Origin: a virus
Length of the DNA stretch: 64,000 bases
Direction: 5' to 3' (one strand)
IMG/VR virus record: IMGVR_UViG_3300048606_000054
Below, in pieces: positions 1 to 64,000 of this stretch (positions are counted from its first letter, which is position 1; every line of letters starts with the position of its first letter). A program made the position numbers and the translations under genes. The notes below the pieces were generated by a model, which did not search any database, had not been told where the DNA came from, and saw only the letters and a list, made by a program, of their open reading frames with translations.

Positions 1-94
1 TTAGGGATTGTATTTTGTTGTCAACCTTGGCTATCATCTTGGAAACAGAACCATATTCCCGGTTAATGTCATCTATTGTCTTCTTGTCTGTCAT
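1..94 (-). CDS. Hypothetical protein, 5' part only (runs off the left edge)
   Basis: ATG at 94-92, 3 nt after the stop of the 98..277 ORF; reads MTDKKTIDDINREYGSVSKMIAKVDNKIQSL with no stop. Confidence 0.45.
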   Translation of the reverse strand, partial: MTDKKTIDDINREYGSVSKMIAKVDNKIQSL

Positions 95-97
95 GGC

Positions 98-277
98 TTA
101 TTCTTTTTTGTATCCGTTTGAAGTTGCCCATTCCCCCAATTGTATATCATCAAATACATCATCAGGATCAAGGTTATTTCGCATCCATTGGATAGCATGA
201 TCAAGGGCGGCTTTTTGTATTTTTGAGTAAGCGTGAAGTTCGTCTGCAAAGTCTTGATCTTGTGTTGCTGTAGGCAT
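98..277 (-). CDS. Hypothetical 59-aa phage protein (not in ORF track)
   Basis: Hand translation MPTATQDQDFADELHAYSKIQKAALDHAIQWMRNNLDPDDVFDDIQLGEWATSNGYKKE; fills the gap in the minus-strand operon. Confidence 0.6.
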   Translation of the reverse strand: MPTATQDQDFADELHAYSKIQKAALDHAIQWMRNNLDPDDVFDDIQLGEWATSNGYKKE

Positions 278-281
278 AGTA

Positions 282-773
282 TTATTTATTTATAAATTCA
301 ATGATTTTTATCGGAGTGGTAGTTCCGTCACTATTCTTTGACCAGTTTTCCAATGGATGTTTTATGCAGCTTCTGCTTGGATTAAAGTCCTCTGGAACTA
401 TCATTACGATCTTAGCTCCAATTTTTGTTACTTCTGTAATATGTTCAAGGTGCGCTATCAGGTCAATACCATTGCCAAATGGAGGATTATCTATACAGTA
501 GTCATACTCCCCGGATGAATAATGTTCCAAGAAATCTCCAGAAAACACTTTGTCGCACACTTCCTCTAACTCATCGTACCTGTCATTGTCTAATTCAACT
601 GCATCAATCACTACGCTTCCGCCATACTTCTTTCTGAGAGCTTTTACTAAAGCGCCATTACCGGCATGAGGCTCAATAAACGTAGACCCATCCTCAACCT
701 TCCCAAACAGGTTAACCATGTAATCGGCTACATCTGGAGGGGTAAAAAACTTAGAATAGTCTCTCTTTGGCAT
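282..773 (-). CDS. Short N6-adenine DNA methyltransferase-like protein
   Basis: FFTPPDVA, motif I FIEPHAGNG, motif IV DNPPF in gamma-class order. Confidence 0.75.
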   Translation of the reverse strand: MPKRDYSKFFTPPDVADYMVNLFGKVEDGSTFIEPHAGNGALVKALRKKYGGSVVIDAVELDNDRYDELEEVCDKVFSGDFLEHYSSGEYDYCIDNPPFGNGIDLIAHLEHITEVTKIGAKIVMIVPEDFNPSRSCIKHPLENWSKNSDGTTTPIKIIEFINK

Positions 774-810
774 ATTGTTATTTCTTTACTGGTTCTGTGG
801 TTATAAATTT

Positions 811-1086
811 TTATTTTTCGTAAGCCAATTTTGCTAGTTGAAATCCGGAGCAGGGTTTGTCTGCACATTTAAAGTCATGTGTATGGCAATTGAATTTTCC
901 TTCTGACATTAAAGCACCTGCTGCTAAATCCGCTGCAACAAAATAGCAAAGCGTATGAGGTTGCTCCCATTTAAAGGCGCAGGTATCACACATTTTTCCG
1001 CACTGGCCAAGTAGCCCTTTAGCTTTGGCAACTTTGGCTCCTTTCTTCGCCATTTCTGATATACACTTAGCATAGCTTGTGATCAT
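811..1086 (-). CDS. Cys-rich hypothetical protein
   Basis: CxxC (CDTC) and further Cys/His; tightly packed in operon. Confidence 0.55.
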   Translation of the reverse strand: MITSYAKCISEMAKKGAKVAKAKGLLGQCGKMCDTCAFKWEQPHTLCYFVAADLAAGALMSEGKFNCHTHDFKCADKPCSGFQLAKLAYEK

Positions 1087-1089
1087 GGC

Positions 1090-1779
1090 TTATTCGACTG
1101 TTTTTAAAACGTTGCCTTCGTGAATAAATGTCTTAATACCTATGTCCTTTAATATATTTTGAACTATGCTTTTTGCTACTCCGAATTTAAACTTATGGAG
1201 ATTTCCAGGAAGCCATTGCTCCAGAGTGCTTCCATAAGTCTTCCCTGCACCCATCCAATCGGCTATCATTTCCAACACATATATGGCTGGCATTGCTATT
1301 GGCTCCAATTCCCCCGATCTGTTAGGGTTAAACCAATACTCTGGATGGTGAGGGTTGTTCATTTTATGGTGATGCCATGCGATCTCAAAACCTTCTTTAC
1401 CGTGACCCGTCTCCCTATTGTACATAGCATATCCAAAAACCTCATTGGCAGAAAACTTCGATAGGTCGTGAGTCCATAGGTTATCTAAAAACAACTCCTT
1501 TTCTTCACCTAGTTTGAGGTAGTCTTTAAACCATTCTTGGGCGGCCAGATGCACCCCAGACTCGTATACAGCTATTTTGTGAGGAATCACCACCTTATTT
1601 AGATAATCGGTAACCCCAAAGTAATACCAGTCATCGTGGTACGCAAAATCGTCTACAACATACCTGGAGAACAATATATTGGCCAACTCATCAGGATCGC
1701 CTCCAACCTGATCAGTGAAATTTTTAATGATGTTCTTTGTCCATGCTTCCTTCATTTGAAGACTCTTTCTATATAACAT
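1090..1779 (-). CDS. DUF5662-like HD-type metal-dependent phosphohydrolase
   Basis: HDLSKFS...HHHKMNNPHHPEYW...LEMIADWMGAG motif set. Confidence 0.65.
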   Translation of the reverse strand: MLYRKSLQMKEAWTKNIIKNFTDQVGGDPDELANILFSRYVVDDFAYHDDWYYFGVTDYLNKVVIPHKIAVYESGVHLAAQEWFKDYLKLGEEKELFLDNLWTHDLSKFSANEVFGYAMYNRETGHGKEGFEIAWHHHKMNNPHHPEYWFNPNRSGELEPIAMPAIYVLEMIADWMGAGKTYGSTLEQWLPGNLHKFKFGVAKSIVQNILKDIGIKTFIHEGNVLKTVE

Positions 1780-1785
1780 AATGTC

Positions 1786-2031
1786 CTATTTTGTGGTTAT
1801 AAAATCTTTCATCCAAAATTCTGGCTTCTGATACTTATAATTGGGATGGGTATTACTAGTAAGGAGGACAGCCGCATAACAGGTCTCAGAAGCTAGAAAA
1901 TCCTTCCCGCACCCATCACATCTAAGGTCTCCTATGGGTTTACCTGGAATGGATTCATATAGTTCTCCAAACTCCTTGGCTGAAGCAGCCATTTCTCTGT
2001 TACATTTTTCGCAATGAATGTAGCGTGCCAT
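1786..2031 (-). CDS. Small zinc-finger-like protein
   Basis: CEKC...CDGC. Confidence 0.55.
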   Translation of the reverse strand: MARYIHCEKCNREMAASAKEFGELYESIPGKPIGDLRCDGCGKDFLASETCYAAVLLTSNTHPNYKYQKPEFWMKDFITTK

Positions 2032-2033
2032 TA

Positions 2034-2216
2034 CTATTTGTTTTTAAGTTTTGATATTTCTTGTTCCAACTTTGCTATCCTTTCGTTTTGCGCTTTCTTT
2101 TCCGTATTTCGTTTATAGCAATTATTGCATCTCCATCCTGGAAAAGGAAGACTATATCCAGTTGGCGCTAACGCCCCTCCACAATACGGACATTTTGGTT
2201 TACTGAACCACCCCAT
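2034..2216 (-). CDS. Zn-ribbon plus coiled-coil small protein
   Basis: CPYC...CNNC followed by heptad-like tail. Confidence 0.55.
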   Translation of the reverse strand: MGWFSKPKCPYCGGALAPTGYSLPFPGWRCNNCYKRNTEKKAQNERIAKLEQEISKLKNK

Positions 2217-2572
2217 TATTTCCGATTTTTAAGGTCGTATAATTCCTTGGCCATAGATTTGTTTTCTTCTTCAAAATGAGCATAGTTATATTTTGAAGCC
2301 TCATAGTTCTCCATTTTATCTGTTAGCAACTTGACCCTATCGGTTGCCTTTTTAAGACGGTCAATCCAGGATGCTATTGGCTGTAGGTTTTCGGTTTCAT
2401 CTATGTCCCTGCTATGGCAACAAGGGCAGTAAATGTCATCATAATCGCCAGTATCGGCTATTTGACGACCTCCATCGGCGTTCCCACTGCTACCTATCCA
2501 CCCGCAGATATTGCACTCGGCTGGAAAATAGCTCTTCTCATCTTCTGGTATTATTCTTACAATTAGTTCCAT
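2216..2572 (-). CDS. Zn-ribbon hypothetical protein
   Basis: CNICGW...CPCCHS; 1-nt overlap with next gene. Confidence 0.55.
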   Translation of the reverse strand: MELIVRIIPEDEKSYFPAECNICGWIGSSGNADGGRQIADTGDYDDIYCPCCHSRDIDETENLQPIASWIDRLKKATDRVKLLTDKMENYEASKYNYAHFEEENKSMAKELYDLKNRK

Positions 2573-2575
2573 GAA

Positions 2576-2782
2576 TTATTTCTTTTTAATTAATTCCCTT
2601 CTTTCCAGGTAAACTACTCTGTAATTAAAGTTTCTCTCCTCCTCCTTGGCTATGTGCCATTGTTCTGCTTCTGGTTTATTTGCGCTTTCACATATGAGCT
2701 TATTGCCTTCTGAATAAGAAACAGGTCTTAATTCAAGTCTTCGGTATTTGGGTTTGCGTTTGAAGATGGAGAGTATATTCAT
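2576..2782 (-). CDS. Hypothetical protein
   Basis: ATGA overlap with upstream gene, operon packing. Confidence 0.5.
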   Translation of the reverse strand: MNILSIFKRKPKYRRLELRPVSYSEGNKLICESANKPEAEQWHIAKEEERNFNYRVVYLERRELIKKK

Positions 2783-3201
2783 TTCAGGAGTCTTTTATAA
2801 ATTTCTGTGGTCACATAGTCGATCAAATATGCATAGCATTCGTCGGTTTTCTCAATTTCTAATGGAATACCCATTCTCCATAATATAAAAGAACAAGCGT
2901 GAAAAACCTCATGAGCTAATATTCCTTGCCATCTTACTACATCCGGATAATGCTTTAATCTTATTACTGTTTGATGGCCTGTTGAAAAGTTTATTGTTCT
3001 GCCATCTGTTGTATTTCCCAAATTGAGAATGCCGGGGTCGGTTTCCAAGTCTTTTAAACAATTGGGTGGCATATGCCTTCTGAGTGCTTTTTGGAATGCC
3101 TCATCGGTTTCCCCAATACTTACCATTATATCAAAAGGATAGACAACAAGGGGAATAACAAAATTTAATGCCCTTGGCTTACTTGTTTTTCTTTTAACCA
3201 T
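2779..3201 (-). CDS. HExxH-motif (zincin-like) hypothetical protein
   Basis: ILAHEVFHA...ECYAYL. Confidence 0.55.
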   Translation of the reverse strand: MVKRKTSKPRALNFVIPLVVYPFDIMVSIGETDEAFQKALRRHMPPNCLKDLETDPGILNLGNTTDGRTINFSTGHQTVIRLKHYPDVVRWQGILAHEVFHACSFILWRMGIPLEIEKTDECYAYLIDYVTTEIYKRLLK

Positions 3202-3350
3202 TTTTCTGCTTCCTCCTGAGTGTCAAATTGAGCCATTCCCTTTCCATAATCTTGGGCTGACCTTATTTTAATTGAATAAACTTTGAGCCGATTATAATGA
3301 CCTATGGCAACATAATAATACACATCCCCTATCTCATACCCGTTTTTCAT
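3165..3350 (-). CDS. Hypothetical protein
   Basis: ATGA coupling to the FtsK-fusion stop. Confidence 0.45.
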   Translation of the reverse strand: MKNGYEIGDVYYYVAIGHYNRLKVYSIKIRSAQDYGKGMAQFDTQEEAEKWLKEKQVSQGH

Positions 3351-5443
3351 GCTTCTACGGGCTTATAAAACGCCTGGAATCTAACTGTACTCTTATACTC
3401 TGGGGATTTAATTAGGCCATCTCCTTTACCCGCAAGGCTTTCTGCGCCTGCCTCATCCAAGACCACCCTGGAATCTGCTTCTTTTGGAACCATAAAGCAT
3501 ACCCTTATTGGAAAATTGACCTTGGCATCTCCTGTTATTACTTTAACAGACGCTCTTTGCGTGGCTGCCATAACCCGGTAGCCGGTTGATCTGCCCTTTT
3601 GTAAAAGAATACGCAGGTTTTCTTCCAAAGGCTTTATTTCATCAATTTTCATACGCTTCGTCTTTGGAACTCCGGTTGCATACGTCCCGTCTTCCACTAT
3701 CTCATAAACATCAAGAGCCTTACCACTCCTTGAATTGGCTACCGCATCTGCAAACTCATCAAATATGACAAGCGTTTTCTTCTTTTTGCCTTTGCTTATC
3801 AACTTATTCATTTCTTTGACCAAAGAGATCATTTTCTCCTCTATCTCAAGAATATCGTTTATAACGGTTAGTCCCTGGGCCTTCAAGTCCAAAAACTCGA
3901 ATTTGGGATCGAGAATTATTATTTCATCTACCCCTGCTATTTTAGCATATTCAATGGCAGTCCTTACCAATACGGATTTACCACTACCTACTTGGCCGCA
4001 AACAAGGGCATTGGGCGTAGACTCATTATCTAAATCCCACACAATGGTGTTTCCAAAGTTGTCTTTACCCAATGGCAGCTTCCTTTCTTTTAATTCTGAT
4101 ACATCGAATAACAGGTCTTTTTCCCGCTTTTTGGCAACCTCTACGGCCATATATGATCTTTCTTCATGCACAACAAGATCGGTTGCCATTCGAACATTCG
4201 ATACGTTTAATGCATTTGCCAGATCGAGACGGTGCGAATAAATGGAAGCAATTTTAACTCCTGCGGAAAATTTCAACAGGAACGTGTCACTTGAATACCC
4301 ATTTAATTCATGGGCTACTTCTACAATTGTCCCAAAACTTCGTAAAACGTGTTCTATCTTTTGGGGCTTTGACATATCGGCCATACTTATATCGTATTGA
4401 ATGAATTTTGATGCGTTCTCTTTGAAATTTCTAATAATCTTGGGGCTTATTGTGTTTATGGAAGTATCTCTTATTTTCTTAAGCCTCCTTGAAATCAATT
4501 CCTTTTTGGAGTCATCCACATTGAAGTCTTCAACTTCCGCAATCATTGTTCTCGCCCAGAAATCATACAGTTCGGCTTTATCTACAAAATTGTCGTCATT
4601 ATTTATCAGGTAAACGTAATCTGGATCGCCAACAGCTTCTACCATTTTTTTCAAAGGCTCATACAGAAGCGCCTCATACAACCTGCGCACATCTTCATCA
4701 AGTATCAGTTTGAAATCCCTTAACTGAGAAGATTTGTCTTTATTTTCTGATGTCTTATTTTCAATGAACCATACCTGATCTACCGGAACACCGGTTTTCG
4801 CTTCATAGCATTTCACATAAGTAATAGCCTGGGTTCCTATTGTCAGAGCGACTTCATCATCTCCAGAATATGCAGCCTTTGATTTGTGATCTATTACTAC
4901 AATCTGACCGCTATGTGTTCTTATTACCAGATCAATCATAGCGTGGCATGGTAAAGGAATATCCACTCCATTTATAACCAGAAACTCATTACAATACAAT
5001 TCTACACCCAGAACCTCTGCGCAATCATCCTCATACACATGCTTTTCTGCCATGAAACTTTTCAGCAAAAGAGTAACAACCTTCGTCGCCTTCATCTTGC
5101 ATTCCTCTACAGTTGGGGCGGTTTTTTGCAGCTTCCAGGCATTAGCTGGCACTTCATCAATATGGGCAAATGCGGCCTGTTCCAGTTCAACTAACCCAAC
5201 TTCTACTCCTACCTTCTTCTGACTGAAGTAGTAATTAAGAGCCGCGTGGTAAGCCTTACCAGCTATTGATGAGGCAGAGCTTTTAGAATGAACCCCAAAG
5301 ACATAGTTCATTTCAAAGGCTTTCTGGTTACGGGTAAATCCGGCAACCTTGGAATAGCTCCAACTCTCTACCAAGAAATTGCTGAACAATTCTTCAAACT
5401 GATCCTTGGTGTAACTCTTATATATGCTTTCTGTTGTGTTCAT
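3347..5443 (-). CDS. PD-(D/E)XK (RecB/Cas4-like) nuclease fused to FtsK/SpoIIIE ATPase
   Basis: N-term SYSK...GKAYH...IDLV...IDHKS...Q...Y nuclease motifs; C-term LPLGKD, CGQVGSGKS (Walker A), IFDEFAD (Walker B), GRSTG, ATQR, GAESLAGKGDGL. Confidence 0.85.
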   Translation of the reverse strand: MNTTESIYKSYTKDQFEELFSNFLVESWSYSKVAGFTRNQKAFEMNYVFGVHSKSSASSIAGKAYHAALNYYFSQKKVGVEVGLVELEQAAFAHIDEVPANAWKLQKTAPTVEECKMKATKVVTLLLKSFMAEKHVYEDDCAEVLGVELYCNEFLVINGVDIPLPCHAMIDLVIRTHSGQIVVIDHKSKAAYSGDDEVALTIGTQAITYVKCYEAKTGVPVDQVWFIENKTSENKDKSSQLRDFKLILDEDVRRLYEALLYEPLKKMVEAVGDPDYVYLINNDDNFVDKAELYDFWARTMIAEVEDFNVDDSKKELISRRLKKIRDTSINTISPKIIRNFKENASKFIQYDISMADMSKPQKIEHVLRSFGTIVEVAHELNGYSSDTFLLKFSAGVKIASIYSHRLDLANALNVSNVRMATDLVVHEERSYMAVEVAKKREKDLLFDVSELKERKLPLGKDNFGNTIVWDLDNESTPNALVCGQVGSGKSVLVRTAIEYAKIAGVDEIIILDPKFEFLDLKAQGLTVINDILEIEEKMISLVKEMNKLISKGKKKKTLVIFDEFADAVANSRSGKALDVYEIVEDGTYATGVPKTKRMKIDEIKPLEENLRILLQKGRSTGYRVMAATQRASVKVITGDAKVNFPIRVCFMVPKEADSRVVLDEAGAESLAGKGDGLIKSPEYKSTVRFQAFYKPVEA

Positions 5444-5880
5444 GGTAGTACTGGTTTGCCGTTTTTCTTTTTTGGAGAATTATCCAATTCTTTCATCCTT
5501 TTATCGTAGGCTTTTTGAAGATCAGGCTTGCCTTTTATAAGCCACTTATATGTTATAAGGGTTTTCAAATCTGGAGAAGACAATATGGCTTCCGGAGTGA
5601 CCCCTATTTTAATCTCCTCTTTTTTCTTTACTCCATTTGTAATGGCAGCTTGCATTGGCGTTCCATACGGAGGAGCCGTAATTGTCATTGCCTCCAAATC
5701 TATCCCGGTTGGGAATTTCATTTCCTTAAAAGCCTCGTTCACTTTAGCTCTCAGAATTTGATAGCACTCGGTTAAATCCTCTTTGTCAGAATCAACCGTA
5801 GCATCAGCCGTAAGCCTTATATTCTTGTATTGAATAGAGGTTGGAAACGTTTCCTCATATTTAATGGAAGTTATTTTCAT
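5440..5880 (-). CDS. Hypothetical protein
   Basis: 146-aa ORF translationally coupled to FtsK fusion. Confidence 0.6.
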   Translation of the reverse strand: MKITSIKYEETFPTSIQYKNIRLTADATVDSDKEDLTECYQILRAKVNEAFKEMKFPTGIDLEAMTITAPPYGTPMQAAITNGVKKKEEIKIGVTPEAILSSPDLKTLITYKWLIKGKPDLQKAYDKRMKELDNSPKKKNGKPVLP

Positions 5881-5891
5881 TCTGCACTTAT

Positions 5892-6167
5892 TTACATTCT
5901 GTACAAAGCAAATACCTCATCACTGCATGGGAATATTGATCGGATGTTTGATTCTCTTGTCACCTTATCTCCATTTTCCGCAATCCACTCTATTCCTCTT
6001 TCGGGGAAATGACAGTATATGGCCCAGTCATCATACCCCAGACCTTTTTTGCAGACAAACATCAGTTTAGGCCAAGCTCCGTTAAGCCTTTCAACTGTAT
6101 GATACTCGGTGATTACTGTTCGGAATATCTCTCCTGGAGGTATTCCCTGAAATTCCTGTAGTGTCAT
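5892..6167 (-). CDS. Hypothetical phage protein
   Basis: Operon packing; globular composition. Confidence 0.55.
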   Translation of the reverse strand: MTLQEFQGIPPGEIFRTVITEYHTVERLNGAWPKLMFVCKKGLGYDDWAIYCHFPERGIEWIAENGDKVTRESNIRSIFPCSDEVFALYRM

Positions 6168-6417
6168 TCTTGTAAAACTTTTGCGTTAAATAATATTGCA
6201 ATCCGCGCTCACTTTCCTTTGCCAAATATTTGTGAGCCACCAGCCTGCTCCTCATCCTGATAATTGTTCTAATTGAAACCTTGAATATTTCTTCCAACTC
6301 AGGCAACTCCCAGTTTTCCTTACGCTCATATAGCAATAGCATGGCGTATTCTGAAAAGGATAGCTCAGTATCTTTGAAATGCTTTAAATTAAACTGTAGG
6401 GTTATGGAATTGGGCAT
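6091..6417 (-). CDS. Winged-helix/HTH DNA-binding protein
   Basis: ELEEIFKVSIRTIIRMRSRLVAHKYL HTH-wing pattern. Confidence 0.6.
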   Translation of the reverse strand: MPNSITLQFNLKHFKDTELSFSEYAMLLLYERKENWELPELEEIFKVSIRTIIRMRSRLVAHKYLAKESERGLQYYLTQKFYKNDTTGISGNTSRRDIPNSNHRVSYS

Positions 6418-6576
6418 TTATGGTTGCTTTGATTGAAGGAACTTTTTTACATTCTCAAACGCTTCGATCTGGCCTAAATAATTATTAATTTTTGCCTCAC
6501 TAAACCATTCGTCAGCTTCCAATTGCTTATACTTTGCTATTTGCTCGTCAATATATTTTATTAGCTCTTCTGTCAT
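6418..6576 (-). CDS. Hypothetical 52-aa protein (not in ORF track)
   Basis: MTEELIKYIDEQIAKYKQLEADEWFSEAKINNYLGQIEAFENVKKFLQSKQP; ATGA overlap upstream, TAAATG junction downstream. Confidence 0.6.
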   Translation of the reverse strand: MTEELIKYIDEQIAKYKQLEADEWFSEAKINNYLGQIEAFENVKKFLQSKQP

Positions 6577-6827
6577 TTATGTTGTGATTGATGGGTTAGA
6601 AATAGACCGTACAATTCTTCGGTAGTACCGATTAGTTTAGCGCCATCGTACCACACATCTCCAGCAGGATTCTTTATGTATCCTTTTTGAAATACCCACT
6701 TAACAAAAGCTATTGCCTGAGATTTAGCGTAGTCATCCATTGAACAAAATAGGTCTATCGTTACACTGCCTCCAAATCTGCCAGCATAATTTCCAAGATA
6801 ACTTTCTAGTATTGCTTCCTTTGTCAT
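6573..6827 (-). CDS. Hypothetical protein
   Basis: Operon packing. Confidence 0.55.
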   Translation of the reverse strand: MTKEAILESYLGNYAGRFGGSVTIDLFCSMDDYAKSQAIAFVKWVFQKGYIKNPAGDVWYDGAKLIGTTEELYGLFLTHQSQHK

Positions 6828-6840
6828 GTGGTGATGGGTA

Positions 6841-8508
6841 TTAATTAAACAATTCGTCAGATGCTTTTGCCGATTTTGGTGTAGTGGTAATGAGATTATT
6901 ACTGCGAAGAGTTGATAAGTAAGTCCCGAATGATCCGGATGAACTGCTCATGTTAACGGCTGCTCCCAAATCTTCTTTGGACATTTCATTCGGATAGGAT
7001 GCAGCTAATGTTCTAAGTATCCTGGCAGCCCCACTCTTGTCGCCAATTATTCCGCACCATAAGTTTACCAATTGCTCTGGATCAGTAGGCAATGGATCAA
7101 CGTCTCCAGCCTGATCTAACCCATGCTCGGTAATAGTAAACACGTTGCCATCCTGTACCAATAAACCCCCAGACCTCAAAGTGCTCAGGTATGTTCCAAA
7201 AGACCCGCTGGTGGGACTCAGCCTTGAAAGCGTGGCCATCTTTGTTTTGGTTATAGGGTTTGGATGAAGCATAGCCGCTGCCTTCAACATTCTCATTGCC
7301 CCTCCAGTAATGGCTCCATTGGACTGCCTTGGTTGATGATCAATGATCATTGGTTTCTTTATATTGACAAATGGAACTTCTTTTTTAGGCTGTTGAATTA
7401 CTACAAGGTTTAACATTTTGGGATCAACCTTAACCTCTTTGAAATCACCTATCATTCCTTTGATCTTATTCAAAAGACTGGTGCGGCCATCCAATTCCTT
7501 CTTCAATGCATTTACGAGTACCTTATGCTCTTTTAAATTCTGCTGCAATTGAACAACCTGAGATTGCAATTTTGGATCAGGCGCATTAACCTGTGGCTTA
7601 CGATTGCCAAGTTCAGATTTAAGCCTTTTTATCTCAGCTTGATATTCCTTTTTTGTAGCCAATTCTTTTTCTGCTTCTTCCGGTATATCCTCCAGCTTGG
7701 AAAGTATTTTTTTAATGGCCGCAGGCGTGGGAGGAGCAGATGTTAATTTGCTTCCTGATTTTATATGAGTTGTTTTGACTTTTGATACCTTAAATTTCAC
7801 AATCTCCTTACTGATTGCGGGCCCAAACGCATAGAACTCTCCAGGATTAAGATTTCTTAGATTTTGTATTTCCTCTTTTGTACGCAGCCCAAGCTCATCC
7901 CCAACCCTTTTCTGATCCAATGGGAGGCTTGTACTCCCCATCATTTTATTCTTACATTGAGCCGCCGCACTCTTGCTCAAAATGCTTATTCGCAAGGTTG
8001 CAATGATCGCACAGAGTCCACGCTTTCGCCCCCTTGTACATAAGTCCATAACGGCATAATAAGAAATTGCTCTCTTATCTTCAGGCACAAATAATTGTCC
8101 TTCGTCTAAATAAACCAAACAGGAATGGCGGAGGTGCTTTGGGGCTTCCATTAGCGCCTCACAGAAGACCTTTACAAACTGCTCCCGTTCGTGCTGTTTA
8201 AATTCATATAGGTCAATAATAACGGAAATGCCCGTCTCCAATAGTTTGTGGGCAAGCGCCTCTGCATATCGAAGGTTTAATGGAATATCACCACCACTTT
8301 TACTGACCAAGGCAAAGGGATATTTTTCACGAAGAGTAATAAAATCTCCTTCCGGGTCGATTATGATCTGCTGCACCTTCCCGGAACACTCTTCCGCGAT
8401 CTTCCTTATTGTCCATGACTTACCAGACCCGCTATCCGCTTCAATGAGCAGTTTGGTTTCAATGAAAGTTTCAAGATCAATCGGTATTCCTATGTTAATC
8501 TTGCTCAT
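6841..8508 (-). CDS. HerA/DUF87-like P-loop ATPase with coiled coil and two C-terminal winged-helix repeats
   Basis: EADSGSGKS (Walker A), IIIDPEGD, LDEGQ (Walker B), RGRKRG; duplicated SGSFGTYLSTLRS. Confidence 0.75.
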   Translation of the reverse strand: MSKINIGIPIDLETFIETKLLIEADSGSGKSWTIRKIAEECSGKVQQIIIDPEGDFITLREKYPFALVSKSGGDIPLNLRYAEALAHKLLETGISVIIDLYEFKQHEREQFVKVFCEALMEAPKHLRHSCLVYLDEGQLFVPEDKRAISYYAVMDLCTRGRKRGLCAIIATLRISILSKSAAAQCKNKMMGSTSLPLDQKRVGDELGLRTKEEIQNLRNLNPGEFYAFGPAISKEIVKFKVSKVKTTHIKSGSKLTSAPPTPAAIKKILSKLEDIPEEAEKELATKKEYQAEIKRLKSELGNRKPQVNAPDPKLQSQVVQLQQNLKEHKVLVNALKKELDGRTSLLNKIKGMIGDFKEVKVDPKMLNLVVIQQPKKEVPFVNIKKPMIIDHQPRQSNGAITGGAMRMLKAAAMLHPNPITKTKMATLSRLSPTSGSFGTYLSTLRSGGLLVQDGNVFTITEHGLDQAGDVDPLPTDPEQLVNLWCGIIGDKSGAARILRTLAASYPNEMSKEDLGAAVNMSSSSGSFGTYLSTLRSNNLITTTPKSAKASDELFN

Positions 8509-8714
8509 TTTTTCAATGGTTTGGATTTGATCATTTTATGCCTGTAGCCTCTTAATCTGTGATACGTTGCGCTTGGAGACTTCAGCTTTAATATTATTTG
8601 GAGTTCCCGATAGCTTGGGGGATACTTATAGAGAGCAATAAACTTATCAACAGCCTCTCTTGCTTCCTTTTGCTTTGCAGTTACCCGCAGCTTTTTTCTT
8701 GTTTTTTCTTGCAT
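8505..8714 (-). CDS. LexA-type DNA-binding domain protein lacking the S24 peptidase domain
   Basis: TAKQKE...KYPPSYRELQIILKLKSPSATYHRL matches the LexA N-terminal wHTH. Confidence 0.7.
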   Translation of the reverse strand: MQEKTRKKLRVTAKQKEAREAVDKFIALYKYPPSYRELQIILKLKSPSATYHRLRGYRHKMIKSKPLKK

Positions 8715-8724
8715 ACTATTCCGT

Positions 8725-8765
8725 GTTCTATAGAACGAATATAGAACAATTCCTGAAACTCCAAA
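8725..8765 (-). promoter_or_regulatory. Bacteroidota-type promoter with overlapping palindromic operator
   Basis: Minus strand TTTG-N18-TATATTCG; palindrome GTTCTATAGAAC (8725-8736) and GAAC-N7-GAAC (8733-8747) overlap it. Confidence 0.55.
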
Positions 8766-8780
8766 ATGTTTTTTTAAAAT

Positions 8781-8809
8781 AAAAAACCTCCGGAGATCAA
8801 ACCGGAGGC
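8781..8809 (-). terminator. Intrinsic terminator
   Basis: CCTCCGG-8nt-CCGGAGG followed by T6 on minus strand. Confidence 0.75.
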
Positions 8810-8842
8810 TGTACCAATAACTGAAAAGAATACCGAAAACAG

Positions 8843-8871
8843 AAAAACCGACCTCAAATTAATGAGGCCGG
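8843..8871 (-). terminator. Intrinsic terminator (tandem with 8781)
   Basis: CCGGCCTCA-TTAATT-TGAGGTCGG-TTTTT, 9-bp stem with one GU pair. Confidence 0.65.
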
Positions 8872-8900
8872 AGTATTATAATGGAATGGCCTAAAGAGAA

Positions 8901-9437
8901 TTAAGGTTGCTCAATCGGTTCGCCGAAATCTACACCTCCAGCAACTGCATCTCCGCTTAACACTTCAATAGCAATGTCCTCAAACGGAATATCCTGTCCC
9001 GCTTTATTGGTTGCCTTGATTGTAAGAGCGGTAACGCCAGGTTGACCAGCGACAACCGTTACAGTGTTTGTTGAATCTTCATAAGTTGCGGTAGCTATGC
9101 TGGTATCAGCTACAGTAAGTGTAACTGCGCCGTCCGGCACATCCGTAACTGCCAGTTTTTTGTCTTTGAAAGTAAGTACGCCAGAGGCTTGCTGAGTGTC
9201 GGTTAATGAAAGTGCCATAATGTTAAGTTTACCTTTTATTGAATTGATTAATGAATTGCCTTCGTAAATAGACAAGGATGAAAAAAATCCTTCCACCTTG
9301 TTATCTTCTTGGGAGTGATCGCATTCCTTGCAACACGATTTCTCATAAATATTTACAACTACCATAATAAGTATGATTAATAAGATGATGATGATACCAA
9401 ATAGGATATTCTGAAGCGCCATGACCGAAAGATACAA
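8901..9437 (-). CDS. Membrane-anchored Ig-like domain protein (likely start 9422; possible internal start 9218)
   Basis: N-terminal hydrophobic helix; C-terminal beta-rich Big_2-like segment (VADTSIATAT...VTVVAGQPGVTALTI). Confidence 0.6.
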   Translation of the reverse strand: MYLSVMALQNILFGIIIILLIILIMVVVNIYEKSCCKECDHSQEDNKVEGFFSSLSIYEGNSLINSIKGKLNIMALSLTDTQQASGVLTFKDKKLAVTDVPDGAVTLTVADTSIATATYEDSTNTVTVVAGQPGVTALTIKATNKAGQDIPFEDIAIEVLSGDAVAGGVDFGEPIEQP

Positions 9438-9467
9438 AAACCCCGTTAAATACCAATATGGGCATAA

Positions 9468-9632
9468 TTACCTCACTACTATATGGTTGCCAAGACCCGC
9501 TCCATTAAGAATGAGCAATATTAGAAGAACCAGGAAGAAAATGTTGATAGCCTTCTGTGGAACCTTATCCGTTAAAACAAGGATCAGGAAAACAACGGCT
9601 ATGACAAGTAGAATAATGGAGATGATGCTCAT
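9468..9632 (-). CDS. 54-aa two-TM membrane protein (not in ORF track)
   Basis: MSIISIILLVIAVVFLILVLTDKVPQKAINIFFLVLLILLILNGAGLGNHIVVR; A-rich upstream region. Confidence 0.6.
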   Translation of the reverse strand: MSIISIILLVIAVVFLILVLTDKVPQKAINIFFLVLLILLILNGAGLGNHIVVR

Positions 9633-9675
9633 AATTGTTGGTTTTTTAATATATGCATCAAAAGGAGGGCCAAAG

Positions 9676-9701
9676 AAAAGGGCGGAGTAGAAACCCCACC
9701 C
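9676..9701 (-). terminator. Intrinsic terminator
   Basis: GGGTGGGGT-TTCT-ACTCCGCCC-TTTT, 9-bp stem with GU pairs. Confidence 0.6.
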
Positions 9702-9788
9702 CGTTTTTAAAATCCAATATCCAATGAAAAACTAGAATGCAAGGTATATTAAAATGAAAAGTCGGTTGATGTCTAATGAGACAACTTA

Positions 9789-10061
9789 TCAATTATGTAA
9801 CTTTTGCTGAGGCATCGGTATACATTGACCACAATGCTTACACTGAAGCCAATGGGAAGATTCGTTTACTGGATTGATAGGGGCATTATTTGTCGTGGTC
9901 TGAGTTACCATTACATACTCATGCTTATCGCAATGACTTTGAACAAGTAAAGAGTTTTGCTGATTTACTTTCTTTCCCAATTCAAAATTTCCCATAAAAA
10001 TAATTTTAAAAATAAAAAAGACCCTTGCGCTGTTCTCCTGTTTCCAGTTGACAATCAACAA
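9789..10061 (-). CDS. Hypothetical protein with Cys/His motif (true start probably internal MGNFELG)
   Basis: HCDKHEY...CKHCG. Confidence 0.45.
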   Translation of the reverse strand: MLIVNWKQENSARVFFIFKIIFMGNFELGKKVNQQNSLLVQSHCDKHEYVMVTQTTTNNAPINPVNESSHWLQCKHCGQCIPMPQQKLHN

Positions 10062-10081
10062 GGGCTATGACTGGGTCATCA

Positions 10082-10351
10082 TTATTTTGATTGAGCCAAT
10101 GGGAGAGTGGCAAAGTATTCATCCAATATACCCCACGCGCTATCCCTGTTTGGGTGCTTGGTTTTGGATGGATCAATAACCCTTGAATATAGAGCGCCAG
10201 TGTGTTGGTCTCCTTCAAATACGGCCCACGTAGCGATAGCGTAAAAATATTCTACCGTCATGTTTTTATTACCATTGAAGAAAGTAAACCTGACCTTTGT
10301 GCATACGTAATCCATAATTGAAAAATTTAGCGAATACAAACATACTTCCAT
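10082..10351 (-). CDS. Hypothetical protein
   Basis: Operon position; probable start at MDYVCTKV. Confidence 0.5.
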   Translation of the reverse strand: MEVCLYSLNFSIMDYVCTKVRFTFFNGNKNMTVEYFYAIATWAVFEGDQHTGALYSRVIDPSKTKHPNRDSAWGILDEYFATLPLAQSK

Positions 10352-10662
10352 AAACTTTCAGATACAATAGTGGAAGTACTCGATTTTATACTATAAGCCT
10401 TAACTGGTGCGGGAGTTGGCAGCGGCTCTGGTGGTGGTAAGGTTACAACATAAAAAGAATAACACCAGCTACCATTGGCATTCTGATAAACCTGGGGGTT
10501 GATAGCCATAACAGCCCCCTCATGTGTGGCTATATACGATTGCGCCTTTGCAACACCCGCCGTAATCGCAAAGGTTTGAAACGCGTACCCACATCCACTA
10601 ACCTTCTGTGAAAATGAACATACCGAAGCGCATAATAGCGCGATAACAAAAAACAATTTCAT
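10327..10662 (-). CDS. Small secreted protein with signal peptide and Pro-rich linker
   Basis: MKLFFVIALLCASVCSFS|Q signal peptide followed by Gln; PPPEPLPTPAP. Confidence 0.65.
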   Translation of the reverse strand: MKLFFVIALLCASVCSFSQKVSGCGYAFQTFAITAGVAKAQSYIATHEGAVMAINPQVYQNANGSWCYSFYVVTLPPPEPLPTPAPVKAYSIKSSTSTIVSESLWKYVCIR

Positions 10663-10734
10663 AAATTAAAATTTTGGTGAAGGGACAAGATAGAAGGAAA
10701 TAACTATTCAAAAAATACGGTTTCCCGTAATCGG

Positions 10735-11151
10735 TCAAACCGACACAATGACCTCTCTTAAATTAAGGTGATACTTTTTTGCTTTCTTAACCATATCTCC
10801 TGAACCTGTAGAATGTCTGTTCCAAAAAACAACGGCCCCATCTTCATGCGGAGTGCAATATTGGGCCATCTCTATATTTCGAATTGGCCCGGCAGATCGT
10901 CCATACTTCTCCCAATCGGCTAAAAATAACTTTACGGGGATTCCACATTCTGCCGCCCATCTTTCTCCCAATCCATCGGCTCCATAAACCTCTGTTCCAT
11001 CTTCCCTGGTAAATGTGAGCTTGCCTTTTTTATCACTGCATCCACCCGAAATTATTTCCGTAGGCTTTTTATTGGAAAAGAAAAAATCCAATCGCTCTTT
11101 AGCTAATTCGTAATCATCAAAACTTCGGCTGCCTGCAATGATAACTTTCAT
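10735..11151 (-). CDS. SLOG/YspA (DUF2493-like) family protein
   Basis: MKVIIAGSRSF...IISGG...GADGLGE...ADWEKYGRSAGPIRN. Confidence 0.85.
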   Translation of the reverse strand: MKVIIAGSRSFDDYELAKERLDFFFSNKKPTEIISGGCSDKKGKLTFTREDGTEVYGADGLGERWAAECGIPVKLFLADWEKYGRSAGPIRNIEMAQYCTPHEDGAVVFWNRHSTGSGDMVKKAKKYHLNLREVIVSV

Positions 11152-11157
11152 AAAAAA

Positions 11158-11763
11158 TCATTCATTTGCATACTTAAAAATAAATCCATTGTGACTACGC
11201 TTCACTCCGTTTGCAACCTTGGCGACCGCAATGCGAGAACAATTAGAGTTTTCTGCCGCTTTTTCATAAGATGAATATTCACCCAATAAATTGCCATTTA
11301 AATCAAACTTTTGCAAAAGCTGCCCTCTCCTAGATTTTGTTAACTCGCTCCTCTTAATACCTAGCATTTTTTTGGATATGGCCTCCTTTTCAAAATCATG
11401 CCATATAATTCCTTTATTGCCAAAGGCTGTTTTTGATCTATTTATCAAGAGAGGATTATTTTTATTTTCGGCGAGAAATCTGTCTTCAGCTTTCCGGGCC
11501 AGTTTAGTGGACTTACATTTGGCCAGTATGGTTAAGGATACAGAGACCTCCGTTTCTATATAGCGGAGAAAATATTTTGATTGCTTTGAAACTTTAACTC
11601 CTTTAAAAAAACTATTCCACACAAATATTCTTTGTTGCAGATTCTTAGTGCTGCCGATATAGAAAAACCCGCTGCCAAATTCAATCTTATAAACGCAAAT
11701 CACTTTCTTATACGTGCTGCTGTTCTCAATAACCAACGTTCCCATTAAAATCAAATGGGTCAC
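11158..11763 (-). CDS. GIY-YIG homing endonuclease with NUMOD1-like C-terminal domain
   Basis: VYKI...YIGST..L..R; C-term QKFDLNGNLLGEYSS..AA...I.KVANG. Confidence 0.8.
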   Translation of the reverse strand: MTHLILMGTLVIENSSTYKKVICVYKIEFGSGFFYIGSTKNLQQRIFVWNSFFKGVKVSKQSKYFLRYIETEVSVSLTILAKCKSTKLARKAEDRFLAENKNNPLLINRSKTAFGNKGIIWHDFEKEAISKKMLGIKRSELTKSRRGQLLQKFDLNGNLLGEYSSYEKAAENSNCSRIAVAKVANGVKRSHNGFIFKYANE

Positions 11764-11850
11764 AACAAAATTCGCCTTTGCTGCAACCCATTGAGGTTAA
11801 AGTTAACCAGCAAAATCGGCGAATGATCATACTGGTTATTCCTACTCAAC

Positions 11851-11858
11851 CAAAGATA
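11851..11858 (-). promoter_or_regulatory. Bacteroidota -7 promoter element for the leftward block
   Basis: TATCTTTG on minus strand, with AT-rich upstream sequence. Confidence 0.45.
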
Positions 11859-12343
11859 TTTTCATTTTTTTTATTTTCTGATTTTTTTGAAGACCAATTC
11901 TTGCGTTTACCCGGACGTGCTGATCTAGGGGGTGGCCCTATAAAACGAAAATAGATCGTTTTGACTGCCGGTTTTTGTAGTACGATTAACAATCCTTTTT
12001 GTTTGTTTTCTACCTCTGCCCTTGTTTTCAGGCTGCTGGCTGCGTTCGTTGCCCTTGACCTTGCTTTCCTTGTGTTTGGGCGTTGGCTGGCTGTATTGGG
12101 CTGTAATGGCTTCTCATAGGGGGAAATTGGGGTTTTGGGCCTTGGTTGGATGGGTGTGGGGGAATTGCCAGGGGCGTGTTGGCTGGAAGGGCATGGGAAT
12201 GCATTAGGGGTTATTGGCTGGCAGATCGGGTAAGCAGGTGAGGGGTTGGGGGCTATTGGGCAGGGGTAGGGCTATTGGGGAAGGGAAGGAGGATTGCGGA
12301 AAGTACTCGATTTGGTAGTGAGAAAAAAATAACGGTCAGAATA

Positions 12344-12375
12344 TTTGGATTGTATGTTTTGGGGTTGTATGTTTG
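12344..12375 (+). promoter_or_regulatory. Consensus Bacteroidota housekeeping-sigma promoter driving the rightward small-gene block
   Basis: TTTG(12344-47)-N20-TATGTTTG(12368-75). Confidence 0.7.
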
Positions 12376-12402
12376 TGGTGTTGATGGGGAATAAACTTTA
12401 AA

Positions 12403-12606
12403 ATGAATCTATCTTATTCAACCTCTGCCGTTTCGGGTTCATTGCGAACTGTTCATACTATTGTTATTGGGGATGAACAGCTTGTAACAACTAGAGCCAA
12501 AGAGGTATTGGTATTCGCTAAACCTCGTATTGCTTCTAAATATGAGTGGAAGTTATTAAAGGAGGCTGTGAGACTTGGTAAACCATTGGAATTAACAACT
12601 AATTAA
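12403..12606 (+). CDS. Hypothetical early protein
   Basis: First ORF after consensus promoter; A-rich initiation region. Confidence 0.55.
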   Translation: MNLSYSTSAVSGSLRTVHTIVIGDEQLVTTRAKEVLVFAKPRIASKYEWKLLKEAVRLGKPLELTTN

Positions 12607-12632
12607 TCACTTTCTTTTAAATATACACTATA

Positions 12633-13289
12633 ATGGAAACAACAACACAAAACACTTACTACAAATTTGCTCCAAATGTATTCTTAGCTAAATGCAGCCA
12701 GAAACATAAAAAAGGCGACACAATCCTACTGACTACTAAATACGGGAAAGAAAATGAAAGTATTGTCTTCAATCTAATCGCCGAAAAGGACGGATTTTAT
12801 TACTACTCTATTATCCGGGCTGATGGGTTTAACGCTCAGGAAAGGGCTAGGAATAAGGCAGAACGATATAATAATTGGGCCACCAGCGCAGAAAGGAAAT
12901 CTACTGAGTATTACGACAAATCAAATAAGGATAGGGATTTTTTAAGTCTTGGAGAGCCTATAAAGATTGGGCATCATAGCGAGGGAAGGCATCGTAAAAT
13001 AATACAGCAGTCTTGGGATAATATGGGCAAGAGTGTTGAGTTTAGCAAAAAGGCAGATGACCACGAAAGTAAAGCTGAATATTGGGAAAGCAGAACAAAT
13101 GATATTAATTTATCCATGCCCGAAAGCATAGATTTTTATGAGCATAAACTTGAGAAAGCAAAAGAGTACCACGAAGGGGTAAAATCTGGCAAATACCCCC
13201 GCAATCATTCCTTTACTCTCACCTATGCTAAAAAGGCTGTAAACGAAGCAGAAAAGAACCTGAGTTTAGCCAAAAGACTATGGGCATAA
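12633..13289 (+). CDS. DUF3560-like protein
   Basis: GEPIKIGHHSEGRHRK...WDNMGKSVE...KAEYW motif. Confidence 0.8.
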   Translation: METTTQNTYYKFAPNVFLAKCSQKHKKGDTILLTTKYGKENESIVFNLIAEKDGFYYYSIIRADGFNAQERARNKAERYNNWATSAERKSTEYYDKSNKDRDFLSLGEPIKIGHHSEGRHRKIIQQSWDNMGKSVEFSKKADDHESKAEYWESRTNDINLSMPESIDFYEHKLEKAKEYHEGVKSGKYPRNHSFTLTYAKKAVNEAEKNLSLAKRLWA

Positions 13290-13319
13290 CCATTAATTCA
13301 CCTTTAAATACTAAACTAT

Positions 13320-13721
13320 ATGAAATCTAAATTACCTCCTACTCTCCTAGAAATAGGATTAGAGGAAAAAAGAAAGGAAATACAAAATTCATTCCTTTTG
13401 GAATGGAGCCGGGAACAATTTACAATTGTTCAAACAGCTATCAGTAAGCATTTTTTAGGCGACGGAATTATCACAGAAACAACACGGCATTTAATACCAA
13501 AATTACGTAGCTACAATTCAATATTTGACTGTATTGATAGGGTTTTGGGCCTAGCTTATACCTCCTCCTCTTCATATGCCGGGTATTGGGTCTGTAATGT
13601 AACAGCTATCAATCCTAAATACCTTGGCTATCATTACACAGGTTTTGCCCTTAGTTCAGATAACAAGGCTTACGCTATCCTATGGGATAAGGAAGAAAAC
13701 GAAATAATTATACCTCTTTAA
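13320..13721 (+). CDS. Hypothetical protein
   Basis: 133-aa ORF, AAACTAT-ATG start context. Confidence 0.6.
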   Translation: MKSKLPPTLLEIGLEEKRKEIQNSFLLEWSREQFTIVQTAISKHFLGDGIITETTRHLIPKLRSYNSIFDCIDRVLGLAYTSSSSYAGYWVCNVTAINPKYLGYHYTGFALSSDNKAYAILWDKEENEIIIPL

Positions 13722-13726
13722 CCAGA

Positions 13727-13957
13727 TTGAACCAATTATTTATGAACCGTAAACAATATAAATTCTTCCATAAACCTAGAACTATGGAAGAAATTTCAAA
13801 AGACCTCTTTGGGGATCATTGTGAAGCAAACAGTTTTCAAAACAAGGAAATAAACGCGGGTAATCTTGAAGCTTTCCTAATGGATCATCCCCTAGGAAAG
13901 GAATACGCCAAACAAATAGTTATCCAGAAAACTAAAAAATGCAAGATTACGGCTTAA
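13727..13957 (+). CDS. Hypothetical protein
   Basis: Operon packing. Confidence 0.5.
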   Translation: MNQLFMNRKQYKFFHKPRTMEEISKDLFGDHCEANSFQNKEINAGNLEAFLMDHPLGKEYAKQIVIQKTKKCKITA

Positions 13958-13993
13958 TCCCTCTTTAATTAACACACAGTAAACCTACTTTAT

Positions 13994-14185
13994 ATGGAAA
14001 AGATTGCAACAGGCAGCGGTTATGATTATTACATTGGATGGGATGAAAACAAAAAACCATTTTATAATATTGTCCCGGAAGGTTCTCAGCCTCCTAATGG
14101 AGGATATGGAAAGGAATGGATATTAGGAATAAAGAAAGTTCCAGACCTCTTTGGCCAAATTGAACCCCTCAAAATAACCTCTTGA
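13994..14185 (+). CDS. Hypothetical protein
   Basis: Preceded by AAACCTAC motif. Confidence 0.55.
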   Translation: MEKIATGSGYDYYIGWDENKKPFYNIVPEGSQPPNGGYGKEWILGIKKVPDLFGQIEPLKITS

Positions 14186-14208
14186 TTAACTTAAACCTAC
14201 TTTATTGT

Positions 14209-14397
14209 ATGAACACATACACTATAAAATATCAGGCTGCAACCTATTCAGGAACTAGAACTGTAAAGGCTGAAGATGGAGAGGAAGCAATTAACAAGGT
14301 TAAAGCATGGGTTAGGCGCGAAATGACCCTTCCAATGTATACGGACAGCTACAAAATAATAAGCAGCCATGAATGTGATTGCGAAGACGACGATTAA
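14209..14397 (+). CDS. Hypothetical protein (start revised to MNTYTIKY)
   Basis: AACTTAAACCTAC motif 8 nt upstream of ATG 14209. Confidence 0.55.
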   Translation: MNTYTIKYQAATYSGTRTVKAEDGEEAINKVKAWVRREMTLPMYTDSYKIISSHECDCEDDD

Positions 14398-14750
14398 TTT
14401 TAAAATCTTTTAATAACTACTATATGGATAATAAACTATTATGTACTGAAGGAAAAGCCACAATTGAAAATGGCTACCGAACATGCCCAATTCTTGGTAA
14501 ATATCTCAGCGAATATGTAATAAAATTTGATCAATTACATAGTGCGACTGTAGATGCTAATGACGCAACAGATAAACGCAATGCAGAAAGAATAGTAACA
14601 GCCTGGAATAGCCACGATGATTTGGTAAAAGCCCTTACTGAGGTTTTAGGATGGGGGAAAACAAAGGATGGAAAATTCACCTTTACCACCAGTTCGCAGC
14701 AAGCCGAAGAATTTAAAGAAATTCTACAAAAAGCTAAAATTAAACCATAA
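14379..14750 (+). CDS. Hypothetical protein (true start probably MDNKLLCT)
   Basis: NAERIVTAWNSHDDLVKAL is a recurrent phage small-protein pattern. Confidence 0.55.
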   Translation: MRRRRLILKSFNNYYMDNKLLCTEGKATIENGYRTCPILGKYLSEYVIKFDQLHSATVDANDATDKRNAERIVTAWNSHDDLVKALTEVLGWGKTKDGKFTFTTSSQQAEEFKEILQKAKIKP

Positions 14751-14755
14751 ACAAA

Positions 14756-15313
14756 ATGAAATATCTAGCTATTACAATTTATATAATGATTACATCCTTT
14801 ATTGGAATATTAGGCTATGTAATCGGATTAGGTGAGCGAACTGAGTGGAATATTACTACCGCAATGAATAACCGATGGCCAGATATAGATGCGGCAGCCA
14901 ATTTTAAAAATGAGCAGGTACTATACCCTGACGGAATCCATAAGGACACATTGATAGTATATGACGCGGAATACATTAATAAATGCCTATCTGACGGAAG
15001 ATTGAAAACAGACGGGGATATAATGGAAATACTTAACGAAACAACTGTAAAATACACATCCAATAAATACCTTTCCAAAAATGTAGAAATAGGAAATGGG
15101 GTGCCCGTCTTGCCTATGCCTGGCCAAAACTATCCAATGGCCCCGCCAGAGCCTGCTATAGTTATAGTCGGACTCATTACCAAACAGGAAACAGACGAAA
15201 GAGGATTAACCAGTGTGCAATACGTAAAAGACGGCCAGGAATGGGGCTTGGACTACCTGACAAAAAGCGAATACGATTCAGCGTTTTCTAATTACAAAAA
15301 TTATAAACCTTAA
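14756..15313 (+). CDS. N-terminally anchored membrane protein
   Basis: MKYLAITIYIMITSFIGILGYVIGLG hydrophobic helix. Confidence 0.55.
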   Translation: MKYLAITIYIMITSFIGILGYVIGLGERTEWNITTAMNNRWPDIDAAANFKNEQVLYPDGIHKDTLIVYDAEYINKCLSDGRLKTDGDIMEILNETTVKYTSNKYLSKNVEIGNGVPVLPMPGQNYPMAPPEPAIVIVGLITKQETDERGLTSVQYVKDGQEWGLDYLTKSEYDSAFSNYKNYKP

Positions 15314-15317
15314 CGAA

Positions 15318-15557
15318 ATGGCCTGCACCAAAAAACAGAATACCGGCAGTTGCTCCCACTATCAATGCCCATTTAAAGACCAAACCGAACATGGCTATGA
15401 GTGTGTAGATATATACACCGAGTATGTCAATAAGTGGCTAATTGGATTTTGTGAATGTGGTGAGGGGTGTATTAGCGATTGCTCTTATTCCTGGAAAAAT
15501 GGAGATAATAGCCTTAAAGAGCAAGCCGCCAAACAATTTGTTAACAGTTCTATTTAA
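15318..15557 (+). CDS. Cys-rich small protein
   Basis: CSHYQCP...CECGEGCISDC. Confidence 0.5.
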   Translation: MACTKKQNTGSCSHYQCPFKDQTEHGYECVDIYTEYVNKWLIGFCECGEGCISDCSYSWKNGDNSLKEQAAKQFVNSSI

Positions 15558-15568
15558 TATAAAATGTC

Positions 15569-15823
15569 ATGACAAGAACCATGTATATGCAAAGCCTCAT
15601 GAATGCTACTTATCCCGGAATAGCAATAGAGGCCATAAAAGGAGGCTTTGATGAGGCATGGGAGAGGCTGATTGCTGAAAAGCTATTGAAAGATTATAAC
15701 GCTGGCAATTCTGAAGCTGAATGTATTATTGAATCGGTGGGAGGTCTTTCCATGCAAAAGAGAATGCAGGCAGCAAAAAACATTACATCATCTAAAATAG
15801 TTAGTCATGATCCTGCTAGATAA
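15569..15823 (+). CDS. Hypothetical protein
   Basis: Operon packing. Confidence 0.45.
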   Translation: MTRTMYMQSLMNATYPGIAIEAIKGGFDEAWERLIAEKLLKDYNAGNSEAECIIESVGGLSMQKRMQAAKNITSSKIVSHDPAR

Positions 15824-16028
15824 CATAAACCTAGAAAAATCTTTCTCAAAATTAAAGCAATCATTAATTGAATCCGAAAATCTATTAAACGATGGGAAGT
15901 ATTACCATTACATGAATGCTTATTTAAATCTTAAGGTGGCAGTAAATAAACACCTTTATGATTATGCCGACATTACTCTAGGCTCAAAACCTAGCGATCC
16001 TAACGACCTCTCGCACGTTAATATTTAA
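15807..16028 (+). CDS. Hypothetical protein
   Basis: Operon packing; ends before terminator. Confidence 0.45.
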   Translation: MILLDNINLEKSFSKLKQSLIESENLLNDGKYYHYMNAYLNLKVAVNKHLYDYADITLGSKPSDPNDLSHVNI

Positions 16029-16054
16029 CTTAATAAAGTTTTCATATAGTAATT

Positions 16055-16091
16055 CCCCGGATTGGTTTTTACCAGGGAACCGGGCTTTTTT
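16055..16091 (+). terminator. Intrinsic terminator
   Basis: CCCGG..TGGT-TTTT-ACCA..CCGGG-C-TTTTTT. Confidence 0.55.
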
Positions 16092-16163
16092 AAACATTAC
16101 CCACATTGGGCAGTAAATCGTATTGCATAAGAAATAATATATAATCAATTTTAAAAATTAAAC

Positions 16164-16715
16164 ATGAAAAAAATCACTTTTTTGTTTCTATTACTGAGTG
16201 TAACTGTGGGCTGTTTTGCTCACATAATTACACCAACTTGCGCTACAAATGGAAGATTTAAGTTTCAGGGATCGCTATTCCCTACAAATGGAAATGTGCG
16301 CGTAACTGTGGTAAATTCTCAAGATCAGCCGGTAGGCATTTTTGACACTGTGTTCGCCTCTAAAGCTACATTTACATTCTCTATTCCAAAGCCAGCAAAC
16401 ATTAACTATCGCATAAGGGTACGTAGTCAAAACAGTAGTGGCAATATCATTACCTGGGAGGGATTCAGCCAAACTACTTCAGCGGTATGCAGCACATTAC
16501 CACTTAAATTCGGCTCATTCAAAGTTGAGGATTTGGGCGATAAAGTGGTAAAGGTTTCATGCACTACTTATGACGAAACGGATATGGACAGGATCAACAT
16601 AACAATGAGCCGGGAAGGACTTGAATTTAAAATCGTGCTGGTTCTCATGCCGAGAAATGTTAATACCGAATACACGTACACTGGAATTATTGACCTTAAA
16701 AACCAACTTAAATGA
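16164..16715 (+). CDS. Secreted protein with host T9SS-cargo-like beta-sandwich module
   Basis: MKKITFLFLLLSVTVGCFA signal peptide; TLPLKFGSF...VKVSCTTYDE...ITMSREGLEF resembles the LPVxLxxF-initiated domain of Bacteroidota T9SS cargo. Confidence 0.6.
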   Translation: MKKITFLFLLLSVTVGCFAHIITPTCATNGRFKFQGSLFPTNGNVRVTVVNSQDQPVGIFDTVFASKATFTFSIPKPANINYRIRVRSQNSSGNIITWEGFSQTTSAVCSTLPLKFGSFKVEDLGDKVVKVSCTTYDETDMDRINITMSREGLEFKIVLVLMPRNVNTEYTYTGIIDLKNQLK

Positions 16716-16876
16716 AAAAACTTATAATCCTGGCCATTGTAGCCTGCGCTTTCATTGGCTGTTCAAAAGAGGCCACTATTCAGCAAAAGCCTACTGAGAC
16801 TTATTTATTCAGGGCCGAAGCCGTAAGCATTGGCGGCACTATTAAATACTCAAGCATTGTATCTGTAACCTTATAG
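16712..16876 (+). CDS. 54-aa lipoprotein (not in ORF track)
   Basis: MKKLIILAIVACAFIG|CSKEATIQQKPTETYLFRAEAVSIGGTIKYSSIVSVTL; lipobox; ATGA overlap. Confidence 0.7.
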   Translation: MKKLIILAIVACAFIGCSKEATIQQKPTETYLFRAEAVSIGGTIKYSSIVSVTL

Positions 16877-16897
16877 TAAACTTAAACCTACAAAATC

Positions 16898-17380
16898 ATG
16901 AAAAAAATGACATTTCTGGCGATTCTTATCGCCGCGTTAACGACCACCCGCGCTCAAGTTTCACTCTCTCTGCCTTTTGGTATAAGCACCCTAAAGGCTC
17001 CTACGGTTGGCTTAAACTTGCAAGCCAGAGTCCGAGGGGTAATCCTTGCCGCTGGCTTTGACAATCAAATAAGCCGAGATATTATGAAAGGGAATTTATT
17101 ATGGACAAGGGTAGGAGCCGCGTTTAACCTGTCAGACCTCAACGCCCTGGAAATATCCGCTGGAGCGGCCCAACACAGGCGTAGCAGTGATATTAAGAGC
17201 CTGAATGAGGGGTTAGCCCTTGTAAACGTGCAATATGTACACCAGATGGCATCAAGGCCAGAAGCGGCCTTATTTGCTTCTATAACAGCAACTCAAAAGT
17301 TTGCTATTTTTGCTGGCGGATTAAGGTTTATATTCGGCAAGAATGGAGGGAATGGCTGTCCATCCAAACGGATAAGATAG
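16898..17380 (+). CDS. Putative small outer-membrane beta-barrel protein
   Basis: Signal peptide ...TTTRA|Q; about 8 amphipathic strands ending FAGGLRFIF. Confidence 0.6.
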   Translation: MKKMTFLAILIAALTTTRAQVSLSLPFGISTLKAPTVGLNLQARVRGVILAAGFDNQISRDIMKGNLLWTRVGAAFNLSDLNALEISAGAAQHRRSSDIKSLNEGLALVNVQYVHQMASRPEAALFASITATQKFAIFAGGLRFIFGKNGGNGCPSKRIR

Positions 17381-17399
17381 TAAACTTAAACCTACGCTT

Positions 17400-17501
17400 A
17401 TGAAATTATGGGTAATATGGGGAAGCGCCTGCATTGTTGTTTCAATAATACTATCCTTGTTTTTTAGGCGTAATAAATTAACCAAATTTGAAAAGGAATG
17501 A
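17400..17501 (+). CDS. 33-aa single-TM peptide (not in ORF track)
   Basis: MKLWVIWGSACIVVSIILSLFFRRNKLTKFEKE; preceded by the 18-nt motif; TGA overlaps next ATG. Confidence 0.55.
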   Translation: MKLWVIWGSACIVVSIILSLFFRRNKLTKFEKE

Positions 17502-17683
17502 TCTGCGAAGAATTTGAAAAACTAACTCCAAAAGAGAAGACAGAATTTATTGGAAAGGTGGTTCATGCAATCCAGTCATCTACCAAATTATACCTGATGG
17601 GGAAGGAGATTATAGGATTGGGAGAAATACAAGGATTATTTGAAGGCGTTAAGATACTTCCTAGAGATACTAAAGATGTTTAA
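17498..17683 (+). CDS. Hypothetical protein
   Basis: ATGA coupling; last gene before terminator. Confidence 0.55.
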   Translation: MICEEFEKLTPKEKTEFIGKVVHAIQSSTKLYLMGKEIIGLGEIQGLFEGVKILPRDTKDV

Positions 17684-17724
17684 TCCGTATACCAGTTGTT
17701 CATAACAATGGTGATTTAAAGAGG

Positions 17725-17752
17725 AAGTCCCGGTTAGTGCCGGGACTTTTTT
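17725..17752 (+). terminator. Intrinsic terminator at the convergence of early and lysis blocks
   Basis: AAGTCCCGG-TTAGTG-CCGGGACTT-TTTT. Confidence 0.8.
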
Positions 17753-17804
17753 AGCCAACAAAAAAGGATGACAAAAATTAATCCCAGATTAAAAAATCGA
17801 GATT

Positions 17805-18419
17805 TCAAAGACTTGTTGTATTTAATTCTGTTCGATTTTGATCTACATCTCCTTTAATTCCCTTTACCTTTCCCTTTGCGCTATACTGCCATATTTTGTA
17901 TTTACTCCATCCATTGGGAAGTTTTGGTGTAGCCTTGTTTACATAAGCTGCAAGCCAGAGAGATGTGGTGCCTAAATCATGATCCTTTGGAAGATTGGAA
18001 TTTAAGAACGGGGTATAGCTATACAACATATAATTGTTGTGCTCTAGCGCCACCAACTGAGCAAAGAAAGTTTTAATCCATATCAATACTTCTTTGGGGG
18101 ATAAATTAGCTTTGTTATCCTCAATATCTAACACCAATGGGAGTGTAGTTTCTGGACATTTTTGAATAGTAGATACAAAAAATGTCGCTTCCGCTCTAGC
18201 GTCTTCAATTATATTATGAGTATTTAAACTGGCATAATGATAATATCCAACTGGAATACCAACTGCCTTTGCTTCAACTGAATTATATTTTAATACAGAA
18301 TCAACATACCCAACTCCCTGGCTTGCCTTCATAAAAATGAAATCAAGTTTTGGTGTATTCTTTACTACTTCTGTCCAATATATTAATCCATTATGATGTG
18401 AAATATCGACTCCGTACAT
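17805..18419 (-). CDS. Endolysin, GH25 muramidase
   Basis: GVDISHHNG...FMKASQG...GYYHY...LVLDIED...LWLAAY...WQYS. Confidence 0.9.
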   Translation of the reverse strand: MYGVDISHHNGLIYWTEVVKNTPKLDFIFMKASQGVGYVDSVLKYNSVEAKAVGIPVGYYHYASLNTHNIIEDARAEATFFVSTIQKCPETTLPLVLDIEDNKANLSPKEVLIWIKTFFAQLVALEHNNYMLYSYTPFLNSNLPKDHDLGTTSLWLAAYVNKATPKLPNGWSKYKIWQYSAKGKVKGIKGDVDQNRTELNTTSL

Positions 18420-18432
18420 ACATTTAAGTTAT

Positions 18433-18696
18433 TTAAAGTTCTATGTCATCATCAGAAGCCGCCTGTTCTATGGTTTCTAGAACCATATCAATAAGGCCAT
18501 CATCAATCTTGCTTTTTGTCTTAACCGCAACTTCTTTTAGCAATGTAAAAGAGGAGTGTATGCTCTTAAGAGTGCTGGTATACATCTCTATAGTATTATG
18601 TTCTTTTATCTTTGACAGAATTTCCGACAATTCGGCTTGTCCTACTGCCTTGATAGCTGGCAAAAATGTGCTTACTAAGATTTCTTTTAGATTCAT
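18433..18696 (-). CDS. Lysis-region hypothetical protein
   Basis: Between holin and endolysin; TKSKIDD pattern. Confidence 0.5.
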   Translation of the reverse strand: MNLKEILVSTFLPAIKAVGQAELSEILSKIKEHNTIEMYTSTLKSIHSSFTLLKEVAVKTKSKIDDGLIDMVLETIEQAASDDDIEL

Positions 18697-18729
18697 AATT
18701 GTTGATTTTATTGTTAATAATCTCTCTAT

Positions 18730-19038
18730 TTATTTGGCATCTGAAAGTGTGCCGGTTGACGTATCCTGTATCTTTACTTCAACATCTCCTTCTTTTACGG
18801 CCTTTACTATTTCAGAATTGGTAATTACCACCTCGGATGGAGAAAGGAAATTCTTCAAAATGTACCCCAATCCTCCTCCCGCCGCGCTAATCCAAATAAG
18901 ATTCCAATTGAAGGTCAAAGAACCTTGATTTATAGAATTTAACATTGTCGTAAAAATTGGCGTTAGGACAGCAACTACGAGTCCTTTTATTGCATCTCTC
19001 CAATTAAGAGTAAACTGTGATGAGGTTGTTTGTGCCAT
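18730..19038 (-). CDS. Putative holin
   Basis: FTLNWRDAIKGLVVAVL...FNWNLIWISAAGGGLGYILKNFL two-TM pattern next to endolysin. Confidence 0.65.
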   Translation of the reverse strand: MAQTTSSQFTLNWRDAIKGLVVAVLTPIFTTMLNSINQGSLTFNWNLIWISAAGGGLGYILKNFLSPSEVVITNSEIVKAVKEGDVEVKIQDTSTGTLSDAK

Positions 19039-19048
19039 TGTATTGGTT

Positions 19049-19369
19049 TTATTTTTTAGTATACAAAAGAATTATTGATATAGCCGTTAGTACCCACGGC
19101 ACAAATTTTAAAAGATCGCTTTTGCCCTCCTGCTTTATCTTGTAATCAGTTAGTATTTTGATTTCTTTTCTTAACTCATCTACTACCCTGTCAAATACTT
19201 CTCTAGGTATATACTGTTCTTGAATGCCACGCAATCTCGCTGCTTCCCCATTCAAATCTTTCAACCTTCTTTTATACTCCTTCGCTTGAAGTTTCAAGGC
19301 ACGACTTAACGCTTTAAGTTTATTATTGAAGTATTTCCTTATCGTTTCTATAGTCCATCCTTTGGTCAT
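19049..19369 (-). CDS. Coiled-coil protein with C-terminal TM anchor (lysis-associated)
   Basis: Heptad-rich body, FVPWVLTAISIILLY C-terminus. Confidence 0.55.
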   Translation of the reverse strand: MTKGWTIETIRKYFNNKLKALSRALKLQAKEYKRRLKDLNGEAARLRGIQEQYIPREVFDRVVDELRKEIKILTDYKIKQEGKSDLLKFVPWVLTAISIILLYTKK

Positions 19370-19373
19370 TTAT

Positions 19374-21743
19374 TTAATTTACACAGAAAGTAGTATTGTT
19401 TTCGTCTGTATACCCTGGAGGCAAAAACCAGTATACTTTTTTCCAGTCAACGGGTATTGGCTTATTTAAACAAAACTTGTTATTAGACAGTATAATTGGA
19501 TCGGAATTATTATTAGCATCCCCTCTTAGAGCGCCAAGTTTTTTTGGAAAGTTTATCTGATTGCCGTTGAAGTCAAGCCCTTGTTTTGGATTAATTTCTA
19601 CAGTGTTGACATAAGCCTTCCAATATATACTCTCTTCCCCATTTACATTTTTAACTGTGTTTCCTACATTCGTAATTGTATTATTATAACACTCCATCAC
19701 TCCATAGCCAAAAAACTGTATACCATTACCTGTCCCATTAGTTACTGTATTGTTATATACATTACTGTTGGTATTTCCTCCGCTGATTATACCAGCTCTT
19801 TGACCATCAATGTCGGCTATGCCAAAATTTGTTACTTTGTTATTGAAGATAAGACCGCCATTACGGGCGTTTGACAACTGTATTCCGTCCCAACCTGTAT
19901 TTATAACAATGCAATTGGAGATAGTCACACTGTCCTGCCTCTGCGGAACCAGACCTCCGTGGGATGGATCACCTCCGGGGTATGTATGGCCTATGTACAT
20001 GCCCTCGCCAGCCACATCGTGGACATAACAATTATTGATGGTTATCTTGGTGGATACATAATTCGGGTACTGCGTCCACGGTTGTCCTTCTATTGGGTCT
20101 TGCTTGCCATATATGCCCACCCCGCCCGCGCTTGTGCCATCTGGCAGGTTTGGCCCCGCCTCGATCCATTCCATCGTGAAATGATTAGCCCTGTTGAATC
20201 CAAAGTTTTTACATCTGAATCCGTAGGCCAATCCACCGAATCCATTGCCAAGGATTTTTACATGATGTACGTCCTTCTGCAACCTGATTGGCCCGGTTAC
20301 ATTTACCAGACCACCGGAGTTTATAATTACAATATCGCGACATGGATCACCTCCAAAGCTATCTATTTCAATAACAGAATAATCGCCAGCGGGAATCTTT
20401 AGCGTATCTCCTCCTTTCCACCCTTTCGCGCTAGCGTCCAGAATATAAATCTCACCAGGCTTTGTCGGTTCTACTATATAAGAAACTGACTTGTTTGGAT
20501 TGCAAGCTGGATTGGGAGCGGGAGTCGTTTTAAGCGATTGCCTCGCCATCCATTGGTAAAGGTTCTGACTAATGCCACCTAAAGAAAAGTTGACGGGTTG
20601 AACTCCCTTGCCCCCATAGAACTGTTCCCAGCAGCAATGTGAGCCATCACTGAAATTGGTTTGTACATATATGGCGGAGTTGGGAACTATGGAATTCATG
20701 AAATTCACCCTGGTGGGCATGCCCCTATTATCCAATCGCTGTTCAAATCCGAGTAGCTTTCCGCCTGATTTGGCGAAATTGGCGAACAGTCCTGGGTATG
20801 GCGAATTATCGTCGGGTACAACTCCCTGCACTTCCACAACCGCGGCTATCTGTGAGGCGTATGTATAAGGGCCGCCTAAAGGATCGCCAGTAACGAAGGT
20901 CGTGGCGCACCAGCCGCCATGAGATAATCCAGTCAGATACAATCTCTTTGGATCAACCCGGTATAATGATTTAATCGTTTGTATTCTTTGATTAATAATA
21001 TTTTCAGTTGGGTACGCCGCTGGAGGCTGTAGGCTGATGATAATAAACTCAACCGTGGCTCCATCAACTGATACGTTCCCATTCCATCCTTGGGTTATAT
21101 ATGCGCCGGGGCCGTTGGCGATAACTGCCGGGGCGTTCGTTCCTATTTCGCCTGTTCCGGGGAAAAAGATAATCGTTGGATAAGTCGCCGTTGAACCGTT
21201 GTAGCTCGCCGGCAAATGCACATAAGCGTTCCAGCCGCCGATTTGAGTTAGTGTTTGTCCTGTTGAGGTTGTAGCGGCCCCTACGGTAATATTAACATCG
21301 TCATACCCGGTCGCGCCCTTGTCATCGGTTACCGTTAATCTGAAACCATATGTGCCCTGCACAAGATTTGATACTCCTGTAATGGCGCTGAATTGATTGG
21401 TGAAACTGAGGGTGGTTGGCCCCGATACCCTCGACCACGAATAACCTGTAACCGTTCCGTCAGAATCAGTCCCGGAGCCGATAAGGGTTACAGCATTGGT
21501 TGGGAGTTTTATCGACTGATCACCTCCGGCCTTTGATACAGGTGGTTTGTTTGGAACAGGGGGCTTGTATTTTCTTACTGATTGTTCAAGAAAGCTGGAT
21601 GTTATAGTCTGCTTTACAGTTACAATTGACTGGATTAAAGTGTCTAGGTTTGCCAATGGAAGCACCTGCGTTGTTCGGGAAGTATCCTGAGAAAAGCAGG
21701 TTGCTGAAAATAGTAAGAATAGTATAATTATTAGTTTTTGCAT
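19374..21743 (-). CDS. Secreted PKD + alpha/beta-hydrolase + right-handed beta-helix protein (789 aa from ATG 21743)
   Basis: MQKLIIILFLLFSATCFS|Q; PKD (NKPPVSKAGGDQSIKLP...GTYGFRLTVTDDKGATGYDDVNITV); GLSHGG nucleophile elbow; parallel beta-helix repeats (ISNCIVINTGWDGIQLS). Confidence 0.8.
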   Translation of the reverse strand: MQKLIIILFLLFSATCFSQDTSRTTQVLPLANLDTLIQSIVTVKQTITSSFLEQSVRKYKPPVPNKPPVSKAGGDQSIKLPTNAVTLIGSGTDSDGTVTGYSWSRVSGPTTLSFTNQFSAITGVSNLVQGTYGFRLTVTDDKGATGYDDVNITVGAATTSTGQTLTQIGGWNAYVHLPASYNGSTATYPTIIFFPGTGEIGTNAPAVIANGPGAYITQGWNGNVSVDGATVEFIIISLQPPAAYPTENIINQRIQTIKSLYRVDPKRLYLTGLSHGGWCATTFVTGDPLGGPYTYASQIAAVVEVQGVVPDDNSPYPGLFANFAKSGGKLLGFEQRLDNRGMPTRVNFMNSIVPNSAIYVQTNFSDGSHCCWEQFYGGKGVQPVNFSLGGISQNLYQWMARQSLKTTPAPNPACNPNKSVSYIVEPTKPGEIYILDASAKGWKGGDTLKIPAGDYSVIEIDSFGGDPCRDIVIINSGGLVNVTGPIRLQKDVHHVKILGNGFGGLAYGFRCKNFGFNRANHFTMEWIEAGPNLPDGTSAGGVGIYGKQDPIEGQPWTQYPNYVSTKITINNCYVHDVAGEGMYIGHTYPGGDPSHGGLVPQRQDSVTISNCIVINTGWDGIQLSNARNGGLIFNNKVTNFGIADIDGQRAGIISGGNTNSNVYNNTVTNGTGNGIQFFGYGVMECYNNTITNVGNTVKNVNGEESIYWKAYVNTVEINPKQGLDFNGNQINFPKKLGALRGDANNNSDPIILSNNKFCLNKPIPVDWKKVYWFLPPGYTDENNTTFCVN

Positions 21744-21765
21744 TGAATATTTAATTATTAGTTTT

Positions 21766-24603
21766 TTAATAAACGATTGCGCTGACCCTAAAGGTTCCAC
21801 TTGCTGGATTAATATTACCTGCTGCCTGACTATTTAAAAATCTTACCGTAACCGTGTTAGCTGATGAAACCCAGGCACTATAGGAGCTATTGGCGGCCGT
21901 ACTTGCATTTGGAACACCTACAGATACGGATTCGCCTCCGGATAATCCCGTTACCGTAATAGTTAGATCACTAGATGTATTTGGCGAGGTGTCGGGAAAA
22001 TCCAGTGTCGCCGTGTTGGTAAGTGTTTTAGCGAATGTGTACCTGGTTGTAGAGGCTGTTCCAAAATAATTAGTTCCATCGAATTCCATAGCCCCCGCTT
22101 CTGGAGTTGTCATATTGGTTCCAGAAGTAAATTTTATTGGAGCCGACACGGCGGCGGTTGTTCCAGCGGGAAGAGTCAATCTTCCGGCAGCTACCGTTGT
22201 GGTTCCTATAATCAGACTGCCCGCGCTGGTTGCCCGGAAAGCCTGAGTTCCTGATATGTTAACTCCTACAAGATCGTTTGATAACGCGCCCAAATAGAAG
22301 CCGGTTCCAGCGGGAGTGGAGCTGTTTGAAAGTAGAAGAGTAGCGCCAGCCGAGTTATTGGAAACGATGATAGTCCGTGTATCCGCGTTTCCAGCGCCCA
22401 AGATAACATTGAACACGGATAGCGCCGCCTGTACGCCTGTATAGCTGCTCGCGACTCTCAATGAACCTGTCGGAATGTTAACAGCTATATTATCCGTAGT
22501 GGCTCCTGAAGCGGAGAAGGAGGCCCCTATATTTGTTCCAGAAGTGGCGTTTGTATTTGTTGTCGCCACATCCAGACCCGTCGCTGTAACGCCGTTGGTT
22601 GCATTTGCTCCGCTTACCCTGATTTCAAGGGCTTTGTTTCCCGCCGCGAGAGCGGTTGATGTAGTATTAAGCGAAAGCAGGTTTCCCGTAGTAAGCGAAC
22701 TGCTGTTCCATTTAAAGGACGTTCCCGTGGTAAGTGAATTATTGTCTATGGTGTGAAATGTTTCCGTATTGCTTCCATTCGTCCACGCGTTTAGTTCCGC
22801 GTCATCCCATGATAATGTCTGGGTGCCTGTAGGATTGGTAATTGAATTCCAAGACGCGCCTCCACCACCTCCGGCGAACGCCCACGCGGTTTTAAATACA
22901 TCCCCGTTTGAATTAATTCCTAAAATCTTAATTCCGGAAGTATCAACTGGAGCGGTAGCGATATTTTTAATCGTTACAGTATCGGTAAAAAGACTTGAAC
23001 CATTAACCATGAATTTTTTATATAGCCGATATTGGTTCATTCCCACGGCATGGTTTACTACCATATTACCGTTTCTCCACCACCTTGTCATATTGGCGTG
23101 ATTCGCGCCCGTTTCTATTTGAACAAAAAAACCAGTTCCATTATTATCATAGACTCCTGAGCTATAACCCTCGCTTCTAATATACGCGCCCCTGCTATCC
23201 CTGCTTGTGGGCATATAAGCCCCATACAGTGCCGTGTACGCGCTGTCTTGCGAACTAATGGTCATGACTCCCTCATCGAATATAGACTTTGGCATTTCAA
23301 CGGCAAGACTAAGAGCGGCGGCTATGTTCGCGTGCAACGAATCGGTATACCAACCCTTACCGGTTACATAGGTTCTATATCGTAGACCTTGTGTATTATT
23401 TTGACGCGTAGGTGTGGTACTTGGGCCGAAATAAGCGAATCCTTTATTTACAAGTATATCCGTATCGCCAGCCGCGTAAAATGAATACCCGTTGTCAACC
23501 GTGTTTGTATACCTATATTGAGGGTCTACGTACAATCCGTATCCATTTTTTACAGTAGCTACTAATAATGTCTTCGCCTTGGTAGCGCCACTGATAAGTG
23601 GATACCCATCGCCATAAACCCGTAAGCCAAACATATTTTCCCAGTAATTACCTGCCTCATAGGTCGCCATGTTGATGGCGGTCTGGTAACTTTTATACAT
23701 GGTCGTAAACCCGCTAATTCCAGCGCCAACAATCTTTTTCCTTCTGGTATTGTCGATAACTCTCATAAGGTCAATACTTGTACGGGCGGCGCTTATTGGG
23801 AATAAGGGCAATGATGTTTCTGGAACAATATTCATATTATATCCCCAACTATCCCCAATGTCCAATTGACCAAAAATTACATTCCCACTCTGGCCGTCTC
23901 TTCCCACTTTTAAAACCATGCTATCTCTTGGAGGAAAATATTGATAAACAAATTCTCCCCCTTGTCCGGCAAGTAGTTCATTTCTGGCCCCCGCTTTAAA
24001 GATCGTGGAGTTTGAATCCCTTGAAATCCTGGTAATAGTCGATAGAGCGCCCCCATAAAATACAGAATCTATATCTCCATTAGCTTCCGAGTAAACCCTT
24101 TGAAGACCTAGCGTAGCGGGGTTATAAGTAAGAAGATATGGATACTTTGGCAGTATGCCGTTCAATGATTGAGCTTCTGGTAGGTTTCCTAAAATTAAAG
24201 CGTTATACCTACTTCCATTCTTTAAGTGACTTAATACTTGAATATATGTCAACCTATTCATGCTATCTCCTAAAATTGTTGTATCTCCTGACATGGCAAT
24301 GCCATTGGCTACCAACGATGGGCCTACTCCTATTCGAAGCCACGCCGTAGCGGCCTGGTTCCTCATCCACAACACATTCCCTGTCCTTATGGTTATGCCA
24401 GGTATATTTTTTATAAATGAAATATTCGCTGTAACGGTATCTTGAAAATTTGTTCTATATATAAATCCGCTGTCACTCCCCAGTCCTCCTTTGGAATATA
24501 CCTGAGTAGTGGAGGAGCCTAAAGATTGTTGCAAGGGGAATTGGCCGTATGAATAAATCGAACAAGCCCAAAAAAATAATATTGTGAACAGTTTTTTCAT
24601 CAA
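21766..24603 (-). CDS. Tail-fibre/spike-like protein carrying an N-terminal Sec signal peptide
   Basis: MKKLFTILFFWACSIYSYG|Q; G/S/T/N-rich fibre body; C-terminal ATLDFPDT...LTITVTG...WVSSANTVTVRF...NPASGTFRV module typical of phage fibre tips. Confidence 0.7.
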   Translation of the reverse strand: MMKKLFTILFFWACSIYSYGQFPLQQSLGSSTTQVYSKGGLGSDSGFIYRTNFQDTVTANISFIKNIPGITIRTGNVLWMRNQAATAWLRIGVGPSLVANGIAMSGDTTILGDSMNRLTYIQVLSHLKNGSRYNALILGNLPEAQSLNGILPKYPYLLTYNPATLGLQRVYSEANGDIDSVFYGGALSTITRISRDSNSTIFKAGARNELLAGQGGEFVYQYFPPRDSMVLKVGRDGQSGNVIFGQLDIGDSWGYNMNIVPETSLPLFPISAARTSIDLMRVIDNTRRKKIVGAGISGFTTMYKSYQTAINMATYEAGNYWENMFGLRVYGDGYPLISGATKAKTLLVATVKNGYGLYVDPQYRYTNTVDNGYSFYAAGDTDILVNKGFAYFGPSTTPTRQNNTQGLRYRTYVTGKGWYTDSLHANIAAALSLAVEMPKSIFDEGVMTISSQDSAYTALYGAYMPTSRDSRGAYIRSEGYSSGVYDNNGTGFFVQIETGANHANMTRWWRNGNMVVNHAVGMNQYRLYKKFMVNGSSLFTDTVTIKNIATAPVDTSGIKILGINSNGDVFKTAWAFAGGGGGASWNSITNPTGTQTLSWDDAELNAWTNGSNTETFHTIDNNSLTTGTSFKWNSSSLTTGNLLSLNTTSTALAAGNKALEIRVSGANATNGVTATGLDVATTNTNATSGTNIGASFSASGATTDNIAVNIPTGSLRVASSYTGVQAALSVFNVILGAGNADTRTIIVSNNSAGATLLLSNSSTPAGTGFYLGALSNDLVGVNISGTQAFRATSAGSLIIGTTTVAAGRLTLPAGTTAAVSAPIKFTSGTNMTTPEAGAMEFDGTNYFGTASTTRYTFAKTLTNTATLDFPDTSPNTSSDLTITVTGLSGGESVSVGVPNASTAANSSYSAWVSSANTVTVRFLNSQAAGNINPASGTFRVSAIVY

Positions 24604-25307
24604 GGAGTTATTAATATATAAGAAAGTTTGTCGCCTTCATTCCATCCATTGCCGTAATTACTAATAAGCAATGCATCGCTTGGTAATGATTTGGTGATAT
24701 ATGGGCTTCCATCTCCAGCATCCGACATATCTACAATAATGTTTCCAACAAATAAAACTACCCAACTATTGGCAAAAGCTGAAAGAATCCACGCGCTATC
24801 GCCGACATTAGGAGCGCCTGGAGTTGAACCAACTACAAAAGAAAGAGGTTGTTTTTGTATACTTCCAGAACCACCTCCGGAGTTATTTCCCTGCACCCAT
24901 AAATCATTTGAAGCCTTAAATACGTCTACGGCGCTATTAGCCGGTATTTCATCTGAAGTTGCTCCGAGAGGAGTATAATAAACTAATGACCCTAATAGGG
25001 GTATTGGGGAAGCGGTCATATTTACAAAAACGTACTCATTGTAAATATTGTCGTTCCATGTTAATGAAGCTGGGGTTGATCCGGTAAAAAAAACTACCGG
25101 CCTATCTGCCACCACTGCACCACTATCGTTTACAACATCGGCTTTTTCCCAATTAAGTGGAGACTGCTCAATGAATGTCAATAACCCATTCTCCACATTA
25201 TTGTGTAGCTGCCCGGTTATCTCCTCGTTGCCGTTTGGCTTGATGTTAGCATTGATATACGCCAACAGGGATGGAAAATTCGGGAATGTTTGACTGGGCA
25301 AAGGCAT
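24600..25307 (-). CDS. Tail-fibre adaptor/short fibre
   Basis: N-terminal IKPNGNEEITGQLHNNV resembles the fibre-anchor motif of Bacteroidota phages; coupled to the 945-aa gene. Confidence 0.5.
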   Translation of the reverse strand: MPLPSQTFPNFPSLLAYINANIKPNGNEEITGQLHNNVENGLLTFIEQSPLNWEKADVVNDSGAVVADRPVVFFTGSTPASLTWNDNIYNEYVFVNMTASPIPLLGSLVYYTPLGATSDEIPANSAVDVFKASNDLWVQGNNSGGGSGSIQKQPLSFVVGSTPGAPNVGDSAWILSAFANSWVVLFVGNIIVDMSDAGDGSPYITKSLPSDALLISNYGNGWNEGDKLSYILITP

Positions 25308-25310
25308 AAG

Positions 25311-26087
25311 TTATTTAGTCGCCAAAGCAACTTGTTTTTGTTGTGCTGAAATAACTGAAAAAGTCTGATCCTTGGTAAAATTTATATACCACGTCTTCAA
25401 TTGATCCAAAAATTCCGGCCTTACTTGTTCGGGCCATTCCAATGGAGTGCTCGCGTTTTTGTCATACACAATCATATCCCCTGATCCTGTTTGAACATTT
25501 CCGGCAGTAAGCGTATACTTGAAAGTAGCCGGTTTTGGCTCTACATAATAATCAATGACAACCACGCTTACTTTTCGGGGAGCAACGCGGAAATAATCAT
25601 TTATTTGTGTTATCCCAGGTTTTTCAATTGTTGGCCCCTTTGTCAAATGTTCGCAATAGGCGCTCCACCTCTGGTTGTCTACCATCTGAACTTTAACCTC
25701 TTTGATAGTATCGTAATACTCATCTGTAATCTCTTCCTGGTTTTTAAACCCATCACATTTACCGTCATCCACATCTTTCGCTGGAAGTGTCCCAGATGAA
25801 TGAATTATTATTCTCGCGGAAGCGAATCTTCCATAGCTTGTCGGCTTTTTTGCTATGCCGTAATATCCACTCTTGCTATCTACGGCCATGTTTTTTGATT
25901 TCAAAAAAGGAAACAGCTTGTCCTTTGCTTCCTGGCTTTTCTCCGCTTCATTTGTCCACTTATCCCATAGGATAAAACTGATTTCATTTACCGCTCGTAT
26001 GAAATCGGTTTCTGGCCGGAACCACCCGTTTATACTAGTATTTACCTGACTATTAAAATCAAGCCACAATGAATATGGATCAATCAT
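25311..26087 (-). CDS. Tail ring/adaptor protein (crAss-like ring family)
   Basis: 258 aa; helical N-term, beta core with YYVEPKPATF, C-term helix (LEWPEQVRPEFL). Confidence 0.55.
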   Translation of the reverse strand: MIDPYSLWLDFNSQVNTSINGWFRPETDFIRAVNEISFILWDKWTNEAEKSQEAKDKLFPFLKSKNMAVDSKSGYYGIAKKPTSYGRFASARIIIHSSGTLPAKDVDDGKCDGFKNQEEITDEYYDTIKEVKVQMVDNQRWSAYCEHLTKGPTIEKPGITQINDYFRVAPRKVSVVVIDYYVEPKPATFKYTLTAGNVQTGSGDMIVYDKNASTPLEWPEQVRPEFLDQLKTWYINFTKDQTFSVISAQQKQVALATK

Positions 26088-29000
26088 TACGCACAGCCTC
26101 CATCTGTTACGGTAAATTCTACCAAGTCACTCGAAGTATATCCGAATCCTCCGAAATTATTATTTCCAGCCGCGTTGAATGTTATGCACTGTTGGAATAT
26201 TCCATTCTTAGTCAACACCACATTTACATTGGTTATGGGGGTAATGGAACCTCCGCTTATCGCCATGTTTATAACGGTGTTGAATCCCGAATGTTCGGCT
26301 ATAAGCTGATCTCCTGGAGCTACAGGGAACGAGCTTGGGGGAACAATGGTGTATATGCCAGAAGGCGTTAAAGAATCCACTGTAGCGATTGTAGAATTAT
26401 TCCAAATTATCAATGAACCTACTCCGGGAGAAGAATCATCAATAATAGAAATAGTACATCCGTTCACAACAGGAACGCTTCCGAATACATACTTATCGGT
26501 TCCGTCAAAAACTCCATAGAATGTTCCGGTTCCTGAAGATAAAGCCACTGTGAACGCGTCGCTGGTTATCCCCTGTACTACTACTGGACTGTAGGTTCCA
26601 TCTGCCACATAGAAATTAATCTGAGCGGAAGGAGCCAGAGAAGCGGGGGCTACCACCTCTGTTCCTCCAAATGAAACAGATACATTAAAGTTTGTGGCCG
26701 CGGTATTGTTTAGAATATATGAGTTATTTGGAGGATTGATAATAAACGCGGCGGGAGATGATGCCACTCCAAAGAATCCACTACCAGCGTCACAAACGGG
26801 TTGTATGGTAGCAAAGAATGTTCCATATACTCCTGGAGGAGGCGCTATCACGATTGGATCGCCATTAGCGTAAACCTGAGTAAATGATCCTCCATTTGGA
26901 TAGCTTACATTTACTTTTACAGAATCAAGTCCAACTACAGCCGAATAGGTAACATTAATATTTGTTCCGTCATACGCCGCGCTGAATGAATTTATTCCCG
27001 TACAAGCTGGCGTGTCATATACGGATTCAGAACAAAGTCTTCCATCAGAATAAATTGGCCTAATGTAAACCCTGTATTGACCATTAGGCACTCCTGAGAT
27101 CGTGTATGGAGAATCCCCCGGAAGAATGCCAGGAATAGTGGTATAAACTGGTGTCACGGTATTGTCTATCCTCGCGTATCTTATAGTATTTGAAATTGCG
27201 TCTGGATGGGTAAATGTTACAATCAGATCCACGGTTGATCCACTTGGAGAAGCATCGTCAACTGCAACGTTAAAGATATTGTATGGCGCACACGGATTAC
27301 CTCCCGCGCACAGATTAACCATATTGCAGAAAGCGGTCAATACATCTGAATTTACGGCTCCATAAGTAAGCATTGTTAAAAACGCCTCATTGGGGGCTAT
27401 TTGAGAGCAAGCGCCTGCTTTTGTGGCCAAGAACACATCGCTAGGCTGCATGGCTACGAGTGGCAACGCTGGGAACCTCGCGAGCATTCCAGCGCAATTA
27501 ACCGGGCTTAAAGCAACTATATAATCAATTGTTTCGCACCCTCTGGCAAGCAATTGTGTGATAAACGTCGTCAATGGTGTTCCCGCGGCCACTGTTGTCG
27601 TTGTCTTTACCTGCGTGGTAGTATTTATGGAACAAATTTCATATGCCGCGGATGTTACCAGTTGACTATCATCAAAAGCGCAGATATAGTTGATAATATT
27701 CTGAACTACTTCGTTGGCACTAACGGGAACAAATCCTGTGCAATTTTTAGAAAGACCGGCCAGATAGTTAGTGGCAGATATTTTATATGATAACTGCTGA
27801 ATATCGTTGCCGTTTGCAGCAGATGAAATCAATACCGTCTGTCCGGATGGATTGGTTACTACAAATGTTCCCAGACCAAGACCATTCAAATAAACTTGTA
27901 ATCCAGCGAGATTTGTAAGATTGAATGAATAGGTTAACGGCGTAGTTACTGAGCCAATTTTAATTCCAGTTAAAAGAGCATAAGTGGTATTAACAGGAAT
28001 ATTACTTAAGGTAAGCTCATAATCACAAGTAGCAGAAGAACTAAATATGCAATCTCCATCTACAATCAGAGTGAATGCTCCTCCAGAACTTCCAATTAAA
28101 GCCTGCCAGAAGTTAAGTAAGGATGCATTATTTGCAATAGCGTTTCCAAGATCAAATCCAAACTGGGTAACATCTACAGTAAGACAATATGTTTTTGTAT
28201 AACCATCTCCACTTAAAGAAGGAGTAAAGGCAAACGCTGTTGTTTCAGCCGGAGAGCCATCACATATCTTAACAATATATTTTACATCATGTAAAAGAAA
28301 TTGAATATTGAATCCGTTTACTACAACAGAGCCGTCTATATCTCCTCCTTCTGGAACAATAGAGAAGGTATATCCATCGAATGCGGATGATCCAGTTGGA
28401 ACGATTCCAGTAGCAGCGGCGCAACAATCGCAATCAAATCCACCAATTTCTTTAATCTCATCAATTATCGCAGGCACATCAACTCCGGTTAATGGTTGCG
28501 CTATCCCTATCCACACCTGGAACATTAGCGGCGTGATAAGATTCATTTTGTTCTGCGCCTCTTGCACGTTGGTACAAGTTCCGGCAGATATACTTTCGCT
28601 TAATTTGGCAAATTCACAAACTAATGGCAACAAATCAATATTACAGAACACGCCAAAAGTGTCATTCTTTAAATATTTTATCCTTACGTGTACATCATTA
28701 CCAAAATCATAATCATATATAGATGTATACAAGAATTGGTATCCTTTACCTGAAAAGGTAATAGGAACCATTGCGGTTGAAAAATAATTTATCTGGAATG
28801 GAGCCGGAACAACACCCGTATTATCCATTGGGAAATTTACCCGCAATACAGATGATCCAACCGTTCCTTCCAGTCCTTTGTAAGAAGTATTTGTGGTATC
28901 TTGGAAAAATATCCTGGCCTGATCACATTTTGTTTGAATGGTTAACGATCCAACACCATAAGTATTCTTGGAATCTTTTGTATTTCCATTGGGGCGGCAA

Positions 29001-29341
29001 ATAGACGCTTCTTGGGTGATAGAATAAATATTACCATCACCATCCTTTACATAGGTTATTAGCTGGTATGGAGCGCCCGAAAATTCAATTTGATTGAACG
29101 GACGCGGCCAATTTGAAGAAATTACAAAATCTGACCAAATGCCGGTTATATCTGGATCGCTCTCCAATCCTTCGTGTATTATAGTAGTGGTGGGAGATTT
29201 AGCAATAAACCACCAAGTACAAGAAGCCAAATCTGTTCCTTCTGAAAGGTTTTGAAGAGTAATAAGGGGCTGCACACCGGATATGTCCCATGTCGCCAAT
29301 ATCCTTAAACTACTTATATCGTTTGATCCATTTATTGTCAC
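26087..29341 (-). CDS. Large Cys-rich structural protein (fibre hub/collar-like) with FN3/Ig-like repeats
   Basis: 1084 aa; YTISGVPNGQYRVYIRP FN3-like segment; about 28 Cys. Confidence 0.55.
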   Translation of the reverse strand: MTINGSNDISSLRILATWDISGVQPLITLQNLSEGTDLASCTWWFIAKSPTTTIIHEGLESDPDITGIWSDFVISSNWPRPFNQIEFSGAPYQLITYVKDGDGNIYSITQEASICRPNGNTKDSKNTYGVGSLTIQTKCDQARIFFQDTTNTSYKGLEGTVGSSVLRVNFPMDNTGVVPAPFQINYFSTAMVPITFSGKGYQFLYTSIYDYDFGNDVHVRIKYLKNDTFGVFCNIDLLPLVCEFAKLSESISAGTCTNVQEAQNKMNLITPLMFQVWIGIAQPLTGVDVPAIIDEIKEIGGFDCDCCAAATGIVPTGSSAFDGYTFSIVPEGGDIDGSVVVNGFNIQFLLHDVKYIVKICDGSPAETTAFAFTPSLSGDGYTKTYCLTVDVTQFGFDLGNAIANNASLLNFWQALIGSSGGAFTLIVDGDCIFSSSATCDYELTLSNIPVNTTYALLTGIKIGSVTTPLTYSFNLTNLAGLQVYLNGLGLGTFVVTNPSGQTVLISSAANGNDIQQLSYKISATNYLAGLSKNCTGFVPVSANEVVQNIINYICAFDDSQLVTSAAYEICSINTTTQVKTTTTVAAGTPLTTFITQLLARGCETIDYIVALSPVNCAGMLARFPALPLVAMQPSDVFLATKAGACSQIAPNEAFLTMLTYGAVNSDVLTAFCNMVNLCAGGNPCAPYNIFNVAVDDASPSGSTVDLIVTFTHPDAISNTIRYARIDNTVTPVYTTIPGILPGDSPYTISGVPNGQYRVYIRPIYSDGRLCSESVYDTPACTGINSFSAAYDGTNINVTYSAVVGLDSVKVNVSYPNGGSFTQVYANGDPIVIAPPPGVYGTFFATIQPVCDAGSGFFGVASSPAAFIINPPNNSYILNNTAATNFNVSVSFGGTEVVAPASLAPSAQINFYVADGTYSPVVVQGITSDAFTVALSSGTGTFYGVFDGTDKYVFGSVPVVNGCTISIIDDSSPGVGSLIIWNNSTIATVDSLTPSGIYTIVPPSSFPVAPGDQLIAEHSGFNTVINMAISGGSITPITNVNVVLTKNGIFQQCITFNAAGNNNFGGFGYTSSDLVEFTVTDGGCA

Positions 29342-30021
29342 GCTACTAGTTTTTTCTTTGTGGAAAATCTGTAATCAATAGGAGTGTTTATTATATCATC
29401 TATAGTCCAACCCAATTTTAATCTTTTATTAAAAGTACCATTACTCATGCCTATCTTTTCTGCAATTTTCTTTGCACATAAAGTTTCTCCCATATAAGTA
29501 AGCATTATGTTTGTGCTTTTATTTTGATTATTTTCTTTTGAAGTTAAGAAACAACAATAGTCTGAAGAATATAATTTTCCCGGTTTTTCTATAGATAATT
29601 TATCTTTATCTAATTGCAAACCCTTAACCCATCCATTTTTTAATGCCCAATCGGCAAACTTAGTAAAATCATTTTTCCATTCTGCACATACAAGAACGCC
29701 CTTAGCGCCATAATTTACATACTCCTTACACGTTTTACTATAGCATCTCCTAATCATGCCCTTCCAAACGTTCCAAATAGGATGGTTATATAAGCCGTGC
29801 TTTCTGAATGTATCCCCTATTATCTCTCTTTGCAAGCATCCGCAAGATTTTGACCTTCCGGAAAGAAGGGCATCTAACCTCATTTCAGTTATAATCCCGC
29901 ATTCACACAATGTTTTAATTTTTCTTCTTTTGTTGACGATGCCCAAATCCTCTATTACGGTAAGTCTGCCGTATTTATTTTGAATAATATCCACTGTTTT
30001 GTATATAAATCCAGATGCCAT
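29338..30021 (-). CDS. HNH-type homing endonuclease
   Basis: YGRLTVI...CECG...SGRSKSCGC...WKGMIRRC...YGAKGV.VC.EW...LQLDKD...Y..DYCCF. Confidence 0.8.
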   Translation of the reverse strand: MASGFIYKTVDIIQNKYGRLTVIEDLGIVNKRRKIKTLCECGIITEMRLDALLSGRSKSCGCLQREIIGDTFRKHGLYNHPIWNVWKGMIRRCYSKTCKEYVNYGAKGVLVCAEWKNDFTKFADWALKNGWVKGLQLDKDKLSIEKPGKLYSSDYCCFLTSKENNQNKSTNIMLTYMGETLCAKKIAEKIGMSNGTFNKRLKLGWTIDDIINTPIDYRFSTKKKLVA

Positions 30022-30035
30022 GTATCCTTTAAATT

Positions 30036-30070
30036 AAAAAAGGGAACAACTTTTTTTTGTTGCCCCCTTT
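30036..30070 (-). terminator. Intrinsic terminator after capsid-module genes
   Basis: GGGGGCAAC-A-rich loop-GTTGTTCCC-TTTTTT on minus strand. Confidence 0.6.
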
Positions 30071-30110
30071 GTTGATATTATTAGCCCAACGGGCAAAAAG
30101 GTTCAATTCA

Positions 30111-30806
30111 TTATGCGCTGGTTACCCTGGCGCAAAGGACATCTTCCCCGCTTCCGGCTGTAATAACTCCGATAGCTGTAGTATTCTCGTTGGCCAGCGT
30201 CCATGTAATTGCGATCTGAGGACTTCCCTGATTTGTCCAAAGGCTATTCAAAGAAATCAACAAGGCCGCTGCATTGGCTCCGCTGGCAGGGCTGAGGGCT
30301 TCGCCATTGAGGTAACCGGTAGCCGTCAACGTCCCTGTATCAGTTGGAATAGCTAAAATAAAGAAGTAGTTATTATCAGCATTAAATTCACAAGCTGTTT
30401 GACAAGGAACCAGAGCAGGAACATCCGTTGGAAGGGTAGCAGGAGTATCTGCGCAACATTCGGCATCTTGCGAAGATTGTATATAACCTGCATTAGCAGG
30501 ACTTTCACCATCAAATGTGCTAGAACCCCTTACTATCCATACATCATTTCCGAAATCAGTTACAAGTCTGAAAACATGAAAACTTTGAAGCGTTGGAGGT
30601 TCTGTGTCATCAGGAGTGGTTGGCTCATAATTAAATCCAGTCACTATGCCATAATTGGAGATAGGGACAGCCCAATAGTCTCCATCGATCCTTCCGCCTG
30701 CGCCAGGAGTAGGGATTGGCATCGTTACCCCCACTGATAAATCAGGAGTAAGGAATACGCTGTTATTGTGTTTGATTACCAGTGCTGGTATATAAGTTGC
30801 AGCCAT
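30111..30806 (-). CDS. Putative auxiliary capsid/decoration protein
   Basis: Two genes downstream of MCP; beta-rich, P/T/G-rich. Confidence 0.4.
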   Translation of the reverse strand: MAATYIPALVIKHNNSVFLTPDLSVGVTMPIPTPGAGGRIDGDYWAVPISNYGIVTGFNYEPTTPDDTEPPTLQSFHVFRLVTDFGNDVWIVRGSSTFDGESPANAGYIQSSQDAECCADTPATLPTDVPALVPCQTACEFNADNNYFFILAIPTDTGTLTATGYLNGEALSPASGANAAALLISLNSLWTNQGSPQIAITWTLANENTTAIGVITAGSGEDVLCARVTSA

Positions 30807-30833
30807 TTTTAACTATTTAAACTGTAAATGTTT

Positions 30834-31745
30834 TTATTTAATTGGGCCAAATTCTTTTTCTTTTGCCATTTCCAATTTTGCTCTCAGTTTCGTCAGAGCC
30901 GGTGTCCCTTCCTGTGTTCCAAGCCACGCTCCAAACTTTTCTATTTTAACATCTGGCTTAAGTTTATCGTTACCCAGATTTAAAAGTATTTCCTGTTCGT
31001 CGGTATATTGAACTGTGTTCCCGTCAAACTTTATCACGTTCATTTCAAGAGCGTGAGATATTTCGGTAATAATCGTTTGCTCTGTTTTTTCAACTATCTC
31101 TATGAACTCTTTAGGGTTTTGAATGGCGACATTCATTAACTTAATCAACTTCGTTTCCGGGCTTTGATCCCACACTCCAACCAATTTGCAGATGGAGTCA
31201 ATTCGGTCTTCATCGTATTTGTAAGGATTTGTCTTATTCCCTGTTGTTTTACGGAGAGAGTAAACAATCAACTTTGCGTTGGTGGTCAGTTCGTCATTAT
31301 CCAAAAACTCTGCGGCCTTTTCATTCATCTTTACTTCGCGGTATCTGGCATCTGCCGAATCCGGGCGATCAGGATTATCTAGGTTAAAGAACGAATCTTT
31401 AAGATAATCATAAAGGCCAATGTCATTCCCCTCTCTTACCACGGTTGCAAAACCATTGGCCATAGGAATTTTATCCATCATCCTCTTTGGAGAAAAACCC
31501 CTTTTTATCTGCTCTTCGGGCAAAATAGAATCACACCCATTTATGTATCTTATCTCAATAAAATGCTTGATTCCCTTTTCATCAGTTTCGCAAGCCTTTC
31601 CCTGAGCAGAAATCCACTGAATAGTAGGCGCAGTTAGCTCCTGCTGATACTGTGTGCCTCCAGTTCCATCTAAAATGAACCCGCTTGGCTTTTTATCCAC
31701 TATCTCGTAATACTTAACCGGAGCTTTTTCTTTTTTAACTGCCAT
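30834..31745 (-). CDS. Conserved head-module protein downstream of MCP
   Basis: 303 aa, charged; position matches the post-MCP gene of crAss-like phages. Confidence 0.45.
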   Translation of the reverse strand: MAVKKEKAPVKYYEIVDKKPSGFILDGTGGTQYQQELTAPTIQWISAQGKACETDEKGIKHFIEIRYINGCDSILPEEQIKRGFSPKRMMDKIPMANGFATVVREGNDIGLYDYLKDSFFNLDNPDRPDSADARYREVKMNEKAAEFLDNDELTTNAKLIVYSLRKTTGNKTNPYKYDEDRIDSICKLVGVWDQSPETKLIKLMNVAIQNPKEFIEIVEKTEQTIITEISHALEMNVIKFDGNTVQYTDEQEILLNLGNDKLKPDVKIEKFGAWLGTQEGTPALTKLRAKLEMAKEKEFGPIK

Positions 31746-31748
31746 AAA

Positions 31749-33269
31749 TTATGCTGCTTTTACAGGGTTCGCGAGCACCCATTGATTAGGACAATGTACA
31801 GCCATGCCCAGGCTTTGCGCGGCCCATCCACCAATATCATTACAACCATCAACCTTACGATAGTCGATGTAATGTTCTTCGTAATTACCTGTCCACTGGC
31901 CATTGCCATAAGTGTAAAATTCAACAGGATTCAAAGAACGGCCATTTTCTGTGATGCCATCCTGTGGCATGAATATTCCAAGGTTGCTGAAGTAATCGCT
32001 ACCGATATAACGGTAATCAGACCAGCTATCCATCAGTTTGAAATCCAGGTTGAAGCCGCCGTATTTGTAGCCATCAATACCCAGTTTAACTATCTCTGTT
32101 TCGTATGGGCTTTCTGTGAGCGATCCGAGGCGCTTGTACGCTTCCCAGATAGTTGCTCCCACTTGTTGACGGGCAACCAATTTATTTGTACGATCAATGA
32201 GGTTAGCGCGGAAAAGCTGACCATGCATGACCATGAATTTCTTTGTTCTCTTGCGGCTGTCTTGGTAAAGCAGGATTGGTTCTGCATCTGCTTCCAAGTC
32301 AAAGCCAAGGTCGCTGCGGAAGTCATACACATTGCCCCCACCATATTTCAAGGTAGGCAATAGTCCGTAGAACCCGGTATGATTACTATCCACTGTAGCT
32401 CCTACACCGCTTATCAATGAAGCGTTTGTAACAGGAGTACCTATAAAGGCGATCATGTTAAGTGTTGCCCGGATGCCTTCACGCATATCGTTCATTTCCT
32501 TCAAATTCCATGCATCCATAGGATTACCTTGGGAATCATAAACGATAGTGAACTGGAATTTATCCTGGTATCCTGTAAGAAGATCAACGCAAATTTTCCA
32601 ATCCCTTCTTACGCGGATAGGATTCACTTCCTGGCTGTAGCCAATAGAAGTGAGTGAGTTTGTAACCTGAGTACAGTTACAACCACCAACCAAACGAGCC
32701 GTACCAATGAGGTAAGCCTGATTAGCTTTAATACTCACTGTTGTAGTTTCATCCAATGGAGTAACTTCAAAACGGTGAGCGTATGGAGTAGTGGTGTCAA
32801 CATCCGTAATCTGATATTGAACCTGGTTGTCTTTATCAAAGAAGGAGAATCCAATCGCGGGAAGACTAAAGTTTCCGCCTGCACCATGATTTGCTTTTAG
32901 CAATTGAACCCATGCAGGTTGGCCAGGGCCAGGGCCGGTAACAGAAGCGGCAGCGTACACGTTCCAATCAGGATCACACACATAATGGTTGAACCATCTT
33001 TTTGTTTCCACCATTGTTGGAGAACTCATGGGGAACATATCCTCCATAAAAGTCAAATCGATTGGCGAACCGCCGCAACGAATTTGCTTATGGATCATGT
33101 TCTTTACTAGCAGTGTGCCTAAATTAGGATCGCCGCACAGCGCAAAATTATTTGGGTCTGCGTTTAGGCTCAAATTCATGTTTATAACTGGCAGCGAAAG
33201 AGTTTCCGCTGTGGTTAAATTCTTTTGGCAGAATTGAGGCTGATTGGTAAACAATTGTACATCCGGCAT
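31749..33269 (-). CDS. Major capsid protein (crAss-like, HK97 fold)
   Basis: 506 aa; downstream of portal and acidic scaffold-like gene; GLLPTL...G.DGYKYGGFNLDFK pattern. Confidence 0.75.
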   Translation of the reverse strand: MPDVQLFTNQPQFCQKNLTTAETLSLPVINMNLSLNADPNNFALCGDPNLGTLLVKNMIHKQIRCGGSPIDLTFMEDMFPMSSPTMVETKRWFNHYVCDPDWNVYAAASVTGPGPGQPAWVQLLKANHGAGGNFSLPAIGFSFFDKDNQVQYQITDVDTTTPYAHRFEVTPLDETTTVSIKANQAYLIGTARLVGGCNCTQVTNSLTSIGYSQEVNPIRVRRDWKICVDLLTGYQDKFQFTIVYDSQGNPMDAWNLKEMNDMREGIRATLNMIAFIGTPVTNASLISGVGATVDSNHTGFYGLLPTLKYGGGNVYDFRSDLGFDLEADAEPILLYQDSRKRTKKFMVMHGQLFRANLIDRTNKLVARQQVGATIWEAYKRLGSLTESPYETEIVKLGIDGYKYGGFNLDFKLMDSWSDYRYIGSDYFSNLGIFMPQDGITENGRSLNPVEFYTYGNGQWTGNYEEHYIDYRKVDGCNDIGGWAAQSLGMAVHCPNQWVLANPVKAA

Positions 33270-33291
33270 GGTAATGCTATTTTAAAATAAT

Positions 33292-34407
33292 TTAATTAGC
33301 TGTAGTCTTAACTTCGGGTTTAAAAAATTTTAAAGCTGTTTTTTGGGCTTCAGTAAGATTTTCGTAAGGATCGGCCTGATTTTCAATCTTACCCCCTTCT
33401 GGTATCCCCCTAACTCCTTTTTCATGTTTGGCTCTGTATAACTTTGCAGCTTCATGGGCCAAAGCAGGGTAATTTTGGGTTATAACCATATTGGTAGCTA
33501 TCTGCGCAATTTCTTCTTTCTTATACCCATTTAAAATCTGGGAAGTAACAAAATCTTTATCAAGAAGAATTTCTTTTATGGAATCTCTCATCTCTTGGGG
33601 AACCGGAACTGTATATTTTTCATCTGTTCCAAAAGGGAAATCTACACTGGCAAGACCAGTCACAATTTCATCTACTTCCTTTTTGTAAACAGGGGCGGTC
33701 TCCAGAATTTTTTGCTTGTTGGCGGCCTGTTGATTTGTTTCAGACTCGTGCCTTCCATACTCACTTTCCAAATTGTATATCGGGGCGTATGTGCTTTTGA
33801 GAATGGTGTCTGCAATGATGGTTAATTGTTTTTGACCCCTTTTAAACTTGGAAGAGCTTTGATCCAGGTTCAATCCAAATTTTTCATCGAACTCTTCCTT
33901 GAACTCTCTTTCTTTATCTTCATCCCATGCCGGGTCTTCCTTTTTTGCCTCTTGGAGTTCAGCGGCATACACAAGGCTAATTGGGTCTTTGCTATCAGCA
34001 ATAAAATTTTCGAATTGTTTTTTATTGAAAAGCCCCTTTTGTAGACCAAAGCTCAATTTGTCGGCTTCTCTTTTTTCCGCCAGCTTTTCTTTATCAATTT
34101 CTTCGGGCTTGGGCTTTAATTCATCGAAAGATGATATTTTCCTACCTGATCTTTTAGAAATGGCTTCCAATAGCTGCTCATCGGTCGGCTCGGCAATAAC
34201 GACTGGAGGTTGGTTTTTATTCTTATCTTCTTCTTCTTCGAGCCTTAATCTTTCCTTTTCTTGCTCTTGTGCCAAAACTTTATCTGCCTCTTCTTTTTCG
34301 GCTGCAATTTCTGCCGGGGTCTTAACTGGATCGGGCCCAATTTCTTCCCCTTTAAATCTGGCGATTGCCGCTTTTTTTTCTGGGGATAATTGTACCTGAT
34401 CTGGCAT
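33292..34407 (-). CDS. Acidic helical scaffolding-like protein
   Basis: E/K-rich coiled coils, between portal and MCP. Confidence 0.55.
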   Translation of the reverse strand: MPDQVQLSPEKKAAIARFKGEEIGPDPVKTPAEIAAEKEEADKVLAQEQEKERLRLEEEEDKNKNQPPVVIAEPTDEQLLEAISKRSGRKISSFDELKPKPEEIDKEKLAEKREADKLSFGLQKGLFNKKQFENFIADSKDPISLVYAAELQEAKKEDPAWDEDKEREFKEEFDEKFGLNLDQSSSKFKRGQKQLTIIADTILKSTYAPIYNLESEYGRHESETNQQAANKQKILETAPVYKKEVDEIVTGLASVDFPFGTDEKYTVPVPQEMRDSIKEILLDKDFVTSQILNGYKKEEIAQIATNMVITQNYPALAHEAAKLYRAKHEKGVRGIPEGGKIENQADPYENLTEAQKTALKFFKPEVKTTAN

Positions 34408-34441
34408 TAATGAGTTTTAAGTAGCGTAAAAATAGTTTTGC

Positions 34442-34473
34442 TTTGGAATATTTAATCACAAGCACTAACTTCG
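34442..34473 (+). promoter_or_regulatory. Bacteroidota-type promoter for the inverted RHH gene
   Basis: TTTG-N20-TAACTTCG, 28 nt before ATG 34502. Confidence 0.5.
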
Positions 34474-34501
34474 TTACATAGAAATATGTACAAATCGGCC
34501 T

Positions 34502-34819
34502 ATGGCAATCCCCAAAAATCCTAGAATAACAATAAATAAGACTACAGCGGAATGGGATTACATATCTTCCAAATTAAAAGAATTGAAGAGAAAGAAAATA
34601 GAAACCTATCTAAATGGTGAAGTGGAAAAACTAATTAAGGCTTTCATGGAAAACCCCAATTCGGTTATTTTTTCTTCTGGAAAAAAAAAAGAGATTCAGT
34701 TTAGGATAGAGCCGCACACCTGCGTAATATTAAAGCAAATATCACAAAAGATGAATAAGCCAGTAAATGCAATCGTGGACGACTTTATAATTACTCCGCT
34801 TCTGAGCATTAAACCTTAA
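34502..34819 (+). CDS. Tandem ribbon-helix-helix DNA-binding protein (opposite strand)
   Basis: PRITINKT-helix-helix and KKEIQFRIEPHTCVILKQISQKMNKPVNAIVDDFI; fills the only gap, has its own promoter. Confidence 0.55.
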   Translation: MAIPKNPRITINKTTAEWDYISSKLKELKRKKIETYLNGEVEKLIKAFMENPNSVIFSSGKKKEIQFRIEPHTCVILKQISQKMNKPVNAIVDDFIITPLLSIKP

Positions 34820-37250
34820 ACGGTTCCTGCTGCTCCAAATTCTTTTTCGTTTCTTCCACTTGTATGTCAGCGTTAGCTTTTGCCTCTTGCTTTGGGGCTT
34901 CGGCCTGGTTCTGAAGATTTTTAACCTCAACTCTTGCTCCGGCTTGTATTTTAGCTGATTCAACTAATGCCTGTCCTTCGCGTTCTGCCACCCCAAACTT
35001 AGTTCCTCTGTCAAATTCAAGCTCTTCCATTTTCATTGCATGGGCATTCTTGGCAATTGCATCTTGTATTTGATGATCCTGCAATGCCTGCTTACGCTCT
35101 TTTTTCTTGGCTTTTAATTCCAGATGGGCCAGTATTTTGAACCCAAGTTTGGGGTTATTTGTCTGAGTTATTATCCCCCACTGTATAATAGTAATCGTTT
35201 TTTGTTGCAAGGATATATCTGCCGCATTCTTTAGGGCTTGCCTATCCAAATCTGTATTATAATCATCTACATAAATTCCCATCCTATGTGCGGAAAATTT
35301 TTCCAATGATTGCAGAGCCTCGAACGATTCATTACCTAATATGGTTTTGATCCACTTGTACGGTAGGGTGTCCTTATATTTTAATATATCCTGAGCATAA
35401 TTTAGGGTTGCAATAGCCAAATGCTCTTTGAGATATTGGATCATCCGGTACATATATCCGGTTGTAACAAATGAAGCATTGATGGTGGCTTGCTCTGAAT
35501 CAGTGCTCTCCCTGGGTGGGGGATTTTGACCAAGCCTCATTGGATTTATTCCAATCTTCTGAGCTATTTGCTGTTCAGCCCACATGGTAACAGCTTGCAT
35601 GGAAATAGCTATGGGATCAAGTCCGCCGCTTCCTTTCTTTTCAATAGGATAAATGTTTTGGACTGGCTTACCGTCAATTCTTGGATACGTCCTTATTCTT
35701 ACGTGCTTCTCTCTCATGTTTTTGATGAGATCATTCATAATAGTATCCATTTTTGGAGCCGCTGCTGCCGTTGCTGTTCCATTCTGTGAAAATTGCCGCT
35801 GAACGTTTCCTGCTAATTGCAGAAGCTCTTCATATACATATTCATCCGCATCTGGTTTCGCCTTATATATTACCCAAAGCATTCTATAGAATGTGAAGTT
35901 TGCTGTTTGAATATACGTTTTAGCTATTTCAACTGCGCTTTTCCCCTCTTCTTGATAATAGCAAAGTGTTCCATTTGAGTATTCATCATTAGCTCCTGTA
36001 ATTCTTTGGAAATAAACTTTTTGGAATTTATACAGATATTGAGAGGCTGCGGAAGTGGCCAAATAATAAGAGCAATACCATTGCTGTTGTAAATTGCTTT
36101 CCTTGGCATAACCTTCTTTTATTTTTTTCTTTTTAAGTTCGTAGGAATACGGAACGTATTCAAGATATGATTTATCATTTTTATTAACCAATTTGGTAGA
36201 AGTAGCCTCCCATGTTGGAAATTCAATGTATCCAACAAACACTTTGTACATGTAGGCCATTGACCAGTCCAGCATATTGCTTGTCTCTATTCCACCACAG
36301 CCTATCCTATCCATCCATTGGGGATCACCACAGCAGTCGTATGTAACACCGCCTCTGATAAATCCGGTAAACTTTTGATTATTGCAATAATTGATCCCCC
36401 ATAATAGTGACTTCCAGTTCTTGTCCCAGTCATCAGTAAATGCATTGCCGGTTAAAGCCAGATATTCACCCAATGTTACAGCGTCTTCCCAACCCCTGGC
36501 CACATCATCCTTTCCGTCATTACTTTGGCCGAATATTCCCCTGCATATCTGGGGATCAATATACTTATACTTTATTTCTCCGGTCATTTGATCTACATAT
36601 GCTTGGCAGCACACCGCTTTTGCCCAAAAAACATCCTTTACCAGCCTCCTTATTATACTTTTATCAAACTGATTTGTTTTAAGAACATTATTGATAAGAG
36701 ATTGACCTCCTATTTCAAACCATAACCGCTGGTAATTCTTCTGGTAAAAGTTAACATCATCGGGGTCATTTTCATCAAGACCCATTTCGTCAAATTCCTC
36801 TATGTTGCCCTTGAATTTGTCATACGGCATTTTGTAGGGAGGCATTCCCACCCTTGTTTGTAACTCTGTGCGGTCTGTCTCAATTATTTGCCTGTTCTTA
36901 AGCCGTTCAATATCTTCTTTTTTTTCATTAATTGCCGTTGGGTCTTCGGCCCTCAATTCTGCACGGGGAGGGTTCTTTACAGTATCTTCTACAATTGAAT
37001 TTACTAAAGGCTCTAAGATGGGAAGAGGATGGAATTTAATGCTTTTCTTAAAATCTTCATCATCAAAACTGTCTTTCACATTTTGCAATTCCTGCATGGA
37101 ATACATGATAGATTTATTGTCAAGCCCCTGGGTGACGTTTTTGAGAGGTCTCCAGTAAAGCCGAATACTCTGGATACATTTGTTCGCCCATTCATAAGTT
37201 TTCTTGTCTGGGTCAAGTTCGTTTATGAGGTCAATAGCTTGGGAAGTCAA
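34809..37250 (-). CDS. Portal protein (crAss-like, about 810 aa)
   Basis: Size, HPLPILEPLV segment, GINP.RLGQ...TDSEQA, long C-terminal coiled coil; upstream of scaffold and MCP. Confidence 0.8.
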   Translation of the reverse strand: MTSQAIDLINELDPDKKTYEWANKCIQSIRLYWRPLKNVTQGLDNKSIMYSMQELQNVKDSFDDEDFKKSIKFHPLPILEPLVNSIVEDTVKNPPRAELRAEDPTAINEKKEDIERLKNRQIIETDRTELQTRVGMPPYKMPYDKFKGNIEEFDEMGLDENDPDDVNFYQKNYQRLWFEIGGQSLINNVLKTNQFDKSIIRRLVKDVFWAKAVCCQAYVDQMTGEIKYKYIDPQICRGIFGQSNDGKDDVARGWEDAVTLGEYLALTGNAFTDDWDKNWKSLLWGINYCNNQKFTGFIRGGVTYDCCGDPQWMDRIGCGGIETSNMLDWSMAYMYKVFVGYIEFPTWEATSTKLVNKNDKSYLEYVPYSYELKKKKIKEGYAKESNLQQQWYCSYYLATSAASQYLYKFQKVYFQRITGANDEYSNGTLCYYQEEGKSAVEIAKTYIQTANFTFYRMLWVIYKAKPDADEYVYEELLQLAGNVQRQFSQNGTATAAAAPKMDTIMNDLIKNMREKHVRIRTYPRIDGKPVQNIYPIEKKGSGGLDPIAISMQAVTMWAEQQIAQKIGINPMRLGQNPPPRESTDSEQATINASFVTTGYMYRMIQYLKEHLAIATLNYAQDILKYKDTLPYKWIKTILGNESFEALQSLEKFSAHRMGIYVDDYNTDLDRQALKNAADISLQQKTITIIQWGIITQTNNPKLGFKILAHLELKAKKKERKQALQDHQIQDAIAKNAHAMKMEELEFDRGTKFGVAEREGQALVESAKIQAGARVEVKNLQNQAEAPKQEAKANADIQVEETKKNLEQQEPFKV

Positions 37251-37254
37251 TTGA

Positions 37255-38142
37255 TTGCAATTTTATCAAAAGTACTTATTTTTGTCAGAATCAATAATAT
37301 TCCTTATGTCGCTTCCAAAGCCTTTCAACCCTTATTTCCTGGTTCGTACTGAAAGAGTAAAAGAAAAAGAGTCAAAAACAAAAATTGGCAGCCTGTATGT
37401 ATCCGAAGTGGAAGCATTAATGCAGTACAATCTTGCCTCTGCTGAAATTGTAGATATAAGTGAAAAAGCAGCGAAGTATTTTCCTGAAGCTAAAATTGGA
37501 CACCAATTGTTGATGCATCATTTTGTAATAGATGTTAACGAAGCGGCTGCAAGGGAAGATCACCTTGTCCATCAGGACGACACATATAATTATTATGTTG
37601 TTACTGCTTACGAACATCATGGTAAGGGGGCAGAATGTTACGGTGTTTGGGATGGAGAAAGAATAATACCTAACAAGGATTTTGTTTTCCTTGAAGATGA
37701 TAAGGCCGCCATTAATGATTTACCGCCTGAAGAAGCTATAAATGCTGCTCTTGAAAAGACTGATGCGGGGTTATTCCTTTTTAAGGAATGGAAGCAAACC
37801 AGGGAAGATAAGGAACAAAAACAAGCCAATCTTAAAAAAGAGGTGGAAAGCCTTTCCAAGAGTGGGGTTCATAAAAAGCATATCCAAGAAGCTATTCGTG
37901 AAAAAGAAGTTGAAATGGGGGCTATTGGAAGCGACATCAATAAGCAGAAATATCAGTCTTACCAAGTGGCTTTTGCCAATAAAGAGTTATCAGAATGGTT
38001 TAATCGGGATATAACTGGCGGAGAAACCTTGGCTATTCTAAACATAGCAGCACAATCCAAACTAAAATTTAAGGGAAAAGAATATATTGTTTGCAAATCA
38101 AAATATATAGCCTGCTTATTGGAAACGAAGCTAGCTGCCTGA
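37255..38142 (+). CDS. GroES-like co-chaperonin with two GroES domains (opposite strand; likely start 37306)
   Basis: KPFNPYFLVR..KEKESKTKIGSLYV..AEIVDI..AKIGHQLL; second IPNKDFVFLE..KTDAGLFL..KFKGKEYIVCKSKYIACLL. Confidence 0.65.
   Translation: MQFYQKYLFLSESIIFLMSLPKPFNPYFLVRTERVKEKESKTKIGSLYVSEVEALMQYNLASAEIVDISEKAAKYFPEAKIGHQLLMHHFVIDVNEAAAREDHLVHQDDTYNYYVVTAYEHHGKGAECYGVWDGERIIPNKDFVFLEDDKAAINDLPPEEAINAALEKTDAGLFLFKEWKQTREDKEQKQANLKKEVESLSKSGVHKKHIQEAIREKEVEMGAIGSDINKQKYQSYQVAFANKELSEWFNRDITGGETLAILNIAAQSKLKFKGKEYIVCKSKYIACLLETKLAA
37267..37284. promoter_or_regulatory. Back-to-back -7 promoter elements (portal leftward, co-chaperonin rightward)
   Basis: TACTTTTG on minus (37267-74) and TATTTTTG on plus (37277-84), 2 nt apart. 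Confidence 0.55.
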
Positions 38143-41100
38143 TTGTTCCTGAGCCATAACTCCCACTATACTTCCTTGGTACTCAATGTATACTTCATTT
38201 TTGGCGGGATCGCCAACTAATCTGATGTCTACGGTGCTTGCCACTAAGTTATTCCCGTCAGTTATTTTATTGATCCCTGTTTGCTCTGGTATATTGGGAT
38301 CGGCAGGCGTGTTTAAATCACATAGGAAACCAGCAGAACTGAAGAAGTTGCCTTGTTTAAAATGATCCAATAGGATTCGGCTCACCTGGCCACTATCTGT
38401 TAATATCTGATCAGCAAAAAACCTGGATTGAACGCAGTAATTCTGAAGGCCCAAAGGAGTTTTTTTCTTGAACTGATCGACCACACACACAAATCTTATT
38501 ATCTTTTCAGCAACCCTTCCATATACTCTACCATACTTCTTGTCCGGATTGGTAGAATAGTGATAATACAACTGACCTTCTGCAAAAGAAAATAACTGTC
38601 TTTCCAGCAAATCGGAATCAAGCATCAAATACCCTTGTGGGGTAAAAATCCATGCTGCCCTGAATGCTTTCGTATAAATATCAAAAGATAAAGACTCCTG
38701 CTTTTGTATATTGGTTTCCCTTTCATTATTTGTATATTCTGTTGATCCGATTGTAAAATCAGAAAGAATGTATGAATTAGCGGCAGGATCAATGCCTCCT
38801 ACCCAATATTTTTTGTTGGCATTATTTCGATTCCATTCGTTGATATATTTTACTTTTGGTCTTAGCCAAGAGCCGATCAAATTTTCTGAAACAGGCTCCC
38901 CATCAGAATAATTATGCTGAACCAAAACAGATTTGGAAGTATCAAGGAACTGAACCAAGCCTTCCCTTTTTCGTATAGTATTCTTATCAAATAGCCGACA
39001 ACCATAATTATTACCAATCTTCCTCTCTGGCCTCCCAAACCTGTCATCCGCACTTGACTGCTGTATATTACCTCCGACTATCCTTAATAAATTGTCATTG
39101 TATCCAACAATCACACAATTATCCTGGCATACCATCAATACAACTCCTTGCTCTGGAAGTAACGAAACTATACCATCTACATCCATTACGAAGTTGGTCT
39201 TTTTGGCATCATCAAAGTAATTTAGGAAATTCAATTGGCCATTATCTGAAAGTGTGCCAGTTAAGGCTACCTGGTTTTGCCTTGTGATCTTAGCCTCATA
39301 TGGATTTCTTACATTTTGTCGTCCAAAATTTCCGCACTTCTCACCCCAAAAATCACTTGGGCTATTATGCTCAAAGGGAAAACCAAGAGTCCTTATTACA
39401 TTTTCTGTTTCATCTGGAGCCGTTTCTACGGGGATAGGTATTTGCCTATAAGTATAATAAGTATCAAAAGCGTTAAGGATTATTTCATTTGCCTGAGCTT
39501 TGCCATTTACCACATCAACAGAATCGCAAACTTCATAAAACACATCTCTTTCAACGCAATCGTTTGGTCTACCAAGTCTTATAAGCGCATACTGTTTGAG
39601 GTCTTTAAGAGCCGGATCGTAATCAATAAGAAAATATTGCCCAGTCTGATCATATTTAATCAATGCCCTGGTTAATTTTGGAAAGAACTGCCCATCCCCA
39701 TTTACATAGAACTCTACATAATCTGATGTGTAATTAACCTGTGGGGCAGCCTGTACTATGAATTGCCAGTGTGTAGTCGTATTAAAATTGTTCTGAACAT
39801 TATACTCGTTCAAAGAAGAATAATAAATCTTTATCTGTGTGGGAGCTACATTATTTTCATTTCCGCTATTATCAATAAACTGAACTCTGTCCACGATCCA
39901 TTCTATATAATCCGAAAGAGATAGTTCCTTTGTTATGGAAAATGTAATCTTGGTGATGTCTAAAGGAAATGTTGCGGTTGGAGGTATTATTACTTTTACC
40001 CTAGATGGCGCAAAGGTCTGCGTATCTATCAGTGTTGGGGTGGTGAAATACATTTCATCCTTTGTCTGTATGAATGTGCCTCTCGTCATTATATCCCACC
40101 CTGTCATTCCTACGCCATACTGACCACCACTAAGCAATCCTCTTTTTGATTCAAAAAATACTGATCTGTCTGTCGCTTCAATCGCCCTCTCCGCGCAGCC
40201 TCCAGTACATGGATTAATAACCACATCATATTTTTCAACGCAAATGCTATCGCATGACCTTAATGCGCATTTTACTGGCAGGTAGTATATAGAATCCCTT
40301 CTTATTCTTGAGGAGATATAAGCATCATCATGAGCAATGATGGTAAACTCTCCGTTAGAATTTGTTATGGCTATTTGCCCTCTTGACAGAACAACTCCCA
40401 CTCCAGGAACTCCAATGTCTGTGTTACACTGGGTAACTTTCCCTGTAATAATAATACGATTACATTCATCATTTGGATAACTTTTGCAAGTACCTGTTGA
40501 TTCCAGATCAAATGTTCTCTCATGAAGTTTGTTCTGGTTGCTGTCTATCCTGAATCTATGCAATGATTTATATACACAGGCACAAAATCCAAATACCTCG
40601 CAGTCAAACCCGTCGTCCCTTCTAACCGAACCGAAATAAAATCCATTATGATCTGTAATATTACCATTACGGTTGTCGTCTCCGTAAATATTTGTATTTA
40701 AAAGTTCAATAGGCTCACTGTATTCATCATCTACTTTTCCTGCATATATATACCCAGCTACTATTTTTGACCTGCTTGGTTCATTGATTAATCCTCCCCC
40801 TGTTCTTGGCTCAGTCATATCCCATATAACCAGAACCTTGTTATCGTTTAAACTACTGTAATTTCCTGCACATAGGTCAACTATTAATTCCTTGGCTACA
40901 TTAGTCCTATTGAAAAAATTAACCTGTTTGTTTGCCCAGGAATATTGTCCAGCTACATAGGTGGACGTTTTATAGAAGTTTGGGTCGGCTAATTTGGCCC
41001 TGTGGTCAGCTATTCTAAAAATGTAAGTGGCGGCAGATATATTGCTAAACGTGAATTTTAAGAAATATTTCCTGTCAAAATTTGGAGTGCTAATAACTCC

Positions 41101-42624
41101 TCCTGTATTGGTTGGACGATGGATGATACCAAAATCCTCCACCTTTACCATTGCATTTTCGGAGTTGACATAATACAGTTCGCTAACGGTACTAATTGGG
41201 GGAGTTCCAGCGCCAGCCAGATAGCCTATAAATCCGCTCCTTCCCAAATCGCCAAAAAACATTTGATACCCCGTAACGATGTTATTCACATAATCATCGG
41301 TATGATCTTTTCTTCCTCCCCACACCCATTGGCCGTTTTCAAGCTGATAAACTGGCTGCTGTGTGCCTATGTAAACATTCCATGCCGGAACAAATATTTC
41401 TGCCATCCTGATGCCTGTATCTCCCTGATCTTGAGGAGGTAAAATTTCAATGGATATTTGATCCATTAACTCTTGGCTGAATGAGTTGAACCCGTCTTTA
41501 TTATTTGCAGTTCCTATTGTATTTCCGATGAGGGCTACAGACTGAGGTTCTTTTGGAATTGGGTTTTGCAATCTGTTTGTTTCCGTCTGAGGAATTGGAT
41601 TACATTCCTTGTCTTTACAAAACCTGTATGTTACGGTTTTTGTTTCCGAATTATAATTAACCTTTGGGTTCCTTGGTCTTAACCACCAGTCTCCAAGATT
41701 ACTTCCACTGTAAAGAGATAACACAGTATCTAAATACCATTGAAGGTCATTGCAGTTCCTAAATTCAATTTGAACCTTATCTATTAATGGATTATCTATT
41801 TTGAAATTAAGATCGAGACAGCGGGATATGAAGTCACTTGCTCCCAAGCAATCATTAACTCCAGGTATAAAAGAATCAGTAATAATCCCATGTTCTGACG
41901 GCCTTCCGTACACATCAATAAATGTTACCCTGAACTGCCAAGTATGAAATTTTAACTCATTAGGAAGAGTAGGTGTATCATTTACAACTTCTGAAACTGT
42001 CATACAGTCCAGTGGAGTGGGTACACCTGCATTTATCAGAATAGTAGGATCATAATTTCCTTGGAAATACGGGAACAATACAGGATCAAATCCACCTGTT
42101 GCGATAGAATCTTCAATGCACAGAAATCTGAAATCATTGTACCCGTCTACCCACATAAAATATGATCTCTTTCTGGATAATCCGGTATTGGGATCAGCGA
42201 AGTTGAATATCTGAAGAGTGGCTCCTCCTTCATGGATAAAATGTTCAGGAGTAAGCTGAAGATTTAAGTACGATCTTTTGTATACAGTTTGTATTTTTCT
42301 GGTTTCTCCGTTTACTTTGTAAAGACCATGAAAATCATCTCCATTATAATTAAAGAATAATGCTTCGTTAGTTTTTCCCGAATAAAAACCACCTACAAAA
42401 TGATTGTAGCCAGAGGGGGGAAGAGAAAAAGTCTCATCATACACCTGAACAGATTCAATTGGCTTGAATAAACCGGATTGCGATCCTTTAGAAGTGCCAG
42501 TTTGGGAGGTGTCAATAATCGAATAAACAACATTTTTAAGATACCTGGCCATATCTGGCGGCATTAGCGAATCGCTAACATCCAGCGAGAAACCCTTCAA
42601 AGCTAAGTAGCGTTCTGACGGCAT
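38131..42624 (-). CDS. Tail muzzle/stabilization protein (P22 gp10/crAss muzzle-like)
   Basis: 1497 aa; MARYLKNV N-term, beta-propeller-like composition, GTANNKDG, LNFLNYF, NNYGC, IDP..NSY. Confidence 0.7.
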   Translation of the reverse strand: MPSERYLALKGFSLDVSDSLMPPDMARYLKNVVYSIIDTSQTGTSKGSQSGLFKPIESVQVYDETFSLPPSGYNHFVGGFYSGKTNEALFFNYNGDDFHGLYKVNGETRKIQTVYKRSYLNLQLTPEHFIHEGGATLQIFNFADPNTGLSRKRSYFMWVDGYNDFRFLCIEDSIATGGFDPVLFPYFQGNYDPTILINAGVPTPLDCMTVSEVVNDTPTLPNELKFHTWQFRVTFIDVYGRPSEHGIITDSFIPGVNDCLGASDFISRCLDLNFKIDNPLIDKVQIEFRNCNDLQWYLDTVLSLYSGSNLGDWWLRPRNPKVNYNSETKTVTYRFCKDKECNPIPQTETNRLQNPIPKEPQSVALIGNTIGTANNKDGFNSFSQELMDQISIEILPPQDQGDTGIRMAEIFVPAWNVYIGTQQPVYQLENGQWVWGGRKDHTDDYVNNIVTGYQMFFGDLGRSGFIGYLAGAGTPPISTVSELYYVNSENAMVKVEDFGIIHRPTNTGGVISTPNFDRKYFLKFTFSNISAATYIFRIADHRAKLADPNFYKTSTYVAGQYSWANKQVNFFNRTNVAKELIVDLCAGNYSSLNDNKVLVIWDMTEPRTGGGLINEPSRSKIVAGYIYAGKVDDEYSEPIELLNTNIYGDDNRNGNITDHNGFYFGSVRRDDGFDCEVFGFCACVYKSLHRFRIDSNQNKLHERTFDLESTGTCKSYPNDECNRIIITGKVTQCNTDIGVPGVGVVLSRGQIAITNSNGEFTIIAHDDAYISSRIRRDSIYYLPVKCALRSCDSICVEKYDVVINPCTGGCAERAIEATDRSVFFESKRGLLSGGQYGVGMTGWDIMTRGTFIQTKDEMYFTTPTLIDTQTFAPSRVKVIIPPTATFPLDITKITFSITKELSLSDYIEWIVDRVQFIDNSGNENNVAPTQIKIYYSSLNEYNVQNNFNTTTHWQFIVQAAPQVNYTSDYVEFYVNGDGQFFPKLTRALIKYDQTGQYFLIDYDPALKDLKQYALIRLGRPNDCVERDVFYEVCDSVDVVNGKAQANEIILNAFDTYYTYRQIPIPVETAPDETENVIRTLGFPFEHNSPSDFWGEKCGNFGRQNVRNPYEAKITRQNQVALTGTLSDNGQLNFLNYFDDAKKTNFVMDVDGIVSLLPEQGVVLMVCQDNCVIVGYNDNLLRIVGGNIQQSSADDRFGRPERKIGNNYGCRLFDKNTIRKREGLVQFLDTSKSVLVQHNYSDGEPVSENLIGSWLRPKVKYINEWNRNNANKKYWVGGIDPAANSYILSDFTIGSTEYTNNERETNIQKQESLSFDIYTKAFRAAWIFTPQGYLMLDSDLLERQLFSFAEGQLYYHYSTNPDKKYGRVYGRVAEKIIRFVCVVDQFKKKTPLGLQNYCVQSRFFADQILTDSGQVSRILLDHFKQGNFFSSAGFLCDLNTPADPNIPEQTGINKITDGNNLVASTVDIRLVGDPAKNEVYIEYQGSIVGVMAQEQSGS

Positions 42625-42645
42625 TGGTAATTAACGGTTTGATAC

Positions 42646-42653
42646 CAAAAGTA
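42646..42653 (-). promoter_or_regulatory. -7 promoter element upstream of the muzzle gene
   Basis: TACTTTTG, identical to the element upstream of portal. Confidence 0.4.
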
Positions 42654-42668
42654 TTGATTATTCTCCAT

Positions 42669-44903
42669 TTATGCACGGCTTAAAGCATTCATTAATGAAC
42701 CGAAAGACAAAGAGGAATTATTATTGTTCTGGCCACTTAGTAAGATAGCCGAATATTGGTCTTGGGTAAACAAGCAGTACCCCCATGCCATGAAGAGGTC
42801 AAATACCTTTGTGTCTGTTATATCCACTCTCATCAATTGGTCAACCAGTCTCTCCGACTTTAAAGTATCTCCATAATTCTTTTCTCCGGGGTCTGACGCT
42901 TTGATAAACCCTATAATAAGCCTTACAAAATATTCCAGCAGTTCCCTTGTCTGGGGATTATTGGAAGTAGTTCGTATTAAATGATATTCCTTTTCTTCTT
43001 CATGTGGAAGTCCCATCCATCTTTCCCATATCTTATACGCCCCATGCTTATCCTTTATCATCATGAACCGCCCTAGTCCCTCTCCCATTAGCCTGGTAGC
43101 CATTTCAGGAACGTTTGCTTCCACTGTACATAATGAGCCTGTATAAATGATCAATTTAAGAAGGTCTTCATACGCTTCGTCGGGCAATTCTGGCCTGTCA
43201 AAATATTCAAAGGTTTGTACTCCGCTTGAGACTTTACCCAACAAAGAATCTAGCCTTTGATCTTTTGCGCTCATGCAGTAATACGCATTCTTACTTCCTT
43301 CTATCACTTCACTGGCTGCGGCATGTTGCGTAGGGTCGGCCCCAAGGAATGATCGGAAAACATCTGGGGGAATGATACACCCCCATTCGTCTCTTCCATT
43401 TTTAAGAATTGAGTTCTTTTGAACATCGGGAATGTCATTATAAATACGGAGTCTCCCTTTTTTATTTTCTCTTTTCTCCTTATCTGTTATCGGAACAAAT
43501 TTAACTGGACAGAACTCACCTTTTGGCCTTTTATTCTTCAGACCCAATTCCCAATGTGTGATACTCCATTCTAACTTCCCTTCTTGATATGGAGTTGTGG
43601 GAGAACTTCTCTGCTCTTCTTCTATATTGTACAATATCTCTGCAAGTCTTGCTCCATCGAATATGCTACCCGATCCTCCAGCAGACCATGCCTCTCTTTT
43701 GGTATTGGCATATCTTCTGGTTTCAGCAAGCAATTCCCTGGGCGTGTCTCTTAATTGATCCCTTCTGACTTGGATTCTTTTCATTGCCTCCACTTCGTTA
43801 CACTTCCCGTATTTATTAAAGGCTGATCCCCAAGATTGGTAGGCCGGAATGTGATGGCAAATCATTTTTGATAAAGTTCTGCCTCCAGACTCAGGCGTAA
43901 TAGTTCTTAATTCTGAATCATAGAATATCTTTTTGGCTGCCAAAAATGATGGCGCTTCACCTTCCGGCGTGTAAGAGGTGAGCCATTTTTTACCTACCGA
44001 TATATCTTGAATATTAGTACCAGCTTCATTTGATCGGAATATTTCTCCAAAATCTTTTGTGTATTTAGGCGGCTCATCATACCAGATGTCTGCAAAAACA
44101 TCAACGTCAAATGCATTTACCATAGTTGGCACACACATAACTGTTGTATTAAGCTCTTCTGCTGATGCATTTTTTGATCGACCTTTCTTTGAATTGTTAA
44201 CTCTTTCCCCAAATGTTATTATACCATCTGCTTCTGATTTAGTTTTTATACTTGGTTTTAGTGGAGAAGGAAGCCCGTTGTACGCATACATGAAATGATC
44301 TCTGAAAGTCTTTGCTCCTTTATTTTGATCCAAATTCATGTTTCCGTTATTGATATTCTTGGTCATTGTACCCTTGTTAAGGTAATAACACCAATGCAGG
44401 TTTGTTATGCCTGTTTTTTTTGCCTTGCTTATATCAAGCCCATCAATTACAGGAGAGTTATTGACATAATAAATAAGATAGAAATAATGAGCTTGAAATT
44501 CTCTATAGTCAAAATAATCGCTAATTTTATCTGGGCGCTTTGTTTTGCACCATGCCAATGTAAACCAATGATCACCAGTCAGCCAATCAATACCTTGTCC
44601 ATTCTTAATGAACACCCCATAAGTTCTCCGATGCCATTCTCTTTCATAGGCCCACATCATCCAATCAGAATCTTCTTTATTTAAAGAAGTAAGATTCCCG
44701 TCCTGATCGTATAAAGTAGCTGCTTGATATAATTTAGTTCCATCTCTGCCAGGCACGAAATCGAACCAAATAGGCTTATAGTCCAATAAAGCCTGTTCTC
44801 TATTCCAGCAAGGGTCTTTCTGATCAATGAACAGAATTTCTTCCTTTTTCTTTGGTTGTGGAATTGGAACCTGATGCTCTCCTATTAAAATTATCTTACT
44901 CAT
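42669..44903 (-). CDS. terL: Terminase large subunit
   Basis: crAss-like N-term (WLTGDHWF..W), Walker A-like SKAKKTGIT, Walker B IWYDEPPK, nuclease LGADP...VEAN...DLFMAWG. Confidence 0.85.
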   Translation of the reverse strand: MSKIILIGEHQVPIPQPKKKEEILFIDQKDPCWNREQALLDYKPIWFDFVPGRDGTKLYQAATLYDQDGNLTSLNKEDSDWMMWAYEREWHRRTYGVFIKNGQGIDWLTGDHWFTLAWCKTKRPDKISDYFDYREFQAHYFYLIYYVNNSPVIDGLDISKAKKTGITNLHWCYYLNKGTMTKNINNGNMNLDQNKGAKTFRDHFMYAYNGLPSPLKPSIKTKSEADGIITFGERVNNSKKGRSKNASAEELNTTVMCVPTMVNAFDVDVFADIWYDEPPKYTKDFGEIFRSNEAGTNIQDISVGKKWLTSYTPEGEAPSFLAAKKIFYDSELRTITPESGGRTLSKMICHHIPAYQSWGSAFNKYGKCNEVEAMKRIQVRRDQLRDTPRELLAETRRYANTKREAWSAGGSGSIFDGARLAEILYNIEEEQRSSPTTPYQEGKLEWSITHWELGLKNKRPKGEFCPVKFVPITDKEKRENKKGRLRIYNDIPDVQKNSILKNGRDEWGCIIPPDVFRSFLGADPTQHAAASEVIEGSKNAYYCMSAKDQRLDSLLGKVSSGVQTFEYFDRPELPDEAYEDLLKLIIYTGSLCTVEANVPEMATRLMGEGLGRFMMIKDKHGAYKIWERWMGLPHEEEKEYHLIRTTSNNPQTRELLEYFVRLIIGFIKASDPGEKNYGDTLKSERLVDQLMRVDITDTKVFDLFMAWGYCLFTQDQYSAILLSGQNNNNSSLSFGSLMNALSRA

Positions 44904-45493
44904 TTGCTAAATGTAGCTGGACTTATCGTAAAACTGCTTTTTGCAACTCTTGCCTCTTTGACTGCATCTTTCAGTTTTTGGTTATTTTGAATTAATTCTG
45001 ATTCTAAATCCTTGATCATTGTTTTTAATTCGTTCGCATATGTAGCATTGAGATACTTTTGAGAATAATCTATCTCACCACTAGATTTTTTTATCTCAGA
45101 AAGACATGAAATCTGCATTTCAACTCTGAGGTCTTTTAATATTTGTAATTGGGCAAAGGATTCATTTTGCTGAAAATCAACCCATCTATGGATGCTCTCT
45201 ACTACCGCCTCATTCTTTAAAAGAACTAAATCTTCATAAGATTTTGATTCCGGCTTTATCAATACAAATTCAAATATTTCTTGTTTGTTTTTCTTCCAGT
45301 CCCTTCCTAAAATTATTTTATCACTATCTACGCTATAGGCGTATGCTATATATCTGATAACACCTCGTAAGGTGTCCCTATTTGAATACTCTTTAATGAC
45401 AGGAGAGAAAACATGAATCAATAGTATCCTGTCTAAGTATTCTTCCCAGTTATTTTCCTCGTATGAAACCACACTATGAAACGGGGAGATCAT
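44900..45493 (-). CDS. Putative terminase small subunit
   Basis: Helical 197-aa gene coupled (ATGA) directly upstream of TerL; position only. Confidence 0.4.
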   Translation of the reverse strand: MISPFHSVVSYEENNWEEYLDRILLIHVFSPVIKEYSNRDTLRGVIRYIAYAYSVDSDKIILGRDWKKNKQEIFEFVLIKPESKSYEDLVLLKNEAVVESIHRWVDFQQNESFAQLQILKDLRVEMQISCLSEIKKSSGEIDYSQKYLNATYANELKTMIKDLESELIQNNQKLKDAVKEARVAKSSFTISPATFSK

Positions 45494-45660
45494 TTCTTTT
45501 TCTTTTTTGATTTTCCACGACGCGCCGCACTCTCCGCTATTGCTATAATCTGCGCTCTGCTTCGCTCCTTTGTTCCGTTATGGGACAATTCTTGAATATT
45601 ATAGGCAACAGCCTTATTAATTTCAGATTTGCTTTTATTTTTAGCTTTACGCAGTGGCAT
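45490..45660 (-). CDS. 56-aa highly basic phage protein (not in ORF track)
   Basis: MPLRKAKNKSKSEINKAVAYNIQELSHNGTKERSRAQIIAIAESAARRGKSKKKKK; MPLKK...NI.EL..G...QA.AIA family pattern. Confidence 0.7.
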   Translation of the reverse strand: MPLRKAKNKSKSEINKAVAYNIQELSHNGTKERSRAQIIAIAESAARRGKSKKKKK

Positions 45661-45672
45661 AAGAATATATTT

Positions 45673-46686
45673 TCAGTTAATAAATTCTTTAGGATTGAAC
45701 ATATCGAAAGCAGGTGCATTCTCTGGTTCTGGCGCAGGACTTGGATTAGGAGATTCTGGATCAAAATATCCTTCCGCCTTTAATGCATCCGCCATTTGTA
45801 TTCTTCTTATTACATTTTCATAAGGAGCAGCCCATGATTTTGATGGCCTTTTATTTAAAAAAGCATCCCCCTTTAAAGCGCCTAAGCTATTATATTCTTT
45901 AAGCATTTTTCTTGCATTACCTGAGCCTGCGTTAAAAGATACCAAAGTAAAAAAATCTTTTGCCTTATCTGAAAGTTGGATTTTATTTTTAGATGCAAAA
46001 TCCTCTACTTCGTCCTTATAACTTTTCGTCATGGCGGCCTTTGCTTTGAAGGCGGCCTCAGCAGTTGAAAAATCAGCAGAATTAACGGCAACCTTATTAT
46101 CTCCTGGAAGCGGAGGATGAACCTTTTTTTTGAACTCTTTTTCGAACTCTTTAGGTAAATATCCCTTTTTTACTAACGCAGGAAAGGCATCTGAAAAAGT
46201 ATCTAAGCCAAAGTTGACATACCCGCTTACTGGAAAATCGGTATCTCCGCTAAAACTTACTTCTCCGTTTTTGTCTGGATATAATCCACTCATTCCCTCT
46301 TCCATTGCGGAAGAATATAATAATGCCGGGTCAAGACCTAATGGCTTAGAAGCGTTTTGAGCTATCTGTTTTGAAGTAAGTTTATCTTGCCATGTTTGAG
46401 GAACCTCATTAATTCTTAAAGGCGTGTCTCCCCTTCCAGACATTAATGCGCCGTACTTACTTGTAAATTGTTTGGCGTAGTCCAACCGGGAAGAGGGATT
46501 TTTATAATCAGGTAATGGAATACGATCTGTCGGTTTCTTACCTTTATCTCCTTCGCTAATTGGAGCAGAAACAGTATTCGCGGCATCTTTCTTTTTTTTA
46601 GGGTCTTCTCCTTCTAAAATTACTTCATCCGCTTGAATGGGTTCAGCAGTATCTAATTGTTCTATATCTGATTTCAATTCAGCCAT
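45673..46686 (-). CDS. Virion-associated lytic transglycosylase/lysozyme-fold protein
   Basis: GLDPALLYSSAMEEG (catalytic E) and LVSFNAGSGNARK (YNAG-like). Confidence 0.6.
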   Translation of the reverse strand: MAELKSDIEQLDTAEPIQADEVILEGEDPKKKKDAANTVSAPISEGDKGKKPTDRIPLPDYKNPSSRLDYAKQFTSKYGALMSGRGDTPLRINEVPQTWQDKLTSKQIAQNASKPLGLDPALLYSSAMEEGMSGLYPDKNGEVSFSGDTDFPVSGYVNFGLDTFSDAFPALVKKGYLPKEFEKEFKKKVHPPLPGDNKVAVNSADFSTAEAAFKAKAAMTKSYKDEVEDFASKNKIQLSDKAKDFFTLVSFNAGSGNARKMLKEYNSLGALKGDAFLNKRPSKSWAAPYENVIRRIQMADALKAEGYFDPESPNPSPAPEPENAPAFDMFNPKEFIN

Positions 46687-46688
46687 TC

Positions 46689-49600
46689 TTATTTTGATTT
46701 ATACGTTTGGGTTCCAACCCCCAGTAACGATGGAGGCAATACGGTGAACCATGCCCGTGGCCCTTGATCTTCTAGGGCTTCTTTAAGACCAGTGGTGGTA
46801 AGCGGAAGCAAGTGATTCATTAAGTTTTCTTTTACTCCTATTTTTTTGCGTCCACTTTCCCAATCTGTAGTTAATTCATCTCCTATAGTATTTTCTTCGC
46901 TTAAAAGATCAACTACTACGGAAGGAATTGGGGCCAACTTTCCTCTCAGAAAATCAAGTGCCAAGCCTCCTCTTGTTCCGCTATAAGGATTTTTTGTGCC
47001 TACATCGGACATTTTACCCGTTGTTGATGATTTCTTTTTCTTGGTGATCATTTGGGCCACTAATCTAATGTATTGCTGATGGCCTCCCCAAATATCCCAC
47101 CTGGTATTCCCGGATACTATTTTACCGAAATCAGGACTGCGTGGATCATCTTCTGTGTCTGCTCCCGCAAGTTTTGCTAATCCAAGTACCGTTAATCCTA
47201 ATCCAGCCGTAGCGATTAAACTCCTGAAATAATCAACTCTCACTTCTTTTGGCACTTTCTTCCAGAATCTTCTTTGAGCCAAATACGTTAATGTATTTAC
47301 TCGTGAAGCCATCAAGCGAGGAGAAAAGAATATCTGATTCAGTGCGGGAGCCGCCTCGTTCATTGTCTTTCCCAAATCTCCCCTTCCGGTCATATTATTA
47401 ACAAAAGCGCCCATTTGCTTGTACGCTTCTTTGCTGTTTTCGAATGTTCTCCCATCTTTTTCCATTTGATCTGCAAAACGATTAAATAAATCAACTCTCA
47501 TTTTATTTAGATACATGGTATAGGCGCGTTCGCTTCCTTTTACCATTCTTCCTATTATTGGGATTTTTTCTGCCAGCCCATTCATGTATTGTTCTTCTTT
47601 GGCTGAAAGCTCTGGACTATTTACATCGGTTAAACCCAATTTGCTATCTTTCATCAATCTAAATCTATCGCTACTTTCAAGATTTTCAAACCATCTATCA
47701 TAATGTTTTTTGGAGAACGAGGATTTAAACATTTCAACAGCGGCTTTTGATGCCATCACGGGATGGGAAATTGTCGGCAAAAGCGCCTGACGTAACGGTG
47801 CGCTGTAATCCATTGAACTCATTAAAGTCCTGGGCACACCCAGAACGTTTATGGCCCCTGTTTGTATTTTGTTCCACGTGGAACTAGCGGCGTATTCCTC
47901 TTTAAGAAGCCTCAGTTGGCGTTCATTTTTTACTTTAATCAACTGATCTTGAAGTTCTTGAGCCTCCTTATCCAACTTTATTTCTGTCTTGGGTTCGGGC
48001 GCATACTCTCCTTTATTGATTTTCTCCTGAACTTTTTCAATTTCAGCTTTTATCCTCTTTTTGGCCGCGGTAAGTTTTGTCAGATCATGATTTTTTATTT
48101 GACCCTGCAAGTCCTTTATTTTCCTGTTTCTTTCAACTTTTTTCTTTTCATCTTTTGGCACTTCTCCGTTTTCTAATGCTTCCAGTTTATTGATAAGACT
48201 TGCTTCGTCCCGCAAATCGCGCAAAGTCTCGGCCAGTTTATTCCTGGTTGGTTTCTTTTCATTATAATCACCTGCTATAAGATCACGCACATCCTTTTCG
48301 GTTACATCTGGAATAACTCCTTTTAGATCGGCATGTACATTCTTTATCATTTCACCCAATTCGGATACACCTTGCTCTGCATAGCTTTTAACGAGTTTGG
48401 CTACATCGGGAGCAATTGCGGCGAGTTCTTTCGCGTATGGCAAAATTGTCACGCTTGTATCTCCTCTGGCCTTTCTTAATTTATCCTGTATTGAAGTGAA
48501 TATTTCCTGCCGTTCTTTTTTATAATCTTTTTTACCGCCTTTATTTTTTGCAGACTTCTTTACTTCTTGCTCTGCTCTTATTCTTGCATTTTCATCTTTA
48601 AGCGCCTGTATTTTTTCTTCATACTTATTGGTTAGCTCCGTAATTTCATCATGCTCTTTAGTGGCCGCCTCTTTCTGGGCTTCGGTTAATACATCCACCT
48701 TGGCTGCTTCCATTTCTTCAACCATGTAATCACCTAAATCTTTTGGAGTACTTCTAAAAGTAGGAATACGAAGTGATGCACCGGCTTCTGATCTGGCGTG
48801 CTGCCCCGCATCTTTCAATCTTTTTATTTCTTGAAGTTTCGTATCAAATTCTGAAGAATTTTTAGGAAGATTCCTAAGTTCACCAGATATGTTAGCTAAA
48901 TGTTGTTCAAGAATAACCCTCTCTTCATCGGACAATTTACCGGTGGTTTCGGCTTCAGTTACCAATTGCTCCACCTTCTTACCATATTCGCCTTTTTCTA
49001 TCCACCCATTGATAGTATTTTCGGCATCTTGTCTCAATTGAACATCTTTTTTCCTGTCTCGCACCTTCACGTCTTCTAAAGAAAATTCATTAGCAACATT
49101 CTGTAAACCACGATGGCTTAATTCAGTTTTTGGCCTTTCTACATGAATACGAGTTCCTGAAGGGGGTTCGCTAATAGGAGGCTTTGGCGGCTGCCCTGCT
49201 TGCATTTCTTCCGCCGTGACCCTTACTTTAGGTTTTTCTGAAATAGGCGCTGCTTCTGATTCATTTTGGGCCGATCTTAATTGCTCGTCGTATTTGGAAT
49301 TTATCTTGTCCTTTATCAATTCGAAAAACGCCTCCCTAGTTTTATGGTGGGTTCCCATTGCGTCAATAGATACCACCTTTCCTTTTTTAATCTCATATGG
49401 TACTTTATTTGATTTTTCCAAATCGCCCCACGATACATCATATTTTTTTCCTAGCTCTTCGATTTTTGCCCTTGTTCCATCCTCGAACATATCTAATTCT
49501 GGCAAATTATCTAATTCTTCTTTTCTTTTTTGTTCAATAGAGGCCGCTTCCGCAGCCCCCGTTTGAGCTACATCTGATTGTTGACGTAAGACTTCTTGGC

Positions 49601-52600
49601 TGCCACTTTCTTTGTCACTTTTTTCGCTACTTTCTTGGCCGCCTTCTTGATTGGTTTTTTCGTTGCCATTTTGCTGTGTTTTAGATTCTAAATTGGCTTT
49701 ATCCAAGCCTTTGTCTAATAAAGAAAGATGTCTATCTATTTCTTTGATGCGTTGTTCGGTATTTCCTTCCTGCTTTAATTCGGATTCATACCTATCAATA
49801 GACTTTTGAATTTCTTCTTTTGGATTGGCGGCAATTATATCAATAGTTAAACCTTCATCACCGCCTAATTGATCTTTCAGGGCATTAGGTGTATCAAGCG
49901 CCTGATCCCTTAAAAAGGATACGCTTTTTTCTTTATCGCCCTCATTTAATGATTTAGATATACTTTCTCCAGCTTTTTCTTTCGCGCGAGTAAAAATATC
50001 GTCCACCTTTTCTGTGGGTATTTCTGTTGAAGCGACTTCCTCCTTTTGTCCCTTTGGCGTTACTCTCATTATACCATCTTCCCCAACTTCAACATCTACC
50101 TCTTCAAACCGTGGATCAGATTTTATTTCATTGTTTTGTTTTTTTGCTTCCGATTCAACAGAACCAGCTTTTACATTATGGCCTTTTTCTTCGAGCATTT
50201 TCGCGGCCCGAACTTTGAAATTATTAAACGATAAATCCCGTTTTTGTTTAACTGTAAGAGGAAGGCCATCATTAGTCGTTTCGCTTTGGGCCTTATACGC
50301 TTCTTCTCCCATTGTTTTAAGAACGGAGATCATTTCATTGGCCTGGGTTTGCGTGTACTTGCCATCTTCAACCCCCCTATTTATTAACCCCTCAAACTGT
50401 GGCGCACGAAGACCGGCTTCATACATGGCATCCTTAGTCAAGGTTCCATGCGTTTTCGCGCCCATCATGCCAGGAAGCCCTACGGCCGTCATTAACATTA
50501 TCTGACTAATGGCTGTGTCAACATCGTCTTGCGCGGTAGGCAATTTTCCCACTTCTGGATTAACAATAGAGCTTAATATTCCTTTCAAATTTTCGTCAAG
50601 CACCATTGCGCCCGATGCAGTTGCGCCGCCCTTTAAATTTACCCCAAGTGATTTGACCATTGCTTTCGCTTTGGGGATAATCACATCCTGAAATAATTTA
50701 CCCGTTTCTTCCTGGGTCAATCCTTCAAGCCCTTCTTTCTCTATTAAAGTGAGAGCATCTGGCATTATTCCTTTTGAAAACGCCTGCTGAACAGTTTGGG
50801 AAGGCGAATAGCCAACCGATTTGAACGCGGCCACGGATAGCAACGTTATCGCGTTCGCCAGCACATCCTTTTTAAACTCATCTTTACCGCTATTCCCCTC
50901 GATGAGACTATCAGCCAGTTTTCTGTTTTGGTCATAGCCGGTTATATACATGGCTCCCGCGAGTCCCATTGTTTCATTGAAGCCCTTGCTAAATCTGAGG
51001 GCTTCTCTGGTAGCCGCCAATTCTTCCGCGGACACTGGAATTTTCGTGAATTTTGAAGCCTGTTGTGAAATCTTAGTGAGCGTAGCGACCCCTGCTTCTC
51101 CAGCGAGTCCGGCCAATGCTCCAACGCCACGTTCCAAAACAATAAATTCCGCTAACGCTGGAAGGCCATGACCCAATACTCTCATGGAATTATTGAAATC
51201 CCAGGTGTTATAATTCTCATTTTCCATTTCCCGGTACGCCTTCCCATTTACATCGTACGCCAGTTTTGTAGGTTGCCCCCCGGAAGCAGCCGTAGTTTTT
51301 AATCCCGGCTGATAGGTTCTTACTATATCCTCCAAATCCGTTCCCTGTCCGAAAAATTTATTGCCGATCGTCTCACCACCCAGTTCCAGGTTTTGCATAA
51401 GACCTCCCTTTGGGAGCATTTCGGGCCTGACATAATTTATAAACTTCCCATACTTTTGTAAAAATTGACCCGTTTCCTTCTCTTCGACGGCGGCCGCGGC
51501 TTTTATTCCAGTATCGTTTCGGAATCCGCGAATATTCATGGCGCTTAAGCGGTTGCTTAGGATTTCAGCGGTTTGAGCTATCCCCACATCTGGATATTTA
51601 TCCAGCAGGTTTTCTTTTTGATTTCGGAAAGAATCGTATTTATCCAGCAGATCACTGCCTTTTTTTATCAACTCCGCGTCATTATCTGAAATACCTTTGG
51701 AAATAAGATCATTAGCCTTCATGGTTATATTCTCCATGATAGCGTTTAATCCTATGTTCTCCCTATCGTACTCAATATTTTCTTTCGCGTAAAGCTGATT
51801 GTCTTTTAGCGTTTTTAGCTTTTCGTCAATATTAGCCTTCAGGTTTTCTGGTATCTTTTCACTTTCCGCCTTGGCGTATTTCTCCAAAAGAGGAAACAAT
51901 TTATATTGGTTATAAACCTGTTCCCTGGTAGTAAAATAATTATCCGGATATACTTCTTTCTCTATTTGCTTTCCCAGTTCCTTGGCGAGTGTTCCGGTAG
52001 ATAGGCCCTCTTCTGTTCCTTCTTTTTCTATAAGGTTTATTCTTTTTGTTACCAGTTGATTCTGGGCGTACTGGTTAAATGAATTTTCGATAGCCGCCCT
52101 TTTGTCTTTTAATACCTTTATCTGTGGGTCAATCTTAGCTACTTTTTCCTTGTCATCTCCATAGCCCTCGGCATCCAATATGCTAATCTGGGAATCAATA
52201 TCAGCGGTGAGGTGATCCTTCATTGCCTTTACCGCATTGACATCTCCATTTAATACTGGCTGAGTTAATTCTGGCTTGTCTTCCGGAAGATATTGAGAAA
52301 TATCCTTTATCAGATCAGACTCCTTTATCCCATTATGCGCTGAAACGAAATACTTTTTTGCGGCTGGAGATTTAACGACATTTGCGAGTCCATTTTCAAC
52401 ACCATATGCTGTAGGAGCTAAAATATCAACATCTTCTTCGGTAAGTTTTTTATTTTCGAAGTTGCGTTGCGCCCGTAGTTCTTGGGATGCCTGAGCAAGA
52501 CCTCCATTATTTATTTGGCGTTTAAAATCGAACGGAGATGATTGACTCTTTGAAGAATATTTAGCGTCTTGACTTTCGTGCAATTGATTGGCGTACTCAG

Positions 52601-53093
52601 TGGCGGAAGTTTCGTCTTTAAATACGCCTAGATGTTTTCCAGTTTTTTTATACTCTTTTATTGCATCCTCATCTGACATTATTTTACCGCCTTCCGAAAC
52701 GGTGGGGATAAGAACCTCTCCTTTGTCTGTGCCAATTGAAATGCTTCTTACTGTACTAATTGATCCATCCTTATTTTTGACTACAGGGCGGTTATTTAAA
52801 TCAATATTCCCTTTTTCCACCAAACCGGATGGAGATTTGGATGGGGAAGTATTTGTGGTACCAATTGAACCTTTTACGCCAGTAGTCGGCTCTTCTTTTT
52901 TTTTTACGGCTGACTCAAAAGCGGCATCAAAGTCATATCCGGCTTTTGCACTGGCGGATTTTTTTTCAGGCTCTTGCTGTTTACCATTTTTGGGCTTAGT
53001 ATCTATGGGCGCTTCCCGCGTAGCCTGATCAAAGGCCGCATTAAAGTCCCATCCATTATTGCCATTATCTGTATTTCTGACCGCTTTGCCCAT
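46689..53093 (-). CDS. Giant ejection/cargo protein (2134 aa)
   Basis: Last of three consecutive helical cargo-like genes after GNAT; low-complexity spacers; C-term [19 protein letters not shown] segment. Confidence 0.65.
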
Positions 53094-54724
53094 TATTGAT
53101 TATCTGATATTTGCTCATCCTGTGGAACATCGTCATTGTTATCGAATACGCCCGTCTGTCCCTTTTTACTTCCTTTATTTGAAATTAATTGCTGTGCGGC
53201 TCTTGACAATTCTTCATCACTTGTTCCATTAACCCCTTTAAGAGTTACCCGTAATTTACCATTTTTAACGGCCATTTTTAGAAAATCATCGAAACCTCCC
53301 TTCCAGTTTGATCCCTGTTGTCTTTTCATGTTCTCATAGATTCCGGTAATATCCTGGGCGGGAATCTGCTTGTCATTCATCATATACTGTGGCTCGAAAT
53401 GACCGCCTTCATAGTAAAGAATCTTTTTTTCATCTTTATCATACACCGGTTTTGCCCCAATTGCTATCAATTGTTTTGCGGCTCCATTTTCAATGGTATA
53501 TATGGGAAGGGATTCATCGGCTTTAATATCTTTTAAATAAAACTTATTTTCTCCCTTTGATTCAATAAGGGATTTTTGGTTTGTGAAATTTCTTGTCCAC
53601 AATTCATCCAGAAATTCATCTTTCTCTTGTTGGCCTTTACGCAGGGCCATTTGCTGTTTAACATTTTCAGAATATGCTCTGGCCTTTGTCCCTGCGGCAG
53701 CGGCCATTGCGCGTTTATAGAAGGCATCGGTATCTGCCTTTTGTTTGTTAACGAGATAAGCCCCCATTTTGTCATCAAACACTGTTTCTGAAGCCCCAAA
53801 TGGTTTTTGCCTTGAAAGCGTATATTTGGCCGCAAAATCAGGAGCTTTTTCATTAATCATGGGCTGCCCTGTTTGCGGATTGACTTCAAACTTTACATCT
53901 TCCACATATCCCGGATTACCTGGCCCAACTCCTTTAAGGGTATTATATTCTTTTATGCGGCTATTAATTGCCTGTAGATGTTTAACAAATGTCTGTGGGT
54001 CTAATGACTGGATAGAACCCATCAATTGCTGCTGATCATACCGCTTATTCGCATCATTAAGGAAATTATCAACATTTGAATCCAATGTTTTATCATAATC
54101 AAACATGGTTCTTTTACCTTTTAGCAATGGATTTTTAGGGTCTTGAAATTGCTCTGTAATATTAGCGGCTGTACTTAATATACTTCCATTAATATCCAAA
54201 TCCTGCGTCTGTTGATAGGGTTGAATATCTTTCCAAAACCCTCCACCAATTACGCTATCAAGATTCTTTTTTCTTGCCTCCTGCTTTCTTGGAAGTGTTT
54301 CCTTACCTATTTCTCCTGATTCTGCATCATAAAACAATTTCCTTCCTTGGGCCTGCGTAACACGATCTTGGGCATCCCTCAGAGCTTTTTTATATTCTCT
54401 GGCTGCATCCAGGTCATTAATGCCTTTTTTAACTCTGTTTTCAAACGCCTGATCCAGCTTTTCCAACCCCTCTTTTACTAAAGGCATATCTTGGTCAAGC
54501 AAATCGCCAGTTTTAATATCCCCAGAATCAATAGCAGCTAATAACTTATCTCTATCTGCAAGTTTTTGTTGAAATAATTGTTGATTCCGGGAAGTATTAT
54601 TGATGTAAATATCTCTGGCCGTCTGGTTGATTAAATCCAAATCCTTGTTAGTGGTAACAGGAATATCGGCATTGCTCCCTACGCCTAATCCTGCATCTCC
54701 TCTATATTCTGTAACTGTTGCCAT
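53093..54724 (-). CDS. Ejection/internal virion protein (543 aa)
   Basis: Q/D/K-rich helical, position between 259-aa and 2134-aa genes. Confidence 0.55.
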
Positions 54725-54727
54725 TTT

Positions 54728-55507
54728 TTATACTGGCTTATTTAAAATTTGAGTTAGATAATCTGTATCTTGGCTCATTTGCCAACCAGAATTATATTTT
54801 GGAAGATTTGGCGTATTGAATGAACTTGTTGGCATATTGATACCCTGTCTACTTGAAGACGGATTAAAAGAATAACTTGGGGCCACCCCGTTTGGGGTCG
54901 CATTGGTTCCGGTTTTCCCGCCTATAGTTTTTAAATACTTTTCATATTGGTTATTGGCATTTGTTTGGTCGGCAAATTGCATACCCGCCGATCCTACCGT
55001 TTGTATGCCATTCCATATTCCTTCTTCCGCCCCCTGCCTTGCTTGCGCATTTGCCTGAGATTTGTCCGCCCAAGGTCGCCATTGATTAAATTCAAACGCT
55101 TTATCATTTTGATCGGCCATTTGTTGTCTCGACTGCATTACATTATTAATTTGACTCATCCTCATTTGATCATTCAACTGTGCTAATCTTAGTCTCCCTT
55201 CTTCTCCTTGACCATATACATCAGCGACATTCGATGCTGTTCCCCCTGACTTTAATATTGCATCCAACGAAGATGAAAATTGTTTATCCTGAAGTTGGTT
55301 ATAAGCGTTTTCAGCAGTATCCGATAATCCTTGCAAATTACTTTCTGCTAAAGAAAGATTCTGACCATACCCTTTATCTACCTTGTATTGTGGGCGAGTC
55401 CGGGCAAGTTCTTTTGCCTCTTTTTTAGCTTTACCAGCATTTACAAGATTTGTTACCGTCTTGGCAATTCCAACCGCTCCTTGTATTCCAGCGCTAATTC
55501 CCGGCAT
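54728..55507 (-). CDS. Ejection/pilot protein (T7 gp14-like position)
   Basis: N-terminal G/A-rich hydrophobic helix, Q-rich coiled coil, second GAEEGIWNGIQTVGSAG helix. Confidence 0.6.
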   Translation of the reverse strand: MPGISAGIQGAVGIAKTVTNLVNAGKAKKEAKELARTRPQYKVDKGYGQNLSLAESNLQGLSDTAENAYNQLQDKQFSSSLDAILKSGGTASNVADVYGQGEEGRLRLAQLNDQMRMSQINNVMQSRQQMADQNDKAFEFNQWRPWADKSQANAQARQGAEEGIWNGIQTVGSAGMQFADQTNANNQYEKYLKTIGGKTGTNATPNGVAPSYSFNPSSSRQGINMPTSSFNTPNLPKYNSGWQMSQDTDYLTQILNKPV

Positions 55508-55925
55508 GATATAAAATTGTCATGTTTTCTAAAATTATTTTCATTTCCATCTTTTCCAGATATTTTATCGCTCTGAGATTGTGACCAAAAAGACAGCATT
55601 GAAAACTACCACCGATCTCACTTTTTATTAATTCCCAAAACTCTTTCAAATATTCTTCATTACGATATACCAAATTAAGCCCAAAGCTGGTAAGTATACC
55701 CTGAGAAAAGGCGAAATATCCAACTATCTTATCATTCACCAAAATTCCCCTTAATTCACATGGCTCAATCAATGATTCCAGCTTATCACATACATTCTCA
55801 CAAATCTCTTCTATACTTGAAACACTTACACTTTTATCATAAAAATCAATCAATTCAAAGTCGTTTTCAAAGGCAGTCCTTACATACTCCTGAAGGTGGT
55901 TAATATCTATTGTTTTTGCTACCAA
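55494..55925 (-). CDS. GNAT-fold protein preceding ejection genes
   Basis: IVGYF...FGLN..YR...CCLFGHNLRAIKYLEKMEM acetyltransferase-like pattern. Confidence 0.55.
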   Translation of the reverse strand: MVAKTIDINHLQEYVRTAFENDFELIDFYDKSVSVSSIEEICENVCDKLESLIEPCELRGILVNDKIVGYFAFSQGILTSFGLNLVYRNEEYLKEFWELIKSEIGGSFQCCLFGHNLRAIKYLEKMEMKIILENMTILYHAGN

Positions 55926-57022
55926 AGTATGGGGGAATCCTGAATATCCGCCATTTGTTCAAGTGATATGGGTGATAAGTATCCCACAATCTCATTGCGC
56001 TCATGCTGTAGCTTATAACAAGCGGCCTGTTTCTCGCCTATTCCATAAGAGGAGTTGTATTCCTTCCTCGCATTGTCCAGAGCGGCATACATTAGGTTCC
56101 TGGCATAGCGGGGAACTAACGTTTCTGCACCCGGAGTTTCACCTGTGCTTTGATAGTTAACAAGTAAAAAGTCAGGTGTTTGCTTCTTTGCCACTTGCGC
56201 CCAATGCCTCGATTTTCTAAAAAAAATCTTAGTACTACACTCAGAAACCTTTATTTCTCCCAGAAAGTTGTTGTTTATATTCTTAGAGAACTGATCGCAA
56301 TGTTTCCTTTTTGATCTACACCCCCAACTTATACTGCACCCACAGGCATCAATTAACGTTTGACAATTCTCTTGGCTTTCTACCGGGCATCCGCAAACTT
56401 TTGTTTCCAACTTACAAATCTTTCTCTGACTTGTAACTGTTACAATTTCATAGGCTGAAAATGGAGCGGCAGCAATATCATAGTCGTTATTAAAATCGTC
56501 ATTAAAATCCCCTGAATCTCCGGCGAGTGTGTTATATTTTTTAGTTGGGGTCTCACAAAATTCTAATACATCTCCATTTGGACAATAAGAAAGCCAACAT
56601 TTTTGATAGTAAGGAACTCCATTTATAGTGAAAATCAATTTGGTTGTGGCCGTAAGGCTATTAACTTCATCACATAAGCCGCCGCAATCACAAGTACACG
56701 CGCATTTCTTTGTTATTGGCTTGCTGACAACATTTAACTGTGTATTGTAAAAAAGAGGTTGAATCAAGTCGCACTTATCATCAACTCCAACACTTAAAAG
56801 ACGTAAGCAATCGGACGGCATATCGACATAGTTGAATGGATCGCCTAATTTAGTAGGCATCCAAACACTTTTAATAGACCATAGTGTTTTCTGGAATACA
56901 TCCTGCCAAACCTCTCCCGCAATTACTAAATACCGGCTGAAGTATTTCTTTTTATCCACTCCTGCCCTGACAAGATACCTGTCGGTTATTTCAGAGATTG
57001 TATCGGCGAGGCATTCGCTCAT
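55919..57022 (-). CDS. Tail ring protein with Cys-rich insertions
   Basis: Ring-like ends (YVDMPSDCLRLLSVG; LVNYQS...LVPRYARNLMYA); 21 Cys; DFNDDFNNDYD. Confidence 0.55.
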   Translation of the reverse strand: MSECLADTISEITDRYLVRAGVDKKKYFSRYLVIAGEVWQDVFQKTLWSIKSVWMPTKLGDPFNYVDMPSDCLRLLSVGVDDKCDLIQPLFYNTQLNVVSKPITKKCACTCDCGGLCDEVNSLTATTKLIFTINGVPYYQKCWLSYCPNGDVLEFCETPTKKYNTLAGDSGDFNDDFNNDYDIAAAPFSAYEIVTVTSQRKICKLETKVCGCPVESQENCQTLIDACGCSISWGCRSKRKHCDQFSKNINNNFLGEIKVSECSTKIFFRKSRHWAQVAKKQTPDFLLVNYQSTGETPGAETLVPRYARNLMYAALDNARKEYNSSYGIGEKQAACYKLQHERNEIVGYLSPISLEQMADIQDSPILW

Positions 57023-57030
57023 TTTACAGT

Positions 57031-57195
57031 TTATTTATTCATTTTGGAATACTCATACTTTATATCTTCGTATTCTTTCCTTGATATTTCCTTGGCATTC
57101 GGATGTTCCGCCCACACTTTTGCTCTTTGGGAATGATCTACACTTATGAAGGTAGCTTTGTTCTCTCCGTTTATTTCCATGAAATAGACGTTCAT
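57031..57195 (-). CDS. 54-aa hypothetical protein (not in ORF track)
   Basis: MNVYFMEINGENKATFISVDHSQRAKVWAEHPNAKEISRKEYEDIKYEYSKMNK; ATGA overlap. Confidence 0.55.
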   Translation of the reverse strand: MNVYFMEINGENKATFISVDHSQRAKVWAEHPNAKEISRKEYEDIKYEYSKMNK

Positions 57196-57860
57196 TTCAC
57201 AGCCTCCTTATTAAATTCTGTTTCAAATTTCATGTTGGGATTATTGTCAATAGACATCTTCAGGGGACGATCAGCTAAGGCTCTCATTTGTGAGATCGTT
57301 GTCATAATAACCATATTCACCATCCCATCTGGCAATTCATCCTCCCCGCTTCCTATTGTTATTGAAGGAACATATAAAACTCTTACCTCTTGTACATTAG
57401 CCGCACCTTTGGTAAATACTTTTACCCGGTTCCTGTCAATTCTGAAAAACAACCTGTTGGTATACGGCTGAAGTTTATACTGCCAAGTTTCATTAACGTT
57501 TGATCGCTCCAGTTCTTCTCCGCTTTTAATATCAAATACATTGGAAACCCCGGAAGATTGTTTATCAAAGGGTAAGGACATTACTGGCTTTTCTAAATCG
57601 CCTATCCATTCAATTCCTTCTTTTTTTAACTTAATTATTTGTTCGCTTAAAACAGATGGATCAAATCCTACCACCTCATCTTTCCTTTCTTGTCTTAATT
57701 CATCATACATGACCTTCCATTGGCTCCTATAAAAATCCGCCGCTACATCACCACATCTTATCAGGAAATCATCCAAATTAAAAAAAGATGTCCCATCTTG
57801 GTACTGCTGATAGTAGGAATCTTGCGCTTGGGTTGCTATGTACTTCATTTTTTGTCCCAT
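57192..57860 (-). CDS. Tail ring/adaptor protein
   Basis: 222 aa; FFRIDRNRVKVF...VRVLYVP...DELPDGMVNMVI ring-family pattern. Confidence 0.55.
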   Translation of the reverse strand: MGQKMKYIATQAQDSYYQQYQDGTSFFNLDDFLIRCGDVAADFYRSQWKVMYDELRQERKDEVVGFDPSVLSEQIIKLKKEGIEWIGDLEKPVMSLPFDKQSSGVSNVFDIKSGEELERSNVNETWQYKLQPYTNRLFFRIDRNRVKVFTKGAANVQEVRVLYVPSITIGSGEDELPDGMVNMVIMTTISQMRALADRPLKMSIDNNPNMKFETEFNKEAVK

Positions 57861-57863
57861 AGC

Positions 57864-58043
57864 TTACATATATCGATATTGAGGTGAATAGTGCTTCTTG
57901 CGAATTGGTGTTACAGATTGGCCATTCTGGAGCCTTAACTGGTTATCCAGACTTTGTGAAACTGCCTTGTTTTGATTAATTGAGATAACCTTGGCTGTAC
58001 GAGAACCGCGAGATTTCTTATTTGAACCGCCGCAACATGCCAT
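57864..58043 (-). CDS. 59-aa basic protein with MACCGG N-terminus (not in ORF track)
   Basis: MACCGGSNKKSRGSRTAKVISINQNKAVSQSLDNQLRLQNGQSVTPIRKKHYSPQYRYM. Confidence 0.6.
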   Translation of the reverse strand: MACCGGSNKKSRGSRTAKVISINQNKAVSQSLDNQLRLQNGQSVTPIRKKHYSPQYRYM

Positions 58044-58127
58044 AAAGAGGTTGAATTTTAAGTGGTTATAAGTTCCTTAACCCTCATAAAATTATACTTT
58101 TTGCCTGACTATCAAAAAAATTGTTTA

Positions 58128-58322
58128 TTATCCGGTCTTTTGAGGTATCCGGGCATGTTGTTGGGCCATAAGTAGCTGTTGCTTTACCTCTTTAGAGATT
58201 GAAGAAGAAATAACCTGGGCTTCAGTAGGGGTGGGCGTAATAACTATTTTGGCCGTGGATCGCCTTGACTGAATGGCAGCCATTACTTCAGAAGGTTTTT
58301 GGGTTGTTCCTCCGCAGCACAT
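58128..58322 (-). CDS. 64-aa protein with MCCGG N-terminus
   Basis: MCCGGTTQKPSEVMAAIQSRRS... Confidence 0.55.
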   Translation of the reverse strand: MCCGGTTQKPSEVMAAIQSRRSTAKIVITPTPTEAQVISSSISKEVKQQLLMAQQHARIPQKTG

Positions 58323-58325
58323 AGT

Positions 58326-58613
58326 TTAATCGATTGTAGCTTTTAAAAATTTAACGATAATAGCCGCCAATCCAACACTTGCAATTATAACCACTATCCA
58401 CTCTTTCCAGTTATCTCCATACCATAGCCAATAAAAGATACTGCCATATAATGAATTTCCACAAATAGGACATTCGAAGATGAGCGATTTTAATTTATCA
58501 TTTGGAAGATGTTCGTCAAACCAATCCCCAAGTTTTTCAAAAATCATCCCCTCAAGCATGGATACCCATACCGCAAAGACAACCCAATTTGTTATAAGTA
58601 TTTTTTCAATCAT
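58326..58613 (-). CDS. DUF1360-like membrane protein
   Basis: TM helices around IFECPICGNSLYG. Confidence 0.55.
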   Translation of the reverse strand: MIEKILITNWVVFAVWVSMLEGMIFEKLGDWFDEHLPNDKLKSLIFECPICGNSLYGSIFYWLWYGDNWKEWIVVIIASVGLAAIIVKFLKATID

Positions 58614-58690
58614 GCAAATAGTATTATAGATGCTATCATGATAAGATAAGCTATCATAAGCCAGTAGTATTCCTTAGTTATCTTGAACAT
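58610..58690 (-). CDS. 26-aa single-TM peptide
   Basis: MFKITKEYYWLMIAYLIMIASIILFA; ATGA overlap with next gene; C-terminal part of track ORF 58610..58792. Confidence 0.35.
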   Translation of the reverse strand: MFKITKEYYWLMIAYLIMIASIILFA

Positions 58691-59237
58691 CTCCAAACAG
58701 TTGCTTTCCAATAATATTATTTTCTGCGTGCCTTCTCCTCTGATCACTATAGCCTGGGGCCTGCCTACAAACAAACAAGGGCGAGACAACAATCTTGGCC
58801 CCGCTTACAGCCAATGCGCCATCTATATGCATGGTCTCAGGTAAAGATAAAAAATTTTGGTAAAACGAGGAATTTATGATATAAAGCGTAAGACCCCTGA
58901 AACCAGATACGACAAAGTTTTCATCATGCGACCCACTATAGTAGCTTCCCACGTACAAATCAAAGGACTTGGGCATATTTGATAAAAAGTATTGCCAAGC
59001 GCCAGTTCCGGTGAATTCCAAATCGTCTTCGGCTACACAGCAGTACTCCAGATTGATTCTCTGCGCTTCTCTTACAACTTTTTTATGCGCCTGAGAAATA
59101 GCGGTCTTAGCCACTTTCCCTTCTACGCCATCCCAGAATTGATACGCACATTTTTCATGCGCCATTTGTTTTTTAACCGCTTCTCTGCGATCCTGTCTTT
59201 TTGGAAGAGAAATAATATTAATAATCATTTCTTCCAT
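58674..59237 (-). CDS. GT25-like glycosyltransferase
   Basis: INIISLPKRQDRR...SQAHKKVV...VAEDD...LYII...ID. Confidence 0.75.
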   Translation of the reverse strand: MEEMIINIISLPKRQDRREAVKKQMAHEKCAYQFWDGVEGKVAKTAISQAHKKVVREAQRINLEYCCVAEDDLEFTGTGAWQYFLSNMPKSFDLYVGSYYSGSHDENFVVSGFRGLTLYIINSSFYQNFLSLPETMHIDGALAVSGAKIVVSPLFVCRQAPGYSDQRRRHAENNIIGKQLFGDVQDN

Positions 59238-59446
59238 CCTTTTGGAATTTCAGTTTTTTCTCCGTTCATTGGATTGGCGTAGATTCTAATATCTTCTGAA
59301 TAATAGTGTTTGTACTCTCCGCTAGAATCCAATCTTACTCCAAATACAGTATTTATATCTATCGAATACTCATATAAAAATATTGCCTTGCCTGGGCCAT
59401 GCGGAGTATGCACTGGTAATGGATTTTCAATCTCATGTATTATCAT
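59225..59446 (-). CDS. Conserved small phage protein
   Basis: NPLPVHTPHGPGKAIFLYEYSID...V...SGE pattern. Confidence 0.55.
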   Translation of the reverse strand: MIIHEIENPLPVHTPHGPGKAIFLYEYSIDINTVFGVRLDSSGEYKHYYSEDIRIYANPMNGEKTEIPKGWKK

Positions 59447-60048
59447 ACTTTACCCAGTATTATGTTCTCTGCATTTAAATAGAGAGCCTGAAAGCCAAAT
59501 TTCAATAGTTTTTCTTCAATTTCTTCATGGAATCCATCATGCTCAATGCAAAAGAGGGAAATTCGTTTAAAAACCCAATCCGGTATTAGTCGAAATAAGA
59601 TAATATTTGTTGATTCTGTATCCACAGTGATAAAATCAGCATCTTTGGCGTATTGATCCATAAATTCAATCACGCTCATCTGCGCAACTTTGATCTTTGT
59701 ATATTTTACCCCCGCATCTCCCCATTTTTTCATGTGGCCTTCATCTGATGTGGAAACCGCGTCTCCATCGGATTCATAGAAATCTATTTCGCCACTATTT
59801 TCACCTATAGCTACATTAAGTACAATCATTTCTGGATCACCTTTGTAATTATCTGCTATTGCTTTATAATTCTGAGGAGCCGGTTCTACTAAAACACCTT
59901 TCCATTTTCCAGTCTCATATAAAGCTCTAACGTTTGAAAAACGAAATGTGTCGTAGGCTCCAATATCAAGGAATTTACCTTTTGTAATATTTTTTAAGCT
60001 GTCTAATATCACCGATTGCTCAGCGTTCTGGCTATAATTTTTCGTCAT
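59443..60048 (-). CDS. FkbM-family methyltransferase
   Basis: YSQNAEQ...FLDIGAYD..FSN...GVLVEP...DFITVDTE. Confidence 0.85.
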   Translation of the reverse strand: MTKNYSQNAEQSVILDSLKNITKGKFLDIGAYDTFRFSNVRALYETGKWKGVLVEPAPQNYKAIADNYKGDPEMIVLNVAIGENSGEIDFYESDGDAVSTSDEGHMKKWGDAGVKYTKIKVAQMSVIEFMDQYAKDADFITVDTESTNIILFRLIPDWVFKRISLFCIEHDGFHEEIEEKLLKFGFQALYLNAENIILGKV

Positions 60049-60599
60049 TTCGTTAGTTTATTATAATAGTAAAGAATGTCATTAATATAATATTCTGTTT
60101 TCAATAACCCAGATTCGTGAAGCTGTTTACTCCAGGCATGATCTTCTCCCCATGTTATATCTGGAAACTTAAATTGCTTGGCAATTGAACTTCTTATGAG
60201 ATTTAATGGAGTCGGGTATCTTTCGTATTTTATCTCATTATTTGTCGTTCTCCATTCGTTGTATCTGATAGAATGTTCAAATATTCCATCTACCTTTCCA
60301 TCAACCGAATACACCCCTTTTAAACTTGCGCAATCGCAATCGGCTTCTATTGCCTTCATGAGATGTTCGACATAGGTTATAGAAACCCTGTCATCGGCAT
60401 CAATTTGAGTTAAATGAGTCCCAGAAGCCCTCTCTAATAGACGATTTCTTTTCATTCCCGTAGGATCGGTTTCATGATCGTCTACTAGTAGTTCAATTTG
60501 CCCTGAATATGGAAGCATCTGGGCGTACAGTTCAAACTTTAGCAGGGTGAATAACCTGTCGTGTCTTTTTATTGTTGGTATTAAAATTGATAATTTCAT
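60045..60599 (-). CDS. GT2-family glycosyltransferase
   Basis: MKLSILIPTI...GMKRNRLL..ASG..L.QIDADD...GED. Confidence 0.85.
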   Translation of the reverse strand: MKLSILIPTIKRHDRLFTLLKFELYAQMLPYSGQIELLVDDHETDPTGMKRNRLLERASGTHLTQIDADDRVSITYVEHLMKAIEADCDCASLKGVYSVDGKVDGIFEHSIRYNEWRTTNNEIKYERYPTPLNLIRSSIAKQFKFPDITWGEDHAWSKQLHESGLLKTEYYINDILYYYNKLTK

Positions 60600-60602
60600 G
60601 TT

Positions 60603-61217
60603 TTATATTGTTGCTACTTTTCGGTCATACAAATTATCTTTAATAACTACGAGGCAATCATCATAACGACCTTTAAGATGCCTCCTATCCATTATCTGTA
60701 CAGTTTTAAATGGATCAATATTTTCAAATACCGTTCGATCTTTGTCTATATCCTGAACATCTTCCACAATAAAGATCGAGTTGTCGGCCATATAAGGTTC
60801 CAGTAAATTATATATTTTAAGTTGATGCTCTAGTAGGTGGGAGCTATCTTCAATCACCACGTTAAATTTTATTCCTTTGAAATACTTTTCAATATCTGCT
60901 TCGTTAGTTGCGTCTCCTATACAAATGTTGTACTTATTCTCAGCCATTATTGGTCTTAAATCTGCCAGCCCATCAATAGGAGTAACGCTACAGTCCATCC
61001 CGTACACAGTTCCGTCAAAGTATTCCGTCCACATCCGCAAGCTCTCCCCACTCATTAGCCCGATCTCAAGAATGTTTTGGGCTGTATGGCGATATGGTGC
61101 TAGAATTTCTTCGTATATGTCAATATAGCTATGGACGCTATCGCGATCCGGCCAGTCTCCTTTTTTATACTTTGCGCAAAGTTGTTTTAGTGTCATGCTT
61201 TTCTTTTTAATGCCCAA
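60603..61217 (-). CDS. Class I SAM-dependent (sugar O-)methyltransferase
   Basis: HSYIDIYE...ILEIGL.SGESLRMW...YGMD...VIEDSSH...VED. Confidence 0.8.
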   Translation of the reverse strand: MGIKKKSMTLKQLCAKYKKGDWPDRDSVHSYIDIYEEILAPYRHTAQNILEIGLMSGESLRMWTEYFDGTVYGMDCSVTPIDGLADLRPIMAENKYNICIGDATNEADIEKYFKGIKFNVVIEDSSHLLEHQLKIYNLLEPYMADNSIFIVEDVQDIDKDRTVFENIDPFKTVQIMDRRHLKGRYDDCLVVIKDNLYDRKVATI

Positions 61218-61756
61218 TCTCCTCCATTATCATTAAAGATTACCATTTCAAAATTTCGTTCTTGCATAAATTCATTTACAGCCCGGATTACTCCAAATGA
61301 AGGGTTTTCCACATAATCATGTCCCGCAATTACTCCAGACCTTGTTATTTTTGGCAACCAATCAGACAAGTCTCTTTTTAGGTCTTTGTATTTATGTGAG
61401 GCATCATGATAAACGAAGTCAAAAAAACTATTTGGCCATCGTTGAACAACTTGATAGGAATATTTTTGACGCACAGTCACTGTTCCATCTGCTATTTCCT
61501 TTTTAAATCTTTGCAGAACGCTTGCATAATCTGCTTCCGTTGAATAGGCTGTTGTTAATTCCCCCATATCTTCGCCATACTTATCGCAATTTGTTTCGTA
61601 TGGATCAACCAATATTAACCTATTGGGTTGAATAACCCTTAGAATCTCAGCAGAAAAATCTCCCTTATATGCCCCCAACTCCACTCCATCACAAAAGGAG
61701 GGAAGAGTCGCTTTAAGGGCTACCAAAAACTCTTCTCTGGTTTGTACTTTTATCAT
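61193..61756 (-). CDS. Class I SAM-dependent methyltransferase (Methyltransf_24-like)
   Basis: GVELGAYKG.FS...DFVYHDASHKY...GVIAGHDY. Confidence 0.85.
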   Translation of the reverse strand: MIKVQTREEFLVALKATLPSFCDGVELGAYKGDFSAEILRVIQPNRLILVDPYETNCDKYGEDMGELTTAYSTEADYASVLQRFKKEIADGTVTVRQKYSYQVVQRWPNSFFDFVYHDASHKYKDLKRDLSDWLPKITRSGVIAGHDYVENPSFGVIRAVNEFMQERNFEMVIFNDNGGDWALKRKA

Positions 61757-62178
61757 GCTGCGTGTTGGCTGAATTTTCTAACCCATTTTCCGGTATCCCA
61801 ATGATTCGCCTTGCAGTATTTATACACTTCAACAAGGCTCATTTTTTTAATTGAGCTATATGTAGGCTGATTTAAAACATGATCTATAGGAGCATGATCC
61901 CCATACATAAAATGACTTTCAAAACACAATTTCCCTCCATGCAAAACCGCCCTCGTTAACTGACCGCTATATGGGCCATAATCATACATAATTATATCGC
62001 CTTCTTTTATTTCTGTCCCATCTGGTAAAATGCCAGTATTCATGTTTTCTATCTCTAATTGTTTCATATTATGTAGTTTATCTGTAAAGCGGATATAACT
62101 TCCCTTCAATTTCTGCAAATTCATTATTGGCGGGGAATCCCAATGTCTCGGGATGTCCAAGAGACACGATACGCCCAT
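61753..62178 (-). CDS. YopX-like protein (true start probably MKQLEIEN)
   Basis: LPDGTEIKEGDIIMY. Confidence 0.5.
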   Translation of the reverse strand: MGVSCLLDIPRHWDSPPIMNLQKLKGSYIRFTDKLHNMKQLEIENMNTGILPDGTEIKEGDIIMYDYGPYSGQLTRAVLHGGKLCFESHFMYGDHAPIDHVLNQPTYSSIKKMSLVEVYKYCKANHWDTGKWVRKFSQHAA

Positions 62179-62959
62179 TACTTAACCAACTCGCTACGGC
62201 TCCTGTACTTGAACGGTTCTTAATATAATGAGCGCATTTCGAAAATAACCAAACCATAAGAGCCGGTTGCATTCCTCTTTCAAATCCTGATATTGGACTG
62301 AATCTTTCTGGATTGTGCGGATGACCCAATGGGGATGAATAAAATTCTTCAATCTTAAAAACATTTGGATATTTAGCAAACAATGGGTCAAGAATAGACT
62401 CTTCCTCACTTGTTGCCATGATTCTCATATTGGGATTCTCTTTGAGAATATCATCAATAAATGGGAAATAAGTTCCTATTGAAAGCCTGGGCCTGCCATC
62501 TGTAACATTATCGGTTCCGCGCCAAGTCAGGCCAATCGTATTCGAGAAGTCAATTCCGTATTTGTCAACTATTGCTTGCCCTCTTTGATTAACGGTATCA
62601 TTGAAGTGAAGATGTTTTTTGTAGTAGTCTTTAATTACAGAGAGAGGTTGCGCCATAAACCCAACTGGAGATGGGTCTTTCCATTGCTCCCACATTTGTA
62701 CTTCGCATTCGCTTCGAGGTGGTGGGTTTTGAACTTTTGGTTGTTTAAGGAACCAGTTATACATATTTGGCTCTTCTTTGAATTTTTCTTTATCAATTAA
62801 ATCTCTCAAACATCTTCCTGGTTGAAAATTATCTGGCCAGTTGATATAGGCATCATTTCCTATTTGTTCAGCACTCCACATTTGCCAAAATGCACAGTAG
62901 ATGAAAGTCGTCCATGTAGCTCCGATGTCGCTCTTCTCTATGTAAATTACTTTACTCAT
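62078..62959 (-). CDS. GT-B fucosyltransferase-like protein (NodZ/O-FucT-like)
   Basis: IGLTWRGTD...IMATSEE...LFSKCAHYI...SSTG matches G.H.RxxD / FxATD / LS.C..I.SN motifs. Confidence 0.65.
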   Translation of the reverse strand: MSKVIYIEKSDIGATWTTFIYCAFWQMWSAEQIGNDAYINWPDNFQPGRCLRDLIDKEKFKEEPNMYNWFLKQPKVQNPPPRSECEVQMWEQWKDPSPVGFMAQPLSVIKDYYKKHLHFNDTVNQRGQAIVDKYGIDFSNTIGLTWRGTDNVTDGRPRLSIGTYFPFIDDILKENPNMRIMATSEEESILDPLFAKYPNVFKIEEFYSSPLGHPHNPERFSPISGFERGMQPALMVWLFSKCAHYIKNRSSTGAVASWLSNGRIVSLGHPETLGFPANNEFAEIEGKLYPLYR

Positions 62960-63570
62960 GCAGTCTTTTTATATCTATTATAGATTTCGTTAAAACTTCT
63001 ACCATTTTTTAATTTTTTTCGTAAAGAAGAAGCATCGACATTTAATTCAACTGCCCAGTCTTTTAAAATCATCTCTTGTCCGTTATGTTTTATCCAAACA
63101 TTGGATGTTAGATTCCTGTTTTGCTGTTCTATAGTAGCCCACCTGCAATTTGATAGTTCATAATTTCCTTTTTTATTTGGGAATCTATCTAAACTTAGTT
63201 CAGGGCTTGGCCTATACCCCATATCTTCTAAAAAAAATTCAAACTTTCGCCATCTTTCACATACGCATACGCCAGCCCCTCCGTAAATAGGATATTTTTT
63301 ATTGTTTGGGTTGGTACACCTTTGGATCATCGCTGCCCAAATGTTATATTCGGGAGTCCTATAATGCACGCCTTCCTCTATAGCCGCTCTGCCCACGGGA
63401 TGGCAACCACAAGATTTTACTGCTCCGCTTTTCAAGTCACTTGCTCTAACATTTTTGATATTGCCACACTTGCACTTACAATCCAATCGTATGTGTCTAT
63501 TTTTGTTTTCTGTCCTTTTTATAACAGTTAAATAGTTGAAAGTTTTTCCTATAATATTAGCGTCCATCAT
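62956..63570 (-). CDS. HNH-type homing endonuclease
   Basis: CKCKCG...KSCGC...EYNIWAAMIQRC...YGGAGV.VCERW...SLDR...GNYELSNCRWAT. Confidence 0.85.
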   Translation of the reverse strand: MMDANIIGKTFNYLTVIKRTENKNRHIRLDCKCKCGNIKNVRASDLKSGAVKSCGCHPVGRAAIEEGVHYRTPEYNIWAAMIQRCTNPNNKKYPIYGGAGVCVCERWRKFEFFLEDMGYRPSPELSLDRFPNKKGNYELSNCRWATIEQQNRNLTSNVWIKHNGQEMILKDWAVELNVDASSLRKKLKNGRSFNEIYNRYKKTA

Positions 63571-64000
63571 AATTTATCTATTTCATCATCATATCCTGCT
63601 GTTACATCTCTGCTTACGTCAGAGCTATCAACCAAACCTGTTTTGAAATTTATTAATTGCCATGTCCTATGCCAGCCAAACGGCTTTTCCCTAAAGTATT
63701 GTGGATTACGATTACCTGCCTGACTGAAATTTGCAGCCTGTTCAAGAGTAGCGATTTTATAGTTTTTACTAAAATCGGTTAATGAAACCTCCCCATCCTC
63801 GTAAAAATTTAGACCACGTTGTATTACATCGGCTTGCTTCTGTGTGCCATCCCATTTTGGCATTGTTGCAGAAATATCCTGCATTATTTTTTTTGACCGA
63901 AGTGAAAATCCGCCGCTTCCTACTTTATCGTTCTGCATGTACAGTCCTCCGATGAAATCAAGCGATAGCCATTCTGGATCAAATGATCCAGGATTTAATA
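63567..64000 (-). CDS. DUF5672-like glycosyltransferase-associated protein, 5' truncated by window edge
   Basis: Frame stays open to 64000: ...NPGSFDPEWLSLDFIGGLY...VGSGGFSLRSKK...ED...FGWH. Confidence 0.75.
   Translation of the reverse strand, partial: LNPGSFDPEWLSLDFIGGLYMQNDKVGSGGFSLRSKKIMQDISATMPKWDGTQKQADVIQRGLNFYEDGEVSLTDFSKNYKIATLEQAANFSQAGNRNPQYFREKPFGWHRTWQLINFKTGLVDSSDVSRDVTAGYDDEIDKL

Follow-up and report, generated by a model that had tools for sequence, protein, structure and literature searches.

A soil phage gene derived from a secreted esterase–beta-helix enzyme of Chitinophagaceae, with a predicted role against host coat polysaccharide

Introduction

What use would a phage have for a large, host-like enzyme with an export signal, encoded between its fibre and lysis genes? 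The question is raised by a 64,000-nucleotide stretch of viral DNA (the window; IMG/VR record IMGVR_UViG_3300048606_000054), in which an earlier note, made from the letters alone, singled out the reading frame 19374–21743 as a secreted protein of host type that lacks a T9SS tail. Three functions were offered for the product, here called P0001: an enzyme released at lysis, a spike matured in the periplasm, or an agent of superinfection exclusion. The comparisons below rank release at lysis first, keep the spike as a live rival, and place superinfection exclusion last.

Results

The reading frame proved to be a real gene of 789 codons plus stop (Table 1). Its longest version would begin at GTG 21800, giving a protein of 808 aa and running 35 nt into the upstream gene. 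Every complete homologue opens with M-(K/R)-x-L where ATG 21743 falls, and this codon, the one chosen in the earlier note, is therefore the right start. The leader combines a Lys n-region, a 13-residue hydrophobic core and C-F-S, with small residues at −3 and −1, ahead of Gln at +1, and has no lipobox. Read from these features and from the alignment of relatives, it is a predicted Bacteroidota Sec/SPI signal peptide that follows the Q-rule (PMC5837995), with cleavage before the Gln that the note had named. All 34 complete phage-type relatives retain an [A/S]-Q site despite divergent leader sequences. A lipid anchor, which the note had held out as evidence against its own reading, has no conserved lipobox to support it: Cys16 occurs in only 9/36 relatives, and a lipoprotein anchor at this residue was rejected because the residue is not conserved.

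Table 1. Features of the P0001 gene and its neighbours, with positions in the window
Feature	Position	Strand	Basis or placement
P0259, 944-aa fibre-like protein, Q-rule signal peptide (SYG, then Q)	21766..24600	−	upstream of P0001
P0001, whole gene, 789 aa + stop	19374..21743	−	start backed by homologue N-termini
Sec/SPI signal peptide, aa 1–18, predicted cleavage between CFS and Q (Q-rule)	21690..21743	−	sequence features
Phage-specific N-module, aa 19–66, Thr/Ile/Val-rich, D-T-L sequon, Pro-rich linker	21546..21689	−	comparison with homologues
K319L-like PKD domain, aa 72–154	21282..21530	−	Pfam match
Alpha/beta-hydrolase esterase domain, aa 165–411, triad Ser274/Asp338/His369	20511..21251	−	motif, model, conservation
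Right-handed beta-helix domain, aa 412–789	19377..20510	−	Pfam match, model
Lysis cassette: 106-aa C-tail-anchored coiled-coil protein, 102-aa holin-like protein, 87-aa protein, GH25 endolysin	17805..19369	−	downstream of P0001
GH25 endolysin	17805..18419	−	within lysis cassette

The three folded domains that the note had read from the letters were each recovered. The PKD domain is a K319L-like match in Pfam (E 3.7e-24), and it is optional in the family, its presence and absence being scattered over the branches of the phage clade. Following it, GLSHGG (271–276), HCCW (369–372) and the protein end NNTTFCVN stand as quoted. The esterase domain gives a weak PHB-depolymerase match in NCBIfam, on the nucleophile elbow (TIGR01840 esterase_phb, 19.4 bits vs a cutoff of 107.85); it has the fold and triad of the PHB-depolymerase type, yet lies outside that curated family. 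Its model (pLDDT 93) matches alpha/beta-hydrolase esterases, among them carboxyl and CE1 esterases (Foldseek E 3e-10; TM 0.65–0.73 to 4q82), and profile matches were obtained to 4q82, 3doh and 3wyd. Ser274, Asp338 and His369 are invariant in 36/36 phage-type proteins and in the predicted structure follow strands 106–116, 172–178 and 200–205 in canonical order. A G-x-S-x-G elbow and a Ser-Asp-His triad so arranged on the modelled fold mark the domain as an alpha/beta-hydrolase serine esterase.

The beta-helix narrowly exceeds the Pfam cutoff (Beta_helix PF13229, residues 566–757, 26.5 bits vs 25.9) and is modelled at pLDDT 94, ending 2 residues past the last invariant Cys787. Structural matches to the RbmB VPS lyase, AlgE/AlgG (AlgE4/6), PL6 lyases and tailspikes reach Z 24–28 over ∼280–307 residues; they form a flat plateau at 10–18% identity, and the conserved acidic residues could not be matched to the catalytic set of a named CAZy family (PL6, PL9, PL31, GH28, GH136 and others). 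Fold searches of PDB, BFVD and Swiss-Prot models did not separate a lyase from a hydrolase, an epimerase or mere binding.

The remaining segment, the N-module, is absent from the bacterial homologues of P0001, and as a lone query it returned only members of the P0001 family (proteins of 383–1220 aa, by shared 5-residue words). D-[ST]-[AILVMT] sequons, the O-glycosylation motif (PMC8550257), are about 10 times denser there than in the catalytic part (3.2 vs 0.33 per 100 aa). Across the phage-type proteins, Cys370/371 and Cys414/468 each behave as a unit, both residues being present or both missing (30/0/0/6 and 28/0/0/8, respectively). Co-varying Cys pairs and potential O-glycosylation sites in the N-module would fit folding outside the cytoplasm.

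The missing T9SS tail was sought in several ways. NCBIfam gave no match to a T9SS C-terminal domain (CTD) in residues 600–789 at E ≤ 1, with the controls P0021 and P0066 passing TIGR04183, and a custom CTD HMM found nothing at E ≤ 10 in P0001 or in any of the 36 phage-type proteins. P0001 accordingly has no type A sorting domain (TIGR04183 / PF18962), and NCBIfam and Pfam detected no type B CTD (TIGR04131 / PF13585) in the whole protein or its C-terminus. The earlier note had also held that host homologues typically end in a CTD, and had looked to a cryptic CTD, or to host homologues that lack one too, as grounds for doubt. Neither was found: a CTD is present in 20/21 homologues from Chitinophagaceae genomes vs 0/36 phage-type proteins. 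P0099 has a C-terminal tail that looks CTD-like by eye; it was not called a CTD, since TIGR04183 and the custom HMM both miss it.

Phylogeny, the test that the note had proposed for CTD loss, points the same way. The build of P0001 recurs in no fewer than 36 distinct phage-type relatives, 34 of them complete, which form one clade (SH-aLRT 92; core 99). This clade is sister to four CTD-bearing Chitinophagaceae proteins, and both are nested within a CTD-bearing clade, from which it follows that the CTD was lost on capture and that the phage gene is host-derived. P0001 is a soil phage copy of an enzyme secreted by its Chitinophagaceae host, an esterase joined to a beta-helix, whose predicted function is the processing of coat polysaccharide. 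The sister cargo proteins of the T9SS (P0021, P0022, L007 and L010, with a split form in L009) are 63–70% identical to P0001 over both catalytic domains and have the same triad and the same conserved Cys. They differ in order, running esterase–PKD–beta-helix–PKD–CTD, with the esterase directly after the leader and a type A CTD at the end, whereas in the phage form the two catalytic domains abut, the beta-helix is terminal and the N-module has been added.

The closest host homologues, on the few metagenome-assembled contigs that provide this link, sit in a conserved polysaccharide locus with Acyl_transf_3 (up to two copies), Wzx, GT1, Wzy_C, GLF and UbiA, the esterase and beta-helix being either fused or split as adjacent genes. 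This Wzx/Wzy/GT/GLF/O-acyltransferase setting is a clue to the substrate of P0001, which is likely to be an O-acylated Wzy-type polysaccharide of Chitinophagaceae. Elsewhere the protein left little trace: PHROGs holds no family for it, tblastn against 50,697 phage records matched neither P0001 nor the fibre P0259, a pattern scan of IMG/VR confirmed no relative, and a look-up of sequencing runs placed the gene in one soil metagenome alone, its likely source, with no RNA run listed.

Within the window the gene lies, as the note had described, between a fibre gene and lysis genes, 22 nt after P0259 and 4 nt before the next gene. Seven of 8 contexts repeat this arrangement, with the P0001-type gene between signal-bearing fibre-like genes and a lysis cassette at the end of the tail module; in the eighth (L037) its neighbours are small genes, recA and a sigma-70 gene, with no tail or lysis genes close by. 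Between phage contigs the gene is 72–74% identical, and the other proteins show <32% identity or nothing detectable. The gene is mobile, and these contexts favour a self-contained cassette over a component fitted to one tail. The same view is favoured by the confinement of the N-module to this protein family and by the presence, in this phage, of a 1084-aa tail-region protein without a signal peptide.

Discussion

The best reading of these observations, to which we give an even chance of being right, is that P0001 is a depolymerase/deacetylase made late, exported, absent from the virion and set free at lysis. A precedent is found in Bacillus phage phiNIT1, whose PghP and LevP are apparently host-derived, non-structural, late depolymerases released at burst (PMC6966330). 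Like them, P0001 is phage-encoded, acquired from the host and presumably directed against a host extracellular polymer, and we infer that it too is late, burst-released and absent from the virion. It differs in its unrelated folds and esterase plus beta-helix build, in its Gram-negative Sec leader obeying the Q-rule, and in its origin from T9SS cargo through CTD loss.

The ancestor would have been a Chitinophagaceae T9SS cargo encoded in the locus for a Wzx/Wzy-type, O-acylated, galactofuranose-containing polysaccharide. A single capture would have founded the phage lineage. This lineage would have shed the CTD together with the PKD domains in the interior and at the C-terminus, retained the signal peptide and acquired the short Thr-rich N-module. 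The gene would be transcribed together with the late tail and lysis genes, and the product exported by Sec, cleaved before Gln19 and folded with disulfides in the periplasm, where the N-module may be O-glycosylated. With the export signal kept and no tail for crossing the outer membrane, P0001 probably reaches its mature form in the periplasm and leaves at burst; until then it would be held in that compartment, where Wzy-made chains are assembled, because no route leads across the outer membrane. Lysis would then free a soluble enzyme aimed at the surface polysaccharide of the host itself. With its serine O-acyl esterase and a beta-helix acting as glycanase or lyase, it would deacylate and cut the coat on debris and neighbouring cells and so ease progeny release and spread. 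Export may have persisted because the folding of this enzyme is adapted to an extracytoplasmic setting, and the CTD may have become dispensable because lysis does the job of the T9SS.

On this account P0001 would be a clean, traceable case of a phage re-routing the cargo of a host secretion system, with Sec export kept, the T9SS tail dropped and release left to lysis. It also points to a likely target in Chitinophagaceae, an O-acylated polysaccharide of Wzy type; hardly any phage biology exists for these soil bacteria. The family is a candidate source of biofilm-matrix-degrading enzymes.

The chief rival, judged less likely, is that P0001 is instead a virion spike matured in the periplasm, which would be exported, processed and perhaps glycosylated, and would join the particle at or after lysis, directly or via the exported fibre P0259, as a particle-borne depolymerase. 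The slot directly after a fibre gene at the end of the tail module is the classic place of a tailspike, and in the 7/8 contexts above the neighbour is a signal-bearing fibre-like gene. The N-module, conserved, gained by the phage clade and missing in host proteins, could serve as a docking element. The right-handed beta-helix is moreover a fold common among tailspikes, those of P22, Sf6 and CBA120 TSP2 resembling P0001 at Z ∼25 and acting on surface polysaccharide, as is predicted for P0001, and G7C gp63.1 is reportedly a virion-borne esterase that strips O-acyl groups. Those tailspikes, however, have no signal peptide, are trimers and carry N-terminal virion adaptors, of which none was found for P0001 in PHROGs or the phage records. 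This N-module and enzyme are carried by backbones that share no detectable tail proteins, the context in L037 is not a tail module, and the N-module is found on no other cargo. To our knowledge there is no route by which a periplasmic protein joins a tailed virion built in the cytoplasm.

A parallel for a spike is Cellulophaga phage phi10:1 (NC_021802), in which gp091–gp095 form a run of Q-rule leader proteins between tail and lysis genes. Four of these signal-bearing tail-end proteins (gp091–gp094) are annotated as structural from MS/MS, including the 777-aa 'pectate lyase' gp093, so export does not exclude presence in particles. The Q-rule leaders, the beta-helix 'pectate lyases', the slot before the lysis genes and the Bacteroidota phage setting all recall P0001, but there is no detectable sequence similarity. 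The MS/MS detection could reflect co-purification, and no MS detection is annotated for gp095, the signal-bearing lyase nearest the lysis genes. It seems unlikely that P0001 and the neighbouring signal-bearing fibre are exported host-recognition gear of Bacteroidota phages, processed in the periplasm (pyroglutamate cap, disulfides, O-glycans) before joining the particle; were it true, it would amount to an extracytoplasmic step in tailed-phage assembly.

A role as lysis accessory appears improbable. Periplasmic P0001 would remove or loosen a polymer linked to the envelope, either the coat polysaccharide or some acylated component of the outer membrane, and thereby let the outer layers yield after the endolysin has acted, functionally like the mycobacteriophage LysB esterase. 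The serine esterase domain suits such a role, the gene adjoins lysis cassettes with four endolysin types (GH25, M15/VanY, CHAP and Amidase_2), and no spanin pair was recognised downstream of P0001. However, the host homologues leave the cell through the T9SS and belong to a polysaccharide locus, which sets them apart from envelope-lysis factors, no lysis genes lie near the gene in L037, and the family includes a beta-helix-only form (P0115). Very improbable, finally, is receptor editing from inside, in which periplasmic P0001 would remove chains or acyl groups from surface polysaccharide still being made and so block superinfection, or cause lysogenic conversion in temperate relatives: Wzy polymerisation is indeed periplasmic, coinciding with the predicted location of P0001, and integrases occur in the contigs of relatives L002 and L005, but exclusion genes are usually switched on early or in the prophage state, and superinfection exclusion is ranked last because this gene is packed in a late operon without its own promoter, scans near it for sigma-70 promoters, terminators and the Bacteroidota-type TTTG...TAnnTTTG giving nothing above chance.

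Release at lysis as a soluble enzyme, the reading preferred here, would still leave P0001 within a wider pattern of export signals on Bacteroidota phage tail-end proteins. Literature searches returned no paper discussing signal peptides on flavobacterial phage tail proteins. In Porphyromonas gingivalis phages, predicted cleavage before Gln by host signal peptidase I has been described for small proteins (PMC10367356); P0001 resembles these in its predicted processing and differs in being a large enzyme of two domains that can be traced to a host ancestor. Because it adds an enzyme of known ancestor, the pattern becomes testable on one protein, through its cleavage, glycosylation, location and activity.

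Gene, setting and domain layout

The 789-residue enzyme P0001 begins at ATG 21743, as the earlier note had it, because M-(K/R)-x-L opens all complete homologues at the aligned position; the longest frame, from GTG 21800, yields 808 aa (P0002 in the protein collection) and would overlap the upstream gene. A gap of 22 nt separates the gene from the preceding stop codon, that of a 944-aa gene, and 4 nt lie between it and the following gene. Scans for sigma-70 and Bacteroidota-type promoters found nothing nearby above chance, which leads us to infer that the gene is co-transcribed with the late ones. A large terminase, a GH25 endolysin and an HNH endonuclease mark the window as a phage contig; the gene's contig of origin is 91.8 kb, and the sequencing runs containing it are soil metagenome only.

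Positions of features in P0001, the window and related contigs
Feature	Position	Strand	Remarks
P0001 gene	19374-21743	-	stop-free translation, 789 residues
Signal peptide	residues 1-18		Sec n-, h- and c-regions; Cys at -3, Ser at -1, Gln at +1
N-module	residues 19-66		Thr/Ile/Val-rich, Pro-rich linker at end
K319L-like PKD domain	residues 72-154		E 3.7e-24
Alpha/beta-hydrolase	residues 165-411		profile and structure model
Right-handed beta-helix	residues 412-789		Pfam match just over cutoff; model pLDDT 94
Large terminase	42669-44903		supports phage identity
P0260, tail-region protein	26087-29341	-	1084 aa
Coiled-coil protein	19049-19369	-	106 aa, directly 3' of enzyme gene
Convergent 'envelope cassette'	16164-17380	+	183-aa secreted protein, 54-aa lipoprotein-like ORF, 160-aa signal-peptide protein
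Small ORF	10327-10662	-	111 aa, Q-rule signal peptide (…CSFSQ|K)
P0099 gene	L005:10001-12421		temperate-phage-like contig
L037 enzyme-gene surroundings	L037:4240-5163 and 8994-10232		76.7-kb contig
Small signal-peptide/lipobox proteins	L038:8353-8628, L039:5418-6405		after enzyme gene
GldL_N protein	L001:16576-16923	-	115 aa
phi10:1 gp091-gp095	NC_021802:41847-48878		L036

The PKD domain, alpha/beta hydrolase (GLSHGG) and right-handed beta-helix previously read from the sequence are all present. The esterase is barely visible to sequence models, with a PHB-depolymerase-type match at the GLSHGG elbow only; a profile of 40 relatives matches carboxylesterases 4q82, 3doh and 3wyd as well as CE1 esterases, and the model (pLDDT 93) resembles 4q82 (E 3e-10, TM 0.65-0.73). 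Ser274, Asp338 and His369 follow canonical strands in this model and are invariant in 36/36 phage-type relatives. VIA-align placed the beta-helix (Z 24-28 across about 280-307 residues) with the Vibrio VPS lyase RbmB, its top structural match, and with AlgE4/6 and AlgG epimerases, PL6 lyases, GH enzymes and phage tailspikes; this plateau of matches points to a polysaccharide-active fold and does not separate lyase, hydrolase and epimerase chemistry. The C-terminus falls two residues past an invariant Cys.

Probable host origin and loss of the secretion tail

A word-indexed search returned about 40 close relatives (66-78% identity, 650-850 aa), none with a T9SS C-terminal domain (CTD), and many CTD-bearing Chitinophagaceae proteins matching only part of the query; an exhaustive search counted 2121 proteins (E<=0.001), among which the catalytic domains are found both together and apart. 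Layout differences are fixed. In phage-type proteins the esterase stands behind the N-module, with or without a PKD domain, and abuts the beta-helix, where the protein stops; in host-type proteins it stands immediately behind the leader, PKD domains separate it from the beta-helix, and further PKD domains and the CTD follow.

The earlier note's contrast between P0001 and host proteins typically ending in a CTD was borne out. An HMM built from 37 CTD-bearing matches recognised 20 of 21 homologues from Chitinophagaceae genomes (the exception is cut by a contig end) and none of 36 phage-type proteins at E<=10, and NCBIfam gave no CTD in P0001 residues 600-789 at E<=1 while the controls P0021, a Chitinophagaceae homologue, and P0066 passed TIGR04183. 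A cryptic CTD or a lipid anchor had been named as grounds for abandoning the proposal; the CTD models were null, and an anchor appears unlikely because Cys16, present in 9/36 phage-type proteins, is not conserved.

Trees of two-domain proteins, rooted on distant members, recovered one phage-type clade by both FastTree (119 proteins; local support 98 for a 35-row core) and IQ-TREE (LG+C20 PMSF, 53 proteins; SH-aLRT 92 for all 21 phage rows, 99 for a 20-row core). In FastTree the N-module protein P0030 joins at an unresolved fork of a 40-row clade also containing four host proteins. The sister of the phage-type clade is four CTD-bearing Chitinophagaceae proteins, and a larger clade of CTD-bearing proteins encloses the two groups, a phylogeny that fits the CTD loss proposed earlier; with this rooting, one capture from a host accompanied by that loss is the simplest history. 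The N-terminal PKD comes and goes over scattered branches and has therefore been shuffled repeatedly. P0099, from a temperate-phage context (integrase, S24 repressor, Phage_tail_2), falls outside the clade and looks like a second, separate capture. It is a 49-52% identical enzyme, lacks an N-module and carries a C-terminal PKD and beta-sandwich tail that resembles a CTD by eye but is matched by neither CTD model.

A conserved polysaccharide locus has the closest host homologues at its end (P0022 contig, L007, L009; gene sizes are the same in L008 and L011). It also encodes Acyl_transf_3 O-acyltransferases (one or two), a flippase of Wzx type, GT1, a Wzy_C polymerase, an OEP-like protein, UDP-galactopyranose mutase, another CTD protein and a UbiA prenyltransferase. 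Esterase and beta-helix are fused in L007 and L011; in L009 and L008 they are neighbouring genes, both of which have a leader and a CTD. This pairing implies that the two activities go together, and the context would make the locus's O-acylated, Galf-containing polymer their target. Enzymes that trim the exopolysaccharide of the cell that makes them, such as RbmB, are often encoded in loci of this kind.

Predicted export and cassette mobility

The signal peptide cleaved before Gln that the earlier note described is likewise predicted here: all 34 complete phage-type leaders keep a basic start, hydrophobic core and [A/S]-Q site despite differing sequences, the pattern of the Bacteroidota Q-rule (PMC5837995, PMC10653852). 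Cys370/371 are both present in 30 phage-type proteins and both absent in 6, and Cys414/468 in 28 and 8, with no mixed case; five more Cys are invariant. Disulfides, whose formation takes place outside the cytoplasm, would be expected to give such paired presence and absence. The host O-glycosylation sequon D-(S/T)-(A/I/L/V/M/T) (PMC8550257) reaches 3.2 per 100 residues in N-modules vs 0.33 in the catalytic part and recurs in sequence-unrelated N-modules (P0019, P0009, P0030), a sign of export that is suggestive only, because most N-modules are homologous.

Eight gene contexts were read (window, L001, L002-4, L005, L006, L038, L039, L037). In all except L037 the gene lies behind at least one signal-bearing fibre-like or small protein and ahead of small membrane proteins and an endolysin (GH25, M15/VanY, CHAP or Amidase_2), so that the placement between fibre and lysis genes noted for the window extends to 7/8 contexts. 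In L037 it sits amid small genes, between a sigma-70-family gene and a convergent recA, outside any tail or lysis module. The enzyme is 72-74% identical between contigs whose remaining proteins are 18-32% identical or show no detectable similarity, and a gene so conserved on divergent backbones therefore moves as a cassette.

Possible fates of the enzyme

There is about an even chance that P0001 is a soluble, exported depolymerase/deacetylase released at lysis. Cassette mobility, the L037 context and a host ancestor that is a free secreted enzyme favour this reading, as does the want of an adaptor common to other proteins (a search with the N-module, by shared 5-residue words among proteins of 383-1220 aa, found it on none). 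A requirement for periplasmic folding would explain why the Sec leader is retained. Depolymerases of phages are already known, some of them soluble. The closest described kind is PghP/LevP of Bacillus phage phiNIT1, non-structural enzymes of host origin that are set free at burst (PMC6966330); unlike them, P0001 retains a Sec leader. Q-rule proteins in phages have also been noted (PMC10367356). What is new is the host ancestor, identified in a polysaccharide locus, the apparently single-origin loss of the T9SS tail together with N-module gain, and the occurrence of one mobile cassette across unrelated phages.

The main rival, less probable but still a serious alternative, is that the exported enzyme joins the virion. 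The N-module, confined to phages, could serve for docking. In Cellulophaga phage phi10:1, a Q-rule leader opens each of gp091-gp095. For gp091-gp094, one of which is a 777-aa pectate lyase, the annotation is structural 'based on experimental MS/MS proteomics analysis'; gp095 lacks it. A leader therefore does not exclude presence in particle preparations. Searchable papers gave no mention of these signal peptides. The window also encodes a leaderless 1084-aa tail-region protein, so the phage is not obviously without a cytoplasmic receptor-binding protein. A lysis-accessory role is improbable and receptor editing for exclusion more so, each fitting less well than a soluble or virion-bound enzyme.

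Neighbouring genes

P0260 is unusually Cys-rich and had no match in Pfam or PHROG. No spanin pair was recognised downstream of the P0001 gene; the 106-aa protein, with a single C-terminal transmembrane anchor and weak similarity (33% over 63 aa) to the correspondingly placed gene of L001, may belong to the lysis cassette. The 'envelope cassette' genes are 60-81% identical to genes at the corresponding position, past the lysis genes, of L001 and L006, on otherwise divergent backbones, and the 111-aa ORF lies far from the tail module. In L038 and L039 the exported set continues towards the lysis genes. BLAST found no homologue in the window of the L001 protein with a precomputed Pfam match to GldL_N, the N-terminal part of a T9SS/gliding motor protein, a phage protein that could mimic or inhibit the T9SS motor.

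Follow-up and report, generated by a model that had tools for sequence, protein, structure and literature searches.

A fibre-like late protein of a Bacteroidota phage with a conserved host-type signal peptide: predicted export and possible joining of the particle at lysis

The late genes and their order

The window analysed here (the whole 64-kb stretch of viral DNA, IMG/VR record IMGVR_UViG_3300048606_000054) carries the gene of a late phage protein of 944 aa that is built like a receptor-binding fibre, with a leader, an N-terminal module, a central domain, a fibre-like stretch and a lectin-like knob arranged in that order along the chain (Table 1). The same gene sequence, without a single difference, occurs on a contig of 91.8 kb. 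The large terminase of the phage (PHROG, E 1e-32) points to distant kinship with Maribacter phage Panino and the Flavobacterium 'elemo' phages. A longer form of the open reading frame (21766..24603, minus strand) begins with TTG, the likelier start being the codon that follows it, ATG; the 945 residues and the Gln21 of the preliminary description are right for the count from TTG, and become 944 residues and Gln20 when the count begins at the ATG.

Table 1. Features of the late region, in window positions
Feature	Position	Strand	Remarks
Lysis cassette	17805..19369	-	Three small ORFs and GH25 endolysin; directly downstream of the 789-aa gene
GH25 endolysin	17805..18419	-	
789-aa protein, the second leader-bearing protein	19374..21743	-	Leader MQKLIIILFLLFSATCFSQ followed by D; PKD domain, esterase-like stretch, right-handed beta-helix, 12 Cys
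944-aa fibre-like protein, export predicted	21766..24600	-	944 aa from ATG at 24600; stop 21768..21766
C-terminal beta-sandwich knob, lectin-like, residues 858-944	21769..22029	-	AF2 pLDDT ~90; fold matches
Ser/Thr/Gly/Asn-rich fibre-like stretch, residues ~621-857	22030..22740	-	
Conserved central domain, residues ~96-620, fold without match	22741..24315	-	Alignment; six sequon columns
N-terminal module, residues ~20-95	24316..24543	-	Alignment; directly after the cleavage site
Signal peptide, residues 1-19 (MKKLFTILFFWACSIYSYG)	24544..24600	-	Cleavage predicted before Gln20; conserved leaders, Q-rule
235-aa leaderless gene	24600..25307	-	Translationally coupled to the 944-aa gene
Leaderless 258-aa and Cys-rich 1084-aa late proteins	25311..29341	-	Upstream of the 235-aa gene

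The stop codon of the 235-aa gene and the start codon of the fibre-like gene share a single base (TGATG, and not the ATGA first reported). The 235-aa gene belongs to the conserved core of the phage clade, whose contigs are of roughly 75-92 kb. The 258-aa and 1084-aa proteins are also kept in relatives, the latter with a variable C-terminus, and both are candidates for tail parts assembled in the cytoplasm. On the other side of the fibre-like gene, the 789-aa protein is 69% identical to the product of the gene adjoining the fibre homologue in the relative L001, and the small lysis ORFs beyond it are holin-like by position, the one at 19049..19369 having a hydrophobic end.

The 944-aa gene occupies the distal end of the late module, ahead of the lysis genes, and the same is true in L002, L165, L168 and L171-L173. 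In a siphovirus-like relative the fibre gene comes after those for a putative tape-measure protein (1154 aa) and distal-tail proteins, and in small phages the fibre homologue is the sole large late protein past the head genes. This is the fibre position of a late operon, and with the tailspike-like lectin end described below it bears out the original placing of the gene among virion genes. That the gene is a lone oddity, as was also supposed, does not hold: it is the first of a cassette of genes for leader-bearing late proteins, and in the clade relatives L171-L173 nearly all genes lying between the 235-aa gene and the lysis genes encode leaders.

An export signal conserved among relatives

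Read from the ATG, the protein begins MKKLFTILFFWACSIYSYGQFPLQQ. Its leader is tripartite (MKK, then LFTILFFWACSIY, then SYG), with an n-region containing two Lys, an h-region of about 13 uncharged hydrophobic residues and a short c-region, and the cleavage site has Ser17 at -3, Gly19 at -1 and Gln20 at +1. Leaders were called by a crude heuristic filter of our own together with conservation among relatives; among the ORFs of at least 80 aa in the whole window, the filter picks seven, the 944-aa protein included. Because so few are flagged, and because a small-x-small motif is directly followed by Gln in 107 of the 114 leader-bearing relatives (the frequency of Gln in the mature parts being 2.6%), the leader cannot reasonably be attributed to chance.

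A +1 Gln is the hallmark of the Q-rule for signal peptidase I substrates of Bacteroidota (PMC5837995; PMC10653852), and the family shares with such Sec-dependent substrates the tripartite leader and the small residues at -3 and -1; the known substrates, however, are cellular envelope proteins, whereas the gene considered here belongs to a phage late operon and encodes something built like a tail fibre. The question whether homologous Bacteroidota phage fibres keep the signal peptide is answered by the relatives that share the central domain, since every one with a complete N-terminus has a leader. The starting points of three apparent exceptions fall within the leader or the N-module, in one case at the end of a contig, and these therefore look like truncated genes or mis-called starts. 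More broadly, a leader was found in about 100 of the best 150 representatives, and in 57 of the 73 complete ORFs of uncultivated viral contigs that bear the C-terminal module. Leaders on both the fibre-like protein and the product of the adjacent enzyme gene are common to hundreds of relatives. The large late proteins of the cultured relative Panino have no leader, and the trait is therefore not universal among related podoviruses.

Other readings of the N-terminus were considered. A lipoprotein is not indicated, the single Cys of the leader following F-W-A, outside any lipobox, and not being conserved in relatives. A downstream start was rejected because the next Met, residue 79, falls inside the conserved N-module and because the leader itself is conserved. 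The mature protein contains neither Cys nor a transmembrane-like stretch (Kyte-Doolittle means taken over 19 residues peak at 1.33), and no T9SS C-terminal domain was matched by Pfam or NCBIfam. The preliminary description, of a Bacteroidota signal peptide with Gln at +1 and of a protein with no lipobox, no membrane anchor and no T9SS domain, is in these respects confirmed. From its sequence and that of its relatives, we consider it very probable that the protein is a true substrate of the host Sec translocon and signal peptidase I.

A second signal points in the same direction. The host's sequon for O-glycosylation, D-(S/T)-(A/I/L/V/M/T), occurs eight times in the 944-aa protein, against 3.5 expected, and the alignment of the central domain contains six conserved sequon columns. 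Leader-bearing relatives have 841 sequons against 419 expected (2.0x), whereas among seven leaderless relatives the count is 18, with 29.8 expected (0.6x; Mann-Whitney p = 0.002). The protein is probably O-glycosylated at these conserved sites.

Domain architecture and the end knob

The N-module follows the pattern Q-[FY]-P..Q.[IL]G....V...G...DT..AN...PG..I....W.R....W, and is found also on fibres of unrelated phages. The central domain had no match in Pfam, the PDB or PHROGs (a profile run against the PDB came back empty), and a pattern scan found none in IMG/VR contigs. An AF2 model of residues 1-640 has a mean pLDDT of 52 and is therefore unfit for a fold search; the Atlas model is as poor, and its nearest clusters serve as leads only. 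Within the fibre-like stretch, residues 780-857 form part of a widespread conserved C-terminal module.

The knob that completes the chain resembles the end domains of tailspikes and R-pyocin fibres (Kp32gp38, 9QRM; LKA1 gp49, 4RU4; phi297 gp61, 4RU5; R1 and R2 pyocins, 6CXB and 6CL6), which likewise place a beta-sandwich of this kind at the end of the chain, although those proteins, unlike this one, have no leader. The fold matches have Z scores of 8.5 to 5.7 over 72-85 aligned residues, at only 12-19% sequence identity, and Z scores in this range may reflect a common arrangement. The Z scores are moderate; the last 88 residues can be modelled as a lectin-like end domain of the kind found in tailspikes and pyocin fibres. 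The earlier view that this end is of the phage fibre-tip type is upheld by fold but not by sequence: with the whole protein or its C-terminal 176 aa as the tblastn query, no match in 50,697 deposited phage genomes had an E value under 0.5. Neither the 944-aa nor the 235-aa protein was assigned to a family by Pfam, PHROGs or NCBIfam. Among relatives, modules are swapped at both ends, and the alternative C-termini include one K1-lyase_C.

How might an exported fibre reach the particle?

A conserved host secretion signal on a fibre-like protein and on the adjoining enzyme makes it almost certain that they mature outside the cytoplasm, the compartment in which particles are built. The first step of the route that we propose, export, can be asserted with high confidence; cleavage before Gln20 would follow, and a host glutaminyl cyclase would turn this residue into pyroglutamate. 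O-glycosylation at the conserved sequons and folding in the periplasm are likely to come next. The 789-aa enzyme would take the same path, the two constituting a variable exported cassette flanked by the conserved particle genes on one side and the lysis genes on the other. Exported proteins would reach the cytoplasmic particles only once the holin opens the inner membrane, and the fibre would then bind the particle and act as host-recognition gear. We know of no such two-compartment assembly route for tailed phages. Taken as a whole, an exported fibre that joins the particle at lysis is our best explanation, which we would put at about even.

The docking step draws on two cultured Cellulophaga phages. 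In phi10:1 (gp091-gp094; NC_021802) and phi18:3 (gp085-gp087; NC_021794), proteins with leaders ending in Gln are encoded together in a block immediately ahead of the lysis genes and are annotated as structural 'based on experimental MS/MS proteomics analysis'. They share with the cassette described here the Bacteroidota-type leaders and the position, and are annotated as fibre, pectate-lyase or tail proteins; moreover, the late-gene layout of phi18:3, a podovirus, resembles that of the window's phage. They are nevertheless analogues, whose sequences do not resemble those of the 944-aa and 789-aa proteins, and their presence in virions is taken from an MS/MS annotation note. Detection by mass spectrometry in such preparations might also reflect co-purifying exported proteins or envelope fragments. 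The original idea that such a protein may come to sit on particles thereby gains indirect support, through analogues at the same position, and by this analogy we judge docking at lysis to have roughly equal chances of being right and wrong. Between the siphovirus phi10:1 and the podovirus phi18:3, leader-bearing proteins match at 83% over residues 1-118, at the N-terminus. We found no paper commenting on these leaders, nor, in the literature searched, any direct description of signal peptides on Bacteroidota phage tail fibres, so that the original remark that no example had been described is roughly right for that literature, but not for GenBank records, which contain examples that have gone unremarked.

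Ordinary fibres have an N-terminus that matches their own tail. Here the N-terminus, and not the tip, is the part common to unrelated morphotypes, which is the opposite, and the N-module occurs also in phages with no 235-aa homologue in the flanks fetched; these observations count against docking, as does the fact that no homologue of the 944-aa protein has yet been seen in a particle. The idea that the 235-aa protein is a fibre anchor finds no support, the gene being a core gene of the clade that has no homologue in the flanks fetched from other phages whose fibres bear the same N-module. Co-variation was looked for between the fibre N-module and the 235-aa family, in the latter's C-terminal half: a weak BLAST match to a 175-aa protein of L168 was not borne out by hhalign (probability 2%). 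No docking partner emerged from these comparisons.

Might the protein be exported and never enter a particle? It would then be an accessory protein on or in the envelope, or one released at lysis: perhaps a phage-borne surface fibre like the MAT fibres of Bdellovibrio bacteriovorus, anchored by the N-module; or one of a free set of lectins and depolymerases clearing capsule around the burst; or a binder masking receptor glycans on debris. Leader, Q-rule and sequon signals need no docking step, and the architecture fits MAT fibres, which are located on the cell surface, with a body built from phage-fibre parts and interchangeable glycan-binding tips (PMC10769870). Like the 944-aa protein these have a leader, then a conserved beta-rich N-domain and variable tips; the likeness, drawn by setting our protein beside the published description, is of architecture only, and MATs are cellular, on a predator of another phylum, whereas the 944-aa protein is phage-encoded and lies next to lysis genes. 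Chromosomal Bacteroidota proteins that bear the C-terminal module also look like MAT fibres: they are leader-bearing, about 393 aa long and encoded among conserved housekeeping genes, some in tandem, and from that setting cannot be virion parts. Other 'QVGIGTT' fibre proteins at the same loci bear S74 chaperone or YadA-head modules. Entire cassettes, N-termini included, pass between unrelated phage types, and the clade has leaderless candidates for true tail proteins, such as the 1084-aa gene product. Bacteroidota phages are, besides, already known to export proteins of unknown role: exported Q-rule gene products of Porphyromonas gingivalis prophages (PMC10367356) and the T9SS-tagged cargo of 'Cryophage' (PMC7468147) resemble the present cassette in having host export signals and variable gene content, although they have not been described as fibre-like or at the fibre position, and the Cryophage proteins carry the T9SS C-terminal domains that the 944-aa protein lacks.

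Against an exclusively extra-particle role stand the analogous leader-bearing proteins found by MS/MS in purified Cellulophaga phage particles; the relatives L165, L167 and L168, which have no other large late protein able to bind a receptor; the expectation that a free fibre with a working knob would vie with the phage's own progeny for receptors; and the want of an evident route across the outer membrane. On balance we regard such a role as possible but less likely than not.

It is very unlikely that the hydrophobic N-terminus goes unused for export, with the fibre assembled in the cytoplasm and the segment serving in assembly or in membrane contact at infection. This would keep to the textbook route of tailed-phage assembly, and leaderless proteins with the same C-terminal module do exist (L091, L092, L095 and L100), but the conserved Gln right after the small-x-small site is intelligible only if cleavage occurs there, the sequon excess is limited to leader-bearing members, and the neighbouring Cys-rich enzymes have the same kind of leader. 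A similarly improbable alternative is that the C-terminal module, which is always at the extreme C-terminus, is almost confined to Bacteroidota and is mostly accompanied by a leader, is an unrecognised sorting domain (of the type IX secretion system, for example) that sends the protein to the cell surface, since it matches no T9SS model where a neighbouring host protein matches Por_Secre_tail, its fold matches tailspike and pyocin ends while the top 50 matches of both searches include no T9SS domain, relatives with the same central domain have quite different C-termini, and leaderless proteins carry it too.

Implications for Bacteroidota phages

Neither the export signal of these fibre-like proteins, which is conserved and specific to the host, nor the accompanying selection for host glycosylation sites agrees with the teaching that tailed phages assemble entirely in the cytoplasm. 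If the exported proteins ride on the particle, then the host-recognition gear of a phage can be host-glycosylated and capped, which would bear on the prediction of host range, on phage engineering and on the timing of lysis relative to assembly; receptor-binding proteins of Bacteroidota phages made in the cytoplasm may then misfold or lack their glycans. It is conceivable, though we would advance it only tentatively and at somewhat less than even, that many Bacteroidota phages, of several morphotypes, have Sec-exported, pyroglutamate-trimmed, O-glycosylated and periplasm-folded fibres and depolymerases that join particles just after the holin opens. If, on the other hand, these proteins stay off the particle, then 'tail fibre' would be a mistaken annotation for a large class of genes in Bacteroidota viromes, one that hides a set of exported effectors by which phages act on the envelope.

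A probable export leader conserved across the family

The 944-aa gene is read here from an ATG, one codon inside the TTG at which the ORF listing places its start. This ATG overlaps the stop codon of the preceding 235-aa gene, as the preliminary description held, but the two share a single base (TGATG) and do not form an ATGA. The product begins MKKLFTILFFWACSIYSYG/QFPLQQ (the slash marks predicted cleavage here and below), its leader having a pair of lysines, then some 13 hydrophobic residues without charge, and Ser at -3 and Gly at -1 ahead of the Gln at +1; leaders were called with a simple filter of our own. The sole Cys of the protein lies within the leader, outside any lipobox, and is not conserved among relatives, and a scan of the mature sequence found neither cysteine nor TM-like segment.

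Relatives numbered 17 by a word-indexed search and 4,118 cluster representatives by an exhaustive HMMER search. A comparable leader is present on all central-domain relatives with a complete N-terminus (three apparent leaderless exceptions begin within the leader or N-module, in one case at a contig end), and on about 100 of the 150 top-ranking representatives, among them those whose only shared part is the C-terminal 160 residues. After the h-region, 107 of 114 leader-bearing relatives have small-x-small/Gln, Gln accounting for 2.6% of residues elsewhere in these proteins; the Bacteroidota signal peptide with Gln at +1 that had been proposed is thus borne out, and homologues keep it. Such a site is a mark of Bacteroidota signal peptidase I substrates, the exposed Gln being cyclised to pyroglutamate, which stabilises extracytoplasmic proteins (PMC5837995; PMC10653852). 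Because this Gln is relevant only after cleavage, its conservation is a strong argument for cleavage of the leader, and we consider export and cleavage of the 944-aa protein very probable.

Domain architecture

Directly after the cleavage site comes a 75-residue N-module, also found on fibres of unrelated phages (alignment A4), and then a conserved central domain (about residues 96-620), which had no match in Pfam, PHROGs or PDB and gave a poor structure model. There follow a Ser/Thr/Gly-rich stretch and a C-terminal module of about 160 residues, which is about 60% identical among very different proteins (alignment A1). Other C-termini occur on central-domain relatives; one is K1-lyase_C, which forms the C-terminal domain in a capsule lyase of the phage tailspike type. 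The last 88 residues, the knob, gave a high-confidence model, aligning best with the C-terminal lectin-like beta-sandwich of the depolymerase Kp32gp38 (Z 8.5), and also with the tailspikes of phi297 and LKA1 (Z 6.8 and 6.5) and R-pyocin fibres (Z 6.0 to 5.7), although Z values of this size can mirror a common arrangement; Foldseek gave only weak E-values. The module had been called typical of phage fibre tips, which holds by fold but not by sequence: none of 50,697 deposited phage genomes carries it, though uncultivated viral contigs have 380 occurrences. No T9SS C-terminal domain was among the 50 best matches of each of two fold searches, and family models of that domain did not match the protein. 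The earlier statement that lipobox, TM anchor and T9SS domain are all lacking is supported.

Gene order and a cassette of leader-bearing late genes

The window is a phage genome. Its large terminase (PHROG 6681, E 1e-32), distant kin of the enzymes of Maribacter phage Panino and the Flavobacterium 'elemo' podoviruses, precedes a series of leaderless ORFs (1497, 813, 371, 506, 303 and 231 aa). Position, and likeness of layout to Panino and the Cellulophaga phage phi18:3, mark these as probable portal, scaffold and capsid genes. Then come the HNH endonuclease insert, the Cys-rich 1084-aa protein (a candidate cytoplasmically assembled tail or receptor-binding protein), 258-aa and 235-aa proteins, the 944-aa and 789-aa genes, three small holin-like ORFs and a GH25 endolysin. 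The 2134-aa and 1497-aa ORFs, neither with a Pfam or PHROG match, recall by size and place the large MS-detected virion proteins gp123 (1935 aa) and gp114 (1612 aa) of phi18:3.

The 235-aa gene belongs to the well-conserved core, with 108 homologues of 230-240 aa found on contigs as long as 90 kb. Nothing beyond translational coupling favours its proposed role as fibre anchor: the product has no family match, and in the flanks fetched the gene is not beside other fibres carrying the same N-module. A weak likeness to a neighbour gene in the small phage L168 failed a profile test.

Three clade relatives of the same gene order (L171, L172 and L173) have leaders on nearly all genes from the 235-aa core gene to the lysis genes. 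Fibre relatives are also found in a siphovirus-like prophage, after putative tape-measure and distal-tail genes, in small podovirus-like genomes, as the only large late protein, and in an integrase-bearing element of about 17 kb (L001). The order throughout is leaderless head and tail genes, leader-bearing fibre, more leader-bearing proteins (polysaccharide lyase, DUF4082, small proteins), and finally holin-like proteins, lipoprotein and endolysin. Over its full length, the 789-aa protein shares 69% identity with the product of the gene adjoining the L001 fibre homologue and, as that element is otherwise unrelated, the fibre-plus-enzyme pair appears to be mobile as one unit. The 944-aa gene is most aptly viewed as opening a variable cassette of exported late proteins.

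Features of the window and of compared loci
Feature	Sequence	Coordinates	Strand	Remarks
944-aa ORF	window	24600 (ATG) to 21766 (stop)	(-)	ORF listing and translation
789-aa protein	window	19374..21743	(-)	Q-rule leader MQKLIIILFLLFSATCFSQ/D; PKD domain, esterase-like stretch, beta-helix, 12 cysteines
1084-aa late protein	window	26087..29341	(-)	leaderless; 28 cysteines; no family match; N-terminus conserved, C-terminus and length variable (1093, 815+174, 950 aa in L171-L173)
HNH homing-endonuclease gene	window	29338..30021	(-)	PHROG 374, E 1e-55; interrupts structural gene block; missing at corresponding place in L171 and L173
1497-aa ORF	window	38131..42624	(-)	flanks terminase region; 28 cysteines
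2134-aa ORF	window	46689..53093	(-)	flanks terminase region; no cysteines
698-aa protein	window	3347..5443	(-)	PD-(D/E)XK nuclease domain and FtsK/HerA-type ATPase
555-aa protein	window	6841..8508		second HerA-like ATPase
111-aa ORF	window	10327..10662	(-)	Bacteroidota-type leader; outside late operon
183-aa ORF	window	16164..16715	(+)	Bacteroidota-type leader; outside late operon, opposite strand, block 12.6-17.4 kb
160-aa ORF	window	16898..17380	(+)	as 183-aa ORF
Integrase-bearing element, ~17 kb	L001	about 5300..22800		adjoins host glycosyltransferase genes; Cys-rich capsid-like genes, leader-bearing fibre, PKD/beta-helix enzyme, lysis cassette with VanY endolysin; no recognisable terminase or portal in this stretch
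Six consecutive leader-bearing genes (651, 191, 342, 133, 1227, 86 aa)	L173	10701..18677		between 239-aa core gene and lysis genes
Leader-bearing protein region	phi10:1 (L176)	19101..22392		phage of Cellulophaga baltica
Leader-bearing protein region	phi18:3 (L178)	2545..6584		phage of Cellulophaga baltica
Chromosomal ~393-aa gene	L052, L055, L062, L065, L071, L078	around 9200..10450		leader, 'QVGIGTT' start, fibre stretch, same knob

O-glycosylation sequons

The O-glycosylation sequon of Bacteroidota is D-(S/T)-(A/I/L/V/M/T). The 944-aa protein has eight against 3.5 expected, a count reached in 2% of shuffles; other late proteins of the window phage mostly have no more than expected, the 303-aa late protein showing the one other excess (3 against 0.8). 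Leader-bearing family members have 841 against 419 expected from composition (2.0-fold), whereas seven relatives without a hydrophobic N-terminus, a small control group, have 18 against 29.8 (0.6-fold; Mann-Whitney p = 0.002). Six sequon columns are kept in at least nine of 12 central domains, although conserved D-S/T motifs could instead be structural. The contrast between leader-bearing and leaderless proteins is as exposure to a periplasmic glycosylation system predicts, and periplasmic glycosylation of the 944-aa protein seems likely.

Particle component or exported accessory

The main idea of the preliminary description was that the fibre is exported, matured in the periplasm and docks at lysis. 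In the siphovirus phi10:1, gp091, gp092, gp093 (pectate lyase) and gp094 (tail fibre protein), with leaders ending ...SAQ/T, ...FGQ/N, ...SAQ/T and ...NAQ/T, respectively, carry the record annotation 'based on experimental MS/MS proteomics analysis', as do the leader-bearing gp085, gp086 and gp087 of the podovirus phi18:3, the late-gene layout of which resembles that of the window phage; in both, these genes sit just upstream of the lysis genes. From this annotation, leader-bearing proteins at the fibre position are present in purified particle preparations, which by analogy favours the idea of docking; these proteins are analogues of those in the window, not homologues, and their detection could stem from co-purifying envelope material. 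That the 944-aa protein attaches to the particle once the holin opens the inner membrane seems to us evenly balanced.

An exported accessory or surface-fibre role, as a phage-borne counterpart of mosaic adhesive trimers or as free lectins or depolymerases, is possible, and we advance it tentatively. Ordinary fibres have an N-terminus matched to the phage's own tail, and exchange the tip. The phi10:1 and phi18:3 proteins and the window's N-module show the reverse, a portable N-terminus. Leader included, gp093 of phi10:1 and gp086 of phi18:3 are 83% identical over residues 1-118, and gp094 and gp087 59% over the first 63-70 residues. The endolysins of the two phages are 94% identical, but comparison of their portals and of further head and tail proteins showed no similarity. 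The window's N-module is likewise seen in phages whose fetched flanks hold no homologue of the 235-aa gene or other window late genes. Such portability suggests that different phages of one host share a partner for the N-terminus, possibly a component of the host envelope.

The C-terminal module itself occurs 233 times in species-representative genomes, with few exceptions those of Bacteroidota, always at the extreme C-terminus and mostly behind a leader. Several genera of Flavobacteriaceae (Altibacter, Aequorivita, Halomarinibacterium, Ulvibacter and relatives) have a gene of about 393 aa that combines leader and knob and whose housekeeping surroundings are conserved; in Ulvibacter and Halomarinibacterium it is present as two or three tandem copies. 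Other leader-bearing 'QVGIGTT' fibre proteins at these loci have an endosialidase-chaperone (S74) or YadA-head module. The Bdellovibrio mosaic adhesive trimers, which these chromosomal proteins resemble, are fibres of the cell surface that combine a leader and a conserved N-domain with mosaic tips (PMC10769870). The accessory or surface-fibre role would cover all the data except the MS detection in Cellulophaga phages and the gene content of small phages that have no other receptor-binding candidates. That the leader goes unused, against which its conserved Gln speaks, or that the C-terminal module is a new sorting domain, we regard as highly improbable in each case.

Genes that follow the Q-rule (Gln at +1 after cleavage) are reported from P. 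gingivalis prophages (PMC10367356), and T9SS-tagged phage cargo from 'Cryophage' (PMC7468147); our literature search found no paper that describes tailed phages with export leaders on their fibre-like proteins, or that discusses the leaders in the Cellulophaga phages. Leaders on fibre-like phage proteins are a recurrent feature.
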